Shown: positions 1-59,321 of the stretch, one piece after another | How positions within the stretch are numbered: the first letter of the stretch is position 1 | How the letters are laid out: each line of letters starts with the position of its first letter | NCBI GenBank assembly: GCA_032250835.1 | Contig: JAVVEA010000001.1 | Coordinates: forward strand, 607,304 to 666,624 | DNA: 59,321 nucleotides | Reading direction: 5' to 3' | From: a bacterium | GTDB lineage: Bacteria > SAR324 > XYD2-FULL-50-16 | Translations under genes and position numbers: made by a program | The notes under the pieces: generated by a model | The model's input: only the letters and a program-made list of their open reading frames with translations | Told to the model about the DNA's origin: nothing | The model's database searches: none

Positions 1-1
1 T

Positions 2-388
2 GGCAGACCACCAGACAACGCCGACACTCGGAAGGACGCACGTGAGTTTGAACAAGCCCTCGGCATCAAAACACCCCTGCCAAACCCTGGCCGTCAGTTA
101 TACCTGACGACGGAGGATCAATTGTGTTCTGCCGATAAAGAGTTGCTTTTAAAAGCCGGCAGTTTGCTAGATGATGGCGATTTTGAGGCCTTTAAACCTC
201 TGTACCTCTCCGATCAGGTATTTGCCGCGAAAGCCAACGTTGAAGTCTACATTGAGGAGGTCTACATCCTCCTCCTAAGAGTCCGCCCCAAAGGCTCGCA
301 GGCCACCTATTGGTGCTACCAAGATGTTATCCAAGACTGTTCCAGCGAACTACCTTCCGATAAAACACAAAAAACGCCTCAACGTTGA
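2..388 (+). CDS. 3' part of a hypothetical protein, paralogue of the 747..1487 protein (5' end outside window)
   Basis: Frame is open from position 2 (GRPPDNADTRK...). C-terminus LYLTTEDQLC...NVEVYIEEVYILLLRVRPKGSQATYWCYQDVIQD aligns by eye with IHHTADGIFC...DMEVYLEDESHKMFLILRPKDWSLLIWCAPDALKD of the next gene. Confidence 0.7.
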   Translation, partial: GRPPDNADTRKDAREFEQALGIKTPLPNPGRQLYLTTEDQLCSADKELLLKAGSLLDDGDFEAFKPLYLSDQVFAAKANVEVYIEEVYILLLRVRPKGSQATYWCYQDVIQDCSSELPSDKTQKTPQR

Positions 389-418
389 AACGCCTTTTGA
401 GGCACTCGAATTAGAAGT

Positions 419-471
419 GCTTCGGCGTTACGCTGGGCTTGCGTGCTGTCTAGGGAAATCTATAGGTTCAT
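419..471 (-). pseudogene. Decayed copy A of a tape-measure-like gene 5' end
   Basis: Reads MNL*ISLDSTQAQRNAEA with an in-frame TAG; 46/53 nt identical to 1802..1854. Confidence 0.55.
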
Positions 472-657
472 TGTCCGTTCCGTCCTTGAAGTTTTTTACC
501 GCCCAATCCCTGGGAGTCCATTTAGACCTAAAGGCCCGTAATCCGCAAAAGTTTACCCCTTTAAGCGAACCCCAACATACCCCCAAAAGGATCACAGAAA
601 CAGGTGGTAAGAATTCCGCTTTGTAATGCTAAACCGGTCCCCAAACCATGGTCAGTT

Positions 658-683
658 GCCAACGAGGAAGATTTGAGTTATTT
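658..683. repeat. 26-bp dispersed repeat, copy 1 (copy 2 at 1499..1524)
   Basis: GCCAACGAGGaAGaTTTGaGTTAtTT vs GCCAACGAGGtAGtTTTGgGTTAcTT, 4 mismatches; the two copies flank the 747..1487 gene. Confidence 0.75.
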
Positions 684-746
684 TTTCCGCAAATGGACTA
701 AAACCCAGAACCCGTCTAGACGCCCTTATTCTAGCTTAAACAACTG

Positions 747-1487
747 ATGACCTTGAAAACCCTAATACTACTCCTCTGCTCTTTAGGACTCGTCACAGCC
801 GCCCAAGCAGCAAAAAAGGCCGATCCCCCCACCTGCCCCCAGGCCCTTGACCCCGCCAAGGTCAAAAAATATCAACTGATCATGCAGGAGTACTCTGGCT
901 CGACAGATATTTACGCCTCGATTTATGCGCCCTACGCTAAAACCATCGAAGAACGGGCGCAAACCGCCATGCAGGCAGCGCTGGAAATCCAAAAGGACAC
1001 CCAGGCGCGGGATGTTTCGGTACGAATCCTCCGGGCCCCCAACCAACCCGAAACTCCCTGGAGGGCCAATGCCAGCTTCAACCCCGAGGCACATAGAGAC
1101 AAACATGTTGTCTGGCGGGTAGTGAGCCAAGTAAAAAGCCGCCCCCGCTACAACGCCCAATTCACGACCTATTGCCAGCAGTGGGAACCCTCTAAACTCA
1201 AACCCCTCAAAAGCACCCAGGTCGACCACATCAAGCCCCCACCGCCAGAAATTCATCATACGGCGGACGGTATTTTCTGCGCGTTCAGTAGGGAGGCCTA
1301 CGACAGAGCTTCACAATTAGAGAACACGGATGCGGTGATAGCAATGACTGAATCTCCAGCAGCGCTTTTCATCAAGGAGGATATGGAAGTCTATCTAGAA
1401 GATGAGTCCCACAAAATGTTTTTGATCTTACGCCCTAAAGATTGGTCGCTTTTGATCTGGTGTGCGCCGGATGCCCTCAAAGACTAA
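747..1487 (+). CDS. Secreted hypothetical protein with DUF4875-like N-terminal domain (moron-like)
   Basis: N-terminal signal peptide (MTLKTLILLLCSLGLVTAAQA). APYAKTIEERAQTAMQAALEIQKDT resembles DUF4875 as recalled. Lies opposite to the phage operon. Confidence 0.7.
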   Translation: MTLKTLILLLCSLGLVTAAQAAKKADPPTCPQALDPAKVKKYQLIMQEYSGSTDIYASIYAPYAKTIEERAQTAMQAALEIQKDTQARDVSVRILRAPNQPETPWRANASFNPEAHRDKHVVWRVVSQVKSRPRYNAQFTTYCQQWEPSKLKPLKSTQVDHIKPPPPEIHHTADGIFCAFSREAYDRASQLENTDAVIAMTESPAALFIKEDMEVYLEDESHKMFLILRPKDWSLLIWCAPDALKD

Positions 1488-1498
1488 ATTCCCATACC

Positions 1499-1524
1499 GC
1501 CAACGAGGTAGTTTTGGGTTACTT
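1499..1524. repeat. 26-bp dispersed repeat, copy 2
   Basis: Matches 658..683 with 4 mismatches. Confidence 0.75.
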
Positions 1525-1674
1525 TCGGGGCAAACGCGCTGGTGCCCCGATTTTCGCCAAATTCCCCTTCCACAGCACGAACCAAAGCATAGAGCACCAC
1601 AGAAGTACTAAGGCGCAAATCACAGGTTTTCCTCAGTCGATTCGCTGCAATATTTACATTATATTTTAATAAGA

Positions 1675-2186
1675 TAACTAAATACTTCTATTGAAGTATT
1701 ATGAGAGTACCTTAACCCCACCAGAATAGCCCCACCGACATCGCCTAGCCCCCTTAGCCGCTCTTAGCCGCCTTGCCCAGGGAGTCATCTTTAAGGTCAA
1801 CGCTTCGGCATTGCGCTGGGCTTGGGTGCGGTCTAAGGAAATCTGTAAGTTCATCGCGTAATCCTTCCTTACATCCCCCTCCTCGCGCCTCCCAATGCCG
1901 CCAAAGTCCAGGCTGGGTCTGACTTTTTTAATAATTTTGAATACAAAAATATTTCAGCTAATTAACAAAGTACTCCTAATGAAGTATTACTGAAGTACAC
2001 TAAGCGTTTAGGAAAAAGCTTCAGGTAGGCTCAAGAACCCTTATTCTTGTTGATTGCAGGGCAGGTCCACTCCTTTTTCGGTCGGCGCTTGGGCACAAAT
2101 TCGGCCTAGCCGTCTGGTCTGAAATTTTATTTATATATCAAATAAATAACAAAGTACTTCATATAGAGTATTAATGGAGTACCTAA
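1675..2186. repeat. Three ~41-bp AT-rich operator-like repeats (1675..1715, 1963..2003, 2147..2186)
   Basis: Consensus TAAC(A/T)AA(A/G)TACT(T/C)C-N4-RRAGTATTA-N3-RAGTAC..TAA; copy 1 contains the perfect palindrome AATACTTC-N4-GAAGTATT. Confidence 0.8.
1750..1854 (-). pseudogene. Decayed copy B of a tape-measure-like gene 5' end
   Basis: MNLQISLDRTQAQRNAEALTLKM, continuing as SLGKAAKSG after a 1-nt shift; AAGGAAGG RBS; lies downstream of the tail chaperone, where a tape measure gene is expected. Confidence 0.55.
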
Positions 2187-2309
2187 GAGTTTTCAGAATC
2201 GACGCCGCCTATACCTGCCAACCCCTTTTTCTTTGGCGCTGCCCCCAAAGGAACCAAGGTGGTTAGCAGGTATTCGTCGGCTGCAGTTTTAGGCGCTTGC
2301 CAGCATGCC

Positions 2310-2693
2310 TCATGCATCCTCGCTCGCGCCTTCTTCGAGCAGGCTGGGGTAGATGATTTGGTCCAATTTTAAAACCAGCCGAAGTTCTTCTTCGCCAAAG
2401 CCCTTGGCCTCCAAAAGCGCCAAGACGGCCTCGATCCGCAAGGGACCGACGCCGCCCATAAGGCCAAATTCGCGCCCGTAAAAGCTGAGCATTTGCCAAG
2501 TCTCGGCTAGCTCGGCTTCGTACCCGCTTAGGCCCGGCTCCCGCAAATTGGAACAGGGAGCCGGGCGGTCGCCGCCGGGGGCCCAACCGGCACAAGGAGG
2601 GCTGCCCCGGTGCAGGCGGTCGCAATCCTCACAGTCGATGCGCCCCGAGGCGTGGCTCTCGGCGTGCCACCGGCCCCAAGCGGCTAATATTCC
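2310..2693 (-). CDS. T portion of the G-T tail assembly chaperone fusion, reached by -1 frameshift
   Basis: The -1 frame is open from the slippery site to 2310: GILAAWGRWHAESHASGRIDCEDC...AETWQMLSFYGREFGLMGGVGPLRIEAV. Confidence 0.75.
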   Translation of the reverse strand, partial: GILAAWGRWHAESHASGRIDCEDCDRLHRGSPPCAGWAPGGDRPAPCSNLREPGLSGYEAELAETWQMLSFYGREFGLMGGVGPLRIEAVLALLEAKGFGEEELRLVLKLDQIIYPSLLEEGASEDA

Positions 2694-3094
2694 CCCGAGG
2701 CCTCCTGAGCGCTGGCTTCGCCTTCGATCAGCTCATCCAGGCGGTTAAACACCGGCAAGACCAAGGCGTCGTAATAGTTTTCGAACAACGCCGTCAGGTT
2801 GGCTTCGTTCAGCTCCACCGACCCCTCGTCACTTTCGAGGTTCCACCGCTTCCAGGTGCGCTTGGCGCGCTCTAGGTTGATGGTGAACTGGTCGGTTTCG
2901 GGTAGGCTCATGTCGAAGCTCGACTCCTTCTGGCCTTTACCCTTGCCGTGGATCATGGTGCGGCCCTTGGTGTGCTGGCTGACCAGCTTTAAGTCCGCCG
3001 ACTTGGGCAAGGGTTCGATGCTGACCTCAAAGCGCTCTTCGCCCAATTCTAAGACCACTTCGTAACGTTTGCGTTGGTTGGGATTTAATTTCAT
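2684..3094 (-). CDS. Phage tail assembly chaperone (G-like)
   Basis: 136 aa, directly after the tail tube gene, AAGGAG RBS, ends with G GGG GAA TAT TAG. Confidence 0.75.
   Translation of the reverse strand: MKLNPNQRKRYEVVLELGEERFEVSIEPLPKSADLKLVSQHTKGRTMIHGKGKGQKESSFDMSLPETDQFTINLERAKRTWKRWNLESDEGSVELNEANLTALFENYYDALVLPVFNRLDELIEGEASAQEASGEY
2690..2696 (-). other. Programmed -1 ribosomal frameshift heptamer GGGGGAA
   Basis: In-frame G GGG GAA one codon before the stop; the -1 frame joins the 2310..2546 ORF without a stop. Confidence 0.75.
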
Positions 3095-3103
3095 GACGCT
3101 CCT

Positions 3104-4492
3104 TTAAACGATGCTGATAAAGGCGCTACGCTCCACATCGGAGTCCAGCGCGGTGAGTTCCAGGGTCTTTTTGACCACCTCGTCGGCCACTTGGGTCGGC
3201 GGGATTTGCAAATGGCACTTAGGGAGGTCTACCCAAAGGGTCATCCCGGCGGTGCCGTCGCCTAAACGCAGGCCGAAGGCGCGGGTGGTGCCCTCTTCGG
3301 CGTCGTGGATCAATTCTAAGTCGGCGGTCTTAAAGACGCTTTCCAAGCTGGCCTTGATGTCGCGGCGCTGTTCCACAAAATCGGTGGGCGGGTTGGGGCT
3401 GATTTCTTCGTCCAGGTAGCGAATCGGGGCGCTGATGTTGATGTTGCCGCCGGTGGGTACTGCCTCGACGGCGTCTAACTGGACCATGCTGTCCGCGCTT
3501 TTTAGCTCCGCGCCCATATCCAAATGAGCCGGCAGGTAGCCTTGGATCACCGCCCCATTAGCCCAAGTGACCGCACTGGCCAAGGTGATTTGGTGGTTCA
3601 GGGTGTCTACAGCCACCACCTCATAGCCCGCCCCGGCGTTGGTGTCGGCAGCGGTGACGTTTTGGATGCGGGCCCCTAAGGTGAAGCGTTTGGCCTCACC
3701 AGCGGCCAGCGTCAAAACGGTCGAGGCAGTGACCGCCCCGTTTAAGGTTGCCTTACCGGCGCGGCCGCGCTCCATAAAGCCACCGTCTAAGTCAAAGGTG
3801 GGGTTGCCTTTGTTGGCCAAGCTCAGGGCCAGGGTGCTGACGGTGCAGCCACGGGCGAACCAGATCACCTCACCCATCTGGTACCAGACGCTAAAAGTCG
3901 GGCGGCCCATTTGCTGGATATAGGCGGGGTTGGCCAAAGCCACGGCATCGGTGGCCAAGAAGGCGGCGGCGGTGCTGCCTGCGTAACCACGCACACAGCC
4001 CGTGAAGCTGCCGCTGGTGGCGTCGGTTTGGGTTAGGCCGCTGTAATATACCAACTCGTCGTTAAGGCCGTCGCTTAGGTGCAACACACCGCGCGAGGGG
4101 GGCCAGTCGCCGCTGAGGGTATCAAAGGGGATGCTCACGTCCCCAGACGACACCCCGCCGACACCCACCAAGGCGCTGAAAGCCGCCTTTTTGCCCATTA
4201 AGGCCTGGAACAGCACGTCGCCCATCGGCGGCTTGATCAGGTTGGTGCCCACCCCGTCCAAGCGAGCCAGAATCTTCAGCTTTAGGGTGCCTGCGGCTTT
4301 TTTGTCCTGGGTACGGTCGGCTAGGTTGAGGCTGTTGCGGATCTCTTCGCTGTCGCTATAGCTGACCTGCTCGGTTAATTCCGGGTAAGCGGCGACGCGC
4401 AAGGCGTTGGCCTGGGCCGGAAAGGCCAAGGTTCCGCTGGTGGTTTCTTTAACCACAAAGAGTTTTAAATCACGGGGATTGATCTCCAACAT
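3104..4492 (-). CDS. Phage major tail tube protein with inserted beta-rich domains
   Basis: N-terminal LFVVKETTSG motif and PTFSVW; position between tail terminator and chaperone. Confidence 0.8.
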   Translation of the reverse strand: MLEINPRDLKLFVVKETTSGTLAFPAQANALRVAAYPELTEQVSYSDSEEIRNSLNLADRTQDKKAAGTLKLKILARLDGVGTNLIKPPMGDVLFQALMGKKAAFSALVGVGGVSSGDVSIPFDTLSGDWPPSRGVLHLSDGLNDELVYYSGLTQTDATSGSFTGCVRGYAGSTAAAFLATDAVALANPAYIQQMGRPTFSVWYQMGEVIWFARGCTVSTLALSLANKGNPTFDLDGGFMERGRAGKATLNGAVTASTVLTLAAGEAKRFTLGARIQNVTAADTNAGAGYEVVAVDTLNHQITLASAVTWANGAVIQGYLPAHLDMGAELKSADSMVQLDAVEAVPTGGNINISAPIRYLDEEISPNPPTDFVEQRRDIKASLESVFKTADLELIHDAEEGTTRAFGLRLGDGTAGMTLWVDLPKCHLQIPPTQVADEVVKKTLELTALDSDVERSAFISIV

Positions 4493-4525
4493 TTTGATCT
4501 CCTGATGGGTTGTTGGTGGGCCGCC

Positions 4526-4942
4526 TTAAGTGGCGGCAGTGAGGGAAACCTGCAAGAGATGCATTTCCCAGTTGTCTGTTGGGTTTTCTACATGGCGGCT
4601 TTGGGGCTCGCCCAATTCGACGCCGGCCAAATTCTTGCGCCGCAAAAGCGCCTCTAATGTTCCCGCCAGGGCCCCGCCCTGGCGCACTTGACCCTTAGGG
4701 GTAAAGATTTGCAGCAGCAACACGCCCGAGCGCAGCCCGGCCCCGCTGCGGCCTAGTTCTACTTCACGCACCGCCCCTAATTGGATGTTCGAGCGTACCC
4801 AGCTCTGGTCCGGCGTGGGGTTGCTCTGGGCCCCTACCGCCCCGCCGAACTGCTCCCACTGGGCCAGATAGGTTAGGTTAAGCAACGCCAATTGGCTGCC
4901 CAGATGGGATTCAAGGGCTTGGTAGATCGCTTCGGGGGTCAT
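4526..4942 (-). CDS. Phage tail terminator-like protein (DUF4128-like)
   Basis: WVRSNI...RSGVLLLQIFTPKGQ motif; synteny. Confidence 0.7.
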   Translation of the reverse strand: MTPEAIYQALESHLGSQLALLNLTYLAQWEQFGGAVGAQSNPTPDQSWVRSNIQLGAVREVELGRSGAGLRSGVLLLQIFTPKGQVRQGGALAGTLEALLRRKNLAGVELGEPQSRHVENPTDNWEMHLLQVSLTAAT

Positions 4943-5373
4943 AAGTAGCCCATTTTTTTAAGTTCCTTTTCAAGCCAATGCTTCGTTTCTTCTAAACTGA
5001 CCGCCACCGCCCCGGCCCCGGCGGACCCTGAGTTTCCGGCTTCAACCTGATCAATGTAAGACAGGTTGTTAAAAAGCCAGAGCCCCTGGGCGGCGGTGAT
5101 CCCGTCCAGGTCCGGCTCTTGGGGTGGGCCGAGTTCAAGTACCTTTGAGTTCAGCTGGTCGCTCAATTGCCAATTGGCCCTGGCCAAGCCCGTGTCTACC
5201 GGTGTCTTTTCAACGATCCGCCGGAACAGTTCTAAGGCGGTCTGGCGGTGGATTTGGTCTAGGTCGCCCTGGATGGCACTGCCTAGGTCTTCTAGATGTT
5301 GGGCAAACTGGTCGGCGGTCAGGCTCTTTGAAGCCGCGGCATCAGACAGTTCTTGGGCGGTTTTTTGTGCCAT
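4939..5373 (-). CDS. HK97 gp10-like neck/tail completion protein
   Basis: TPVDTGLARANW and FNNLSYIDQVEAG motifs. Confidence 0.85.
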   Translation of the reverse strand: MAQKTAQELSDAAASKSLTADQFAQHLEDLGSAIQGDLDQIHRQTALELFRRIVEKTPVDTGLARANWQLSDQLNSKVLELGPPQEPDLDGITAAQGLWLFNNLSYIDQVEAGNSGSAGAGAVAVSLEETKHWLEKELKKMGYL

Positions 5374-5379
5374 TTTTTG

Positions 5380-5802
5380 CTACCTAGCCAAAATTTCAAA
5401 AAGCACCCCCAGCCCCGCATCTTGAAGACTCGGGTCCGCCTCGATTTGCAGTTCCACTGCCTCATCGCTCAAATAAAGCCGGTCGCCTCGTAAGGGGCGG
5501 GGCCACTGCTGGCGCAAAGCACCTTCGCTCCAATCCTCGGCGCAGTCCCAGGCCCGGCCCGAAAGAGCCACCAAAAACCGGCGGGTCCCCTCCTTTTGGG
5601 CGGCGAAGGCCGCCGAGGGCGCGCCCGAACCGGATGCGGCCAGTTCCAGGGCCACTAATTCAAAGGCGCTGCGGCTGCGGCTGGTGGTGCCGGTGCTGTA
5701 GTCCGCCGCGCCTTCGCTGACCCGCCGCAAACGGCCCGGCTTAAATTGGGGCTCTTGGGAGAGGTCTTTAAATAACTGGTCGCGCTCATGGATTTGGCTC
5801 AC
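5380..5802 (-). CDS. Putative head-closure / head-tail joining protein
   Basis: 140 aa, GTG start, between the adaptor and gp10-like genes; assigned by synteny. Confidence 0.55.
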   Translation of the reverse strand: MSQIHERDQLFKDLSQEPQFKPGRLRRVSEGAADYSTGTTSRSRSAFELVALELAASGSGAPSAAFAAQKEGTRRFLVALSGRAWDCAEDWSEGALRQQWPRPLRGDRLYLSDEAVELQIEADPSLQDAGLGVLFEILAR

Positions 5803-5803
5803 C

Positions 5804-6289
5804 TCAACTCCTGCGGACTTTGCCCTTAGGCTGGTCCAGCAAGGGAGCCAGCAGGCGTTCCACCTGGGTGAAGTCGGTCAGGGAGCTGGCCCCTTCGCTA
5901 AACTCCGTTTCCACCGGGCCGGTCTTTTTCTTTTTGGCCTTGTCGGCCTTGGTCACGTCCGGGGCCAATTCCTGCTGGTCCACGCCCGACTTATGGGCCA
6001 AGATCGACACCGCCGCAATCAGCGGGCTGGGGATATTGGCCAACAGGCGGCCTTCGTTATCCATCATCCCATTTCGGGGCCAGTTGAGCGGCTGAGCCGT
6101 ATTGAGCCGGTAGCCGCGCCATAACCCCTGGTACTTGGCTTCTAGATAATCGGTAGCGGCGACCAGAGCGCCTTCTTTTTCCGCTTGGCTCAAAAGGGCC
6201 CAACCGGCGTTTAGGCGGGGTCGGTCACCCAGCCAAAGATCCGCCTGGGCTTGGGTGATGTAGCTGTTGGTGCCGGGTTCAAAGGCCAT
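5804..6289 (-). CDS. Head-tail adaptor (DnaT-like phage family)
   Basis: GTNSYIT..AD, KEGALVAATDYLE and QPLNWPR motifs; start placed at 6289 after an AAGGAGG RBS. Confidence 0.75.
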   Translation of the reverse strand: MAFEPGTNSYITQAQADLWLGDRPRLNAGWALLSQAEKEGALVAATDYLEAKYQGLWRGYRLNTAQPLNWPRNGMMDNEGRLLANIPSPLIAAVSILAHKSGVDQQELAPDVTKADKAKKKKTGPVETEFSEGASSLTDFTQVERLLAPLLDQPKGKVRRS

Positions 6290-6320
6290 GGGCCCTCCTT
6301 GCTTGGCTGTTATCTTCAAA

Positions 6321-6354
6321 GCCGGGCCCGCGCTCATTACGGCGCGGGCCCGGC
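6321..6354. other. Perfect 13-bp GC-rich hairpin upstream of the head-tail adaptor gene
   Basis: GCCGGGCCCGCGC-tcattacg-GCGCGGGCCCGGC. Confidence 0.7.
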
Positions 6355-6425
6355 GCTAGGGTTTAGGGTTTAAAAAATTTCTAAGCCGATGATGGACCCC
6401 CAGGCTTGGCGGTTCGAAAGCCCCT

Positions 6426-6713
6426 CTAGCCGCCCGGCTTGAGCGCCAGCCAGGTGCCCAGCGCAGCGAGCGCCGGGGCCAAGATCGCCGCGGCCACCCA
6501 GCGCATTGCCGAAAAATAGGGCCGCTGGCCTGCTTGCACCAGCGCCACATCTTTTTCCAGCGCGTTGATCCGGTCAAAAATCAGCTTGAGGTCGTCGCGG
6601 TTTTGGCTTTCGTGGTCCGTCCACTTCTTGTCGAAATCGCCGCGTAGGTCTTTGATGTCATTACGCAGGTCCTTCAATTGGTCTAGAATTTGTTGTTGTA
6701 GTGTTTCGCTCAT
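6426..6713 (-). CDS. Small coiled-coil protein with C-terminal TM helix (holin/XhlA-like candidate)
   Basis: Heptad-rich N-terminus; hydrophobic WVAAAILAPALAALGTWLAL. Confidence 0.55.
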   Translation of the reverse strand: MSETLQQQILDQLKDLRNDIKDLRGDFDKKWTDHESQNRDDLKLIFDRINALEKDVALVQAGQRPYFSAMRWVAAAILAPALAALGTWLALKPGG

Positions 6714-6784
6714 GCTCTAGAGCCTTAAATGTAGCGGCGCGGGCAAAGACCAAGTTAACCGGCCCGCCCGAATCCGCCGTAGGT

Positions 6785-7057
6785 TTAGTCTCCGCCAGCC
6801 TCCCTTGAGGTTGGCGGATTCTTTTGTGCCTGAGTGATGGCTTGGATCAAGCGGGTTTTGGTCATCTTTGCCGCCCCTTCGAGCCCCAAGGATTTGGCTT
6901 GGGACTTCAGTTCACTTAAGCTCCAATCCTCTAAAGGCAGCGGGGCTAGCGCGGGGTTTTCGTTAAACAGTTGGTGTACTTTGGGGTTGTAGTCTTCGGC
7001 GTTGATGATGCGGAACTCTTTGCCCTCTTGTATCTTCACCGTTTTTAGCCATGCCAT
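6785..7057 (-). CDS. Phage protein with Rho-N/HeH-like helical domain
   Basis: LEDWSLSELKSQAKSLGLEGAAKMTKTRLIQAI; typical position after the capsid gene. Confidence 0.7.
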   Translation of the reverse strand: MAWLKTVKIQEGKEFRIINAEDYNPKVHQLFNENPALAPLPLEDWSLSELKSQAKSLGLEGAAKMTKTRLIQAITQAQKNPPTSREAGGD

Positions 7058-7080
7058 AAGATCCTTAAGCCAAAGGTAAA

Positions 7081-7105
7081 GGCCGGGGGCTCCTTGCCCC
7101 CGGCC
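7081..7105 (-). terminator. Hairpin after the capsid gene (weak terminator or mRNA stabiliser)
   Basis: GGCCGGGGGC-aagga-GCCCCCGGCC followed by TTT on the minus strand. Confidence 0.55.
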
Positions 7106-7111
7106 CAGAAA

Positions 7112-8278
7112 TTAACCTGCGATACGGCAGGCCAGTTCGGGCCGCAAGAGGGCCGTACCAAAGAGTACGTCGATCTCCCAGCGGATCTGCTTGTATTGGC
7201 GGATTTTCTCCAAACGGACCGGAATCTTGGTGACCGGATCAATCAAGATCACGGACTCCAACTTTTCGACGCTGTCCAATTCCTTGAGTCCCTGATCGGG
7301 CATGCGGAAGGCCAGGGCAAAGGCGTCTTGGTGAAAAGCTAGGTTGACCTTGTGGCTGTCCTTAAAGGTTACCTGGGCGTTGTCGGCCCAAGCTACCTTG
7401 GCGGCGGGCTCGAAGGTCAAACCGGCCAGCGCGTTGGCCGCGGCGGTTTGGGTGCTGGTGTTGGTGATGCTGTAGGTCTGGCTGTCGCCAGCGACGCTGA
7501 ACACATCGCCGGGCTCGACCGTGCCGGTTAGGCTGGTTGCGTCCAGGTCCATGGTCTTGGCACCTACCGCTACGGCGCCGTTAAGCAAGGCCCGGTGAGC
7601 CGTGCCGTCGCTTAAGTTACCGGCGGTGTGGCTGGGGACGTTGTCGTCATAAAAGAAATCAAAACCAAACTTGCGGCCAATCTGGCCCTCGCGTTTGGTG
7701 CCGATGTCGCCCGACTCGGCCACGTTTTGGAAGGCCGAAAGGGCCAAAGCATTGGCTTCGGCGTCTGCATCGATGATGCAGCGGCGGCTTTCCATGGGGG
7801 CGCGTTGCTGGGCTAATACCTTGCGGGCGTTGATGATCTCGTTGGCATTGGTGGCGAAGGGCGTAGTGCCGGGGGTACCGGCAAAGCCGTATACGCCTTT
7901 GTAATTAGCCAATACCGCCGAGTTGATGTACTGACCCATGGCCTCAAAGGCCTCCTGCATCCGCAGCGGAACGAAGTCCTTGTTGGCTTCGATCTCGCCC
8001 ATTTCTTTGTCGGTCATGCCCCAGTTGGCCTGTTTCCAATGGTTCAACACCAAAGGAACGGTCTCGGAGGTAGAGGCCTCGGGGGCCGGGGAGGTCGGCC
8101 CCGGAACCACGTCGCCCACGGTCCGGGTGCCGGGCAGGGCGAAGTTGATGGTGTCGCCCTTTTGTTTGACTTCCTGTTCAAAGTCGGTGCGCACCAAAAG
8201 GGGCATCATGGTCTTTGAACGCAGCACGGGTAGGCCCCGCGCCAAGATCATCAACATCATTTTTTGCAAGTTGTTCAT
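7112..8278 (-). CDS. Major capsid protein, P22 coat-like
   Basis: KGDTINFALP, GQIGRKFGFDF, NLAFHQDAFALAFR and DVLFGTALLRPELA motifs. Confidence 0.9.
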   Translation of the reverse strand: MNNLQKMMLMILARGLPVLRSKTMMPLLVRTDFEQEVKQKGDTINFALPGTRTVGDVVPGPTSPAPEASTSETVPLVLNHWKQANWGMTDKEMGEIEANKDFVPLRMQEAFEAMGQYINSAVLANYKGVYGFAGTPGTTPFATNANEIINARKVLAQQRAPMESRRCIIDADAEANALALSAFQNVAESGDIGTKREGQIGRKFGFDFFYDDNVPSHTAGNLSDGTAHRALLNGAVAVGAKTMDLDATSLTGTVEPGDVFSVAGDSQTYSITNTSTQTAAANALAGLTFEPAAKVAWADNAQVTFKDSHKVNLAFHQDAFALAFRMPDQGLKELDSVEKLESVILIDPVTKIPVRLEKIRQYKQIRWEIDVLFGTALLRPELACRIAG

Positions 8279-8307
8279 CGCCTTCCTTGGGTTCTCGCGC
8301 TAATGCG

Positions 8308-9042
8308 CTATTTGATGTTTCCGGCGGCAATCTGCTCAAGCTGTTCTTGGGAAACCGTTTTCCCGTTCACCTGCTCAAGACTGATCCGCCCGCTATGAGT
8401 CACTTGCCCGCCACCCTGGGCACCGCCGCCGGAGCTGCCCTTAAACAAAAAGGGGCGCTGCGCTTGCTGTTGCAGCACCCACTTTTCCATGTCCAAGGGC
8501 TTCACACCGTCGTAAAGGGTGCCACCGCTAGGGTCTACGGGTTTCACCTGACCATCTTCGCCCATTTTAAACACCGACTTGCCTAGACCCAACAAAATGT
8601 CCAGCGCGCCTTCTTGCAGGCCACCGACCTGATTGATCGCCCCGGTCAACCGCTGGGTCACGTTTAGTTCCTCTAGCTGAGTCAGCAGTTGCGCCTTCTC
8701 GGCGCTGCTGTTCTGCTCTAGCTGAGACATCGCTAAGCGGGTGGATTCCAACTGGCGCTCATACTCGTCCTTGAGTTTTGCTACCATTTCATCGCTAGAG
8801 TTCCCCGAACCCTTCAGCGCAAAATCCTTGGCTTCGTCGCGCTCTTTGGCTAGCTTCACGTTGTTTTGGCGGAACTCGTCTACCTTGGCTTTGTGTTTGT
8901 CTCGTTCTTCTTCCAGCTCCTTCAATTTCCCTGCGGGTACGTAATCGCTGAAGGCATATTCGCCTTGCGGGGTCGGTTTGTAATCCGCTTGAACCCAGTC
9001 GGGAAGCTGGTCAAAGTCTTCTTGGGTGATGATGTCTTTCAT
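8308..9042 (-). CDS. Capsid scaffolding protein
   Basis: Coiled coil, VDEFRQNN, C-terminal PFLFKGSSGGGAQG; between portal and capsid; AAGGAG RBS before the ATG at 9042. Confidence 0.8.
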   Translation of the reverse strand: MKDIITQEDFDQLPDWVQADYKPTPQGEYAFSDYVPAGKLKELEEERDKHKAKVDEFRQNNVKLAKERDEAKDFALKGSGNSSDEMVAKLKDEYERQLESTRLAMSQLEQNSSAEKAQLLTQLEELNVTQRLTGAINQVGGLQEGALDILLGLGKSVFKMGEDGQVKPVDPSGGTLYDGVKPLDMEKWVLQQQAQRPFLFKGSSGGGAQGGGQVTHSGRISLEQVNGKTVSQEQLEQIAAGNIK

Positions 9043-9129
9043 GCTCCTTGCCCCTGGCAAAGGTTGAGGCCCACCGGGCCGGGTAGCCCGCCGCGCGGAA
9101 TGCGCGGCGGGTTTGTGTGCTGATGTTCG

Positions 9130-9165
9130 TTACTTTACCGCGAAGTCCTTGTTTCGTTAATTTTT
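9130..9165 (-). promoter_or_regulatory. Putative late promoter for scaffold/capsid genes
   Basis: AAAAATTAACGAAACAAG-N8-GGTAAAGT; the 18-mer is identical to 12869..12886. Confidence 0.65.
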
Positions 9166-9192
9166 CCTCCTCAAGGCTTGCGGATAAGGCCT

Positions 9193-10590
9193 TTAGGCCT
9201 CTTGAGACGGTTGCGGCAACTGGCCCAAAAACTCCTGGGCCGTGGCCGTGGCGGGCAGTAGTTCACCGGCTTCTAAAGCAGCGGCGAAGTCGCCTAAGGT
9301 GTACTTGCCCCGGTCCACCAGATCGGCCAGCTTGACGGCGTCTTCAACGGGCATCTGGCCGGGGCTGAAGTCGCGGTTTAAGCTGATTTGGGGGGCCGGT
9401 TCCGCGAAGCCGGACATAAAGGACCAGAGCCGCAAGACCTCGCTTAACTGCTCGCTACAGGCCTCGGCGACCACCGCCAAGTGGCTCTTTTCGCCTTCTT
9501 TGAGCATTTGCTGGTTCTCAGCGCTCTGGCTGGACTTCTTGGGCGCTTCGAGCATCCGCAAACCCAAGGTGGCCATCTCTTCTTTCTTGGCGTTTAGGTT
9601 TTCGCGAAGTTCCAAAACGCTGGTGCCCTTTAGCTCCAACAAAAATACCTTGGCCTCTGGCGAACCGAAGGCATTAAAGGCCGAAGAACCCATCCTTAAA
9701 GACTGAGCATCCTGGGCCTGAACCCCGGTGGCGCAGGGCGTGGGGTTGCCCACAAAGTAGAGGGCATTTTCTAAATCCGCGCTGGTGCGGTAATAGCTAA
9801 GGGCCAGCAAACAAATCTTCAGCAGCGGCGGCTGCTCTGGGTCCGCATCACCGCCGCCGGGGCCGCAGAAAACAAAGGGGATCTCGCCCAAATATTCACC
9901 TTTGACCTTCGGATAAACTGCCGCTTCGCCCACCCAGGATTCGCCTTGCTCGGTTTGAACCTTCACATGAACCTGCTGGTAATAACGCCCCTCTTCGTCT
10001 AGCGCCAACAGGCGCAAGCGCTCCAACTTTTTGTATTCTTCGCTGGGACGCTCGGGATCAGGGCCCCAGTAGGACTCGCGCAGCACCAAGCGGGTCAAGC
10101 GCTCGGTGCCGCCATAACTGTAGCTTTCCCAGCTCAGGATATTTTCGGCGCTATAGCGGGCCACGTAGGCCAGCGCCCCAGAGCGCTCCTGGGGGGCCAA
10201 GTCCACCAACAAACCAACTCGGCCCACAGACAAAACCTCGCGCACTACATCACGCGCCAGCTTCGTTACCCCGCCCCGGCGGGTGATCCGTTGCAGGCCA
10301 AGCTGGACCGGTTCGGTAAGGTTTTTGAGAACCGGGCGCTTACGGAAGATTTGGCCCAACATGCCTTCTAAGGTCCGCTCGGGGGCCTCATAAAACCTAG
10401 CCCGCAACTTGTAGGCATGGTATTCCGCCCCGTCCATTCCCGCCGGTTTAGGCAAGTATTCGGTCCCCTCTTCTTTAACCGCCAATTCGCCCGAAACGCA
10501 GTTGCGGCAGGTCTCCCAGATCTCTTCAAACTTTTTGTATAAGGGGTGTTTTAGTTGGATTCGCAAGGTTCCTCCTGTTTGGTGGATCAT
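9193..10590 (-). CDS. Portal protein (DUF4055 family)
   Basis: YLPKP...EYHAYKLRARFY, GRVGLLVD, IPFVF and PPLL motifs; follows terL. Confidence 0.9.
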   Translation of the reverse strand: MIHQTGGTLRIQLKHPLYKKFEEIWETCRNCVSGELAVKEEGTEYLPKPAGMDGAEYHAYKLRARFYEAPERTLEGMLGQIFRKRPVLKNLTEPVQLGLQRITRRGGVTKLARDVVREVLSVGRVGLLVDLAPQERSGALAYVARYSAENILSWESYSYGGTERLTRLVLRESYWGPDPERPSEEYKKLERLRLLALDEEGRYYQQVHVKVQTEQGESWVGEAAVYPKVKGEYLGEIPFVFCGPGGGDADPEQPPLLKICLLALSYYRTSADLENALYFVGNPTPCATGVQAQDAQSLRMGSSAFNAFGSPEAKVFLLELKGTSVLELRENLNAKKEEMATLGLRMLEAPKKSSQSAENQQMLKEGEKSHLAVVAEACSEQLSEVLRLWSFMSGFAEPAPQISLNRDFSPGQMPVEDAVKLADLVDRGKYTLGDFAAALEAGELLPATATAQEFLGQLPQPSQEA

Positions 10591-12105
10591 TTAAAATTGC
10601 TTTTGTTTGAGGCTGACTAAGCCCCCGCTGGTGCTGGTCAACTCATAACGCAGGGCGTCGTACAAATGGTCTTCGCCCTGGGTGTCTAGGTCGTCGGGGT
10701 TGCTGGGGTCTAGCTGTAGGCCCGGTAGGGTGCGGATCAACTGACGGCAAGTCTCCACCACCCATAACCCCGGCTCGGTGGGGCGCTCTTCGGCAGCGTT
10801 TTGCAGCAATTGGCAAATCTTGCGGTAGCCGGTGGCGCGGCTACCGGGCCCCTTTTCGGCCGGGATGAAGCTGATGCCCGAACGGCCCATGTCCGCCGCC
10901 GGGCTGCTGGCTGTTCCGGCTCCGTTGAAGATGCTGGTGTCCGCCGCACCGGCCATAACCCGGCCCCGCAGCCCCATTTGGGCTTCCCGTTCGGCAATTC
11001 CCTGCCCAATGGCCAGATCCAACAGACGCAACCCCTGGTTCGGCTCCCCATTCCAGCCGTACCATTCGCCGAGCACCACATAAGACCCCTTAGGTGGAGC
11101 AAAGCGCCGCCCCAAGGCTAAGGGCACCTCCTCCCCGTTGGTCTTGGCCACCCAAAGCACCGCAAAGGGAGCCGAAAAGCCCCAGTCATAGGCCCGGCGG
11201 ATGGTCCAGCCTCGGGGGATATCAAAGTAGGGGAGTAGGTGTTTTTGGGCATCCCAAAGCCCGTCGAAGGCACCTCCGGCGACGATGTCCCAATTATTGT
11301 TCAGCCAAGCTTGCCGGTAAGCCTCGTTGGGCGGATTGAGCCGGGCTTGGTATTCGGGGTCCGCTTGGAGCAAGGGGGTGTTTTCGCTGAACAATATCTT
11401 CACCCTAGCGCGGCTCAGGCGCAGGGTCTTAAAACCGCCCTCCCCATCGGGAATCTGGCGCTCGTCAAAGGCCACGGTGCCCGGCGGGCCGATGTCGATC
11501 AGCCGTTTTTTGACCCAGCTATGGCCCGGCCCCGCCGAGTTGGCGGTGGCACGGATGCGGGGCTTCACCTTGGGATTAGAGGAACGGGCGCAAGAAAACA
11601 TTTGCAGGTAAAGGTCCGGCTCGCGCCAGTTGGTTAACTCTTCCCAAAGCTGCCAAGGTAGTTCCCAACCATGGAACTTCCAATAGTCTGAGGCCCGCTT
11701 GGCGGCTAAAAATTGCAGTTTTTCGCCGCCCTCAAAGACCCACATGGGCCGGTTGCCGGCCTTGAACTTGGCTTTGGGGAAGATGCGGGGGATAAGGGCT
11801 TCACTCTTGGCGATAATGTCTTCAAGCTCCGTAAAGGTCTCGCGGAAGACCGCCCCGCGCCAGCTAGGCCCTAAGCCGGTACCCACGTCTTTGAGGTAAT
11901 CCATCAGGCCCGTTTCGGACTTACCGCCGCCCCGGTCCCCTTCGCCCAACAGTTCAAAGACCGGGGAACTGATAAATTGTAGTTGCCCGCCAAAGTTGGG
12001 TTTCCAAACAATTTGGGCCGATGGGTCTTGGGGCATGTTGAGCGACTTGAAAAGTAGAATGGGTAAAGGTAGAGCCGGTAAACGATCGGGCCTCATCAAG
12101 GCCAT
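10591..12105 (-). CDS. terL: Terminase large subunit (start at 12105 or 12036)
   Basis: Walker A GDRGGGKS, EELT Walker B, ATAN coupling motif, RNase H-like AYDWG and EDHLYDALRY. Confidence 0.92.
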   Translation of the reverse strand: MALMRPDRLPALPLPILLFKSLNMPQDPSAQIVWKPNFGGQLQFISSPVFELLGEGDRGGGKSETGLMDYLKDVGTGLGPSWRGAVFRETFTELEDIIAKSEALIPRIFPKAKFKAGNRPMWVFEGGEKLQFLAAKRASDYWKFHGWELPWQLWEELTNWREPDLYLQMFSCARSSNPKVKPRIRATANSAGPGHSWVKKRLIDIGPPGTVAFDERQIPDGEGGFKTLRLSRARVKILFSENTPLLQADPEYQARLNPPNEAYRQAWLNNNWDIVAGGAFDGLWDAQKHLLPYFDIPRGWTIRRAYDWGFSAPFAVLWVAKTNGEEVPLALGRRFAPPKGSYVVLGEWYGWNGEPNQGLRLLDLAIGQGIAEREAQMGLRGRVMAGAADTSIFNGAGTASSPAADMGRSGISFIPAEKGPGSRATGYRKICQLLQNAAEERPTEPGLWVVETCRQLIRTLPGLQLDPSNPDDLDTQGEDHLYDALRYELTSTSGGLVSLKQKQF

Positions 12106-12110
12106 GGATT

Positions 12111-12746
12111 TTAGGCGTCTGCTTCGGTCTGTGGTTTGGGTAACTTCGGCTTGGACTGAGCTTTGACCATCTGTTCCCAATCCTCGAGCGTGGCGGCCAC
12201 CGCCGGAACCACAATCGCGCCGGGCTGGCCGATCTCGCCGGAATGTTCGACCTGGGTCTTGTCGGACCAAGTCTGGGGCGCTTTGTTGGTCAAGATCATC
12301 CTGGCGGCCCGCTCGTTGGGGGCCACATGTTTGGTGCCGCGCTTGACCCGCTTTTTCACCCCTGCCAACAACCCCTGATGGAACACTTCCTCTTCGATCA
12401 CCTCCTCAAAATCCAGCCGGTAGCCCACCGCCGAGCGGAACAGCGCCGCCTCGACCTGGGCCACCGCCACTTGGTCGCCCCGCGAGAGCGCTTCGGCGAA
12501 TTCAGGGTGGCGGTTTTGGTAATTAAGCAAAGAAGCCCTGGACACCCTGAGGTTGCTGGCGATTTCCTCTCGACTTGCGCCTGCCTTTGCCCATTCTTCC
12601 ACCTCCTCCAAACGCCCTTCCACATGGGTGGGATATTTGTCTGGACGTCCTTGGGGTCGCTTGGGCGTTAGTTTCTTTTTTTGCGGCTCCTGGCCTGAGG
12701 ATTTAGGTTTCTTTTCGACTTTTAGGCTTGTCTTTTTGGGGGGCAT
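12111..12746 (-). CDS. terS: Terminase small subunit
   Basis: GRPDKY, HTH (EEIASNLRVSRASLLNY), VEAALFRSAVGY and WSDK motifs; AGGAGG RBS before the ATG at 12746. Confidence 0.85.
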   Translation of the reverse strand: MPPKKTSLKVEKKPKSSGQEPQKKKLTPKRPQGRPDKYPTHVEGRLEEVEEWAKAGASREEIASNLRVSRASLLNYQNRHPEFAEALSRGDQVAVAQVEAALFRSAVGYRLDFEEVIEEEVFHQGLLAGVKKRVKRGTKHVAPNERAARMILTNKAPQTWSDKTQVEHSGEIGQPGAIVVPAVAATLEDWEQMVKAQSKPKLPKPQTEADA

Positions 12747-12850
12747 CCGCTCCTCCTGGCGGGTTCGATCTGACAGGCTCCTTCCTTGGAGCCCAGTAAT
12801 AAACTCCATCCATGGAATCCAACCAAAACTTTGCGCCTCTAGCGCAACCA

Positions 12851-12950
12851 GAGTAGTACCATGGTCGGCTTGTTTCGTTAATTTTTTGGCTGCAGCGGTC
12901 TTTAATCCGTGGCCTTGCCCGCAAACCCTTGGTCCAAGCAAATTAACGAA
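12851..12950 (-). promoter_or_regulatory. Putative late promoter for terS, with an inverted half-site
   Basis: AAAAATTAACGAAACAAG-N8-GGTACTACT at 12869..12886; inverted core AAATTAACGAA at 12940..12950. Confidence 0.65.
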
Positions 12951-12963
12951 TCCGTGGGACCCA

Positions 12964-13722
12964 TTAGTTTAAGGGGGTGCTGCTGGAGCCTAGCAACCAC
13001 AGCCTCAACTCCGCCCGAGACTTAACCGCGACGCCCAGATAAAGCACCTCAAAGCGCTCGAAGCTTAAGGAGCCGGGGGCGAACTGGCGGCAGACCGCTT
13101 GGTAGACTTCGCTACGGCGGGCGTTGTAGTAGCCATTTAGTAAAACTTGGACGATGGCGCGGCGCAGGTCCGCCTGGGCAATCGGTTCGGGCTTGTCGGG
13201 CGGTTCAACCGCCTCGGGAGGTGACTCTGGCAAAGGCAGGTCGCTGCAGGCACCTAAGCCAAAGGGGCTATCCAACTGGGCCAACGCAGCGCGGTACTTA
13301 GCTACCAGATTGGGGCTGATCCCGAAGTCTTGACTCGCTTCTAAGTCGCTCAGCCCAGCATAATAACGCGCCATCACCAGCAGGCCCAATAGGGCTTGGT
13401 TGGTTGCCGTGGAGCCCTCGAACAACGAGCCCAGACGGTAAGAAAAGCCCGTCTTGCCGCGGCCCAGCTTGTGGCAGGTTAGGCAGGTGTACCCCTTGGC
13501 GTTGCCGCGCTCCTTGGAGCGGTAACGCCGAATCCGCTGCGCGCTGCGTTCAAAGCAGCGCGGGCAACGGGGCCGTCCTTTGTGCTCGGGCCAGCGCAGA
13601 TTGCAAAGCATCTTATAGGCGGCTTCATCGTCCAGCCCATGCAAGATCTGGCTAGGCGTCAGTTCCGCTAGTGCCTGTTCCACTTGGAGCCTAAATTCGG
13701 GCTCCGGAGCGAGGTGGTTCAT
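12964..13722 (-). CDS. IS1595-type zinc-ribbon + HTH protein lacking a DDE domain; candidate regulator
   Basis: DDEAAYKML..LRWP, CPRC...CLTC, FSYRLGSLFEGS and HTH ASQDFGISPNLVAKY; no IS1595 catalytic region follows. Confidence 0.7.
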   Translation of the reverse strand: MNHLAPEPEFRLQVEQALAELTPSQILHGLDDEAAYKMLCNLRWPEHKGRPRCPRCFERSAQRIRRYRSKERGNAKGYTCLTCHKLGRGKTGFSYRLGSLFEGSTATNQALLGLLVMARYYAGLSDLEASQDFGISPNLVAKYRAALAQLDSPFGLGACSDLPLPESPPEAVEPPDKPEPIAQADLRRAIVQVLLNGYYNARRSEVYQAVCRQFAPGSLSFERFEVLYLGVAVKSRAELRLWLLGSSSTPLN

Positions 13723-13831
13723 AAAAGGATTCTTAGGAAGGTCGCGTCTGGGGTTGAAAATAGACCGGATAGGGAACCGGCCTCCCAAGGCAGAACGCTT
13801 TGGGGGCCTAGAGAGCTTTGGGGGCGCGGTT

Positions 13832-14107
13832 TTAATCGCGGCTTGCGGCCATAGCCTTGCGCTGTTCCAGCTTGGCGATTTCGGCGGCGGCGCGCTTGAG
13901 GCCAGCGAAACTGGCGGACTTTAAGACGTCCTGATTTTGCACCGGGGCGGCGTCGATGGCTTGGATCAGTTCATCTTTACCGCGCTTGAGGGCCACCAAA
14001 TAGGCCCCCGCACCGGGAAAGATCACGGCGGTTACCAGCGCCAACGCGTCGATCAGGTTGCTCCAATCAGCCGGGGTGAGGTGGTGGAATAATTCGCTTA
14101 ACATCAA
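13832..14107 (-). CDS. Small membrane protein (holin-like candidate)
   Basis: One hydrophobic segment (LIDALALVTAVIFPGAGAYLVAL) and a charged C-terminus; GGAG RBS. Confidence 0.55.
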   Translation of the reverse strand: MMLSELFHHLTPADWSNLIDALALVTAVIFPGAGAYLVALKRGKDELIQAIDAAPVQNQDVLKSASFAGLKRAAAEIAKLEQRKAMAASRD

Positions 14108-14510
14108 GGTTCTCCGCTAAGGGGCTTTAGCCCAGGTTTCGGCTTTCGGGTCAGTCCTGTGGTTCGGCAAGGGCCACCGCTTCACCAACCAATTTTCTGG
14201 CCCTAACTTAGCAACAGAAGGTTCCCCGAATAAGCGGGAAGGGGTTCCCTTTTTGGGAAAACAGGGGCGGCAAGGCACAAGATGGGGAGATCACGGCCGG
14301 GAGCTGATTCATAACCAATTGAAACAACAGGCATAGTATGACAGGAGAGACGGAAAAACGAGGTTGATGAGGACGAAGCGACGATAGGCTTTGAGCTGGG
14401 ATCAAGTCTCTAGAAACCAAAGCAAAAAGGGCAGAACCTTGCGCTAGAGACCGCAACCAAGTGCAGGAACAAGCTTCGCTCAAAAGAAGAGCGTTAGGAG
14501 GAGGGGAGGA

Positions 14511-14590
14511 GGGTGAGAGGGTGAGAGGGTGAGAGGGTGAGAGGGTGAGAGGGTGAGAGGGTGAGAGGGTGAGAGGGTGAGAGGGTGAGA
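14511..14590 (+). repeat. Tandem repeat (GGGTGAGA)x10
   Basis: Ten perfect 8-bp units counted directly. Confidence 0.97.
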
Positions 14591-15009
14591 GGCACCGCCT
14601 TGGGTTTTTGGTGAGCCATGGCCCGCCAGCGCGCCGGGCAACCCAAACCCAAAGCCCCGAAGAAACCCCAAGGTGGCGCTTAGTTCAGGCCTGAGGATGG
14701 AGGCTTAACAAAGCCATGGGGGCAGCGGTGCTGGCGCGCAAGCAGTCAAGGGCCAATTTTTTGGGTCCTGCTTGGAGCCGCCGCCCAGCGAACCGGAAAG
14801 ACAGAGAAACCTTCCGGCTATTTTCTAGTCCAAGGTAATGGTCTCATGCAATTTACCTCCACCGCGGCCTAAGCAGTGCAGCGGGGAGCGCTACTTTCTC
14901 GTGATGGGAACCATACCTAGACCGGAGCAATAGCTACGCGGTTGGGCACACAGGTCTGGCCATCAGTTTGAGCCGGAAGGCAATAAGTGGTTTTTTTTGC
15001 GCATTTAAA

Positions 15010-17514
15010 TCAGGTGATTTTCGCCGGTGTCTCGGCCCCACCTTCGCCACGGATCTGGAAGCGGCCTACATTGCTTTGCAGTTGGTTGGCGATTTCGGCC
15101 AAGCGGTTGGATTCTTCGCTGATTTGCTCGGCCCCTTTGGCGGTTTCGTTGCTGGCTACGTTTAGTTGCTCCATGGCCTTGGCCACCTCTCGGGCCCCCT
15201 GAGACAGTTCCGAAGCATTCCCCGACAGCTCGCCGACCGAACCGGACAGTTCCCCAACCCAACCGGCAACTTGCTCGATCCGCTGGCGGGAGGACTGCAT
15301 CTCCCGCTCCATTTTAACGGCTTGGTCCGCTTGGGTCTGAGAAGCGGCGGTGACTTCGCCGACCGACTTGGTGACCTCGTCGATGCCGTCTAAAACTTGG
15401 TGCACCGCTTGGATCGCCTCTGTGGTTTCCACCTCGATCTGATTTACTCTCTGCCCAATATCCTCGCTGGCCTGACCGCTCTGCATCGCCAGTTCCTTAA
15501 TTTCTCCGGCCACCACCGCAAAGCCCTTGCCCGCCGCACCGGCACTGGCCGACTCAATGGTAGCATTTAAGGCCAACATGCGGGTCTGGGCCGAAATGTT
15601 TTGGATTAGCTTGGCCACCTGATTGATGTTTTGGTTGTTTTTTTGTAGCCGCGTCATGGCGGCGGTGGCCTTTTGGCTTAAGGCCTGAACCTTGGCACTG
15701 GCCTTACCGGCCTGGGCAGTTTGGTGGGCCACTAGCTTGATGTTCTCGGTCAGGTGTTCCACCGTTTTGGTGACTTCGCTGATGCTGTGGGTGACTTCGG
15801 AGGTGTTGTCGGCAATCTGTTTGGTTTTACCGTCAATATGGTCCGTTCCCTGAGCCAAAGAAGCTATGTTGGCACTCATCTGTTCGGAAGCCGCCGCAAT
15901 GGTGCGGGTCTCCGCGCTCATCTCGGTGGAGCTGTTGGCCATCTGGGTACTGACCGCCGACAGCTCGGTAGAGCTGCTGGCTAACCGCTGTGCATCGGCG
16001 CGCACTTGGCTCAATATTTGGTTTAAATCATCGGTCATCTGCACCAGCGCCTTCCCCAAAATGTCTTGATCGCTAGAAAGGGATAGGTGATAACGTAAGT
16101 CCCCAGCGGCCACTAGGCGGGCGGCTTTGGTTTTTTCTTGGAGACTTTCGATCATCTTCACTAGAGATTGGCCCAAGGTATCCTGCTCAGAGAGCAGTAC
16201 CACATCTTGCTGCATATCACCCAAAGCCACCGCGTGGGCCAGCTGCACCCGCTGTTTGAGGCTTTGCGCAAATTGGTTCATCTGGTCGCTAATTTGGCCG
16301 ATTTCGTCGCGAGCCTCTAAATCCAAGTGGCTATCTAAATCCCCCAGTCCCAGCCCTTTTAAAAAGACAGACATCTTGGCGAAGGGGGTGATCACAAACT
16401 GGCGCAGGAAGAAGACGCTCAATAGAGCAATGATGGCCAACAAGACCGCCGAAGAGCCGACAAATACCCAGGCGACCCGAAGCTCTTCGGCGTATACCTG
16501 TTCGCGCTCCTTGGCGATTGTTTGGTCTATGTCGTCAATATAAACCCCAGTACCCAAAACCCACTTCCATTCGGGGAAAGCCGCCACGTAAGACATTTTG
16601 GGTTGAGGTGTTTCGATCCCCGGCTTGGGCCATTGGTATGCAACAAAGCCGCTGTTTTGTTCCCGAGCGACCTTGGCGAATTCCACAAAAATCGCTTTAC
16701 CTGCGGGGTCTTTAAACCCGCTCAAATCTTTCCCGTTCAGTGATGGGTTGGTCGGGTGCATCACCATCTTGGCGTCAAAGTCGTTGATCCAAAAATAACC
16801 TGATTCACCGTACCTTAGGCCTTCAACAATCATAGCTGCTTGGGCTTGCAGGTCCCGCCGGATGTCGGCGTAATATTCCCCGGTGCCCAAGACCCAGTTG
16901 TAGGGCTTAAAGCTAAAGACATAAGAGATTTTTTGTTCCGTTTGCTGGTTCGATGGATTGGGCCAGCGGTATTCGACAAACCCGGCCCCCGCCTTTTTCT
17001 GGGTCGCTTGAACGAATTGGCGGAATAGATAGACCCCGTCGGGGTCCTTTTGGTCCCCTAAATATTTACCCTCAAGCTCTGGTGACATGGGATGCATCAC
17101 CATACGCAAGGAGGTGTCGTTGATCCAGAAATATCCCCCGCTTTCGGTGCGGTAGCTTTTGGCGAACTGCATTAACAGGTTGCGCAGCTCTCGGGCGGGC
17201 ATCTGGTTGACATTGTCTTGGTAGATTTGTTCTAGCCGCTGCTTAAATTGCTTGGCCTCTTGTTCGATGCGCAGCCGGATCGTTTCGTTACTGGAGCTGG
17301 CATAAATCCGGTCCAACGCCCCCATCACAATGGCGGTATGGCTGACCAAGGTTTCTTTGGTTTGCTCCAGGAGTTGTTCCTCATGGTCCACCAAACGCTG
17401 CTCGCCGTTCTGCTCCATCTGCCAAATCACGAAAGAAGTCCCCACAAGGGCCAGGAAAAATAAGGGCCCGAGGGTCAACACCAGGAGCTTGGTTTTAAGC
17501 GAAACGTTATTCAT
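15010..17514 (-). CDS. Methyl-accepting chemotaxis protein with two Cache domains
   Basis: Two YFWIND..MVMHP..GFV.Y.WP repeats, HAMP, signalling motif QTRMLALNATIESASAGAAGKGFAVVAGEIKELA. Confidence 0.95.
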   Translation of the reverse strand: MNNVSLKTKLLVLTLGPLFFLALVGTSFVIWQMEQNGEQRLVDHEEQLLEQTKETLVSHTAIVMGALDRIYASSSNETIRLRIEQEAKQFKQRLEQIYQDNVNQMPARELRNLLMQFAKSYRTESGGYFWINDTSLRMVMHPMSPELEGKYLGDQKDPDGVYLFRQFVQATQKKAGAGFVEYRWPNPSNQQTEQKISYVFSFKPYNWVLGTGEYYADIRRDLQAQAAMIVEGLRYGESGYFWINDFDAKMVMHPTNPSLNGKDLSGFKDPAGKAIFVEFAKVAREQNSGFVAYQWPKPGIETPQPKMSYVAAFPEWKWVLGTGVYIDDIDQTIAKEREQVYAEELRVAWVFVGSSAVLLAIIALLSVFFLRQFVITPFAKMSVFLKGLGLGDLDSHLDLEARDEIGQISDQMNQFAQSLKQRVQLAHAVALGDMQQDVVLLSEQDTLGQSLVKMIESLQEKTKAARLVAAGDLRYHLSLSSDQDILGKALVQMTDDLNQILSQVRADAQRLASSSTELSAVSTQMANSSTEMSAETRTIAAASEQMSANIASLAQGTDHIDGKTKQIADNTSEVTHSISEVTKTVEHLTENIKLVAHQTAQAGKASAKVQALSQKATAAMTRLQKNNQNINQVAKLIQNISAQTRMLALNATIESASAGAAGKGFAVVAGEIKELAMQSGQASEDIGQRVNQIEVETTEAIQAVHQVLDGIDEVTKSVGEVTAASQTQADQAVKMEREMQSSRQRIEQVAGWVGELSGSVGELSGNASELSQGAREVAKAMEQLNVASNETAKGAEQISEESNRLAEIANQLQSNVGRFQIRGEGGAETPAKIT

Positions 17515-18124
17515 GAGGTTACAAGGAAGGGTATTGGGAGTGGTTCGGGGCTAAAGGATAAACCCAAGGGCAACGCAGAAGCAATGTGTAGGCATATAGC
17601 CTTCGCCAAAAGGGACTTCGGTCCTGCACCGCTAAATTACTTTCGTTGAGCCATAGACCGATGTTAAGGCCTCTCTATTAATCTACCGCCCGGTCCGATA
17701 GCTGTCCAGACTACCCAATTTAGCACCTGAAATGTAGTCAGGAAAAACACCTAAGTTGAAGGCTTGAGTATAGATAAATAAAGGGTTGTAAGGTAGCTCA
17801 CACTTGAGATTCTCACCAAAAGCTAAACCGTATTTTTTTCGATCTAAGTTAGAGGATTCTAAGCCCCCCTTTTCGTCTTCAAAGCAAACTATGGAAACCA
17901 ATTTAAGCTGAATATTCAGTCAACAGAATAAACTCTGATTCGACTATCAGGTTGGGGCGCCAAACCCAAAAGGCGGCTTTTTGGTAGGGCACGTGATTTT
18001 TTTAGGGGCCTATTTAGCAACCTGTGCTCTCTAAGGAAAACTCCTCGGTGGATTTTAGCGGCTTGTCTTTGTAGACAAACTTAGGGAAGATGCCAAAATA
18101 AATGACCTGTTTATAGGGGGTTCT

Positions 18125-21100
18125 GTGACCAAGCAGAAATTTTTGGCTGCGCTGATTCTCGTTTTTTTAGCGCTTACCTGCGCCCAGGGGGTATCGGCCC
18201 TTCAGTTGACCGACAGCCAAAAGGCTTGGCTCGCCGAGCACCCAAAAATCCGCGTTTCCAACGAAAACGACTGGCCGCCCTTTGACTTCCGCAGCAACGG
18301 CCAACCCCAAGGCATTTCAGTAGAACTCATTGAGTTGCTGGCCCAAGAGATAGGGTTTGAGATTGAATGGGTCCATGGCTACACTTGGGCCGAATTGTTG
18401 CAACTAGCCGAACAGGGTGAGGTTGATGTCTTGACCAGCATTGTCCAAACCCAGGACCGTGCGCGCTACCTAAGCTTTACCCGGCCTTATGTAGAAACCC
18501 CGATGGTCATTTACGTCCGCAAGGGGGAACACTCGATCCAAGGGCTCAACCATCTTCAGGGCAAAACCGTAGCGGTCATCCCCGGTTTTAGCAACCAGCA
18601 GGAACTGTCCCGTCTTTACCCTCAAATTGGCCAACTACCGGTTCGCAACGTTTCGGAGGGATTAAAGGCCGTCTCTTTCGCGCGGGCCGATGCCTTTATT
18701 GAAGGCATGGCCGTAGGGAATTATGAAATCCAAAAACAATTGATCACCGGGCTTAAGGTGGTGGGACAAGGGGGGTTAAAGGAACTAACCTCCTACCAAT
18801 TGACCTTTGCTGTGCGAAAAGAAATTGAACCTCTGCGGGAGCTATTGCAACAAGCCTTAGACCAGTTACCGCCCCAACAAATTCTTGATATCCAACGTTC
18901 CTGGGTAAGCACAGAGGCAACGCCGCTAAAACCACCGGAGGAAGATAGCTCCCAGTGGACCCTATGGGTTCTTTCGGCACTTTTGGCCGGAGTCTTGTTT
19001 TGGTGGCTGCTTTCGTTGGTCATCAAATCTCGCGGATCAAAACTCGAACAGGTCCAAACGATCCGCACCTTGATGCTCTTGGGTGGATTTCTCGCGGTAG
19101 CCGTTTTGGTCGGGTGGCTTGGCTTAGATCAAGTTTCGCAGCAGATTCGCCTAGAAGTCGGCGCTAATTTGCGCCACACCCTCAACGCCACCCAACGCGA
19201 GGTGAGGCAGTGGTTAGATGAAAAACTACATGAACCCCAAACCTACAGCGACCGCCCCGCCTTCGTTGACGCAGCCAAAGAGCTGCTAAACGCCCAGCCA
19301 ACAGTTCAGGGACTTAAACAACATCCGGCCCAAAAAAGGATCAACGGCTTGCTCAATCAATTGGCCGATACGGGCAACTACCAAGACTTTTTCTTTTCCG
19401 ATCTAGATGGGGTGGTCTTGGCCGCCTCAAACCCAAATTATTTGGGAAAACCCTTGTCTTTTATGGAGCCCCAAGTTTTAAAGCAGGCCCTACGCGGCAT
19501 TGCGAAGTTTCAATTCCCTCATCTTAAGGGCAATCCCCCCGACCCGATCCGCCAGAAGCTAGTGCTTTGCAGCCCCGTCAAAGACGCTCAAGGCCAACCG
19601 CTGGGGCTATTGGTCTTAAGCCTAGATCCTTACCGAGAATTTAGCACTATCTCCCAAGGGGCCCGTACGGGGGACACCGGTGAAACTTATCTATTGGACC
19701 CACAGGGGGTAGTGCTTACTCAGTTGCGTTTTGAAGGCTATCTGGCCCAAGTTGGGCTGCTGCCTGAAGGACAAGGGAGTATCGGAGCCCTACGCTTGGC
19801 GGACCCTGGTACAGACCTGACCCGATCAAAAGGTCCGGTACCGCAGGGTAGCCCCTTAACCCTTTTGGCCCAACAGGCCACCCGCGGCAAATCGGGGGAA
19901 AACCTGGACGGCTACCGGGATTACCGGGGGGTAAAGGTAGTCGGGGCTTGGGCCTGGGACGAGCGCTTGGGGGTGGGGATTGCCAACGAAGTGGATTACG
20001 CCGAAGCCTTCACGACCTACCGACAAATCCGCAATACCTTGGTGACCATCTTAGCGGTCACCCTCACCATTTTTATTGGCTTTACCCTCAAGCTGTTGCG
20101 CGACCAACGCAAACTAGCCGAAGAGGGGCTAGCTCGCGAACAAGCCGCCCTAGCATTGCGTGAATCGGAAGAAAAAAGCCGCCTGTTGCTGGATTCGATC
20201 AGCGAAGGGATTTTTGGCGTGGACCTTTTGGGTAAAATCACCTTCATCAACCCCGCCGGGGCCAAGCTTTTGGGGTATCAATCCAAGGAACTGTTGGATC
20301 AGGCAGCCCACGCGCTCATCCACCATACCTATGCCGACGGGAGCCCCTACCCGGTCGAAAACTGCCCGATGTATATCGCCTTCACCCAAGGCAAACCAGG
20401 CTTTACAGACGCCGAGGTGCTGTGGTGCAAAGACGGCTCCAGCATACCGGTAGAATACAGCGCCGTACCCATGTTTTCGGACCACCAACTGGTCGGTGCG
20501 GTGATCACCTTCCACGATATTTCCGAACGGATCGCCGCCCAGGCACAGTTGCGCGAAAGCGAAGAACGGCTGCGTTTTTCCCTTTCGGGCATGGGGGCTT
20601 ATTACTGGATTGTGGACTTAGCTGAAGGCACGGCGACCTACCAAAGCCCGCAGTTTTACGCCCAATACGGATACGCAGAGGCCGAAGTACCCCGATTGGT
20701 TTACCAATATTTGGACCTGATCCACCCCGAGGACCTGAGCGCGGTAACCGCCGCCTTTGGCAGTGAAGGGACCCAAGGAAAAGATTCCACCGAAGTCGAA
20801 TTCCGATTTAAGCGCAAAAACGGCAGTTGGGCCTGGATCTACAACCGGGGCGCGGTTTTAGAAAGAGACTCCAAGGGCAAACCATTCAAACTGGCAGGTA
20901 TCTCCGTAGACGTGACCGAGCGCAAACAAGAGCAGTCTCTGGCCGAAGAGAATGAGGCGATTGCGGCCCAGATGAAGGAGGTAGAACGGTTCAACCGCTT
21001 AGCCAAAGACCGCGAAGCCCGCATCGTGGAGCTTAAGGAAAAGGTCAATGCCTACGCCCGGCACAACGGAGAGATGCCCCCCTTCACCCAAATCGACGAG

Positions 21101-24100
21101 CTGTTGGACTCTTTTGAAGATCAATCCGAGGTCTGCTTGCTGGACGTCGAGCAAGAATCTTGGGATGAAGTGATTGAAATGTTAAGTAGCGAGGAGCTGA
21201 ACCATCTTTTTGAAACCTTCTGCGACAATATTGGCGTTCCGGCAGCGATCATTGACCTTGAGGGCAAAGTACTAGCCTCTTCTAAATGGCAACGGGCCTG
21301 CACCGATTTCCACCGTGTCAACGAACAGACTTGCGCGCGCTGCATTGAGTCAGATACGGAACTTGCGCTCAACTTAACGGCAGGCAAAGAGTACAGCATC
21401 TACCGCTGTAAAAATGGACTGACCGACGCGGCCAGTCCGCTGAAACTCGGGGGCCGACATATTGCCAACGTCTTCATTGGGCAATTCTTTTTAGAGCAAC
21501 CTGACCGGGCGTTCTTCGAGGCTCAGGGCCACCAATTTGGCTTTGATCTCCAAGACTATATGCAGGCGATCCAAGAAGTCCCGGTGATCACCGAAACGCG
21601 CTTGCCCACGATCTTGGCATTCTTGACGGGCTTCGCCAAACTCTTTGCCTCTCTTTCCTTAGAACGCACCCGCAGCGCCCAAGCCGAAAGAGCGAGCCAA
21701 GCCAGAGCAGCCGAGCTCCAGGTCGAGCGCGTCGCCGCCATCAGCTTAGCTGAAGACACGGACTTAGCCCGCCTCGAACTGGCCCGCTATAAAGACCAGC
21801 TAGAAGAACTGGTCGCCGAACGGACCAAGAAGCTGCACCAAAGCCAGCAGCAATTGCAGGCTATTTTGGATAACAGCCCGGCCTTGGTCTATATGAAGAA
21901 CATTGAAGGCCGTTACCAGATGGTTAACCAGCCCTGGTGCGAGTTGCTGGGCGTGACCCAAGAATCTAGCCTGGGCCGCGATGACCTAGAACTGTTTGGG
22001 TCCGAGATGGGCCCTCAATTTGCCCAAAATGATCAACTGGTTCTGGATTCACGCCAAACCATGCAGTTTGAGGAAAAAGCCCCCCATGCCGACGGCACAG
22101 AGCATACCTATTTAAGTTATAAGTTTCCGTTGATCGACGAGGAAGGTATCCCCTGGGCGGTCTGCGGCATCAGCACCGACATCACCGAGCGATTGGGCGC
22201 TGAAGAAGAGGTGCGCCGCAGCCAGCAGCAGCTAAAGGCCCTGTTCGCCGCATTGCCCGTTGGGGTCGTGATGATCGACCCAGCCGGTCGAATCGCCGAA
22301 GCGAATCAGATCAGTGAAGCCATTTTAGGGGTCTCAGCAGACGAGCATAAACAGCGCAACCTAAACAGCCAGGCTTGGGTGATCGAACGACCTGACGCAA
22401 CGGTGATGCCGCCCGAAGAATACCCGGCGAACCGAGCGCTGGTTGAAGGGGTTGAGGTAAAAAACGTGGAGATGGTGGTGCACCGCCCCCAAGGGGACCG
22501 GGTTTGGATCAATACCAGCGCCGCCCCCATTCCCGCAGAAGCAGGCGGCGGCGTGGCGGTGGCCTTCGAAGACGTGACCCACCGCAAGGAACTAGAGCGG
22601 GCTTTATCCGAAGAGGGAGAACGGCTACGGCAAATCTTAGACACCTCCCCGGTGGGCGTGGCGATTTCCAGCGAAGACGTCTTTAAATTTGCCAACCCCA
22701 AGATGATGGAGTTGGTGGGCATCGAAGTGGGCAAGAAGTCTCCGCAAATATATGTAGAGCCTAAAGAGCGTGATTATGTGATCGAGCAGGTGCAACAACA
22801 AGGGATTTTGCAGAACTATGAGGTCCAGGTTTATGGGCCCGAGGGGCAAATCCGCGATGTGTTGATCACCTATATGAAATATCAGTACCAAGGGGCTCCA
22901 GCCCTTTTGGGTTGGTTGGTTGATATTACAGACCGCAAACAAGCCGAGCAGGAGTTGTGGCAAGCCAAACAAGCGGCGGATCACGCTAATTTCCTCTCGG
23001 ACATTGCCCTTGAAATAACCGGAAGTGGCTATTGGCACGTCGATTACAGCGACCCAGAGTATTATTACCAATCCGAGCGGGCCGCCAAAATTCTGGGTGA
23101 TCCGCCTAAGCCTGATGGACGCTACCATTTGCAAGAGGAATGGTTCACTCACCTTGTCGAAGCCAACCAAGAAATAGCGGACCACACCGCCGAACGCTAT
23201 CAAGGGGCCATTGAAGGGAAATATGACAGCTATGACGCGGTCTATGCCTACAAACGACCGGTCGACGGACAGATCGTCTGGGTCCATGCCAACGGCAAGC
23301 TGGTTCGGGCTGATGATGGCACCATACGTTACATGTATGGAGCCTACCAGGACATCACCCAGCAAAAGTTGGCTGACGATGCCATCAAAGCAGCGCAACA
23401 AGAAGCCCAAGAGGCCAAGCAGCGTCTGGAAATCGCCCTGGAGTCCGCCAAAATGGGCACTTGGAAGTATTTACCGCAAGAAAACCGGCTAGAAGCCGAT
23501 AGCGGAACGATCAGACTCTACGGTCTAGAAGACGTAACTTTGGACGGGACTTTGGGCCAATGGTTCACCTATGTGGACCCAGAGGACGCCCAACAGATCG
23601 GTGCCTTAATGGCAGAAACCATGAGCCATCAAATATGTGACTACCAAGCGACCTTCAAAGTAAACAAGCCAAACCAACAGGTCATGCACATCATGTCTTC
23701 CGGTAAATTCACCTATGGGGAACAAGGCGAGCCCTTAGAAGCAACCGGATTGGTCTGGGATATTAGCGAAATAAAAGAAGCGGAACTGGCTCTAGCCAAA
23801 GCTAAAGAAGCGGCCGAAGAGGCCACCAAGGCCAAGTCGGACTTCTTAGCCAACATGAGCCACGAAATCCGTACCCCCATGAACGCCATCATTGGCATGG
23901 CCCATTTGGCCAGCTTAACGGAGCTAAAGCCCAAGCAACAAGACTATGTCACTAAAATCCAGAACTCGGCCAATGCCTTGTTGCGGATCATCAACGACAT
24001 CTTAGACTTCAGCAAGATCGAGGCAGGGCGCTTGGATATGGAGCAGGTGCCCTTTATGCTGGATGAGGTGGTCGACAACTTGGCGACGCTCAACAACATC

Positions 24101-25987
24101 AAGGCCCATGAAAAGGGCCTAGAATTCCTGATCGATGTGGACCCGGTGCTACCGCACTATCTAAACGGTGACCCCTTGAGGCTCGGTCAGGTGCTGTTAA
24201 ACTTGGTAAGTAATGCCATCAAATTCACCGCCGAAGGGGAGGTGACGGTGGCGGTGAAATTACTAGAAAAGAAGGAACAGAACATCTTCTTAGAATTCTC
24301 GGTGCAAGACAGCGGCATCGGCCTAACTGAGGAGCAACGAGGCAAGCTCTTCCAATCCTTCAGTCAGGCCGACGGCAGCACCACCCGCAAATTTGGCGGT
24401 ACCGGTCTGGGCCTAGCGATCAGCAAGCGGTTGGTGGAAATGATGGGCGGGAAAATCTGGGTGGAATCAGAGCCCGGCAAAGGGAGCCGCTTTATCTTTA
24501 CCGCCCATTTTGGGATTCCCGAAGATATGCCGCTGCGTCCCGCGCTTTCGGTGGATTTGCGGGGTCTGAAGGTCTTGGTGGTCGATGACAACCAAGCGAG
24601 CCGTGAGATCATCGAAGAATCCTTGAAGGCGCTCCAACTAGAAGTGGGCCAAGCGGCCAGCGGAGACGAGGCGATTGCTGCTTTAAAAGATGCAGACGCC
24701 AGCGCTCCCTATCAACTGGTCATGATGGATTGGGAAATGCCCGGTAAAAACGGCATCGAAACCGCCAAAGCCATCCAATCCGACCCGAACCTGCAACACT
24801 TGCCCACCGTGTTTATGGTGACCGCCTACGGGCGAGATGAGGTGATGCAAGAGGCGACGGCGGCGGGCTTTGAAGAATTCTTGGTCAAGCCGGTTACCCA
24901 GTCCACCCTCTTCGACGCCCTGATGCGTACCTTTGGTCAGGGCCCGGCAAAGATCGCCAAGCGCCGCGTCGAGACCTTAGACCCCCGGACGCTTGCGGGC
25001 CTCAAAGGCCTGAATATCCTTTTGGTTGAAGACAACGAGGTCAACCAGCAGGTGGCCACCGAACTCCTAGAAATGGCCGGGATTAAGGTTCAAATTGCCT
25101 CAAACGGGCGGATCGCCGTAGAAAAAGCTGCTGGAGGTGCTTTTGATCTGGTCTTGATGGATATCCAAATGCCGGAGATGGACGGCTATCAAGCGACCCA
25201 AGCGATACGCAAAGACCCCAGCAAAGCAGACCTGCCGATCCTGGCCATGACCGCCAACGCCATGGAAGGGGACCGGGAAAAATGCCTGGAAGCGGGGATG
25301 GACGACCATATCGCCAAGCCCATCAACCCCAATGAACTGTTTGATGCGCTTGCCCGCTGGAGCGGGCGGGAACTGCTTGAGGGCTTGGCCCCGGGCCCAG
25401 AGGTCAGTCAAGAGTTGCCTGAATTAGCAGGAATCGACGTGGCCAGCGGTTTACGCCGCATGGGCGGCAATCTAGAGGCCTACCGTAGGGTTTTGGACAA
25501 ATTTGCGCTCAACCAAGCCGAAGCAGTCGAACGCCTGCGCAAAGCACTGGCACAAAAGGACCCAGAGACCGCCGCGCGTGAAGCCCATACTTTAAAAGGC
25601 GTCGCCGGCAACATTGGTGCCCAAGCGCTATTCGAGGCCGCGCAGGTATTAGACCACCGCTGTAAAGAGCAGGAGGCCCCCGAGGAAGCCGAACTGGAAG
25701 CGGCCGCTGCGGCTCTGGCGCTGGTTTTAAATTCTATAGCCCTGTACCAACCAGCCCAGGACGGCCCGAAGACAGCGATAGACCCGGCAGAGCTTCAAGG
25801 GCTAACGGAGCGTTTAGAAGCGCTACTTAAAGACGACGATACCGAGGCGCTGGACCTGAGCGAAGAGTTGACCCAGCGATTGGGTGCCAACGAACACCTA
25901 ACTCAGTTGGCCCGAGCGGTGGGCAACTATGATTTTGACGAGGCCTTAGAGCAGTTGGCGGCCTTTCGAGCGACCTTAAACCCCTAG
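18125..25987 (+). CDS. Giant hybrid sensor kinase (SBP, Cache, multiple PAS, PocR, HisKA/HATPase, 2 REC, HPt)
   Basis: DWPPFDF SBP motif, PocR cysteines ([22 protein letters not shown]), [21 protein letters not shown], two REC domains, [13 protein letters not shown] HPt. Confidence 0.95.
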
Positions 25988-25994
25988 GAGCCTC

Positions 25995-27026
25995 ATGAAC
26001 GAGCAAGCCACCCTATTAGTTGTCGATGACACACCTGAGAATATCGACGTTCTTAAAGGATTGTTGTCCGGGGACTACAAGATCAAAGCGGCAATCAACG
26101 GCGAGCGGGCGCTCAAAATCGCCAGCAGCGACCAACCGCCCGATTTGATCCTACTCGACATCATGATGCCGGGCATGGACGGTTACGAAGTCTGCCGTCG
26201 CCTCAAGGCGGAACCCAAGACTGCACCCATTCCGGTGATCTTTTTAACCGCTAAGGCGGAAACGGCCGACGAAGAGGCGGGCCTTAAACTTGGGGCCGTG
26301 GATTACATCACCAAACCGATCAGCCCGCCGATCGTCAAGGCCCGCGTGGCCACTCAGCTGGCGCTGTTCAACCAAAGCCGCGCCCTAGAAGCGAAAGTCC
26401 AAGAGCGTACCGCTATGCTCGAAAAAACCCGGTTACAGGTGATCCAGCGCTTGGGCCGGGCGGCAGAGTTTAAAGACAACGAAACGGGCCTGCATGTGAT
26501 CCGCATGAGCCATTACAGCGCCCTGCTGGCTGAAGCCGCCGGATGGGCCGCCGCGGAGGTGCAACTACTACTCAGCGCCGCACCGATGCACGACATTGGC
26601 AAGATCGGCATACCCGATGCAGTCTTAACCAAACCGGCGAAATTGGATGATCAAGAATGGCAGACGATGCGAAAACACCCAGACATCGGTGCGGAGATCT
26701 TGGGCGAAGAGGGCACCGCCTTGATGGATTTGGCCCGTCAGGTAGCTTTGACGCACCACGAAAAATGGGACGGAAGTGGTTACCCCAAGGGTTTGGCCAA
26801 AGATGCCATCCCGCAGGCTGGACGGATCGTGGCCATTGCCGATGTCTTTGACGCCCTCACCTGCGTGCGGCCCTATAAAAAGGCCTGGAGTACCGAAGAT
26901 GCGGTTCAGTTGATCCAAGACGAAGCAGGCAAGCACTTTGACCCCCAACTAGTGCCCCTTTTTGTTTCTATTTTGCCGCAAATAGAAGCGGTCCGAAAAC
27001 AGTATGCCGAAGGACAGGCCTCATGA
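25995..27026 (+). CDS. Response regulator with HD-GYP c-di-GMP phosphodiesterase domain (RpfG-like)
   Basis: REC domain, MHDIGKIGIPD and HHEKWDGSGYP. Confidence 0.95.
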   Translation: MNEQATLLVVDDTPENIDVLKGLLSGDYKIKAAINGERALKIASSDQPPDLILLDIMMPGMDGYEVCRRLKAEPKTAPIPVIFLTAKAETADEEAGLKLGAVDYITKPISPPIVKARVATQLALFNQSRALEAKVQERTAMLEKTRLQVIQRLGRAAEFKDNETGLHVIRMSHYSALLAEAAGWAAAEVQLLLSAAPMHDIGKIGIPDAVLTKPAKLDDQEWQTMRKHPDIGAEILGEEGTALMDLARQVALTHHEKWDGSGYPKGLAKDAIPQAGRIVAIADVFDALTCVRPYKKAWSTEDAVQLIQDEAGKHFDPQLVPLFVSILPQIEAVRKQYAEGQAS

Positions 27027-28390
27027 CCCCAGAAAAAGAAACGATCCTGATTGTCGATGATACGCCCGAAAACATTGATGTTTTAAAGGGTATTTTGTCG
27101 CCCCATTTTAAGATCAAAGCCGCCACCAACGGGGAAAAAGCCTTGGTCATTGCCTCAGGTGAAAACCCGCCCGATCTGGTGTTACTGGACATTATGATGC
27201 CCGGTATGGACGGCTATCAGGTCTGTCAAACCCTTAAGAGCCAGCCCGCCACCGCCGAAATTCCGGTGGTCTTTGTGACCGCCATGACCGAGATGGAAGA
27301 CGAAACCAAAGGTTTTGAGGTCGGGGCGGTGGATTTTTTGACCAAGCCCGTACGGCCCCCGGTAGTATTAGCCAGGGTATTAACCCACTTGGCTTTGCGC
27401 CGAAAAAGCCGCGAACTGAGCGAAAGCCTGCAAGAGTTAAAAACCGCGCAAGACCATCTGATCCAATCCGAAAAATTGTCTGCCCTAGGCCAACTGGTTG
27501 CTGGGGTTGCGCATGAGATCAACACCCCGTTAGGCAGCATTAAAAGCTCGGTGGATACAGCCGCCCAAGTGCAGAATTGGTTGCTCAGTGGATTCGCCCC
27601 CTTGGTCGCTACCTTGGACGACAAGGCCCGTACACTGCTGGGCGAAGCCATGCCCGCCTTGGCTCAAGCAGCTCCTTTCCTGGGCAGTTTAGAGGCCCGC
27701 AAACTGGCCAAGGCCTTGGCCGAACAGGTGCCGGGTCTAGAAGAAAACTTGGCCCGAAAATGGGTCTCCTTAGGGCTAGAGCCAAACCTGTTGGTCCGGC
27801 TGGCCCAAGGGCCACCGGAATTGCTGGAGCTCTTCGAATGGTTGGGCAGGCTATCGAGAGCCCTGGCCAACATCAACCAAGCCTCCACCAAAGCCGGGAA
27901 GATTTTATTCTCCTTAAAAAACTATTCTCACTTCAGCACCCAAGAAGAAAAGTCACCGGCCAATTTGGGTGAAGGGATCGAGATGGTCTTGACCCTTTAT
28001 CAGAATCTTCTCAAACAAGGCGTAGAGGTGGTGACGCACTTCGAAGGGTTGCCCCTGGTGCCCTGCTGGCCCGACGAACTGGCCCAGGTTTGGACCAACC
28101 TGTTGCAAAACTCGATTCAGGCTATGAAGGGCAAAGGAAAGATCGAGATCACCGCCCAGGCGAAAGACGGCTGGATCCAGCTGAGTTTTGCCGACAACGG
28201 CCCCGGCGTACCCGACGAACTAAAAGAAAAAATATTCCAGCCCTTTTTCACCACCAAAGGGGCCGGTGAAGGCAGCGGCTTGGGCCTTGATATTTCGCGA
28301 AAAATCATTGAAAAACATGGAGGTAACATCCGCTTAGAGAGCAGCGCGGCGGGCACCACCTTCTTCATCAACCTTCCACTAGGGACTTAA
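27023..28390 (+). CDS. Hybrid REC-histidine kinase
   Basis: N-terminal REC, GVAHEINTPL, FFTTKGAGEGSGLGL. Confidence 0.93.
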   Translation: MTPEKETILIVDDTPENIDVLKGILSPHFKIKAATNGEKALVIASGENPPDLVLLDIMMPGMDGYQVCQTLKSQPATAEIPVVFVTAMTEMEDETKGFEVGAVDFLTKPVRPPVVLARVLTHLALRRKSRELSESLQELKTAQDHLIQSEKLSALGQLVAGVAHEINTPLGSIKSSVDTAAQVQNWLLSGFAPLVATLDDKARTLLGEAMPALAQAAPFLGSLEARKLAKALAEQVPGLEENLARKWVSLGLEPNLLVRLAQGPPELLELFEWLGRLSRALANINQASTKAGKILFSLKNYSHFSTQEEKSPANLGEGIEMVLTLYQNLLKQGVEVVTHFEGLPLVPCWPDELAQVWTNLLQNSIQAMKGKGKIEITAQAKDGWIQLSFADNGPGVPDELKEKIFQPFFTTKGAGEGSGLGLDISRKIIEKHGGNIRLESSAAGTTFFINLPLGT

Positions 28391-28391
28391 T

Positions 28392-29366
28392 ATGGGAAAC
28401 CGCATTGTACTTTGCATCGACGACGAAGATACCGTATTGAGCAGCCTAGAAATGGAGCTGGGCGGGCACCAAGACGGGTACCAAGTAGAAGTCGCCCAAA
28501 GCGGCGAAGATGCCCTGGAATTAGCCCAGGCCTTAGTCGAAGAAGGCCACGAATTGGCCCTAGTAGTCGCCGATTACATCATGCCCGGCATGAAAGGGGA
28601 TGAGGTGTTGATCGCCTTACACAAACAATATCCCCAAGCGGTCAAAATCCTACTCACCGGCCAAGCGCAACTCGAAGGGGTGACCAAAGCCATCAACGAA
28701 GCCCGGCTTTACCGCTACATGGCCAAACCCTGGGAAAAGGAAGACCTGCGGCTAACTGTACAGCAGGGCGTGGAAAAGTTTAAACTGGACCACAAACTAG
28801 CCGAGCAGGAGCAACTGATCCAGCGGCTCAATGAATCTTTAGCAGACGGAACCGGCGAAGAAGCCACAGCAGACCCCAATAAGGCCCTGGAAAACCGTTT
28901 GAGTGAACAGGGTCAATTTGAGGTATTGCTCTTTGGACGCTTCTTCCGCAGCCTGAGCATCGAGCAAAAGGAGTGGGTTGGACGCGCCACCATCGGCCTG
29001 ATCTGCACTGACAAGAAGGTCACCAAGGGCGAAATGGCCTTTGTGGAGGTGATCGTTAAAGACGACCTGAGAAAAGAGGTGGCCGGGAAATGGGTCGATA
29101 TGGTCAAGGCCCAGGAAGTCCCTGTGTTAGACAACCTCAACACCAGCCCGGACTTGCGCTTTGAAATCATGCTTCAGCTTTCGAAGCTGTTCATCGCCCA
29201 GCACCAAATCCGCCCTGACGAAGAGCGCTATTATTACCAAGCTGGCAAACGGCTGGGATTAGACGAGACGGTGATCATTGAGTTTATCAAAGACACCAAG
29301 CTGATGATCCAGAAGCTCTTTAACGAGCGCAAAATCAGGAACCTAATCACCCAGAAAAAGTCCTAA
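28392..29366 (+). CDS. Response regulator with TerB-like C-terminal output domain
   Basis: REC (IDDE, DYIMPGMKG, LLTG, KPW) followed by a helical domain with LICTDKKVTKGE and AQHQIRPDEE repeats. Confidence 0.8.
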   Translation: MGNRIVLCIDDEDTVLSSLEMELGGHQDGYQVEVAQSGEDALELAQALVEEGHELALVVADYIMPGMKGDEVLIALHKQYPQAVKILLTGQAQLEGVTKAINEARLYRYMAKPWEKEDLRLTVQQGVEKFKLDHKLAEQEQLIQRLNESLADGTGEEATADPNKALENRLSEQGQFEVLLFGRFFRSLSIEQKEWVGRATIGLICTDKKVTKGEMAFVEVIVKDDLRKEVAGKWVDMVKAQEVPVLDNLNTSPDLRFEIMLQLSKLFIAQHQIRPDEERYYYQAGKRLGLDETVIIEFIKDTKLMIQKLFNERKIRNLITQKKS

Positions 29367-29480
29367 TTCTGATAATACAAGGCCCCGTGATTGCGGGCAG
29401 ATCAGCAGAGTTTTGCGCGTTATAAAGCGGTAGAGCCCTTAGGCAGCGGGAGCGGAGGGGCTTTAAACAAAGCGCCCCAA

Positions 29481-29933
29481 CTATTTTTTAGAGATGACCC
29501 CGACCACAAAAGCCATCCCCCGCTTTTCGAGCAATTGGGCTCTTGCGCCCTGAGGGATGGTTTCTCCTTCGCTGATTGCGGTCCAGGTACTGTCCTGGAA
29601 TGAAATGCGGCCAGGGGCCCCTGGGCTGATTTCTTCAACCACCGCAACCACCTGCCCTTGCCAGTCCTGGTCACGGTCTAGCTCAACTTTAGAAACCTCC
29701 CCGGTGGGGGCGAGCTTTAACAAAAGCTCACGCAGCATCAAGACCAGCAAGGTAGAGACCACAAACCAACTCAGCAGCGCCTGCATCCAGCCCTCGATCC
29801 AGCCAGCATAAAGCCCCAGACTGACCAAGAGCGCCCCAAAGCCCAGAAAGATCACCACCAAGCCCGGCAGGACGAATTCAAGGAGCATGAGGATTAGGCC
29901 CAAGAGGGTCCAAAAAAGCGTCCAACCGCTCAT
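29481..29933 (-). CDS. NfeD-like membrane protein (C-terminal OB fold)
   Basis: WTLLGLILMLLEFVLPG, GRISFQDSTWTA; next to SPFH genes. Confidence 0.88.
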   Translation of the reverse strand: MSGWTLFWTLLGLILMLLEFVLPGLVVIFLGFGALLVSLGLYAGWIEGWMQALLSWFVVSTLLVLMLRELLLKLAPTGEVSKVELDRDQDWQGQVVAVVEEISPGAPGRISFQDSTWTAISEGETIPQGARAQLLEKRGMAFVVGVISKK

Positions 29934-29937
29934 GGAT

Positions 29938-30876
29938 TCAACGAGCCTCAGGCTTGAGGGCCACAAACTGAGCCAGCAGGGTCTTCATGTCCGTCAGGTC
30001 GGCGGGGATGACCACCTTGTTCTCCGCTTTGGCGATCTGGGCAAAGCTTTGCAGGTACTTTAAGCCCAATTGCAGGTAAAGCGACTCGCTGCCATGTTCG
30101 CCCGACAAGGCTTGGCCAATCTGTTCAATGGACAACGCCGTGGCTTTGGCAATTTCCAAGATTTCCGAGGCCTTGCCTTCGGCTTCGTTGATCGAACGTT
30201 GGCGCTCACCGTCCGATAGGTTGATCATCTCGGCTTTAACGCCTTCACTCCGGTTGATCTTGCTTTGCATTTGTCCTTCGGACTCGGCGACCAAGGCGCG
30301 TTTTTGGCGCTCGGCGACCACTTGCTTCTCCATCGCTGCTTGAACGCTCGCCGGAGGGGAGATGTTTTTGATCTCATAGCGTAAAACATTCACCCCCCAA
30401 GCTTCCCCAGCCGCATTTAGCACCGCAACCACCCGAGAACTAATGTGGGCGCGTTCTTCAAAGGTCCGGTCCAGGTCGAGCAATCCAACCACTGACCGGG
30501 TGGTGGTTTGGGCCAGTTCAGTCGCGGCCCGGTAATAATCGGTGACTCCGTAACTTGCCTTTTGCGGCTCCACAACGGTCATATACATCACCCCGTCGAC
30601 AATCACCTTCACGTTGTCTTTGGTAAAACAAAGCTGCGGGGGGACGTCCACGGTGGTTTCCTTGAGGTTGCGGATATAGGCGACTTTGTCGATAAAGGGA
30701 AATAGGGCATGAAAACCCGGACCCAAGGTGCGGTGGTAGCGCCCCAACCGTTCGACCACAAAGGCCGACTTAGTGGGGACCAGCCGGATGCTCAGGACCA
30801 GTTGCACCAAAAGCCCAATGAAGATGCCGCCCCAAACCAGCAGGTTAAAAACCATCGAAAGATTAGACAAATCCAT
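29938..30876 (-). CDS. SPFH/stomatin-like (paraslipin) protein
   Basis: VVERLGRYHRTLGPG, TKDNV.V.VDG, RYEIKNI and AMEKQ motifs. Confidence 0.93.
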   Translation of the reverse strand: MDLSNLSMVFNLLVWGGIFIGLLVQLVLSIRLVPTKSAFVVERLGRYHRTLGPGFHALFPFIDKVAYIRNLKETTVDVPPQLCFTKDNVKVIVDGVMYMTVVEPQKASYGVTDYYRAATELAQTTTRSVVGLLDLDRTFEERAHISSRVVAVLNAAGEAWGVNVLRYEIKNISPPASVQAAMEKQVVAERQKRALVAESEGQMQSKINRSEGVKAEMINLSDGERQRSINEAEGKASEILEIAKATALSIEQIGQALSGEHGSESLYLQLGLKYLQSFAQIAKAENKVVIPADLTDMKTLLAQFVALKPEAR

Positions 30877-31794
30877 TTAACTCTCCTGCTCTGAGATGGC
30901 GTTGCCCACTTGGTTGATCCCCTCAAAGAAGCCTTTAATATTGGCTAAGTTAGCGGGAACAACGGACACCTGGGCTGATTGCAGAATATTCCCCAACTCT
31001 TCTATGAACTGCTCGGTCACCCGCATATCCAGTGCCTTTTGCCCGCCCGGTTTCCCAATCGCCGCCGAAATCAAATTAAGCCCTTCAGCCGAGGCGGCGG
31101 CGATGATGGAGATTTCTTTTGCCTTGCCGATTGCCTCGTTGATGCGCTTTTGTTTTTCGCCTTCGGACAAGTTGATCGTTTCTTGGCGGTTGCCGTTGGA
31201 GCGGTTGATGGTGGAGAGCTTCTCGGCTTCGGCCAGGGTGATTTCAGCCCGTTTTTGCCGCTCTGCCTCCATTTGTTTTTCTAGCGTCTCGACCACATGC
31301 TCCGAAGGGGCAATATTTTTGATCTCGTAACGCATCACCTTAATCCCCCAGGGGTCTGAGGCCAAATCCACCTCGCGGACCACATGCTCATTGATCGAGT
31401 CTCGTTCCGAAAAGGTCTCGTCCAAGCTGAGCTTGCCGATTTCTGAGCGCATGTTGGTTTGGGCCAAGTTGACGCTGGCTAAGCGGTAGTCGCCGATGCC
31501 ATAGCTGGCTTTTTCGGGGTCGATGACCTTGAGGTAAACGATGCCGTCTACCTCTACCTGGATGTTGTCTTTGGTGATGCAGCTTTGGCTGGGCACATCC
31601 AACACCTGCTCACGCATTTCGTGGGTATAAGCAACGCGGTCAAAGAAAGGGATCAAAAAATGGAAGCCTGGATATAAGACCTGGTTGAATTTACCGAGCC
31701 GCTCTTTTACGGCACCGCAATTTTGCGGGATAATCACCATGGTCTTTAACGTTACTGCCAGCGCAAACAGCACCAAGAAGGTAAAAATAGTCAT
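30877..31794 (-). CDS. SPFH/stomatin-like (paraslipin) protein
   Basis: ERLGKF, ITKDNIQVEVDG and RYEIKNI motifs. Confidence 0.93.
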   Translation of the reverse strand: MTIFTFLVLFALAVTLKTMVIIPQNCGAVKERLGKFNQVLYPGFHFLIPFFDRVAYTHEMREQVLDVPSQSCITKDNIQVEVDGIVYLKVIDPEKASYGIGDYRLASVNLAQTNMRSEIGKLSLDETFSERDSINEHVVREVDLASDPWGIKVMRYEIKNIAPSEHVVETLEKQMEAERQKRAEITLAEAEKLSTINRSNGNRQETINLSEGEKQKRINEAIGKAKEISIIAAASAEGLNLISAAIGKPGGQKALDMRVTEQFIEELGNILQSAQVSVVPANLANIKGFFEGINQVGNAISEQES

Positions 31795-32037
31795 CTGGAA
31801 CCTTTTGAAACAAATTGTAAAATCGCTCCATTCTAGGTCTTTCCTGGGGGGCCGTCAATGAGTAGGACTGCCCGAGAAATCGACGCAAGTCGTTTATTGC
31901 CCAAAGTGCAGAAACCACCGGTGCCTCCAATCGGCTCCCTAAAAACCAGTTAATTAGAGTCCCCAGCCAGCGACCTCGTTCCCATAAATCGTCCCTCCTC
32001 CCTGGGGGCACCGCTTCATGATCGTTACCACGGCACC

Positions 32038-32067
32038 AAACCCAACCTGAGCGTTGGGTTTTTTTTA
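32038..32067 (+). terminator. Intrinsic terminator with no annotated gene upstream
   Basis: AAACCCAAC-ctgagc-GTTGGGTTT running into a T tract. Confidence 0.7.
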
Positions 32068-32451
32068 TGCCTATTTTTGTTTTAGGCTCACCGGTTCAAG
32101 TTGAGCCCCTTGGCCAGGGGGAGGGACAGCTCTTCTTGACCAGTTCAACCGCTGACCGCATCCCCAGATAGGCTAAGGCCTCTTACAAAACATTCCATTA
32201 AGTTATTAATTCAGCTTATTAATCTACTTACACTTGGGCGAGACGAATGAGTAATCCTTATGTACAATAAATTTAAGTTCCCAAGCTGTGCAAAGAAAGC
32301 GGGTTCTGCTAACTACCGGAGACGATTTGTTTTGGACCCCTGAGCCCACAGCCGACCTGGGCCGGTACAACCTGGTAGAGCTTCAATAAGAGCGTCTGGG
32401 CGGCAGGTGGGGAGAGCCCAGCGCGATTGGAATCAGAAGGGGGAGGCGTTG

Positions 32452-33198
32452 ATGCGGCCATTATTAAATCCATCCTTTAAGCTCTTGGGCCTGCTCTGGG
32501 TGCTCACCTTTTTTGGTGCCCTGACGCTTGCAGCCGAGCCCACGTTGATCCTGGGAACCCCGCTATCGCCGCCTTTGTCGACGGTCCGCCAAGACGGCGC
32601 CATTGACCTGATCGTCAAAGAGGCCTTTAAACGGATTGGTAGAGAGGTCACCTACCAAATACTGCCCGGCCAGCGCTCGCTACTCAACGCGGTACAGGGA
32701 ATCGACGACGGAGACCTGTTCCGGGTCAAAGGGATCGAAGACTATTTCCCCAACATTGTCCGGGTGCCCGAAAAGTTGTTGGATTTTGAGTTCGTTGCGT
32801 TCACCAACGTCCCTGAAATCAACCCCCAGGGCTTTGAGGAAATCAACGTTTACAGCGTGGGCATGGTCAACGGCTGGAAGATCCTGGAACGCGCAACGGA
32901 AACGGCGCAGGAACGGATTCTGGTTGAAAGCAGTCTGCAATTGATGAACCTGCTGCGCAAAGGACGGATCGAGATTGCCTTGTATGAACGTTATGAAGGT
33001 TTGGCGGTGGTCCACCAGCTAAGGCCAAATGATATAAGGGTCATCGAACCGCCGCTGATCGTCAAAGAAGGCTTTTTTTATCTCAACAAAAAGCACCAAG
33101 CCCTTGTCCTACCTCTAGCCCGGGCGCTTAGGGAGATGAAAGCAGACGGAAGTTTTCAGCAACTTTGGGAGCAAGGTCTCCGTAACGGGTTAAAATAG
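32452..33198 (+). CDS. Periplasmic substrate-binding protein (family 3-like)
   Basis: Signal/TM segment, PPLS..DG..DLIVKEAF, LREMKADGSF; GGAGG RBS. Confidence 0.85.
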   Translation: MRPLLNPSFKLLGLLWVLTFFGALTLAAEPTLILGTPLSPPLSTVRQDGAIDLIVKEAFKRIGREVTYQILPGQRSLLNAVQGIDDGDLFRVKGIEDYFPNIVRVPEKLLDFEFVAFTNVPEINPQGFEEINVYSVGMVNGWKILERATETAQERILVESSLQLMNLLRKGRIEIALYERYEGLAVVHQLRPNDIRVIEPPLIVKEGFFYLNKKHQALVLPLARALREMKADGSFQQLWEQGLRNGLK

Positions 33199-33202
33199 CC
33201 GC

Positions 33203-35476
33203 ATGAATCAATACACGCCCTCTTTAATCCACGGCATCGGCAGAAAGTTCATTGCCCAACTGCTGCTCTTTAGCTCGCTCCTCACCTTGGTGATTACCGC
33301 GATCCAAGTAAAACTGGATTTTGACCACGACAAAGCCAGTGTCAATGAACAGCTAGAGCTGATCCAAAGCAGTTTCCTCAACAGCTTAAACACCAGTCTT
33401 TGGGTCGCGAACCAGAATTTATTGCAGGTACAAGTGACGGGAATTCTGGCGATGCCTGACATCACCTACTTGAAGATTACCGAACAAAACAAAGTCTTGA
33501 TTGAAGCTGGAGAAAAACCAGCAGACCGTTTTTTAATGAAAAGCTTCGATTTATCTTACCCTTACCGAGGCTTGGACCGCCCCTTAGGCACCCTAGAGGT
33601 CTATGCCTCTTTAGAGCAGGTATACGGCCGGATTTACGACAGGATTATACTGATTTTATTTAGCCAAGGGATTAAAACCTTCTTGGTTTCCGGGTTTATG
33701 TTTCTGCTCTTTTACCACCTTGTGGGCAAGCATATAAACAAGTTGGCTGCGTTGACCCGGAATCTGGAATTTAATCAAGATGGGTCCCAATTTACCCTGG
33801 ACCGAACGAAGCCAAAGCATAAAGACGAGTTGGACCAACTGGCCGATTCGTTGGTTTCCATGAACCAAAAAGTTATCGCCAGTTTTCAAGACTTAACTCA
33901 AGAAATCGAAAAACGTAGGCATAGTGAAGCCGATTTGGCTTGGGCCCAAAGTGTGGCCAAATTAGGGGCTTGGCAATGGAGTCTATCGCCCGAGCAGTTC
34001 TTTTGGTCCCCCGGCTTTATCGAGATCTTCGCAGAATACCGCGCCACCCCTCCCAAGGACCCGCGCGGGCTTCTCCGGATCATTTCAAGGACTGACCGCA
34101 AACGAGCCATCCAGCATTTGCGGGTTTTGCTCAGGCAACAGAAATCCATCAAGCTGGACCTGCAACTCAATTTGCCGGACGGGATCTGTTTTGTTCACGT
34201 TGAAGCTCAGCCCGTGACTGTTTCTGGAGAAAAGCTCAGCAAGATCAAAGGGATCATGCAGGATATTTCGATGCGCAAGTTTTACGAAATGGAAATCATC
34301 GAAGCAAAAAACCTTGCCGAAACAGCAAGCCAAGCGAAGGATCAGTTTCTTTCGATCATGTCCCATGAACTGAGGACACCGATGAACGGGGTTTTAGGAC
34401 TGACCCAGGTCTTACTGGAAAGCCCGTTAACTGAAGAACAAAGGCACTACTGCCAGACGATCCTCAAATCGGGGTACAAGCTGGTGGATATTTTGTCCTC
34501 CATATTGCAACAAACCAAGATCTCTACCGGGCATCTAGAGCCAAAAGGTGAACCTCTAGACTTAAAGTCCACGCTCTCCAACATTGCGGCGTTGTTTAGC
34601 GGAGCCATGAGCGCCAAAGGCATCCACTTTTCCTTAGAACTAGCGCCCGAACTGACCCCGATGTATCTTGGAGATGAGCGGCTATTAGAGCAGGTTATCT
34701 CCAATCTACTGGGCAATGCCGTCAAGTTCACCGATCGGGGCAAAATCAGTTTGGAAGCCAGTTGTCTTCAAATCGGCCGAACTTCGCACCGCATCCGGTT
34801 TAAAGTTTGTGATACCGGAATTGGCATCCAGCCCGATCAACTCCAACACATTTTCCAGCCCTTTGTTCAGGTGGATAGTTCTTCGACCCGCCAATATGAA
34901 GGCATCGGGCTGGGCTTGAGCATCAGTGCCAACATTGTGGGGTCGATGGGCGGGGAACTACAGGTGGAATCTAAGCCGGATCAGGGCAGTTGTTTTTGGT
35001 TTGACCTGGAACTTCCATTCCTTAAGGAAACGGCTGCAACGGCACAACCGGTCATTGATATTCCCCCCAAGGTTGAGGCCACTCAAACCACCGAATCAAC
35101 TATTTTGCTGGTTGAAGACGACCCCACCAACCAGATGGTGGCCCGGAGGATGTTAACAGGATTCGGCTACGCCGTGGTGCTGGCAGAAAATGGGGCGGAC
35201 GCCATTGAATTATTTGAACAGCACCCGGTGGACCTGATTTTAATGGACTACCTCATGCCCGTGATGAATGGCATAGTCGCCACCCAAATCATTAGAGCCA
35301 CGGCAAAGGGCCGTCAGGTCCCGATCTTGGGCCTAACCGCTAAGGTATTGCCCGAGGACAAAGCCCACATGTTGGCTGCGGGGATGGACGCTATCATCGA
35401 AAAACCCCTAGAGCAGACCAAATTCGCAGCAACGCTGCGAAACTGGTTGGGTACTCAAGATAGCCCCGCTTCTTAA
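33203..35476 (+). CDS. Membrane hybrid histidine kinase (HAMP, PAS, HisKA/HATPase, REC)
   Basis: MSHELRTPMN, NLLGNAVKFT, GIGLGL, C-terminal REC. Confidence 0.93.
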   Translation: MNQYTPSLIHGIGRKFIAQLLLFSSLLTLVITAIQVKLDFDHDKASVNEQLELIQSSFLNSLNTSLWVANQNLLQVQVTGILAMPDITYLKITEQNKVLIEAGEKPADRFLMKSFDLSYPYRGLDRPLGTLEVYASLEQVYGRIYDRIILILFSQGIKTFLVSGFMFLLFYHLVGKHINKLAALTRNLEFNQDGSQFTLDRTKPKHKDELDQLADSLVSMNQKVIASFQDLTQEIEKRRHSEADLAWAQSVAKLGAWQWSLSPEQFFWSPGFIEIFAEYRATPPKDPRGLLRIISRTDRKRAIQHLRVLLRQQKSIKLDLQLNLPDGICFVHVEAQPVTVSGEKLSKIKGIMQDISMRKFYEMEIIEAKNLAETASQAKDQFLSIMSHELRTPMNGVLGLTQVLLESPLTEEQRHYCQTILKSGYKLVDILSSILQQTKISTGHLEPKGEPLDLKSTLSNIAALFSGAMSAKGIHFSLELAPELTPMYLGDERLLEQVISNLLGNAVKFTDRGKISLEASCLQIGRTSHRIRFKVCDTGIGIQPDQLQHIFQPFVQVDSSSTRQYEGIGLGLSISANIVGSMGGELQVESKPDQGSCFWFDLELPFLKETAATAQPVIDIPPKVEATQTTESTILLVEDDPTNQMVARRMLTGFGYAVVLAENGADAIELFEQHPVDLILMDYLMPVMNGIVATQIIRATAKGRQVPILGLTAKVLPEDKAHMLAAGMDAIIEKPLEQTKFAATLRNWLGTQDSPAS

Positions 35477-35533
35477 GGGGTCCCTCAGGTGACTTGTTTC
35501 GGGTAGAATCCGTTACCTGTTCGCTTTCATTAA

Positions 35534-36136
35534 ACGGCCCCCTTTATCCGCTCGACCAGAGAAAATCGTGGCTCCTATTCGACTGGCAGCTACACCACCA
35601 AAGGCATCAAGAACCTTTACTTTTGGTTTAAAAACGCCGCCGAAAAGGTCTCCAGTGCCGCCAGCGACAGCAACACCTTAGGCTATCTCTGGGCGCAGCA
35701 AGCCTACCTTAAGGCACCCAATGCCGATTCTTGGGATGCCTTCGGCACCAAAATCGCCATTGACGCCGATACCGCTGTGGTCGGGTCTCAGGCCGAAGAC
35801 AGCATCCAACAGACCATCACCAACGCCACGACCGCTTCAGCCGACAACAGCGCCCCCGACGCCGGTGCGGCCTATGTTTTTGTCCGCAGCGGGACCACCT
35901 GGACCCAAGAAGCCTACCTCAAAGCCCCTAACACCGAAGTACAGGTCACAGGCACCGAGACCAACGACCAGTTTGGGGCCCACGTGGACCTCACCGACGG
36001 CACCGGAACCACCCTGATCGTCGGCACCCCCTACGACAACAGCAACCAAACCACCATCACCAACGGCAGCACCGCCTCGACCGACAACAGCCTACTGGCT
36101 TCGGGTGCCGCCTATATCTTTTACCGAGGGCCCTAG
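35534..36136 (+). pseudogene. 5'-truncated remnant of an FG-GAP repeat surface protein
   Basis: Open frame with no start codon until 35777: LYFWFKNAA..VS, WAQQAYLKAPN..DAFG, AGAAYVFVRSGTTWTQEAYLKAPN. Confidence 0.7.
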
Positions 36137-36264
36137 CGCGGTCTGCGGCGTTGCGCCCCACTAGGGGGCCCAAGGCGGTTGGAGGAGGGAGTTTGTGGGT
36201 TGTCTGGAATTAAAGGACTGCATATAGACAAAGCCTTCCTACTGGCAGAGTATTTATCTAAAAT

Positions 36265-38037
36265 ATGAGGTTCAAGGGGTTAAGCTTTACCCTAAGAATC
36301 CAACCCCCTTTGCCGGTTCCCTGGATGCTTCAGATCGAACGTTTGGCCGACCGCCACAACAACCACAATAGAGAATTGGTCGAAGCGGTTCTTAGGCTTT
36401 ATCAAGAGGCCTTTCCCTATTACCCCAAATATGCCAGCCGTATTGCCCAACTGATCGAAACGCCCATCGAGGCGGACTTTGAATCGGTGCTGTTGGTGGC
36501 CAAGGGCAGCAAAAACCGGCTGCTGGGCTTTGTGCTCTTTTTTTATTTTAGGGATTTAAACTTCGCTTATCTCGACTATCTGGCCACCTCAAAATCCAGG
36601 ATCGGCCGGGGGATCGGCGCGGCGCTCTACGAATCGGCCCAGCAATGGCTTAAGGGGATTGGGTGCCAGGGGTTGTTGATGGACGTCCCCACCGATGACC
36701 CCAAACGATTGCTGGACCCCAAAGAGCTAAAAACCAACCAGAAGCGGTTGGCCTTTTATGAACAATACGGGGCCCGTCCGCTCACCAACACGGGCTACGA
36801 GACCATCGTAACCAGGGCCAACAAAGGTTTTTTCACCCTATTGGTCTATGATGCTTTGTCCAAAAAGGCTAAGGGCCCCCAAAAGGCCGAGGTTGCCCAG
36901 GCGATCACCCGCATCCACCGGATTAAAGGGGACATGGGCCCCGACGATCCGGCACTTTTAGAAATCTTAGCCTCCCTGAAAGACGACCCCCTAGCCCTGC
37001 GCCCCCTTAAATATGCAGTGGCCCCCAAAGCGCCGAAGGTCAATGCCCGACCCATTGAGCTGATAAATATCGGCGACGGTCACCAGATCCACCACCTCAA
37101 AGAAAAGGGCTATGTAGAAAAGCCCGCGCGGATCGAAGCCTTAAAAGAGGGGCTCAAAGGGCTCAACCTGATTGAGCGAAAAATCCAAAACTTTCCTATT
37201 GAAGCGTTGTACGCCGTGCACAGCCGGGGAATGGTGCAATACCTAGAGCAGGCGGGCAAGCGCTTAACCCCCAAGGAACTGCTCTACCCCACGGTGTTCC
37301 CGCTGCGCCGGGCCGACCGAATCCCTAAGACCTGGGACATGCGGGCGGGCTATTACTGCATCGACACCTTCACGCCCCTGACCGCCAATGTCTTCAAAGC
37401 GGCCCAACGGGCGGCCTACGGGGCCTTGAGCGGCGCGAAACTGATCGAAGAGGGTTCCGAGTTGGTTTACGTGATGTGTCGGCCTCCGGGGCACCATGCC
37501 CAGAAAAATGCCTACGGCGGCTTTTGTTATTTTAACAACGCCTCCTTAGCGGCCAACCGGCTGTCGGCCCGTGGGAAGGTGGCCTTCATTGATCTGGACT
37601 ACCATCACGGCAACGGCTCCCAGGATATTTTCTACCAACGCAGCGACGTATTGTTTTTGTCTATCCACGGCCACCCCTCCCAGGCCTACCCCTATTTTGC
37701 CGGATTTGCCGACGAGAAAGGCGAGGGGGAAGGGGTCGGCTATAACGTGAATTACCCGCTCTACCCTGGCATTAAAGACGAGGAATATTTACAAACGTTG
37801 CAAAAAGCCATCCGGCGGATCCGCAAATCCAACGCCCAATATTTGGTGGTTTCTTTAGGTCTCGACATCATGACCGGCGACCCCACCGGCAGCTTTTTCA
37901 TCACCAAAGAAGGCATGTTCGAGATCGGCAAAACCCTCAAGTCACTAGGCCTGCCCACCTTGGTGGTCCAGGAGGGAGGTTATTCCCTAAAAAACCTCCG
38001 CACCGGCCTGCGCCACTTTTTTGTGGGGATTAGCTAA
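36265..38037 (+). CDS. GNAT-like acetyltransferase fused to a zinc-dependent deacetylase (acetylpolyamine amidohydrolase-like); start may be 36325
   Basis: YLDYLAT..RIGRGIGAALY and FYEQYG (GNAT); RPPGHHA, GGFCYFNN, DLDYHHGNG and QEGGY (HDAC family). Confidence 0.9.
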   Translation: MRFKGLSFTLRIQPPLPVPWMLQIERLADRHNNHNRELVEAVLRLYQEAFPYYPKYASRIAQLIETPIEADFESVLLVAKGSKNRLLGFVLFFYFRDLNFAYLDYLATSKSRIGRGIGAALYESAQQWLKGIGCQGLLMDVPTDDPKRLLDPKELKTNQKRLAFYEQYGARPLTNTGYETIVTRANKGFFTLLVYDALSKKAKGPQKAEVAQAITRIHRIKGDMGPDDPALLEILASLKDDPLALRPLKYAVAPKAPKVNARPIELINIGDGHQIHHLKEKGYVEKPARIEALKEGLKGLNLIERKIQNFPIEALYAVHSRGMVQYLEQAGKRLTPKELLYPTVFPLRRADRIPKTWDMRAGYYCIDTFTPLTANVFKAAQRAAYGALSGAKLIEEGSELVYVMCRPPGHHAQKNAYGGFCYFNNASLAANRLSARGKVAFIDLDYHHGNGSQDIFYQRSDVLFLSIHGHPSQAYPYFAGFADEKGEGEGVGYNVNYPLYPGIKDEEYLQTLQKAIRRIRKSNAQYLVVSLGLDIMTGDPTGSFFITKEGMFEIGKTLKSLGLPTLVVQEGGYSLKNLRTGLRHFFVGIS

Positions 38038-38051
38038 AAAATAATTTTAAT

Positions 38052-39644
38052 TTAACTAATCGTTGGAAGGTAACCTTTTAACGCTTGAGAAAAGCTGTCT
38101 CCATCTTGTTTATAAAATCGCAGGAAGCTCTTTGAGTACTCGCCGTTCCTTAATCCAAGGCAACTTCCAACCGTGTCTATGAGCTTTTTCCTATTATAGT
38201 ACTTAAGAAGTTTCAAATAATTCGATTCCTCAACAATGCGTTCGAAGAGCCTTTTGATGTCTTCTGAAAGTTGAGTGATGTCTGAATTTAATAAAGCTTT
38301 TTGATATATTTCAATTATTGTTTGGGCGGGTGCTGTTGATTCTTTTTGTCCTGCAACGAGAAATTTGATCTCTTGGTGAAGTCGCAATGCTATTTGGGTA
38401 TCCGTCTCCTTTATAAATCTTTCAAATATAGCGGTCACCACTTTTTGCAAAGTCTGATCTGCGTCAAGTGAGAACTTGTGTGCCATTAGGATTACAACCT
38501 CGGGCACACAGTATAAGTTTTCAACCTCTGCTACTGGCAACACAAATACGCCGCTTTCTTGAAGTGAGTTAATCTCAGCATCGGTCCTTCGATCTCTATC
38601 AACTAGTCCCGTTGCCTCAAAGCGATGTTCAAAAGTCTCGGCTCTAACGGATTTTGTGTACTCGATCACCTTTTGACAGCTTTCCACAGGCACAATCAAT
38701 TTATTTGGGTAGAATAATCTATAAATCGCCGCATCCAAACTTTCTTCCACTCCTTCGACAAAGAGAATGGGCCTTTTGGTACCCAAGAGTTTTAGCAATA
38801 GCGCTTCTGGAATCGATTGATCTGGTTCTATAATCTCCCAGTCCCATTGGGTCCCGTTGTATGATTTCAACCAAATTTTCACGGCAGATGTCTGAGCCGC
38901 AGCAAATTCAATATCGTGCGTCAGGAAAACAAAAAGACAATCTGACCGTACAGCTCGTAGCGTTTGCCAAAGGGTCACTTGAAGCGACTTATGAAGGTGG
39001 TTTTCAGGCTCATCCAATATGATGATGCCGTTTTTAGGTGCTGAAAGACATTGCCCTATTAAATAAAAGATTACACGCTCACCATCACTCATTTGAGACG
39101 AATCATATGCCAAATTGTCGGAAAGATTGAGGCACGTGTTTATGGTCAAGTTTTCAAGCAACAGCTCTTTTCCAGGCAATACTTCTTTCCAAATCTGCAA
39201 CAACGTATCCAATTTAGAGATAGGTGGACGGACCTTTCCCTTTTTTTTCCTTGATTCTTTCAAATATTCCGCACTGACCGCTGCGTGGTCTGAAAGCAGG
39301 TAAGTCATTACTTCGTAAAAATCAAATAGAAAGCTAGTTGCTGGATTTGCCCCCCACCGGTGTTTGGCCTTAGCTTCGTTCAGCTTTTTTTTCTTCGGTT
39401 TTTGACTCCCAATTAATAGCTCCTTCTGTGCCGCTTCTGGATTGGTGATCATCACCTCTTGCGGAAAATCGAGGTCGCGTTGGGCGGATATTCGATGCAC
39501 CCGCTCAGATTGAGGAGAATCGATATCAACCCAGCAACCTAGCCTGGTTTTCCCGGCCCCATTCGAACCGACTATAACGACACAATCATTAACTTCGATT
39601 TCGACGGGCTGATTTGGGTCTTTTGCTAGATATAATGTATCCAT
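38052..39644 (-). CDS. ABC-type ATPase fused to a DUF4435/TOPRIM-like domain (fused PARIS-like defence protein)
   Basis: GSNGAGKT, MSDGER, ILDEPENHLH, THD, then LFVEG..SLD, GLVDRD and EVENL; AT-rich. Confidence 0.8.
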   Translation of the reverse strand: MDTLYLAKDPNQPVEIEVNDCVVIVGSNGAGKTRLGCWVDIDSPQSERVHRISAQRDLDFPQEVMITNPEAAQKELLIGSQKPKKKKLNEAKAKHRWGANPATSFLFDFYEVMTYLLSDHAAVSAEYLKESRKKKGKVRPPISKLDTLLQIWKEVLPGKELLLENLTINTCLNLSDNLAYDSSQMSDGERVIFYLIGQCLSAPKNGIIILDEPENHLHKSLQVTLWQTLRAVRSDCLFVFLTHDIEFAAAQTSAVKIWLKSYNGTQWDWEIIEPDQSIPEALLLKLLGTKRPILFVEGVEESLDAAIYRLFYPNKLIVPVESCQKVIEYTKSVRAETFEHRFEATGLVDRDRRTDAEINSLQESGVFVLPVAEVENLYCVPEVVILMAHKFSLDADQTLQKVVTAIFERFIKETDTQIALRLHQEIKFLVAGQKESTAPAQTIIEIYQKALLNSDITQLSEDIKRLFERIVEESNYLKLLKYYNRKKLIDTVGSCLGLRNGEYSKSFLRFYKQDGDSFSQALKGYLPTIS

Positions 39645-39800
39645 TTGTAAAATCCTGTTTTTGCTTAGTTTTTAGACATGTTGGCTCAGGAAAATCATAC
39701 CAAATAAAGGCGACCCGGCACAGAGCAATAACTTAATGACATTAAGCTCTTTTTTGGCTTGTCATAAACGTAACGCTACATTTCTTTTGCACGTCTCATA

Positions 39801-40075
39801 TTACTTTCTAGACTGTTTGCGCAAATTTTCGACCGCCTGTTTCAAATTAACCTCAACATGCTCAACCGACCATTCGGCCCAGAATTCACGGGTCATACTA
39901 TCAGGCTTGAACTCCGGTTCCAAAGCTCGAGTTATTGTGACTTGTAAATGTTTTGCCAGATCGAACATACCGAAAATTGCATTTACAGCTCAGGAGGCAC
40001 CCGTTCCAGCGAGAAGGCATACCGTTTTACCGAGCTGAATTTGAATCTGTTAGAAAAATTGATTTTGCGTAATTG
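39801..40075 (-). pseudogene. Remnant of a SIR2-like gene N-terminus
   Basis: NQFF*QIQIQLGKTVCLLAGTGAS*AVNAIFGMFDLAKHL: sirtuin GxGxS start motif with two in-frame stops. Confidence 0.55.
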
Positions 40076-40239
40076 GCCTGGGTGCCTTCGTATACTGTTT
40101 CTTATTGATTTATATTCTTTTATCAAGCCTGTCCATATTTCCCACAGAACTTCTACTAGAGCATTGTGCACTTGAGTTTACCTTGCCAGGAAGGTAGGGT
40201 AGGTCAGGAAATTTCAGATGGATAGGCCTACTGAGGCCT

Positions 40240-40253
40240 TTTGAACCAAATAG
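40240..40253 (+). repeat. 14-bp direct repeat, left of Shango
   Basis: TTTGAACCAAATAG, identical at 46395..46408. Confidence 0.8.
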
Positions 40254-40276
40254 AATTCAATTTTGCTGGATAAGAT

Positions 40277-42904
40277 ATGACGCTCAAATTCCTGGATAAC
40301 GCAGTCTACATTGTTCTGTTTGGTTTTTTGGTTCTAATAACTATGTTCGCTGGTAGCGGATGGCTTTTTTTAGCCTTTGTCACGGTCCTGGTGGGCTGGC
40401 TACGGTTAACGTTTAAGAGCAAACGCGAGCGCTACAACCTGCAAGACAACCTGAAACCTATTATAACCTTCACGTTCTTTGGGCTAATCGCCTTGGGAGG
40501 TCACAACAATTGGGTGTGGTTTGCCTTTGAGTTGTTGTTGCTAGGCTACCTTGAGTATCGAATTTCCAAAGCCAAAAAAGGCACCCCTCAGGTAGATTCA
40601 GCGCCCGGCTTAAATGCCGCCCAACCGGGCTTACCACCAGTGCCAGTATACCGCAAGAGCCCAAGCCTCAGCAGTTCTGCGGATGCCAGATTGAACAGCC
40701 CAGATACGGCAGCAAGTAATGCCCAGATCAGTGCTCAACAAAGATCTGAAGCCTCCGTCCGCTTGAGCGGAAACTCGATGTCAACGACACCTCCAAAGCC
40801 TTCGGCCTTAAGCCACCAAGTAGGCCGCGAGATGAGCTGGCAGGGGCGCGGGGTCTTGCAAGTAGGCAATTGGCAACTTACCGACCCTTCGACCTACGCC
40901 TGTAACGGAGCGCGCAGTCAAATCGAAGCCTCATGTATCGACCTTAAACTACCGGCGAATAAACAAGCGAACCGCGCCAGAACCGAGCCCCTGGGTTACT
41001 GGCCCCAGTACGGAGAAATGTCACCGGCCCAACGGGCCTGCTACCTAGAATGGCTGGCCGGGGGACGGCAAGACGCTTCTATAGATATTGGCTATGTATT
41101 TGTTTATTTTTATGGCCTGGAACGGCGGTTATTGGTCGATGGTAAAGATGCCCAGTGGGTCCTTGCTGAAGTGGTCCGGCTGATGAATCTATTTTCGAAT
41201 TCGCGCTCTTTTGTTGGCTATTCTCAGCGGCTTTTAGCTTACAGCATCGCAAGCTCAGGCATTGAAAACCTAAAAGAAGCGGAGTTTGGCAAAGACACAA
41301 AGCGGTTGGATCAAGATATTTTGGCAGTGGTTTTAGCCGCATTGGAGAGCCAAAATCGGCCCCTGCCGCCCAGTTTAGCTTTTCAAATTGCACGAATGGA
41401 CGGCCGGTCAAAGCAGAGTGTGGTGATTAAAAGGACGCCCGATGAGTTCTTTCAGTATTTTGAATTGCATTACCACCGCTTGTTTGGCGAGGGCATGCAA
41501 TTGAAGGCCTCAAAACGCAAAGAACGCATCGGTTACCATCCGGCCAGCCCATCATTGTCCCCTTATCAAAGCTCTTACTTTGGCACTCAAGCATACACCT
41601 TTAAAGATATCGTGATCCCCAGTGTATTGGCGCTAAATAGCCAATTTAAGCCGTTGGTCGAAATTTGGAATCAAGGGATCGAGGCCTTAAAGTCATATAG
41701 CAAAGAGTTGGGCCGGGAGCAGGTAGACGACCGAGCGGCCTTTGAAGCCCTACCTGCGGAGTTACGAAAAGATTCCGAACACCCTGATTTAGAAAAATGG
41801 AACGCTTTTCTTGAAACCCAAGAAGCCGATGAAAAGGGAATTTATCTGGTGATGATCAGCCAATTGGCAGGCCTGCAAGAATATAGTAGCAAAAAGAAAC
41901 TCACACTCAAGGAGAGTAAAGACCTCGTTCAAACGGCCCATGTGCTGGGTTTCTGCCTCGAGCCAGATACGAGACAGACCGGGGCAACCTATGCTTGGGA
42001 TTCGTTGGTTGGGCTTTACCGCAACCCTTCAGACCACGAAGCAGCTACCGGGGCGGCCTACGCTGCTGCAAGCCAGATATTAGAGTTAGGCGTGGTCATT
42101 GCGGCGGCGGACGGACAAATTGAAGAAGTAGAGTTAGAACATATTTCCCGTTTCATTGAAGGGAGCTTTTTACTCAACGCCGCCGATAGTCTCCGGCTGG
42201 ATGCATACAGTAAAACGCTTCAAGCGGCTCCCAGCAGCATCACCCAAGTGGCCAATCGGCTAAAAAAGACCGTCGAGCCCAAACAATTGGCGACCATTGC
42301 CAAGTTTGGGATTGGTGTCGCCGCAGCAAACGGAGAGATCGACCCTGGAGAAATTAAGGCACTAACCAGAATATTTGAAAAACTCGAAATACCCGTCGAG
42401 GAATTGGATGTACTGATAGCTGAAGCCTCTGAAAAGGACAATCAGTTGGTGGTCGTGCGGCAGTCAGCCCAGAAACAACAGCAAGGGGAAAAGATCCCCG
42501 CCCGTATTAACCGTGCGGAAACCCTTCGCTTAGATCCAGAAAAAATCCGGGAAATCATGCATGAAACGCAAAAGATTTCAGCAATTTTACAGGAACATTT
42601 AAGTGATGATCGGGACAACGAAAGTGCATTGGCCCCAGAGCCGGGGGCCTCTCATGCAAGCGTAGAGATACCAGCTGTTTTTGCAGGGCTCGACGCCATG
42701 TACCACCAATGCTTGAACAAACTACTAGAGCACGACCAATGGGCTAGCCATGAGTTTGAACAATTAGCCCGCGAAGAAAAGCTGATGCCCGCCGGGTTGA
42801 TTGATGCGATCAACGAATGGTCTGATGATCATTACGGGGACTATTTACTAGAAGAGGGCGACCCCATCACTGTCAATCAATACCTACTGAACAATAAATC
42901 ATAA
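40277..42904 (+). CDS. sngA: Shango SngA (TM, TerB_N, TerB, TerB_C)
   Basis: LGYWPQY..MSPAQRACYLEWLAGGR..IGYVFVYFYGLERR, AADGQIEE and IDAINEW motifs. Confidence 0.88.
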   Translation: MTLKFLDNAVYIVLFGFLVLITMFAGSGWLFLAFVTVLVGWLRLTFKSKRERYNLQDNLKPIITFTFFGLIALGGHNNWVWFAFELLLLGYLEYRISKAKKGTPQVDSAPGLNAAQPGLPPVPVYRKSPSLSSSADARLNSPDTAASNAQISAQQRSEASVRLSGNSMSTTPPKPSALSHQVGREMSWQGRGVLQVGNWQLTDPSTYACNGARSQIEASCIDLKLPANKQANRARTEPLGYWPQYGEMSPAQRACYLEWLAGGRQDASIDIGYVFVYFYGLERRLLVDGKDAQWVLAEVVRLMNLFSNSRSFVGYSQRLLAYSIASSGIENLKEAEFGKDTKRLDQDILAVVLAALESQNRPLPPSLAFQIARMDGRSKQSVVIKRTPDEFFQYFELHYHRLFGEGMQLKASKRKERIGYHPASPSLSPYQSSYFGTQAYTFKDIVIPSVLALNSQFKPLVEIWNQGIEALKSYSKELGREQVDDRAAFEALPAELRKDSEHPDLEKWNAFLETQEADEKGIYLVMISQLAGLQEYSSKKKLTLKESKDLVQTAHVLGFCLEPDTRQTGATYAWDSLVGLYRNPSDHEAATGAAYAAASQILELGVVIAAADGQIEEVELEHISRFIEGSFLLNAADSLRLDAYSKTLQAAPSSITQVANRLKKTVEPKQLATIAKFGIGVAAANGEIDPGEIKALTRIFEKLEIPVEELDVLIAEASEKDNQLVVVRQSAQKQQQGEKIPARINRAETLRLDPEKIREIMHETQKISAILQEHLSDDRDNESALAPEPGASHASVEIPAVFAGLDAMYHQCLNKLLEHDQWASHEFEQLAREEKLMPAGLIDAINEWSDDHYGDYLLEEGDPITVNQYLLNNKS

Positions 42905-44217
42905 TGCAAATCAAGCCAAGAGAACGCGAAGCCATTATCCAGTCACTTAAGTCGGGGGTTGTACCTGCGATTGGACTCCAACACATCCAAGTAGGACGAA
43001 AAGACGAAGTTCAAGCGATTATCGCGGATTTAGAACGGATTGCCCAGGGCGGCGCGGCCATCCGCTTCGTGATAGGCCGGTTCGGGTCGGGCAAGAGCTT
43101 CTTCTTGACTCTGTCTAAACTTTTGGCTTTAGAGAAAAAGTTGGTCGTGGCTCAAGCGGACATCACCCCAGATCACCGCCTTCATGCGACTGGCGGCCAA
43201 GCTAGGGCGCTCTACGCATCTTTGATGAACAACTTGTCAACCAAGGCCAAGCCAAACGGTGGTGCATTGTCGAGCATCATTGAGCGTTGGATTGCCGATC
43301 TTGACCAAAAAACCAGGAGCCAGCAAGGAGAAGGAGCTGATTTGAGCCAAGCCATCCTTGAGGCATTGCGACCCTTGCAAGATTTGGTATCCGGCTTTGA
43401 TTTCGCACAAGTTTTAAGTAAATACTACGAGGCCTATGAAACGCAGAACGAACAACTCAAAAACTGTGCTCTAAAATGGCTTCGCGCCGAATACCGGCTT
43501 AAATCGGAAGCAAAGGCAGACTTGGGAGTGCGCGAAATCATTGAAGACTCCAAGATTTACGACTACCTCAAGCTATTTGCTAAATTTGTTTCCCTGGCGG
43601 GTTTTAACGGGCTGCTGGTGAACTTTGACGAGATGGTGGTGTTATCACATCGTCTCAACCACGCTCCTGCGCGCAATAATAACTATGAAATGGTCTTGAG
43701 GATTTTAAACGACTGCTTGCAGGGGCATGTTGAAAATGTCGGGTTCCTGTTCGGGGGTACGGATGAATTCCTTAAAGATCCCAGGCGAGGATTATACAGC
43801 TACGAGGCCTTAGCCACTAGATTGGCAGAGAACAAATTTGCTATTGATGGGCTGAAAGATTTTTCGGGCCCCGTAATCCATCTCGCGAGCCTGACCCACG
43901 AAGACCTTTATGTATTGCTGCACAACATCCGCAACGTATTTGCCTTAGCCGATACCTCAAAATACCTAGTGCCCGATGAGGCCTTCGAATCCTTTATGAG
44001 CTATTGCGCCAGTACCCTAGGCGCCGAGTTTTACATGACGCCCCGAGATACCATCAAGGGGTTTGTGGGGCTCATGTCCATTTTGGAACAAAACCCTCAA
44101 GCGGACTGGAAAAATCTGCTGGGGCAAACAACTTTAGAGGTAACCCAAGAACCTGAATATCTTCCCATTGATGACAACGAAACCGATGGCGACCCCTTGA
44201 CTCGATTTACCCTTTAA
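42904..44217 (+). CDS. sngB: Shango SngB, DUF2791/BrxD-like ATPase
   Basis: IIQSLKSGVVP.IGL..IQVGR, GRFGSGKSF; TAATG overlap with sngA. Confidence 0.88.
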   Translation: MQIKPREREAIIQSLKSGVVPAIGLQHIQVGRKDEVQAIIADLERIAQGGAAIRFVIGRFGSGKSFFLTLSKLLALEKKLVVAQADITPDHRLHATGGQARALYASLMNNLSTKAKPNGGALSSIIERWIADLDQKTRSQQGEGADLSQAILEALRPLQDLVSGFDFAQVLSKYYEAYETQNEQLKNCALKWLRAEYRLKSEAKADLGVREIIEDSKIYDYLKLFAKFVSLAGFNGLLVNFDEMVVLSHRLNHAPARNNNYEMVLRILNDCLQGHVENVGFLFGGTDEFLKDPRRGLYSYEALATRLAENKFAIDGLKDFSGPVIHLASLTHEDLYVLLHNIRNVFALADTSKYLVPDEAFESFMSYCASTLGAEFYMTPRDTIKGFVGLMSILEQNPQADWKNLLGQTTLEVTQEPEYLPIDDNETDGDPLTRFTL

Positions 44218-44218
44218 A

Positions 44219-46399
44219 ATGTCTAGTTCCGCCTTCTTGAAGCTCCACCCGGCGATTCAAGAGCAGCTCTACTCTATGAACTGGGGCGAGCTTCGCCCAA
44301 TTCAAGTTGAAGCCATCAACAAGATTTTTCTGAGCGAGGACCATTTGGTTATTGCCGCCCAAACGGCTAGTGGCAAGACCGAAGCTGCCTTCCTTCCCCT
44401 TTTGTCGCAACTTCTTAGCAACCCGGTTTCCGGGCTTGGGGCCGTGTATATCGGCCCTCTAAAGGCCTTGATCAACGATCAGTTTTCTCGCCTAGAAATT
44501 CTTTGCCAAAAATCTGATATTGCAGTGCATCGCTGGCACGGTGACGTATCAGCGGCACAGAAACGTAAGCTTGTAGAGGACCCAAGCGGGGTATTGCTGA
44601 TCACTCCAGAGAGCATGGAATCTCTCTTAATCAATAAAACGGCAAAACTAGCGGCAATGTTCGGTGAAACCCGTTTTGTGGTTGTCGATGAATTACATTC
44701 CTTTATTGGCAATAGCCGAGGGCAGCAACTACTCAGCCAGTGGGCGAGACTACGTTGGGCCCTCAAATGCGCTCCCCGCTGGGTCGGGTTGTCGGCAACT
44801 TTGGGTGATCTCCAACTGGCCGGCAAATGGATGCGGCCCAATGAGCCCGTTTCCCTGATTGAAGACCTCCAAGAAGGGCGAAACGTTGCGCTTTCTTTGC
44901 AGGGCTACCTGCACCCCCCAACCGAAATCAGCCGCAATCCTAGCAAAATCATCTCACCTGCGACCAACGCAACGGACGAAAAGATGGCATTGGACCTATT
45001 TAACCAGTTCAAAAATGAAAAGGCACTAATCTTTGGCAACAGCAAACAGAAATTAGAATATTACGCAGACCAAGTGCGCCGTATTGCCCAGGCTCAAAAT
45101 CACCCCAACCCTTTCTTTGTCCACCATGGCTCCTTAGCAAGGAGCGAAAGAGAAGATGTAGAAGCGGCCCTACACAAAGACCGTCCCACTGCGGTTTTCT
45201 GCTCTAGCACCTTGGAAATGGGTATCGATGTGGGCCAATTGAGCTTAGTAGGGCAATTAGATGCACCGCACTCGGTTAACTCGTTGGTACAGCGTTTGGG
45301 TCGTAGCGGGCGTAAGTCAGGAGACACCGCGAAGTTAAGGGTATTGATCGATGAAGCGACCGCAACAGTCCAAAACAGCCTAGATCGGCGCTTGTACCCA
45401 CGGCTGCTGCAAGCCTATGCAATGATTGAGCTTACCTTGGATAAATGGTGTGAACCGCCCAACGCCGAACAACTGGATTTTTCCACTCTCATCCAACAGA
45501 TTTTAAGCCTGATCGCGCAAACCGGGGGATTGCCCGCCATAAGCGTTTACCATGTTTTGGTGACCCATGGGGTATTTAGCAAGGTAAATTCTAGTGAATT
45601 TGCTTTTCTGCTGAAGGCATTGGGGGAAAAACACCTGATAGAGCAAATGCCTGAAGGAGACCTGATTTTAGGGATTGATGGGGAAAAACTTGTCCGCAGC
45701 TTTGAGTTTTATGCCACCTTTGCTTCAGGCGATGAGTACCGAGTGGTCCACCAAGGGCGGCATATAGGGTCTGTTTCGGCTCAACCAGGAACAGGCGGTG
45801 ATGGCTATTTGATTTTAGCCGGTCGTCGGTGGAAAATTCTTGAAGTACGGGAGAAAGAAGGAATCATCATGGTGCTGCCCGCACAAAGCGGCAAATTGCC
45901 AAACTTCCAAGGGACTATGTGGTTTGACCTCGCCCCGGAGGTGGTCCTTAAAGCCCAAGAATTATTGTTTGGAGACCATCAACCGGCCTATTTCAACCAA
46001 ACGGCCCGGCACATGCTGTCTTCCTTAAGACAGGTTGCACAGGATTTTGGAATCCAACAGAACCCTTTTGTGCTTGAAGGCAAAAAGACCTATTGGTTCC
46101 CCTGGGCAGGCAGCCGCTGCCAAAGAACCCTGATGGGAATGTGTAAATATTGGGGGGGACTGGATGTGACGGAAGAGTCTTTTTGTCTTATTTTTGACGG
46201 GGCCAGTCCGGTGCAAATTAAGGATCAGCTAAAAAGCCTAGCAAAGCAGTCCCCGAACCCCGTTGAATTGGCTTCCCTATTTCCCATGAAAGGGCTGTTA
46301 AAATATGACGAATTTTTACCAGAAGATCTGCTGAATCGTCAATTTGCAGCCAATCACTTAAACATGCTGCAGGCCATAGAGGTCATCAAACATCTTTGA
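44219..46399 (+). CDS. sngC: Shango SngC, Lhr-like SF2 helicase
   Basis: TASGKTEAA, DELH, SAT, HHGSL, STLEMGIDVG and QRLGRSGR motifs. Confidence 0.88.
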   Translation: MSSSAFLKLHPAIQEQLYSMNWGELRPIQVEAINKIFLSEDHLVIAAQTASGKTEAAFLPLLSQLLSNPVSGLGAVYIGPLKALINDQFSRLEILCQKSDIAVHRWHGDVSAAQKRKLVEDPSGVLLITPESMESLLINKTAKLAAMFGETRFVVVDELHSFIGNSRGQQLLSQWARLRWALKCAPRWVGLSATLGDLQLAGKWMRPNEPVSLIEDLQEGRNVALSLQGYLHPPTEISRNPSKIISPATNATDEKMALDLFNQFKNEKALIFGNSKQKLEYYADQVRRIAQAQNHPNPFFVHHGSLARSEREDVEAALHKDRPTAVFCSSTLEMGIDVGQLSLVGQLDAPHSVNSLVQRLGRSGRKSGDTAKLRVLIDEATATVQNSLDRRLYPRLLQAYAMIELTLDKWCEPPNAEQLDFSTLIQQILSLIAQTGGLPAISVYHVLVTHGVFSKVNSSEFAFLLKALGEKHLIEQMPEGDLILGIDGEKLVRSFEFYATFASGDEYRVVHQGRHIGSVSAQPGTGGDGYLILAGRRWKILEVREKEGIIMVLPAQSGKLPNFQGTMWFDLAPEVVLKAQELLFGDHQPAYFNQTARHMLSSLRQVAQDFGIQQNPFVLEGKKTYWFPWAGSRCQRTLMGMCKYWGGLDVTEESFCLIFDGASPVQIKDQLKSLAKQSPNPVELASLFPMKGLLKYDEFLPEDLLNRQFAANHLNMLQAIEVIKHL

Positions 46400-46408
46400 A
46401 CCAAATAG
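46395..46408 (+). repeat. 14-bp direct repeat, right of Shango (overlaps sngC stop)
   Basis: TTTGAACCAAATAG. Confidence 0.8.
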
Positions 46409-46537
46409 GAAGCTTTTCAATGGCTCTGGTTCGGATTGCTTGCAAAGAAAGTAAAAGGTAGAATGCCCTCCGACCATGTCTGTATGCTATAGCCCATCTA
46501 GAGAAATATGGGCGAGCTCGACAAGTATTGCCCTCGG

Positions 46538-48454
46538 TTACTGATTCCCCGCTTCGACCACCGCCCAGAAGGAAGAACCCTCTAAAAGGCCGAAGAATTT
46601 GCCCTGTTTCTTTCGCAGCGCGCCGCTGGCTGGTGAATTGATGCCGCAAAGGTAGCGGGCCAGTTTGCGCGAGCTGTTTAGCTCCGGCAGGCGCAGGGCC
46701 TTTAGTTGGGCTACGTAGGCCCGCTGACCGGCGCTCAGCGGCTTGGACTGATCGGGCAGGTAGGCTTGGTGAGGCTCCTTTAAACAGGGGCCACAATGGC
46801 CACAGTCCTGGGCCATAGGCTCGCCAAAATAGTCCATCAGATAGCGCACTTTGCAGCGGTCATTGTCGATCAGTTGGTAGACCTCCTCAAGCCGCTGGCG
46901 GTCGCGCCCTTCCTTCTCCACAAAAGACTGGTACAGCTCTTTGGCCAGGGCGATCAGGTCGGCGGGTTGCTTGAGCACTTGATACTGCTTGCGGGCCTGA
47001 CGGGCCTGTAGCTCGATCAACCCTTGGTCGCTTAAATAGTCCAGGGCGGCACTGATCCGCTCGGGCGTCTCGCCGATTAAAGGCGCTACCTCGGTGGGGT
47101 CGATATAGGTCCATTTGGCTTTTTTGTCTGAATGCTCAAATACCTTCTTGAGGAAGTCGGCCCGCTGGGCGTCAAAGTGCCCCAAAAGCTCCGCCTCGCT
47201 TTTCAGTAGAAAATATTGCAGTTGAGCAAAAGAAGTCCGTTGGTATTTCAAGAAGCCGCCCAGTTCCAGGTAAACCAAAAGGGTGTTGATGGCTAGGTCC
47301 TTGATATCAAATTCTTTGGCCAGTTGGTTGATCGAAAGGCTTAGGGGTTCGTCGGTTTCCAACAGTTCGGTGATTAAGGCCTTCAAATCCCGCTCGCCGG
47401 GCGTATCGCCGTAGATAAACCCCTCCAAGACCGCCCCGTCATCCGGCGAAGCCAGAATTTCACAAATCGAGGGCAAACCGTCTCGACCGGCGCGGCCAAT
47501 CTCTTGGGAATAGCTCTCGATGTTTTTCGGTAAGTTGTAATGGTAGACATAGCGGATGTCCGACTTGTCCACCCCCATCCCGAAAGCGATGGTCGCCACC
47601 ACCACGCCTTGGGGATGGTCCATGAACCATTGCTGGATCTCGCTGCGTTCCTCGGCCTTCATGCCCGCATGATAGGGCTTGGCCGGATAGCCCTGGCCCG
47701 CCAAGAGGCGCGCGACCCGCTCCGCGGTATGGCGCAGTGCCACATAAACCACCGTGGCCCCCTTGGGGTGCTGGGCTAAGCGTTCCAGTAACTTCTGGTC
47801 CTTGGCGGCCTCACCTTCAGGTAAAACATGATGCCGCAGCGTCAAGTTGGGCCGGTAAAAACCCGTGAGGACGTAATCTTGCGGCGGAATATCAAAAACC
47901 CGGCAAATATCCTGGGCCACCTGAGGCGTTGCGGTGGCGGTCAAGCAAAGGAACTGGCGGATTGCCAATTTTTGGGCGTGGTATTGCAGCTTGAGGTATT
48001 CGGGGCGGAAGTTGTGGCCCCATTCGGAGATGCAGTGCGCCTCGTCAACAACCAGCAAGGAAATCTTCACGGACTGCATCAGGTTTAAAAAGAACTCATT
48101 GCTCAACCGTTCGGGCGACACATAGAGCAGCTTAAGCTGGCCCTGCTGCAACCGGTTCTTGATCTCGCGCACTTCGTCGTAGCTTTGCTGGGAGTCCCAC
48201 CTTGCCGCCGCAATCCCTTTAGAAACCAAAAAGTCCACTTGGTCTTTCATCAAAGCCAACAGCGGAGATACCACCAGCGTCAAACCCTCTAGGCATAAAG
48301 CGGGCAACTGAAAGCAAAGACTCTTGCCGCTGCCGGTGGGGAACACCGCCAAGGCCGAGCGCCCAGCGAGCAGTTTCTCGATCACCTCAGCTTGCCCAGG
48401 GCGGAAGGCCTCAAAACCAAAATATTGTTTGAGCAGTTCTTGGGGGTTATTCAT
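46538..48454 (-). CDS. RecQ-family ATP-dependent DNA helicase
   Basis: PTGSGKSLC, DEAHCISEWGHNFRPEY, QEIGRAGRDG, zinc motif C..YF..CGHC..C. Confidence 0.95.
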   Translation of the reverse strand: MNNPQELLKQYFGFEAFRPGQAEVIEKLLAGRSALAVFPTGSGKSLCFQLPALCLEGLTLVVSPLLALMKDQVDFLVSKGIAAARWDSQQSYDEVREIKNRLQQGQLKLLYVSPERLSNEFFLNLMQSVKISLLVVDEAHCISEWGHNFRPEYLKLQYHAQKLAIRQFLCLTATATPQVAQDICRVFDIPPQDYVLTGFYRPNLTLRHHVLPEGEAAKDQKLLERLAQHPKGATVVYVALRHTAERVARLLAGQGYPAKPYHAGMKAEERSEIQQWFMDHPQGVVVATIAFGMGVDKSDIRYVYHYNLPKNIESYSQEIGRAGRDGLPSICEILASPDDGAVLEGFIYGDTPGERDLKALITELLETDEPLSLSINQLAKEFDIKDLAINTLLVYLELGGFLKYQRTSFAQLQYFLLKSEAELLGHFDAQRADFLKKVFEHSDKKAKWTYIDPTEVAPLIGETPERISAALDYLSDQGLIELQARQARKQYQVLKQPADLIALAKELYQSFVEKEGRDRQRLEEVYQLIDNDRCKVRYLMDYFGEPMAQDCGHCGPCLKEPHQAYLPDQSKPLSAGQRAYVAQLKALRLPELNSSRKLARYLCGINSPASGALRKKQGKFFGLLEGSSFWAVVEAGNQ

Positions 48455-51400
48455 TAAAGGTTACCTGTAGTTCACTTGGGGGTAATTGGCGGTCTAACTG
48501 ATCAAAATGGGGGTAGCGACGCCAAAGGTTTCGGTCACCGATCACGTAGAAGCGGTGTTGCGCTCTGGTCAAGGCGACGTTGAGCACATTGGGCCGTTCC
48601 GAAGCCCAGGCCATGGCCCCCGGTCGTTCGGGATTCCCGCCGAGAAGCAACAGCACGATGGGCGCTTCTTTGCCTTGGAAGGTGTGGATGGTTCCCGACT
48701 GCAATCCCGTTAGATCACCGTGGCGGCGGATGAGTGTTTCCACTTGTTTGCTAACCGACTTGAAGGGGCTGATCACAAAAATATCGGTTGGAGCAACCCC
48801 CATGCCCAAGAGCTGACGACAAAAGCTCACCATTTCTGCGCCCTGTTGGGGAATCCAATGCTCTTGTGCCAAGTTACTGGTGCAATCGACCCACAGGCTT
48901 TGGGGCAAATGGTCGAGCGGGGCTATCGAGGCAGTTTGCTGGACCATGTGGCCATTGTAGGCGATTTGGTTGGCCAACGAGAACATGGGGTCTAGGCAGC
49001 GCCGGTGGACTCTCAAAGGACAACCGACCCAAAGGTCTTCACCACCGCCCAACCGGATCATCGTTCCAAAGGGATTCACCCGGTCGGCTAGGTGCTGCAA
49101 TGAAAACCGCAATGGCGACCATTAGGGACCTACTTTAAAATGTTGGGCTAACATTTGAACCATCGGCTCCGGCTGGTTGGAAATTGGCTCGATTTGCAGT
49201 GGGTCACCAATCACCACCGCGCGGCGCGCCCGCCACATCCCCCCAATCGACGCTTGCGGCAGGCATTGCCCGGCCTCATCGACCAATAACCACCCGATAG
49301 ACTGAGGTCCCATCCCTTCGAGCAAACGCGGTAACGCTGCAAAGGTAGTCGAGGCCACCGGCACCACCAAGAAGAGGCTGGCCCAGAGATCAGTAAGATT
49401 ACCAAGATAACTTAGATCCTTGCATCGTCCCAGCCAGTGGTCCGATAACATGGCGATGTTGTCGGTGAGCGCCTTACGGTTGGCTAAAAGAAACTCACGG
49501 TGCAATGCCATTGCGGCAATCAGAAGGTTTGAACGCAGTCGATTTCGTTCCTCATCGGCCCAAGGGGAACGAACTTGCTTTTGCTCGTCGCTTAAATCCA
49601 AAAAGGTTTCATCCGGCAGGTTAGGGCCCAGCAACTCACGCCCCTCTTGGATCTTCGATTCAATTGCCGCCAGCTGTTTTTGCGCCCAGACCCAGTCCTG
49701 TTCGGCCTGCTCTTGCGCAAGTTGGGCTTGGCGGTCAGCTTGCCCGGCCTGCTCCGATTGATTTTTCAGTTCCAGCGATTGGCTTTGTCTAGCTTTTAGC
49801 TTCCCTTTCAGTTGCTGGCGGCCCGCTTGCCACTGCTGGTATGGCTTAGTCCGGAACAACCGGAAAACGAGGCCGGGTCTGTTAGATTGATGATCCTCCA
49901 ACTCAGCTTGCGTCTGATCCAGCAATACTTCACAAGCCGAAAATTGTTGTTTCAGATCGCCCCAACGGGCCTCAACTTGGCTGCGTTCAGCCTTGGTTCG
50001 CAAGACTAGGCCCTGGGCTTTGCTTGCCTGCTGTCTGTGTTGCTCTAAGGCGCAAAGGGCTTGATGGATATCCTCAAGCTGTCCTGTTTTTTGCTCTTCG
50101 GCCTCTAAAGCCTCCTTAAAGCTCTTTAGGGCCTCATCCCAACCTTCTGGCTCGGTCCCTAGCTGGCGTAACTGCTGCACAAAGGAATCGACCGGGGGGT
50201 CGGCTCTTGAGTCACCAAATAAAAAGGGTTGAATGAATTTTTGTAAGTTCGCCCGTTTACCTAGCGGAACAGCCACCAAACCCCAAGCATCCCCAAAGAG
50301 TTGTTCCGCAAAGGAGCGGAAGTAGTCGGCGCCGGGCAGTTCGCTAAAGGCTTCGTGCAGCGATTTTTGTGAAGGCAACTCGGTACTGATGTTTTCGACG
50401 GCGTTGTTGTTTGAACTGGCAACCAGCATCTCAAAGCCCATCAAAGCCCGGTCTATCGGCGTAATGACCCTAGAATAATTCCCGTAGGCAGCAATGGTCT
50501 TTGTTTTCTTTTTAAAGGCCATTTCCGGAAATTTATACAGCGACAACTGCTTGGCTCGCTCGACAATCACATGAGCGACCACATCCCTCAACAAGGTGGT
50601 TTTACCGGTACCAGGAGGACCATTGACCGAAAACAAACCGCTTTCCTTAAGCTGATCTGCCACCAGATTGACCGATAATTGTTGGGCATAACTTAGCGGA
50701 TGGGCCGGATTACTGGGCCATCGGCCCCCGGGCGACTGTCTGGGGGCCAAGTATTCCAACACCTCTCGAGGCTGTTGGATTAGATCCAATCGCTCTGTTC
50801 GCGGTACGTTGGCTAACAAGTCACCCAAGGGACCTTTTGGCGCGCCTTTGTCTAACTTACTTGCCACTAGTCCCAGGTCAGCGGCATAAAAGCTGTTGAG
50901 TAGAGGTTGGCGGCCCGGCGCGTTTTCATCTTGGCTGACATAGGTCACCCGTTCATCAATCCGGCAAAACTCGATTAAGGACTTATCCAGCCCAGGTGCC
51001 GTATCTTCCATCAACTGGTCTAACAGTTTGAGAAAATCCAACCCTGTGATCGGCTCATTACGCGAGTAGTAGGCCTGTTTTGTTTCGTCCCAGGTGAACC
51101 AACGTTGTTCAAAGGAATCCAGACAATGCATTGAAAAACTATCAAAGCCTTCCAAGGCGCGAGTTTGGTCGAGACCAAGCCCCATTTTCCCCAAAGCCCA
51201 GGGCACTGTTGAGGCCGCTAAACTTTTGGCCAGCGGCGCTCCCCTTTCGTTTACCTCAAAGGCCAAAAAGGCAAAAGTCCCGTGGCGTGGCTCAGCATAT
51301 TTTTGATCTTTACCAAAGATTTCTTCTAAGCGAGCCACTAAGGTTTGGGTGCTGCAAAGACCTAAATAGACCACATAGCGGCGCTCTTGCCTGGGCGGCG

Positions 51401-51989
51401 TCGGCGCTTTGGGTGGCCCCTCCCAGGGGAGTTGCTGGGTGGGGTCGGTGATCGAATAGTTCAACACGTTCCAGTCTTTACCGGCAGGTTCCAAAGTTTG
51501 GGGGCTCAAATACTCCAAGGCTTGCCAGAAGCGCAAAATATTCGACGGCACCGAATCTGGCCCGAATTTTTGGGTCTGAACCGGTTGAGCCTGGGGGGGC
51601 TGAGTGGCAGGGGTGGCCGGTGGAATCAGGGGCTCATATCGGGCCCGGTTTTCGAGGCATATTTCTGCGGCTCTGCGGCAGTATTCAACGGCATCTTCGC
51701 GGGCCAACACTTCGATCCGGATCCGCTCTTCCGCGCTCAGCGCTAGCTTGCCCAGCGATTTAAGGGCATATTGGCGCACCTGCGCACCTTCATTATCCAA
51801 GGCTTTGATTAGCGTGGGAACCGCTTTGCGAACTTCTTCTGGGTAACGTTCGGCCAATTTTCCCAGTGCCGATGCGGCCAACCGCTGTTCATTTTTGGTT
51901 CCATTGGACAAATAATTGATCAAAGGCTCAACGGCCGCCTCGGCTCCTGATTCGCCCAACTCGTAGGGTTTTAGTTTTTCCCAATCCAT
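48447..51989 (-). pseudogene. HEAT-repeat + SF1 (Upf1/DNA2-like) helicase interrupted by one in-frame TAA at 49122..49124
   Basis: HEAT repeats; GPPGTGKT, SSNNNAVEN, DEAGQ, GDPLQIEP; then FKVGP*WSPLRFSLQ in the same frame leading to HRRC, TIHTFQGKE and NVALTRA. Confidence 0.85.
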
Positions 51990-52044
51990 TTGGTTCAGTA
52001 GATTATTGGTTTACGGGCGTTCAATCAGTTAACGCCCTATAACT

Positions 52045-55000
52045 TTAGCTCTGGATGCTGGCTAAATGGTATTTTAAAAGTTTTATGTTTATGGCGATTG
52101 CCTCGTTGGTGCTAGACCGATGGCCTTCAAGGGCTTCTGCCGCTGCATCACCCAAAGCCAGCGACAAATGATGCTGTTCGAATTTTTGCAGCACCGTCCA
52201 GATCGCGTTTTCAGGTCGGTTGAGCCATTCGCTCCAATGCCCTGACGGATAACTAGCCACCAATTCGGGCACTATTTGAAGCAGGGTTTCCTTCATTTTG
52301 GGGGCCTCCAAAGCGGCGTCCCAGGCGGATTCCTCCAATTTCCTTTGGAGTAGGTTGGCACTAAGTATCTTCTTCAATTCTTCGGGCTGTTCTTGCGCGA
52401 TTTTATCTAGCAAGGCCTTCGCTACCGCAGGATGGCTCTGCGCCAGGGTTTCCAACTGATAAAACTCATGAACGTTAAACGCATAAATGGGCTCTTTTAG
52501 ATTCAAAACAGCTTCTAATAATATTTTAGCCCAGGGCTCATTTAAGGCGCGATTTTGTAAATTAGTCAGTGGGAAAAACCAAAGGGCCTCTTGAGCCATA
52601 AGCTTGATCAATTCAAGGTTTACATCGGGCTGCTCTTTGAAGTCTTGGATGGTTGCCAGCCCAATCGAGTACCGGATTTCATCGATAACCTTTTTCACCA
52701 ATTCTGGAATTTGACTAGGTCCTTGCGCCCAAATCGCTGCCAGCAAAAAGACCGCTTCTGTCTTTAAATCATTGAGTTTGCGGGCTTCAGCCAAACGAGC
52801 AACAAAATGCCCTTGCTGGGCAATTTGCTGTAAATCCTTGGGCACCACAGGCGGATAGTCTCCTTCAGCGCGTATCCGCAAGGAAGCCAAAAGCAGGTCC
52901 CTGGCTTTTGCTGTATCTATCTTTTCTAGCCAAGTAACCCGGTGAGAAAACTGACCTCTTAAAACTTCCCACTTCGTTGTTGCGCCGGGACTATCAACCT
53001 CCCAATTCCAGCGACGTAATATAGCGGCCATCTCAACCAGAGTGCGCGTGTCAGAGGGGCTGGGATCATCGATAGCAAACGAAAGAGTATTTTGCAGAAG
53101 CCCTTCGTATTGAAAGGAGAGTGAGCGTAATTGAGGGCTCTTTGCCAAATACGGAAGCATTTGTCCAACAAACTTGTAATACCGCAGGTTATACTTATTA
53201 AAATCGATTAGTAGTGTCGAATCCTCTGGAATTTTTTTCGGAATGGCCTGTTGCTCAAAAAGGGTATTCAACTCTTCTGGTTCAATTAGCGGCTGCAAGA
53301 CAACATAGAGACCCTCCAAGGCTTGCACAAATTGACCTGATTCGTGCGCTTCCACCCAAGTGTCCGCTTTGTAGAGTTCGTGTGCCCCAACAATCGAAGG
53401 TAAGCCCGTCAAGACCGTAAAAAGATGTTTGAGAACTGATATACGGGGGCTATCGGGAATTGGATCTAGCGCAGCACACAAGTTCTTTGCAAGCTCATCT
53501 GAAAGCTCAAAGAACTCTATCTGCACCAGTCGCCGAGCCATATGTTCCCAAATTTTCTGGGTCAACGAATTGGAGGCTCTCAAGGCCTTTAGGGCCCAGG
53601 TAGCTCGGATCAACTCCGTCCCGTCTCGTCGACCGATCTGGGCAAGGCTTCGCTCCAGGCTTTCCAAGAAAAGAGGGCGCAGTTCATTTTCCTGGATATA
53701 GTCTGCATTCCCCTGGGCCATTGCCTGTCGTACCGCAGCTCCCCATAAAACCTGCTCCGCTTTTTCCGGGTCCGTATTATAAAAGAGCGACACAATATAC
53801 CGCGGCCAATCACTAGGCAATTGGAAGGCCAGTCCTTCAGGCCATTGGAGATCACGACGCTCGCTGCCGTAGGCCCTTTCCCAAGCTTCCTCATAGAGCT
53901 TAAACAACACCAGAATCCGTAGGTCGAACTCGGGCCATTGTAGCGCCAGGGTAGCGACTTTGTTGATTAAGGCCTTGATCCAGCGGGGGGTGAGCTTTAT
54001 GGAAGGAAGATCGATTTTATCCCAGGATGGGAATGCAAGTTCTGGAGAGTTCTCGCTTGCGTCGGGTTGCTGGCTAGATTTAAGACGATCCCGCTCGAGT
54101 TGGCCCGTAAAAAGCTGACGCTCTTCGATCAAATCGAGGCTATCATCGACCCACCGCGAGTGTAGGTCTTTTCCGAAGACCTGCTGGGTTTGCCCCGCAA
54201 AATAGCCGCGCCAGTCCGAGAAGATCAAGGGGGGAACCCGAAAGATCAGGTCGAAGGTCTTCTCAATGAGGTCTTCGGCCTTTTCTGCAGAGCGTTCAAA
54301 CAACTCAGGGATGTTTTCTTCGGCAATGGGGACCAAGCTCCAAACCTTGCTAAGGCACACGGAGCGGCTGCTTTCCTGCTCAGTAGCAAAGAAATTACGC
54401 ATCTCCGCCCAAACCTTGGCGGCCTTTTCCTTGGGAAGGCGGTCCAAGTTGTCGATCACCAAAACCAATTGCTGGTTCTTGTCGCAAATGGCCTCTACAC
54501 ATTCATCAAAAATCTGGTTGTATTCGATGGTGGTGTTGGCAAGGTGGCGGGTGGTTCCCTGGGTGACCGTTTCTTCACCCTGATTCTTGATCGCATTGGC
54601 TAGGTCGACTTTCTGATTAGAAAGGACCCGATGAATAGCAAAACCCAAAACCCCCAAACCAATGATCATTCCTCCAGCTAAAAACCAATCTAGCCAGTTC
54701 GGAACGGCGGTCTGAGAAGTAGAGGATTGAATGGCGATGGCGAGTAAAAACTTAACTTCCACGCCACCCAACAAAACCAGTATAGCAGCCAACAAGGACC
54801 AGACAGGATACTCTTTGTGGGAGCGGCTCTGTGACTCCTGCCGGTCACCGCGCATGTTCTCGACATGCCGTGGGAATCTTTTGTTTTTGTCGCCGAGCTT
54901 AAACTGTTGGATCAACTCCTCTAAAAAAGCCCGCCTGACCGGGTCCCCCTGGTGGGCCCAGGTATCAAAGGTGAAGAACTTGTAATGGGTTTCTTGATCC

Positions 55001-55230
55001 TTCAATTTCGATTGCAGCAACCGAACCACCGTGGACTTGCCGCTGCCCCAGCCTCCCATTAAAGCGATAGCGCCTCCCTGCAAGCCTTTATCTTCGGTGA
55101 TCGTCACCGCAAGGGCCTGCGCCACCTTGTCATGGGCCCCGCCAAACTGATCGTCCGACTCGGGGCCATCGGTTAAAAACTGCTGAACCTTCAGCGTTGC
55201 ACTGGGTTCCAAATCGTTAGCTCCACTCAT
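52045..55230 (-). CDS. KAP-family P-loop NTPase with two TM helices and a long helical C-terminus
   Basis: GGWGSGKST, FDTWAHQGDP.RRAFLEEL, TM pair, VIDNLDRL, IEKTF and TPR motifs. Confidence 0.9.
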   Translation of the reverse strand: MSGANDLEPSATLKVQQFLTDGPESDDQFGGAHDKVAQALAVTITEDKGLQGGAIALMGGWGSGKSTVVRLLQSKLKDQETHYKFFTFDTWAHQGDPVRRAFLEELIQQFKLGDKNKRFPRHVENMRGDRQESQSRSHKEYPVWSLLAAILVLLGGVEVKFLLAIAIQSSTSQTAVPNWLDWFLAGGMIIGLGVLGFAIHRVLSNQKVDLANAIKNQGEETVTQGTTRHLANTTIEYNQIFDECVEAICDKNQQLVLVIDNLDRLPKEKAAKVWAEMRNFFATEQESSRSVCLSKVWSLVPIAEENIPELFERSAEKAEDLIEKTFDLIFRVPPLIFSDWRGYFAGQTQQVFGKDLHSRWVDDSLDLIEERQLFTGQLERDRLKSSQQPDASENSPELAFPSWDKIDLPSIKLTPRWIKALINKVATLALQWPEFDLRILVLFKLYEEAWERAYGSERRDLQWPEGLAFQLPSDWPRYIVSLFYNTDPEKAEQVLWGAAVRQAMAQGNADYIQENELRPLFLESLERSLAQIGRRDGTELIRATWALKALRASNSLTQKIWEHMARRLVQIEFFELSDELAKNLCAALDPIPDSPRISVLKHLFTVLTGLPSIVGAHELYKADTWVEAHESGQFVQALEGLYVVLQPLIEPEELNTLFEQQAIPKKIPEDSTLLIDFNKYNLRYYKFVGQMLPYLAKSPQLRSLSFQYEGLLQNTLSFAIDDPSPSDTRTLVEMAAILRRWNWEVDSPGATTKWEVLRGQFSHRVTWLEKIDTAKARDLLLASLRIRAEGDYPPVVPKDLQQIAQQGHFVARLAEARKLNDLKTEAVFLLAAIWAQGPSQIPELVKKVIDEIRYSIGLATIQDFKEQPDVNLELIKLMAQEALWFFPLTNLQNRALNEPWAKILLEAVLNLKEPIYAFNVHEFYQLETLAQSHPAVAKALLDKIAQEQPEELKKILSANLLQRKLEESAWDAALEAPKMKETLLQIVPELVASYPSGHWSEWLNRPENAIWTVLQKFEQHHLSLALGDAAAEALEGHRSSTNEAIAINIKLLKYHLASIQS

Positions 55231-55941
55231 TGGTCGAAACCCGTTAGGGTTGCCGCAGCGCTTAGCCACCCAAAAGCAAAACCCCGTTCCTGCTGCGGGT
55301 TGGATGAAATGCTTCGACAGTGGGCAATCAGGCTACAGGGCTTAATCATTACTTCGCTCAAATAACTTTCAGAAGTTGTTTAACAGCGCCGACTATACCG
55401 CGAACGCGGCGGTTCGGGCAAGGAGCTTGGGGGATTTGGCAGGTACCGGTGGCCAAAATCACCGCTATTCTTTGCCCTAGCCTGCCCGTTGGCCTAACCT
55501 ATTTCTGAGGCTGGAAAATCTTGGTTTATGAAAAACCGCTCCCTCAAGCAAATATGTACAAATAGCCCGCCATATTTGCCAAATCATCAACAGCCTATCG
55601 CTTCAATTTGAAGCAACGGAAGGCGAAGGGCCGGGCATGATAAAGGGGCGTCGTCGGGCGAAAAGCAGGAGCTTTTTGGGGGGATATAATTGGTAGGGGC
55701 CTAAAGAGCCTCGATTGAGTTCTCTTGACCCAACAGATTCCCTGGCCGCGCTGTTTCAGAGCCTAAAAACCGGAGGGTTTCTTCTGGGCTAACAGGGCAG
55801 ATTCAAGAACTAAGGGTGATTCTTAAAGCACTAAAGTTTTTGACACCGCAAAGGAGGACGAGCCTTTACGCTCCGGGGCGGGGAAGTTTGTTGGCTGGAA
55901 GTGGCAGAAGCTGTGCGCAACGTATCAAACAGGCTGGTCAA

Positions 55942-56850
55942 TCAATCATCACTGCTAGTGTCCTGTTGCACTAAATGCTGAAAGATAAACGCTTTGGTTG
56001 CGTAAAAAGGACCGGGCCAAATAATGGGCAGCATTTTCAAAATATAAAAGACGAGACCAATACCCCCCAGCAAACACAGTGCTCGAAGGCTCCACCGAAC
56101 AGCGATGAACTGGCTGAGTCGTTTATCTTGATGTTCATACAGCCGGGCAACCTCGTCAGAGGTCAAAACGCGGTCCCACAGAGAAATCTCTCCATAGATC
56201 GCTGGAAGTCCCGTTTCAGGCGCTAAGCCACGCCCAAAATACAAATTAGTCCTTGGCGAAAAGTCTTTTGTTTTTAATTGAAACTCTCCATTCAGCGTTC
56301 CATTGATGAACATTTTTGACTCTTGTGCTTCAGAGTCAATGGTTGAAACGATCGCCCAGTGGCGCTTCCATTGGTAGGGTAGGTCGTACCCGCTGCCATG
56401 AGCCAAGGAATGGTGCCAAATCGCCTTTTTCGGGTTGTGCCATAGTGAAAAGCGGGGCCTTGTTGGTGCTGCTGGGGCACCATCCCAAAATACGTTGTAA
56501 TATTGATCCACTCTCTGGTCCATCTGGGGTCGCTCAATCCAAAGAGCCACCGTCAACTGCTTCCCCTTAAATATCTTATGAAGATCTTGAAGGGCAAGGT
56601 GGTCTGATGGGCCTCCACCCAGACGAAGACCAAAGGATTCATAGTCTTGTTTGTTATGATATACCAAATTCAGTCTATTTAACGCATCTTTGACCGAGCT
56701 TCGGAGCGGATAATGAGCCAATAAACCGCCCACAAACGGAAGGTCATCGGGGACAAATATATCCGCTATTTTGGCCTCTTCTTTCACAACCCCCGCTAAC
56801 AGTAGGCTCCAAAAAAAGACCACGAAAAAGAATTTTAGGGTTTTGGGCAT
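55942..56850 (-). CDS. Membrane-anchored LamG/concanavalin-like domain protein
   Basis: LLAHYPL, LTVALWI, MFING and WDRVLTSDEVARLY motifs; N- and C-terminal hydrophobic segments. Confidence 0.75.
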   Translation of the reverse strand: MPKTLKFFFVVFFWSLLLAGVVKEEAKIADIFVPDDLPFVGGLLAHYPLRSSVKDALNRLNLVYHNKQDYESFGLRLGGGPSDHLALQDLHKIFKGKQLTVALWIERPQMDQRVDQYYNVFWDGAPAAPTRPRFSLWHNPKKAIWHHSLAHGSGYDLPYQWKRHWAIVSTIDSEAQESKMFINGTLNGEFQLKTKDFSPRTNLYFGRGLAPETGLPAIYGEISLWDRVLTSDEVARLYEHQDKRLSQFIAVRWSLRALCLLGGIGLVFYILKMLPIIWPGPFYATKAFIFQHLVQQDTSSDD

Positions 56851-58502
56851 TTTTCGAACTGTCTATTGGGATCTTGATTCAGCCAAGTTAGAAAGGGGTC
56901 TGCCTCGATTAAAACAACATCCCCGGGCGCGAAAACTTCAAAGTAGGTAAAATCCGAATATATCTTTCTCCAATCTTTACAAAGTCCCTGATAGCCAAAC
57001 TCGCTTTCAAAACAAGTACCGAATCCCTCTGGAACCGGAATTCGGAGCAGAATCTCTGGGTTGGTTTCCTTAACGTAAGCGGCTATCGGAAAAAGCACGT
57101 CACAATCGCTAAACCAAAAATGAGCAAAATGGTGCCAGCTTCTAATGACCAGAATTTTTCCAGGTAACTCCTGATTCAATTGCGACCTAGAGAAAACACG
57201 AAAACTTGAGGAGCTAACAGCGTCCTCCCCGTTGTTAGTTATCCTGTTATAGGCTTGTTGCGGCCCGGCATCAGGTTCGGGTACCACGTAAAAATGAAAA
57301 ACTGATATAGCCAGCGTTGATACAGCCAGTACATGAGGAACCAAGTACCTTCTGGCGAGCGGCTGGCTGAATAGAGCTTCCAGCCCGAAGGCGGCTAAAA
57401 AAATTAAGAACCATAAAGCTGGCGTATATACCCGACCGATCGCCGGGAGTTTGAGCACAACGATTAGCGCCCAAGATACTAAAAATATAACGGAGATCAT
57501 CCCCCCATTGCTGGCGTAAGCATTTGGGAACGTTCTTGATACATTATTTTGCAATAAATAAAATAACGAAAGCAGGATCAGAATAACAAACCCTAGGCCC
57601 AGAGCAAAATATCCATATCTAAATATGAACTCAGGCGAAAAAGGCAGTCTTCCCCCAAAGCTCTGAGCCGCTTGGCCCGCGCCAAATATATCTTTGATCG
57701 GATGAGAGGTGGCGCCGTCAAGCTCTAAGCGAATACGATAGGTCAACTCGGATAGAGCTAAGGCTGCAATCGACCCACCAGCGAAAATAGATAACTTTTT
57801 TAACTGAAGGAGACTGACTTTATAGGTAAACTTTCGCTCAGCGCTGTGAAAAAAAAGTAGCCCTCCTTGGTACAAAGCAAAACCCAAAAAAACCACAATA
57901 ATAGGAGGACTGGCAAAAATAGCGTAGCAGGCCAAAAAACCGCCTGCCAGCAGGGGCCAAGGACGATTTAGACTCCATAAATACAGCGCCAGCAAAAACC
58001 AAAAGAGCCCAGAGAGAGTATGATAGCCTATCCTCGCGTTGATATAGACATCCTGTGAAAATAGCGGAATGCCCGCAAATATCAGGGCTATAAATGGCCC
58101 TATGCCCCAACGAGTCATCAACACATAAGAGAGTATGACACTACCAACATAAAGACTCCAAACCAGAATCAGCAAAGCCCCGTCCAGATAGCTGGGGGCT
58201 ATGTATGAGAGTATTACTTTGGCAATGAAAATCTGGTACGAATAACCAGGCTTTCGAGAGGAGGTAAAGGGGGAAAATGCCAGAATTTGCTGGACCGCAT
58301 TTTCTAAGGTAGAAAAATCTCGCTTCTGCCAATCAGCTAACAAGCTCTGAGCTGGGCCGTTGTAGCTAGGCATATCACTGCTATACTCCACCGCCCCAGA
58401 GCGAAAAAAGACCTCCCCGTGATGGAAACTCCAAACCCCGATCAACAAGACTAAGATGGTGAAACACAGCACTAAGCTGAAAGACCGGCGAGAACGTACC
58501 AT
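56835..58502 (-). CDS. Polytopic membrane protein, GT-C glycosyltransferase-like
   Basis: About ten hydrophobic segments, SSD...Y loop, KPGY and RVYTP motifs reminiscent of PMT/ArnT-type enzymes. Confidence 0.55.
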   Translation of the reverse strand: MVRSRRSFSLVLCFTILVLLIGVWSFHHGEVFFRSGAVEYSSDMPSYNGPAQSLLADWQKRDFSTLENAVQQILAFSPFTSSRKPGYSYQIFIAKVILSYIAPSYLDGALLILVWSLYVGSVILSYVLMTRWGIGPFIALIFAGIPLFSQDVYINARIGYHTLSGLFWFLLALYLWSLNRPWPLLAGGFLACYAIFASPPIIVVFLGFALYQGGLLFFHSAERKFTYKVSLLQLKKLSIFAGGSIAALALSELTYRIRLELDGATSHPIKDIFGAGQAAQSFGGRLPFSPEFIFRYGYFALGLGFVILILLSLFYLLQNNVSRTFPNAYASNGGMISVIFLVSWALIVVLKLPAIGRVYTPALWFLIFLAAFGLEALFSQPLARRYLVPHVLAVSTLAISVFHFYVVPEPDAGPQQAYNRITNNGEDAVSSSSFRVFSRSQLNQELPGKILVIRSWHHFAHFWFSDCDVLFPIAAYVKETNPEILLRIPVPEGFGTCFESEFGYQGLCKDWRKIYSDFTYFEVFAPGDVVLIEADPFLTWLNQDPNRQFEKCPKP

Positions 58503-58890
58503 TAGGAGTTCAAAAGCAGTTAAAGTGGAGCAAATATTGATTTTAGGTAGCCTAGCTCAATCGATTTCGGCGCACAAGGGCATAACGTCGCTAGCAAGCC
58601 TCTGAGGGGGTTCTGTCGCTGCCTTTTGGGTTTTTAGAAAATAAGGTCTTTGCTATAATTTTTTGAAGTTTTCCATGGTTCAAGGGGAATGTTAAGCTTT
58701 AAAACCTTTGGGTTCGCCTCAGCCAGCTTAGCTGGATTCAAAAGGGTGAGAAGGATCAAAAAGTAGCCGTTAAAACCAGTGGGCCCCTTCACCCAAAATC
58801 CAGCCAGAATCTTTTATTCCCTAGAGGCCTAACCCTGACTAACCTGGGGGACCTTGGCCCCATTGCCAAGTTTGCGACTGAACCTAAAAT

Positions 58891-59321
58891 TATAGTGGAC
58901 CCACTTGTCCAGACAACTTTTTGATTAGACGATCTTCCTGATCTTTTTTTCTAAGCAATCTTCAGTCTTCCTTTTTGATAGACCTCCATCGGTTTGCGAT
59001 ACTTCAAAGCCGAGTGGAACCGATTGTGGTTGTAGAAGTCCATATAGCGCCCGATTCCAGCCCGTAGCTGGCCAACGTTTTGATATTCGTTGATGTAGAT
59101 TTCATCGTACTTGAGCGTCCTGAAGAACCGTTCGATGGCTATGTTGTCGATAGAGCGGCGTTTTCCATTCATGGAGATCCGAATCCCCCGGTCCTTGAGT
59201 ATCTGGGTATGTTCCAGGCTGGTGTACTGTGAGCCTTGATCAGAGTTGAAGATTTCCGGCCTTCCGTAGCATTCGAGGGCGTCTTTTAAGACGTCAGTCG
59301 CTAAAGCGGTGTCCATGCTGG
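58891..59321 (-). mobile_element. IS3-family element, right end (truncated by window)
   Basis: Transposase C-terminus plus a probable terminal IR beginning near 58891 (TATAGTGGACCCACTTGTCCAGAC). Confidence 0.85.
58951..59321 (-). CDS. IS3-family transposase, C-terminal integrase core (partial)
   Basis: IFNSDQGSQYTS, DNIAIERFFRTLKY and YNHNRFHSAL motifs. Confidence 0.95.
   Translation of the reverse strand, partial: SMDTALATDVLKDALECYGRPEIFNSDQGSQYTSLEHTQILKDRGIRISMNGKRRSIDNIAIERFFRTLKYDEIYINEYQNVGQLRAGIGRYMDFYNHNRFHSALKYRKPMEVYQKGRLKIA

Follow-up and report, generated by a model that had tools for sequence, protein, structure and literature searches.

The window, the whole stretch of 59,321 nucleotides that was analysed, opens beside an operon of phage head and tail genes bounded by host genes. 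An earlier note, made from the sequence, had proposed this operon as a candidate domesticated, GTA-like DNA-packaging cluster with its own activator. The locus raises the question of whether the host keeps these genes to make particles or whether they are what remains of a prophage.

The window holds 14 morphogenesis genes on the minus strand, from the small terminase subunit to the G/G-T chaperone pair (2310–12746), every one an intact ORF, as the earlier count of about 14 co-directional genes without lesions had it. The small terminase subunit (TerS; 12111–12746, ~211 aa from an MPPKK start) matched phrog_309 (9.9e-40). The large subunit (TerL; 10591–12105, start at 12105 or 12036) matched phrog_979 (2.2e-19) and, over 95–98% of its length, shares 42–43% identity with its counterparts in Rhodobacter and Pseudomonas siphoviruses. 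The P22-like coat, scaffold and DUF4055 portal recognised earlier were recovered by profile matches: a 465-aa DUF4055-type portal (9193–10590; PF13264, 2.5e-27; phrog_145, 2.8e-100, profile positions 10–457 of 493), a scaffolding protein (8308–9060; phrog_206, 3.6e-23) and a 388-aa major capsid protein of the P22-coat type (7112–8278; PF11651, 6.5e-14, whole profile; phrog_283, 1.1e-73). The coat is 39.5% identical to that of a 56-kb siphovirus. Directly 3' of its gene, a strong GC-rich hairpin (10 of 11 pairs G-C) followed by a T-rich run was assigned by consensus match only (7080–7106, minus strand). There follow a 90-aa Rho_N (SAP-like) domain protein (6785–7057; PF07498, 1e-08), a 95-aa ORF with an N-terminal coiled-coil, a C-terminal hydrophobic part and only a sub-threshold Pfam match (6426–6713), and the head-tail adaptor Ad1 (5804–6337; PF20557, 1.5e-25; phrog_477, 1.4e-30). 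The intact 140-aa ORF beginning 1 nt after Ad1 (5380–5802) matched no Pfam or PHROG family; from its position, it may encode a head-closure or neck protein.

The tail genes continue on the same strand with a tail completion/Neck1 protein (4939–5373; phrog_169, 1.2e-15), a tail terminator (4526–4942; phrog_179, 9.6e-10) and a 462-aa tail tube protein (3104–4492; PF18906, 1.1e-11; phrog_290) that is 44% identical to its counterpart in G002, a genome of another genus. Tail assembly chaperone G (2684–3094, 136 aa) returned no match in Pfam and PHROG profile searches and was assigned from its position and from a 136-aa G002 ORF that occupies the corresponding place and is 44% identical. The T part (2310–2546) was located by three-frame translation and is 38% identical to the matching G002 ORF. 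It lies in the −1 frame relative to G, open from ~2735 across the G stop and beside a GGGGGAA run, and the arrangement is consistent with the usual G/G-T layout. Rather than running past the window edge, as had been supposed, the cluster is broken at 2309 by a 5.6-kb insert on the opposite strand. Inspection of the DNA left of the window, past this insert, revealed genes for the tape measure, for a protein resembling a tail hub, for two small proteins and for the tail fibre, but no integrase. The hub-like protein (598 aa) resembles Phage_GPD clusters in Atlas models (TM 0.71–0.76, matched row), a lead as to its identity; no distal tail protein was identified among the tail genes. Terminase subunits, portal, scaffold, coat, joining proteins, tube, G/G-T, tape measure, tail tip and fibre thus lie on one strand in the order of a siphovirus module, and the structural set is complete. 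The genes are closely packed, with SD-like motifs ahead of 12 of 19 starts and five of the remaining seven starts no more than 6 nt from the preceding stop. A tailocin was rejected as terminase, portal, scaffold and coat genes are all present.

The insert lies between chaperone T and the tape-measure gene and splits the late operon. It is a cassette array (C11:604043-609612) in the order S-A1-S-B1-S-A2-S-B2-S', in which S units of 53–288 nt repeat the 5' end of the tape-measure gene together with the DNA ahead of it, at 75–94% nucleotide identity. Its right part (1–2309, plus strand) contains the C-terminal part of secreted protein A2 (2–388), a 100-aa ORF (324–626) and the lipoprotein-like B2 (747–1487; weak DUF4875 match), all on the plus strand, along with tape-measure 5'-segment copies at ~419–471 and ~1771–1870. 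The GC content of the array is 0.46–0.50. The B family was found nowhere but in this genome, where the small unplaced contigs C21 and C37 hold more copies of the cassettes. Two runs of N, of 129 and 8 bases, occur inside the insert; the same 26 residues stand on either side of the 8-N gap, so two contig ends overlap there.

Upstream of terS, the content described earlier was confirmed: a Zn-ribbon gene, a small membrane gene and some 900 bp of non-coding DNA before a host chemoreceptor gene. The Zn-ribbon ORF (12964–13788, minus strand, 274 aa; PF12760, 7.9e-09) is represented in the protein collection by a 252-aa protein, consistent with a start at 13722. A word search of 5.8 billion proteins returned only the protein itself; three remote full-length relatives are 27–32% identical, and the other matches are N-termini of IS1595 transposases. 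As profile searching detected no DDE transposase domain in it, the protein appears to be a nearly orphan, DDE-less relative of the IS1595 transposase N-terminus. Its gene is missing from the related cluster in G002, and its proposed role as the cluster's own activator found no support. The neighbouring 91-aa ORF (13832–14107, minus strand) has one predicted membrane helix, judged by eye, and no Pfam or PHROG match. The spacer of 902 bp that separates it from the chemoreceptor gene (14108–15009) contains no convincing ORF, but a perfect array of 10.5 copies of an 8-nt unit, GAGGGTGA, spans 14509–14592 with 100% matches and occurs nowhere else in the genome. Neither upstream of terS nor in the spacer was a sigma-70-like or sigma-54-like promoter consensus found, which fits a late operon whose activator has been lost. 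The chemoreceptor, a methyl-accepting chemotaxis protein with dCache_2, HAMP and MCPsignal domains (15010–17514, minus strand), forms the right-hand host flank.

Measured from small terminase to tail fibre, the element is 25.8 kb long, of which ~20.3 kb is phage DNA. At its left end, a host gene for a PAS histidine kinase ends 40 bp from the tail-fibre stop, and both outer boundaries lie in gap-free sequence. No repeat of at least 11 nt is common to the 500-nt left junction and the 1.1-kb right junction. The absence of replication, integration and immunity modules claimed earlier held up: no integrase, replication, immunity or lysis gene was found within the 25.8 kb, and no replication gene in the 20 kb to its left or the 45 kb to its right. 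The rest of the window carries signalling and defence genes, without phage replication genes. Six integrases are encoded in the genome; the nearest lies 47 kb off, beside the tmRNA gene and with host genes between, and no copy of the tmRNA 3' end was found near the element. Given host genes at both ends, an integrase at least 47 kb away, no repeat and no replication genes nearby, the cluster is fully endogenised in the host genome; by itself, it is unable to excise, replicate or lyse the cell. An intact temperate prophage was rejected since integrase, transposase, end repeats and replication, immunity and lysis modules are all lacking. Codon usage is host-like (GC3 of 0.698 vs 0.674 ± 0.067 for the host; CAI-like value at the 50th percentile). 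Searches of the 97%-complete genome found no second head/tail gene set (one coat, one PF10145 tape measure, no PF05065 capsid) and no PF01510 match. PF00959 had one match, an unlinked T4-type lysozyme gene (C22:398336-398842). Of note, this gene sits, by eye, in an apparent Mu-type remnant.

The genomes compared belong to other genera, and co-diversification was judged above the species level. The portal profile occurs in two of the 19 genomes of the family and three of the 88 of the class, counts that include the present genome (G000); patchy presence in close relatives had been named beforehand as refuting domestication. The sole syntenic relative is the structural cluster of G002, which has host-like genes upstream of its terS and proteins of comparable length (here vs G002: TerL 479/463, portal 465/459, coat 388/392, tube 462/471 and chaperone G 136/136 aa). 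The two clusters occupy different loci with no flanks in common, and the reciprocal best hit fails; vertical inheritance or co-diversification with hosts was not observed. A remote relative in G033 is a fuller prophage, with phage genes throughout the 12 kb upstream of terS and an integrase 30 kb upstream of it. In another lineage (L017–L019), only terS, terL and portal are kept, intact and between host genes; they are 34–54% identical to those of the element, with which no coat is in common. Together, G033, G002 and L017–L019 suggest a decay series.

Among phage records, 82 matched the coat and 694 TerL, all at less than 60% identity, and TerL of the best metagenome locus is 54% identical. 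The closest phages are siphoviruses of 56–76 kb with P22-type coats and DUF4055 portals (the Vibrio SSP002 group, Pseudomonas M6 and Epa5, Rhodobacter RcRudolph and the uncultured siphovirus MW202657.1), which share the morphogenesis order of the element at 38–40% identity in the coat and 41–43% in TerL. They differ in genome size, and in MW202657.1 a divergent replication arm, which encodes DNA polymerase and ligase and is wholly absent from the element, starts just upstream of the terminase genes. The arm missing here would correspond to this one.

A relative ~95% identical was found in metagenome run X1, and 13 of the 16 listed coding differences from it are silent, an excess of silent changes (P ≤ 4e-4) given that 70–75% non-silent changes are expected by chance. 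Coding indels form compensating pairs, and both observations argue against neutral decay. The structural genes thus appear to have been under purifying selection at least until recently. The X1 relative also has pieces of the insert, spacer and chemoreceptor flank, but no single contig was shown to bridge its junctions, and the selection may therefore reflect a time when the phage was active; the silent-site excess is not yet evidence of function.

With moderate confidence, we interpret the element as a grounded (defective) prophage that has kept the whole morphogenesis arm of a long-tailed siphovirus. The early arm, with its lysogeny, replication, late-control and lysis genes, would have been lost, leaving the morphogenesis arm in the chromosome. 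Later, a family of secreted-protein cassettes would have expanded on the opposite strand between chaperone T and the tape measure, splitting the late operon, and the cluster would now be silent or reliant on outside factors. Like cryptic or grounded prophages, the element consists of phage-derived DNA that has become a fixed part of the chromosome, has host genes on either side and can neither excise nor replicate, and purifying selection has reportedly been described for defective prophage remnants by Bobay et al. in 2014. Whole structural genes under such selection imply either that the early arm was lost recently or that the genes are still useful to the host. Host-typical codon usage speaks against a grounded prophage, and the structural-only cluster of G002 and the packaging trio of L017–L019 could do so as well, as repeated retention under selection. 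A survey of 1384 prophages reports preferential loss of packaging and release genes from incomplete prophages and retention of integrase, transposase and tail-fibre genes (PMC7744054); the pattern is the opposite of that found here, where every packaging, head and tail gene is kept without an integrase. As a grounded prophage, the element would be ordinary if unusually tidy, and decay would be able to strip the dangerous early arm while leaving ~20 kb of structural genes whole.

The main alternative, though less probable, is a functional particle maker kept by the host, GTA- or PBSX-like, in which a subpopulation of cells would build heads and tails under a host signal and package chromosomal DNA by the headful from a site known to the full-size TerS, with lysis encoded elsewhere. 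Its ~19 structural genes, G/G-T layout included, are all intact and come without genes for self-propagation, but 5.6 kb of antisense genes interrupt their late operon. The silent excess and compensated coding indels support such a function, with the reservation that, X1 junctions being unbridged, selection may predate the loss of phage activity. Host-like codon usage and a retention pattern opposite to typical prophage decay (PMC7744054) are in its favour, whereas patchy presence, a locus not common to G002 and the lack of vertical co-diversification above the species level are not. The lone unlinked lysozyme gene could serve for release, but no lysis gene is linked and that one lies in the apparent Mu-type remnant. 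The switch could be the Zn-ribbon protein or the upstream array of 8-nt repeats, but the former is nearly orphan and not kept in G002. What stands of the original proposal is the complete intact gene set, the missing modules and the silent-site excess; the distribution, the different locus, the unsupported activator and the split operon weigh against it.

RcGTA has an HK97-type capsid with a protease, and PBSX of Bacillus retains a repressor, a late sigma-like activator and a lysis cassette of its own. The element shares with PBSX-like prophages a chromosomal location, the inability to self-propagate and a full structural gene set, but none of these three PBSX functions was found in it. PMC9662315 defines a GTA as a tailed-phage-derived particle that carries mostly random host DNA, is endogenised, has a head too small for its locus, co-diversifies with its hosts and delivers DNA. 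Derivation from a tailed phage is evident from the genes alone (terS, terL, portal, scaffold, coat, adaptor, neck, terminator, tube and tape measure). Coat relatives in phages of 56–76 kb suggest a head that would probably be large enough for the whole 25.8-kb locus, unlike in defined GTAs. The element is similar to RcGTA-type clusters (Rhodogtaviriformidae), described as chromosomal head-tail clusters of ~15–20 kb that lack integrase and replication genes and have no lysis genes linked to them (PMC9662315); it differs in its P22-type coat, separate scaffold, DUF4055 portal and full-size TerS, and in showing no signs of host co-diversification and probably fitting into its own head.

We consider it unlikely, though worth stating, that the cluster is a host-fixed packaging particle derived from a P22-coat siphovirus, independent of all known GTAs and acting by pac-directed lateral transduction in place. 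Unable to excise or replicate and yet equipped with a full-size terS, it would start at a pac site in the chromosome and fill successive heads in place with neighbouring rather than random host DNA, as a permanent platform for lateral transduction. The perfect 8-nt repeat could be a slippage-prone on/off switch that restricts expression to few cells. If particles were made, a lineage that has received little study would have domesticated, independently of others, a device for DNA transfer whose capsid type is not known from any GTA. The cluster would then also provide a natural case for testing whether packaging in place, directed by pac, can turn into a function of the host.

Less probable still than either form of particle production is a helper-dependent reservoir, silent alone, that an infecting or co-resident relative would trans-activate or recombine with, supplying late activation, replication and lysis, so that the genes persist by repeated rescue into active phages. 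Modules are indeed mosaic among relatives, L017–L019 sharing terS, terL and portal but not the coat, and the genes are intact, with signs of purifying selection. Such a helper, however, is represented neither by a second head/tail gene set in the genome nor by a close phage relative, given identities below 60% for all 82 coat and 694 TerL matches and of only 54% in TerL for the best metagenome locus. The least credible is an assembly artefact in which scaffolding errors or gaps hide the missing modules: the N runs of 129 and 8 bases and the cassette copies on unplaced contigs would allow for it, but the outer boundaries are gap-free, the ends of the 8-N gap overlap, the gaps lie between chaperone T and the tape measure, no place for an early module, and the head and tail halves stand in the expected siphovirus order and strand.

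The balance of evidence tips slightly towards reading the locus as a grounded prophage whose morphogenesis arm has been retained in full. ORF calling placed 14 intact morphogenesis ORFs on the minus strand, from 12746 down to 2310 of the window, and Pfam and PHROG searches named most of them, so that the intact, co-directional head-tail cluster described in the earlier note stands. The order is small terminase (terS; phrog_309, 1e-39), large terminase (terL; phrog_979), DUF4055-type portal (phrog_145, 3e-100), scaffold (phrog_206), P22-type coat (PF11651; phrog_283, 1e-73), a 90-aa Rho_N protein, a 95-aa protein without convincing match, adaptor Ad1 (PF20557, phrog_477), a 140-aa protein without match, Neck1 (phrog_169), tail terminator (phrog_179), tube (PF18906) and two chaperone ORFs. 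Relative to the first chaperone ORF the second is in the -1 frame, which stays open past the stop of the first, next to a GGGGGAA run; this layout is usual for G/G-T chaperones. The coat gene is followed by a strong hairpin. Genes of the element abut or overlap, and an SD-like motif precedes 12 of 19 starts; five of the remaining seven starts lie at most 6 nt from the preceding stop.

Inspection of 40 kb to the left of the window recovered the other half of the tail. Rather than continuing past the window edge, the cluster is interrupted at 2309 by a stretch of 5.57 kb (C11:604043-609612). Beyond this stretch, in the adjoining part of the same contig (L002), the minus strand continues with a 1360-aa tape measure (PF10145; phrog_28, 8e-32), a 598-aa protein, proteins of 262 and 161 aa, and a 462-aa tail fibre (phrog_8469), which is the last gene of the element. 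The Atlas model of the 598-aa protein was likened to the hub protein gpD (TM 0.71–0.76 by matched row), which offers a lead to a gpD-like phage hub. The tape-measure and tail genes that the earlier note proposed to look for on this side are thus present as tape measure, hub-like protein and fibre. A host PAS histidine-kinase gene on the opposite strand ends 40 bp past the fibre stop and is followed by response regulators and then a cbb3 oxidase. The whole element spans 25,831 bp, of which approximately 20.3 kb is phage DNA. Its rise in GC falls inside the host coding range, and composition was therefore set aside as evidence for or against foreign origin.

The intervening 5.57 kb (window 1-2309 plus L002:16740-20000) separates the tail-tip genes from the remainder of the late operon, has a lower GC (0.46–0.50) and carries its genes on the plus strand in the order S-A1-S-B1-S-A2-S-B2-S'. 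The paralogues A (~260 aa) and B (~247 aa, with a weak DUF4875 match) are of secreted or lipoprotein-like type and, as judged by eye, have a C-terminal motif in common. Each of A1, B1, A2 and B2 is preceded by a diverged copy of S, a 53–288-nt duplicate of the tape-measure 5' end and its upstream DNA that is 75–94% identical in nucleotides to the real one; some units also hold a degraded copy of the end of chaperone T. In G002, a genome of the same family with a related cluster, the tape measure lies 35 nt after chaperone T, which makes the array a later insertion that expanded through unequal exchange among its S copies. Two runs of N, of 129 and 8 bases, occur inside the array; the same 26 residues flank the 8-base gap on both sides, and those contig ends therefore overlap. 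Further cassette copies are located on the small contigs C21 and C37, and the B family was found only in the genome under study (G000).

No match to an integrase, recombinase, replication, repressor or lysis family turned up among the ORFs in the element and its flanks. Equally, the integrase and replication genes and att sites just outside the window, which the earlier note had named as evidence against a GTA-like element, were not found, and no repeat of at least 11 nt is common to both element junctions. No tRNA gene was found in the window, nor any Rfam family within positions 1-18200. The genome has six PF00589 matches; the one nearest to the element lies 47 kb to its left and adjoins the tmRNA gene: the tmRNA gene is directly followed by a 557-aa tyrosine-integrase gene (L165:6568-8702, C11:546567-548701), a textbook arrangement for an ssrA-integrated island. 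This enzyme was rejected as the element's own because of its distance, the cbb3 oxidase and transporter genes in between and the lack of an attR copy, with no second tmRNA 3' end near the element or to the right of the integrase on C11; a lambda-type layout would, moreover, place it on the other side. At 97% completeness, the genome has one copy each of the P22-type coat and the PF10145 tape measure, and neither an HK97-type capsid nor an Amidase_2 was detected in it. Its sole T4-type lysozyme gene (PF00959) is on another contig, unlinked to the element, between ORFs that by eye appear Mu-type early and Mor-type, for which reason that locus (G000:C22:396494-399183) may be a second phage remnant.

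Upstream of terS, the inventory of the earlier note was confirmed in order: a Zn-ribbon gene (PF12760), a 91-aa one-helix gene, 902 bp without a convincing ORF, and a dCache/HAMP chemoreceptor gene. The 902-bp stretch, between element and chemoreceptor gene, contains a perfect tandem array of 8 nt × 10.5 (GAGGGTGA) at window 14509-14592, which is unique in the genome and a possible slippage-prone switch. A sigma-54 promoter for the cluster was discarded: chance alone would give 4.6 matches in the window, which has two, both away from the cluster. A word-based search of 5.8 billion proteins returned the Zn-ribbon protein itself and nothing else; exhaustive phmmer retrieved three full-length relatives (27–32%) plus short Zn-ribbon matches. 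Scanning species genomes with an alignment of these relatives gave 66 loci, all covering the N-terminal part only, within residues 1-192, and several genomes held more than one copy, as is expected of IS1595 transposases. The sole viral match is a genuine IS1595 transposase, and its DDE domain is absent from the Zn-ribbon protein and its three full-length relatives; no match was found in phage records, and the predicted structure (mean pLDDT 43.6) was unusable. Judged from its sequence, the protein is plausibly a transposase-derived DNA-binding protein. As it is nearly an orphan, has an IS1595-like N-terminus and is absent from the G002 cluster, the proposal that the cluster has its own activator was not upheld.

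The closest phages are siphoviruses of 56–76 kb. The coat is 38–40% identical to those of MW202657.1 and the Vibrio SSP002 group, and TerL is 41–43% identical to those of Rhodobacter phage RcRudolph and Pseudomonas phages Epa5 and M6. In MW202657.1 a divergent replication arm begins just upstream of the terminase genes, whereas the element has no such arm. Among the related bacteria compared the distribution is sparse, and the conservation across related genomes expected of a GTA was not observed: counting G000, the portal protein search matched 3 of 41 genomes (40 relatives plus G000), and the portal profile matched 2 of 19 genomes of the family and 3 of 88 of the class; G000 is the sole species of its genus among the genomes compared. 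G002 holds a syntenic cluster (identities: terL 43%, portal 37%, coat 46%, tube 44%, chaperone G 44%). Its terS is preceded by host-like genes for a hydrolase, a TPR protein, a response regulator and a hybrid kinase; its 46.5-kb contig carries no integrase, and the tail end of the cluster runs off that contig. The response-regulator/HD-GYP gene near the G000 cluster has its best G002 match near the G002 cluster, but flank synteny by this gene was rejected, as the reverse search favours another G000 copy (309 vs 286 bits). The remaining G002 flank genes map to other G000 contigs, and the flanks are not common to the two clusters. A fuller prophage is found in G033, of the same class, whose portal is 29% identical: phage genes with PHROG matches extend over the 12 kb before its terS, and an integrase lies 30 kb upstream. 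Searching genome_contigs with the portal returned no close relative, and viral_contigs gave one coat match (29%). From a terL scan of metagenome_contigs 80 loci were kept, the best at 54%; the Zn-ribbon and 91-aa genes are missing from all of them, and only in one (L020) does the number of shared proteins reach 5 of 21. The best three (L017-L019; terL 54%, portal 48–50%, terS 34–35%; contigs of 32–178 kb) hold an intact terS-terL-portal trio alone (~9400-12900 in each), from a relative of the G000 host, flanked by a phosphonate ABC transporter and hybrid kinases with CheB/CheR. Together with the G000, G002 and G033 elements, they give the impression of a single phage group in related hosts, at various stages of loss.

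A working GTA- or PBSX-like particle is the less probable, though still serious, rival to the grounded prophage. As defined in PMC9662315, GTAs combine phage-derived parts, endogenisation, vertical co-diversification and a head too small for the locus with mostly random packaging of host DNA and delivery of that DNA to other cells. The first two are present here, and vertical co-diversification was not observed; for the head, coat relatives in phages of 56–76 kb suggest one that would probably hold the 25,831-bp locus, which leans against a GTA. On these scores the element was not filed as a GTA. The rival keeps its standing through two observations. Incomplete prophages are reported to lose packaging genes preferentially (PMC7744054), and the kept morphogenesis arm runs opposite to that trend. 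Moreover, silent differences are in excess relative to a ~95%-identical relative in metagenome run X1, whose contigs are 88–98% identical to pieces of the cluster, cassette B2, the spacer and the chemoreceptor gene. Among the 40 of 483 differences that were listed, 16 fall in cluster genes, 13 silent and three conservative replacements (P ≤ 4e-4 for 13/16, with an expected non-silent share of 68–75% by chance), and the listed coding indels come in compensating pairs (12675/12685, 13771/13775). Both features point to purifying selection on the cluster genes after the G000 and X1 copies split. X1 held 0.13 of the sampled words in short contigs, and no single listed piece bridges a junction; the selection may therefore predate loss of the early arm and go back to the active period of the phage. 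Codon usage of the cluster is typical of the host, a trait common to many phages. A satellite (PICI-like) origin was dropped, the element having neither integrase nor replication gene.

The other 45 kb of the window comprise signalling genes and a defence-type island. The former include a 2620-aa hybrid histidine-kinase ORF followed by an HD-GYP-type response regulator and a receiver-ATPase protein (18125-25987). The island (38052-51989) is of low GC (0.42–0.49) and encodes a DUF4435/AAA_21 ATPase, a TerB_N/TerB/TerB_C protein, a RecQ-type helicase and a HEAT/AAA_11 protein.
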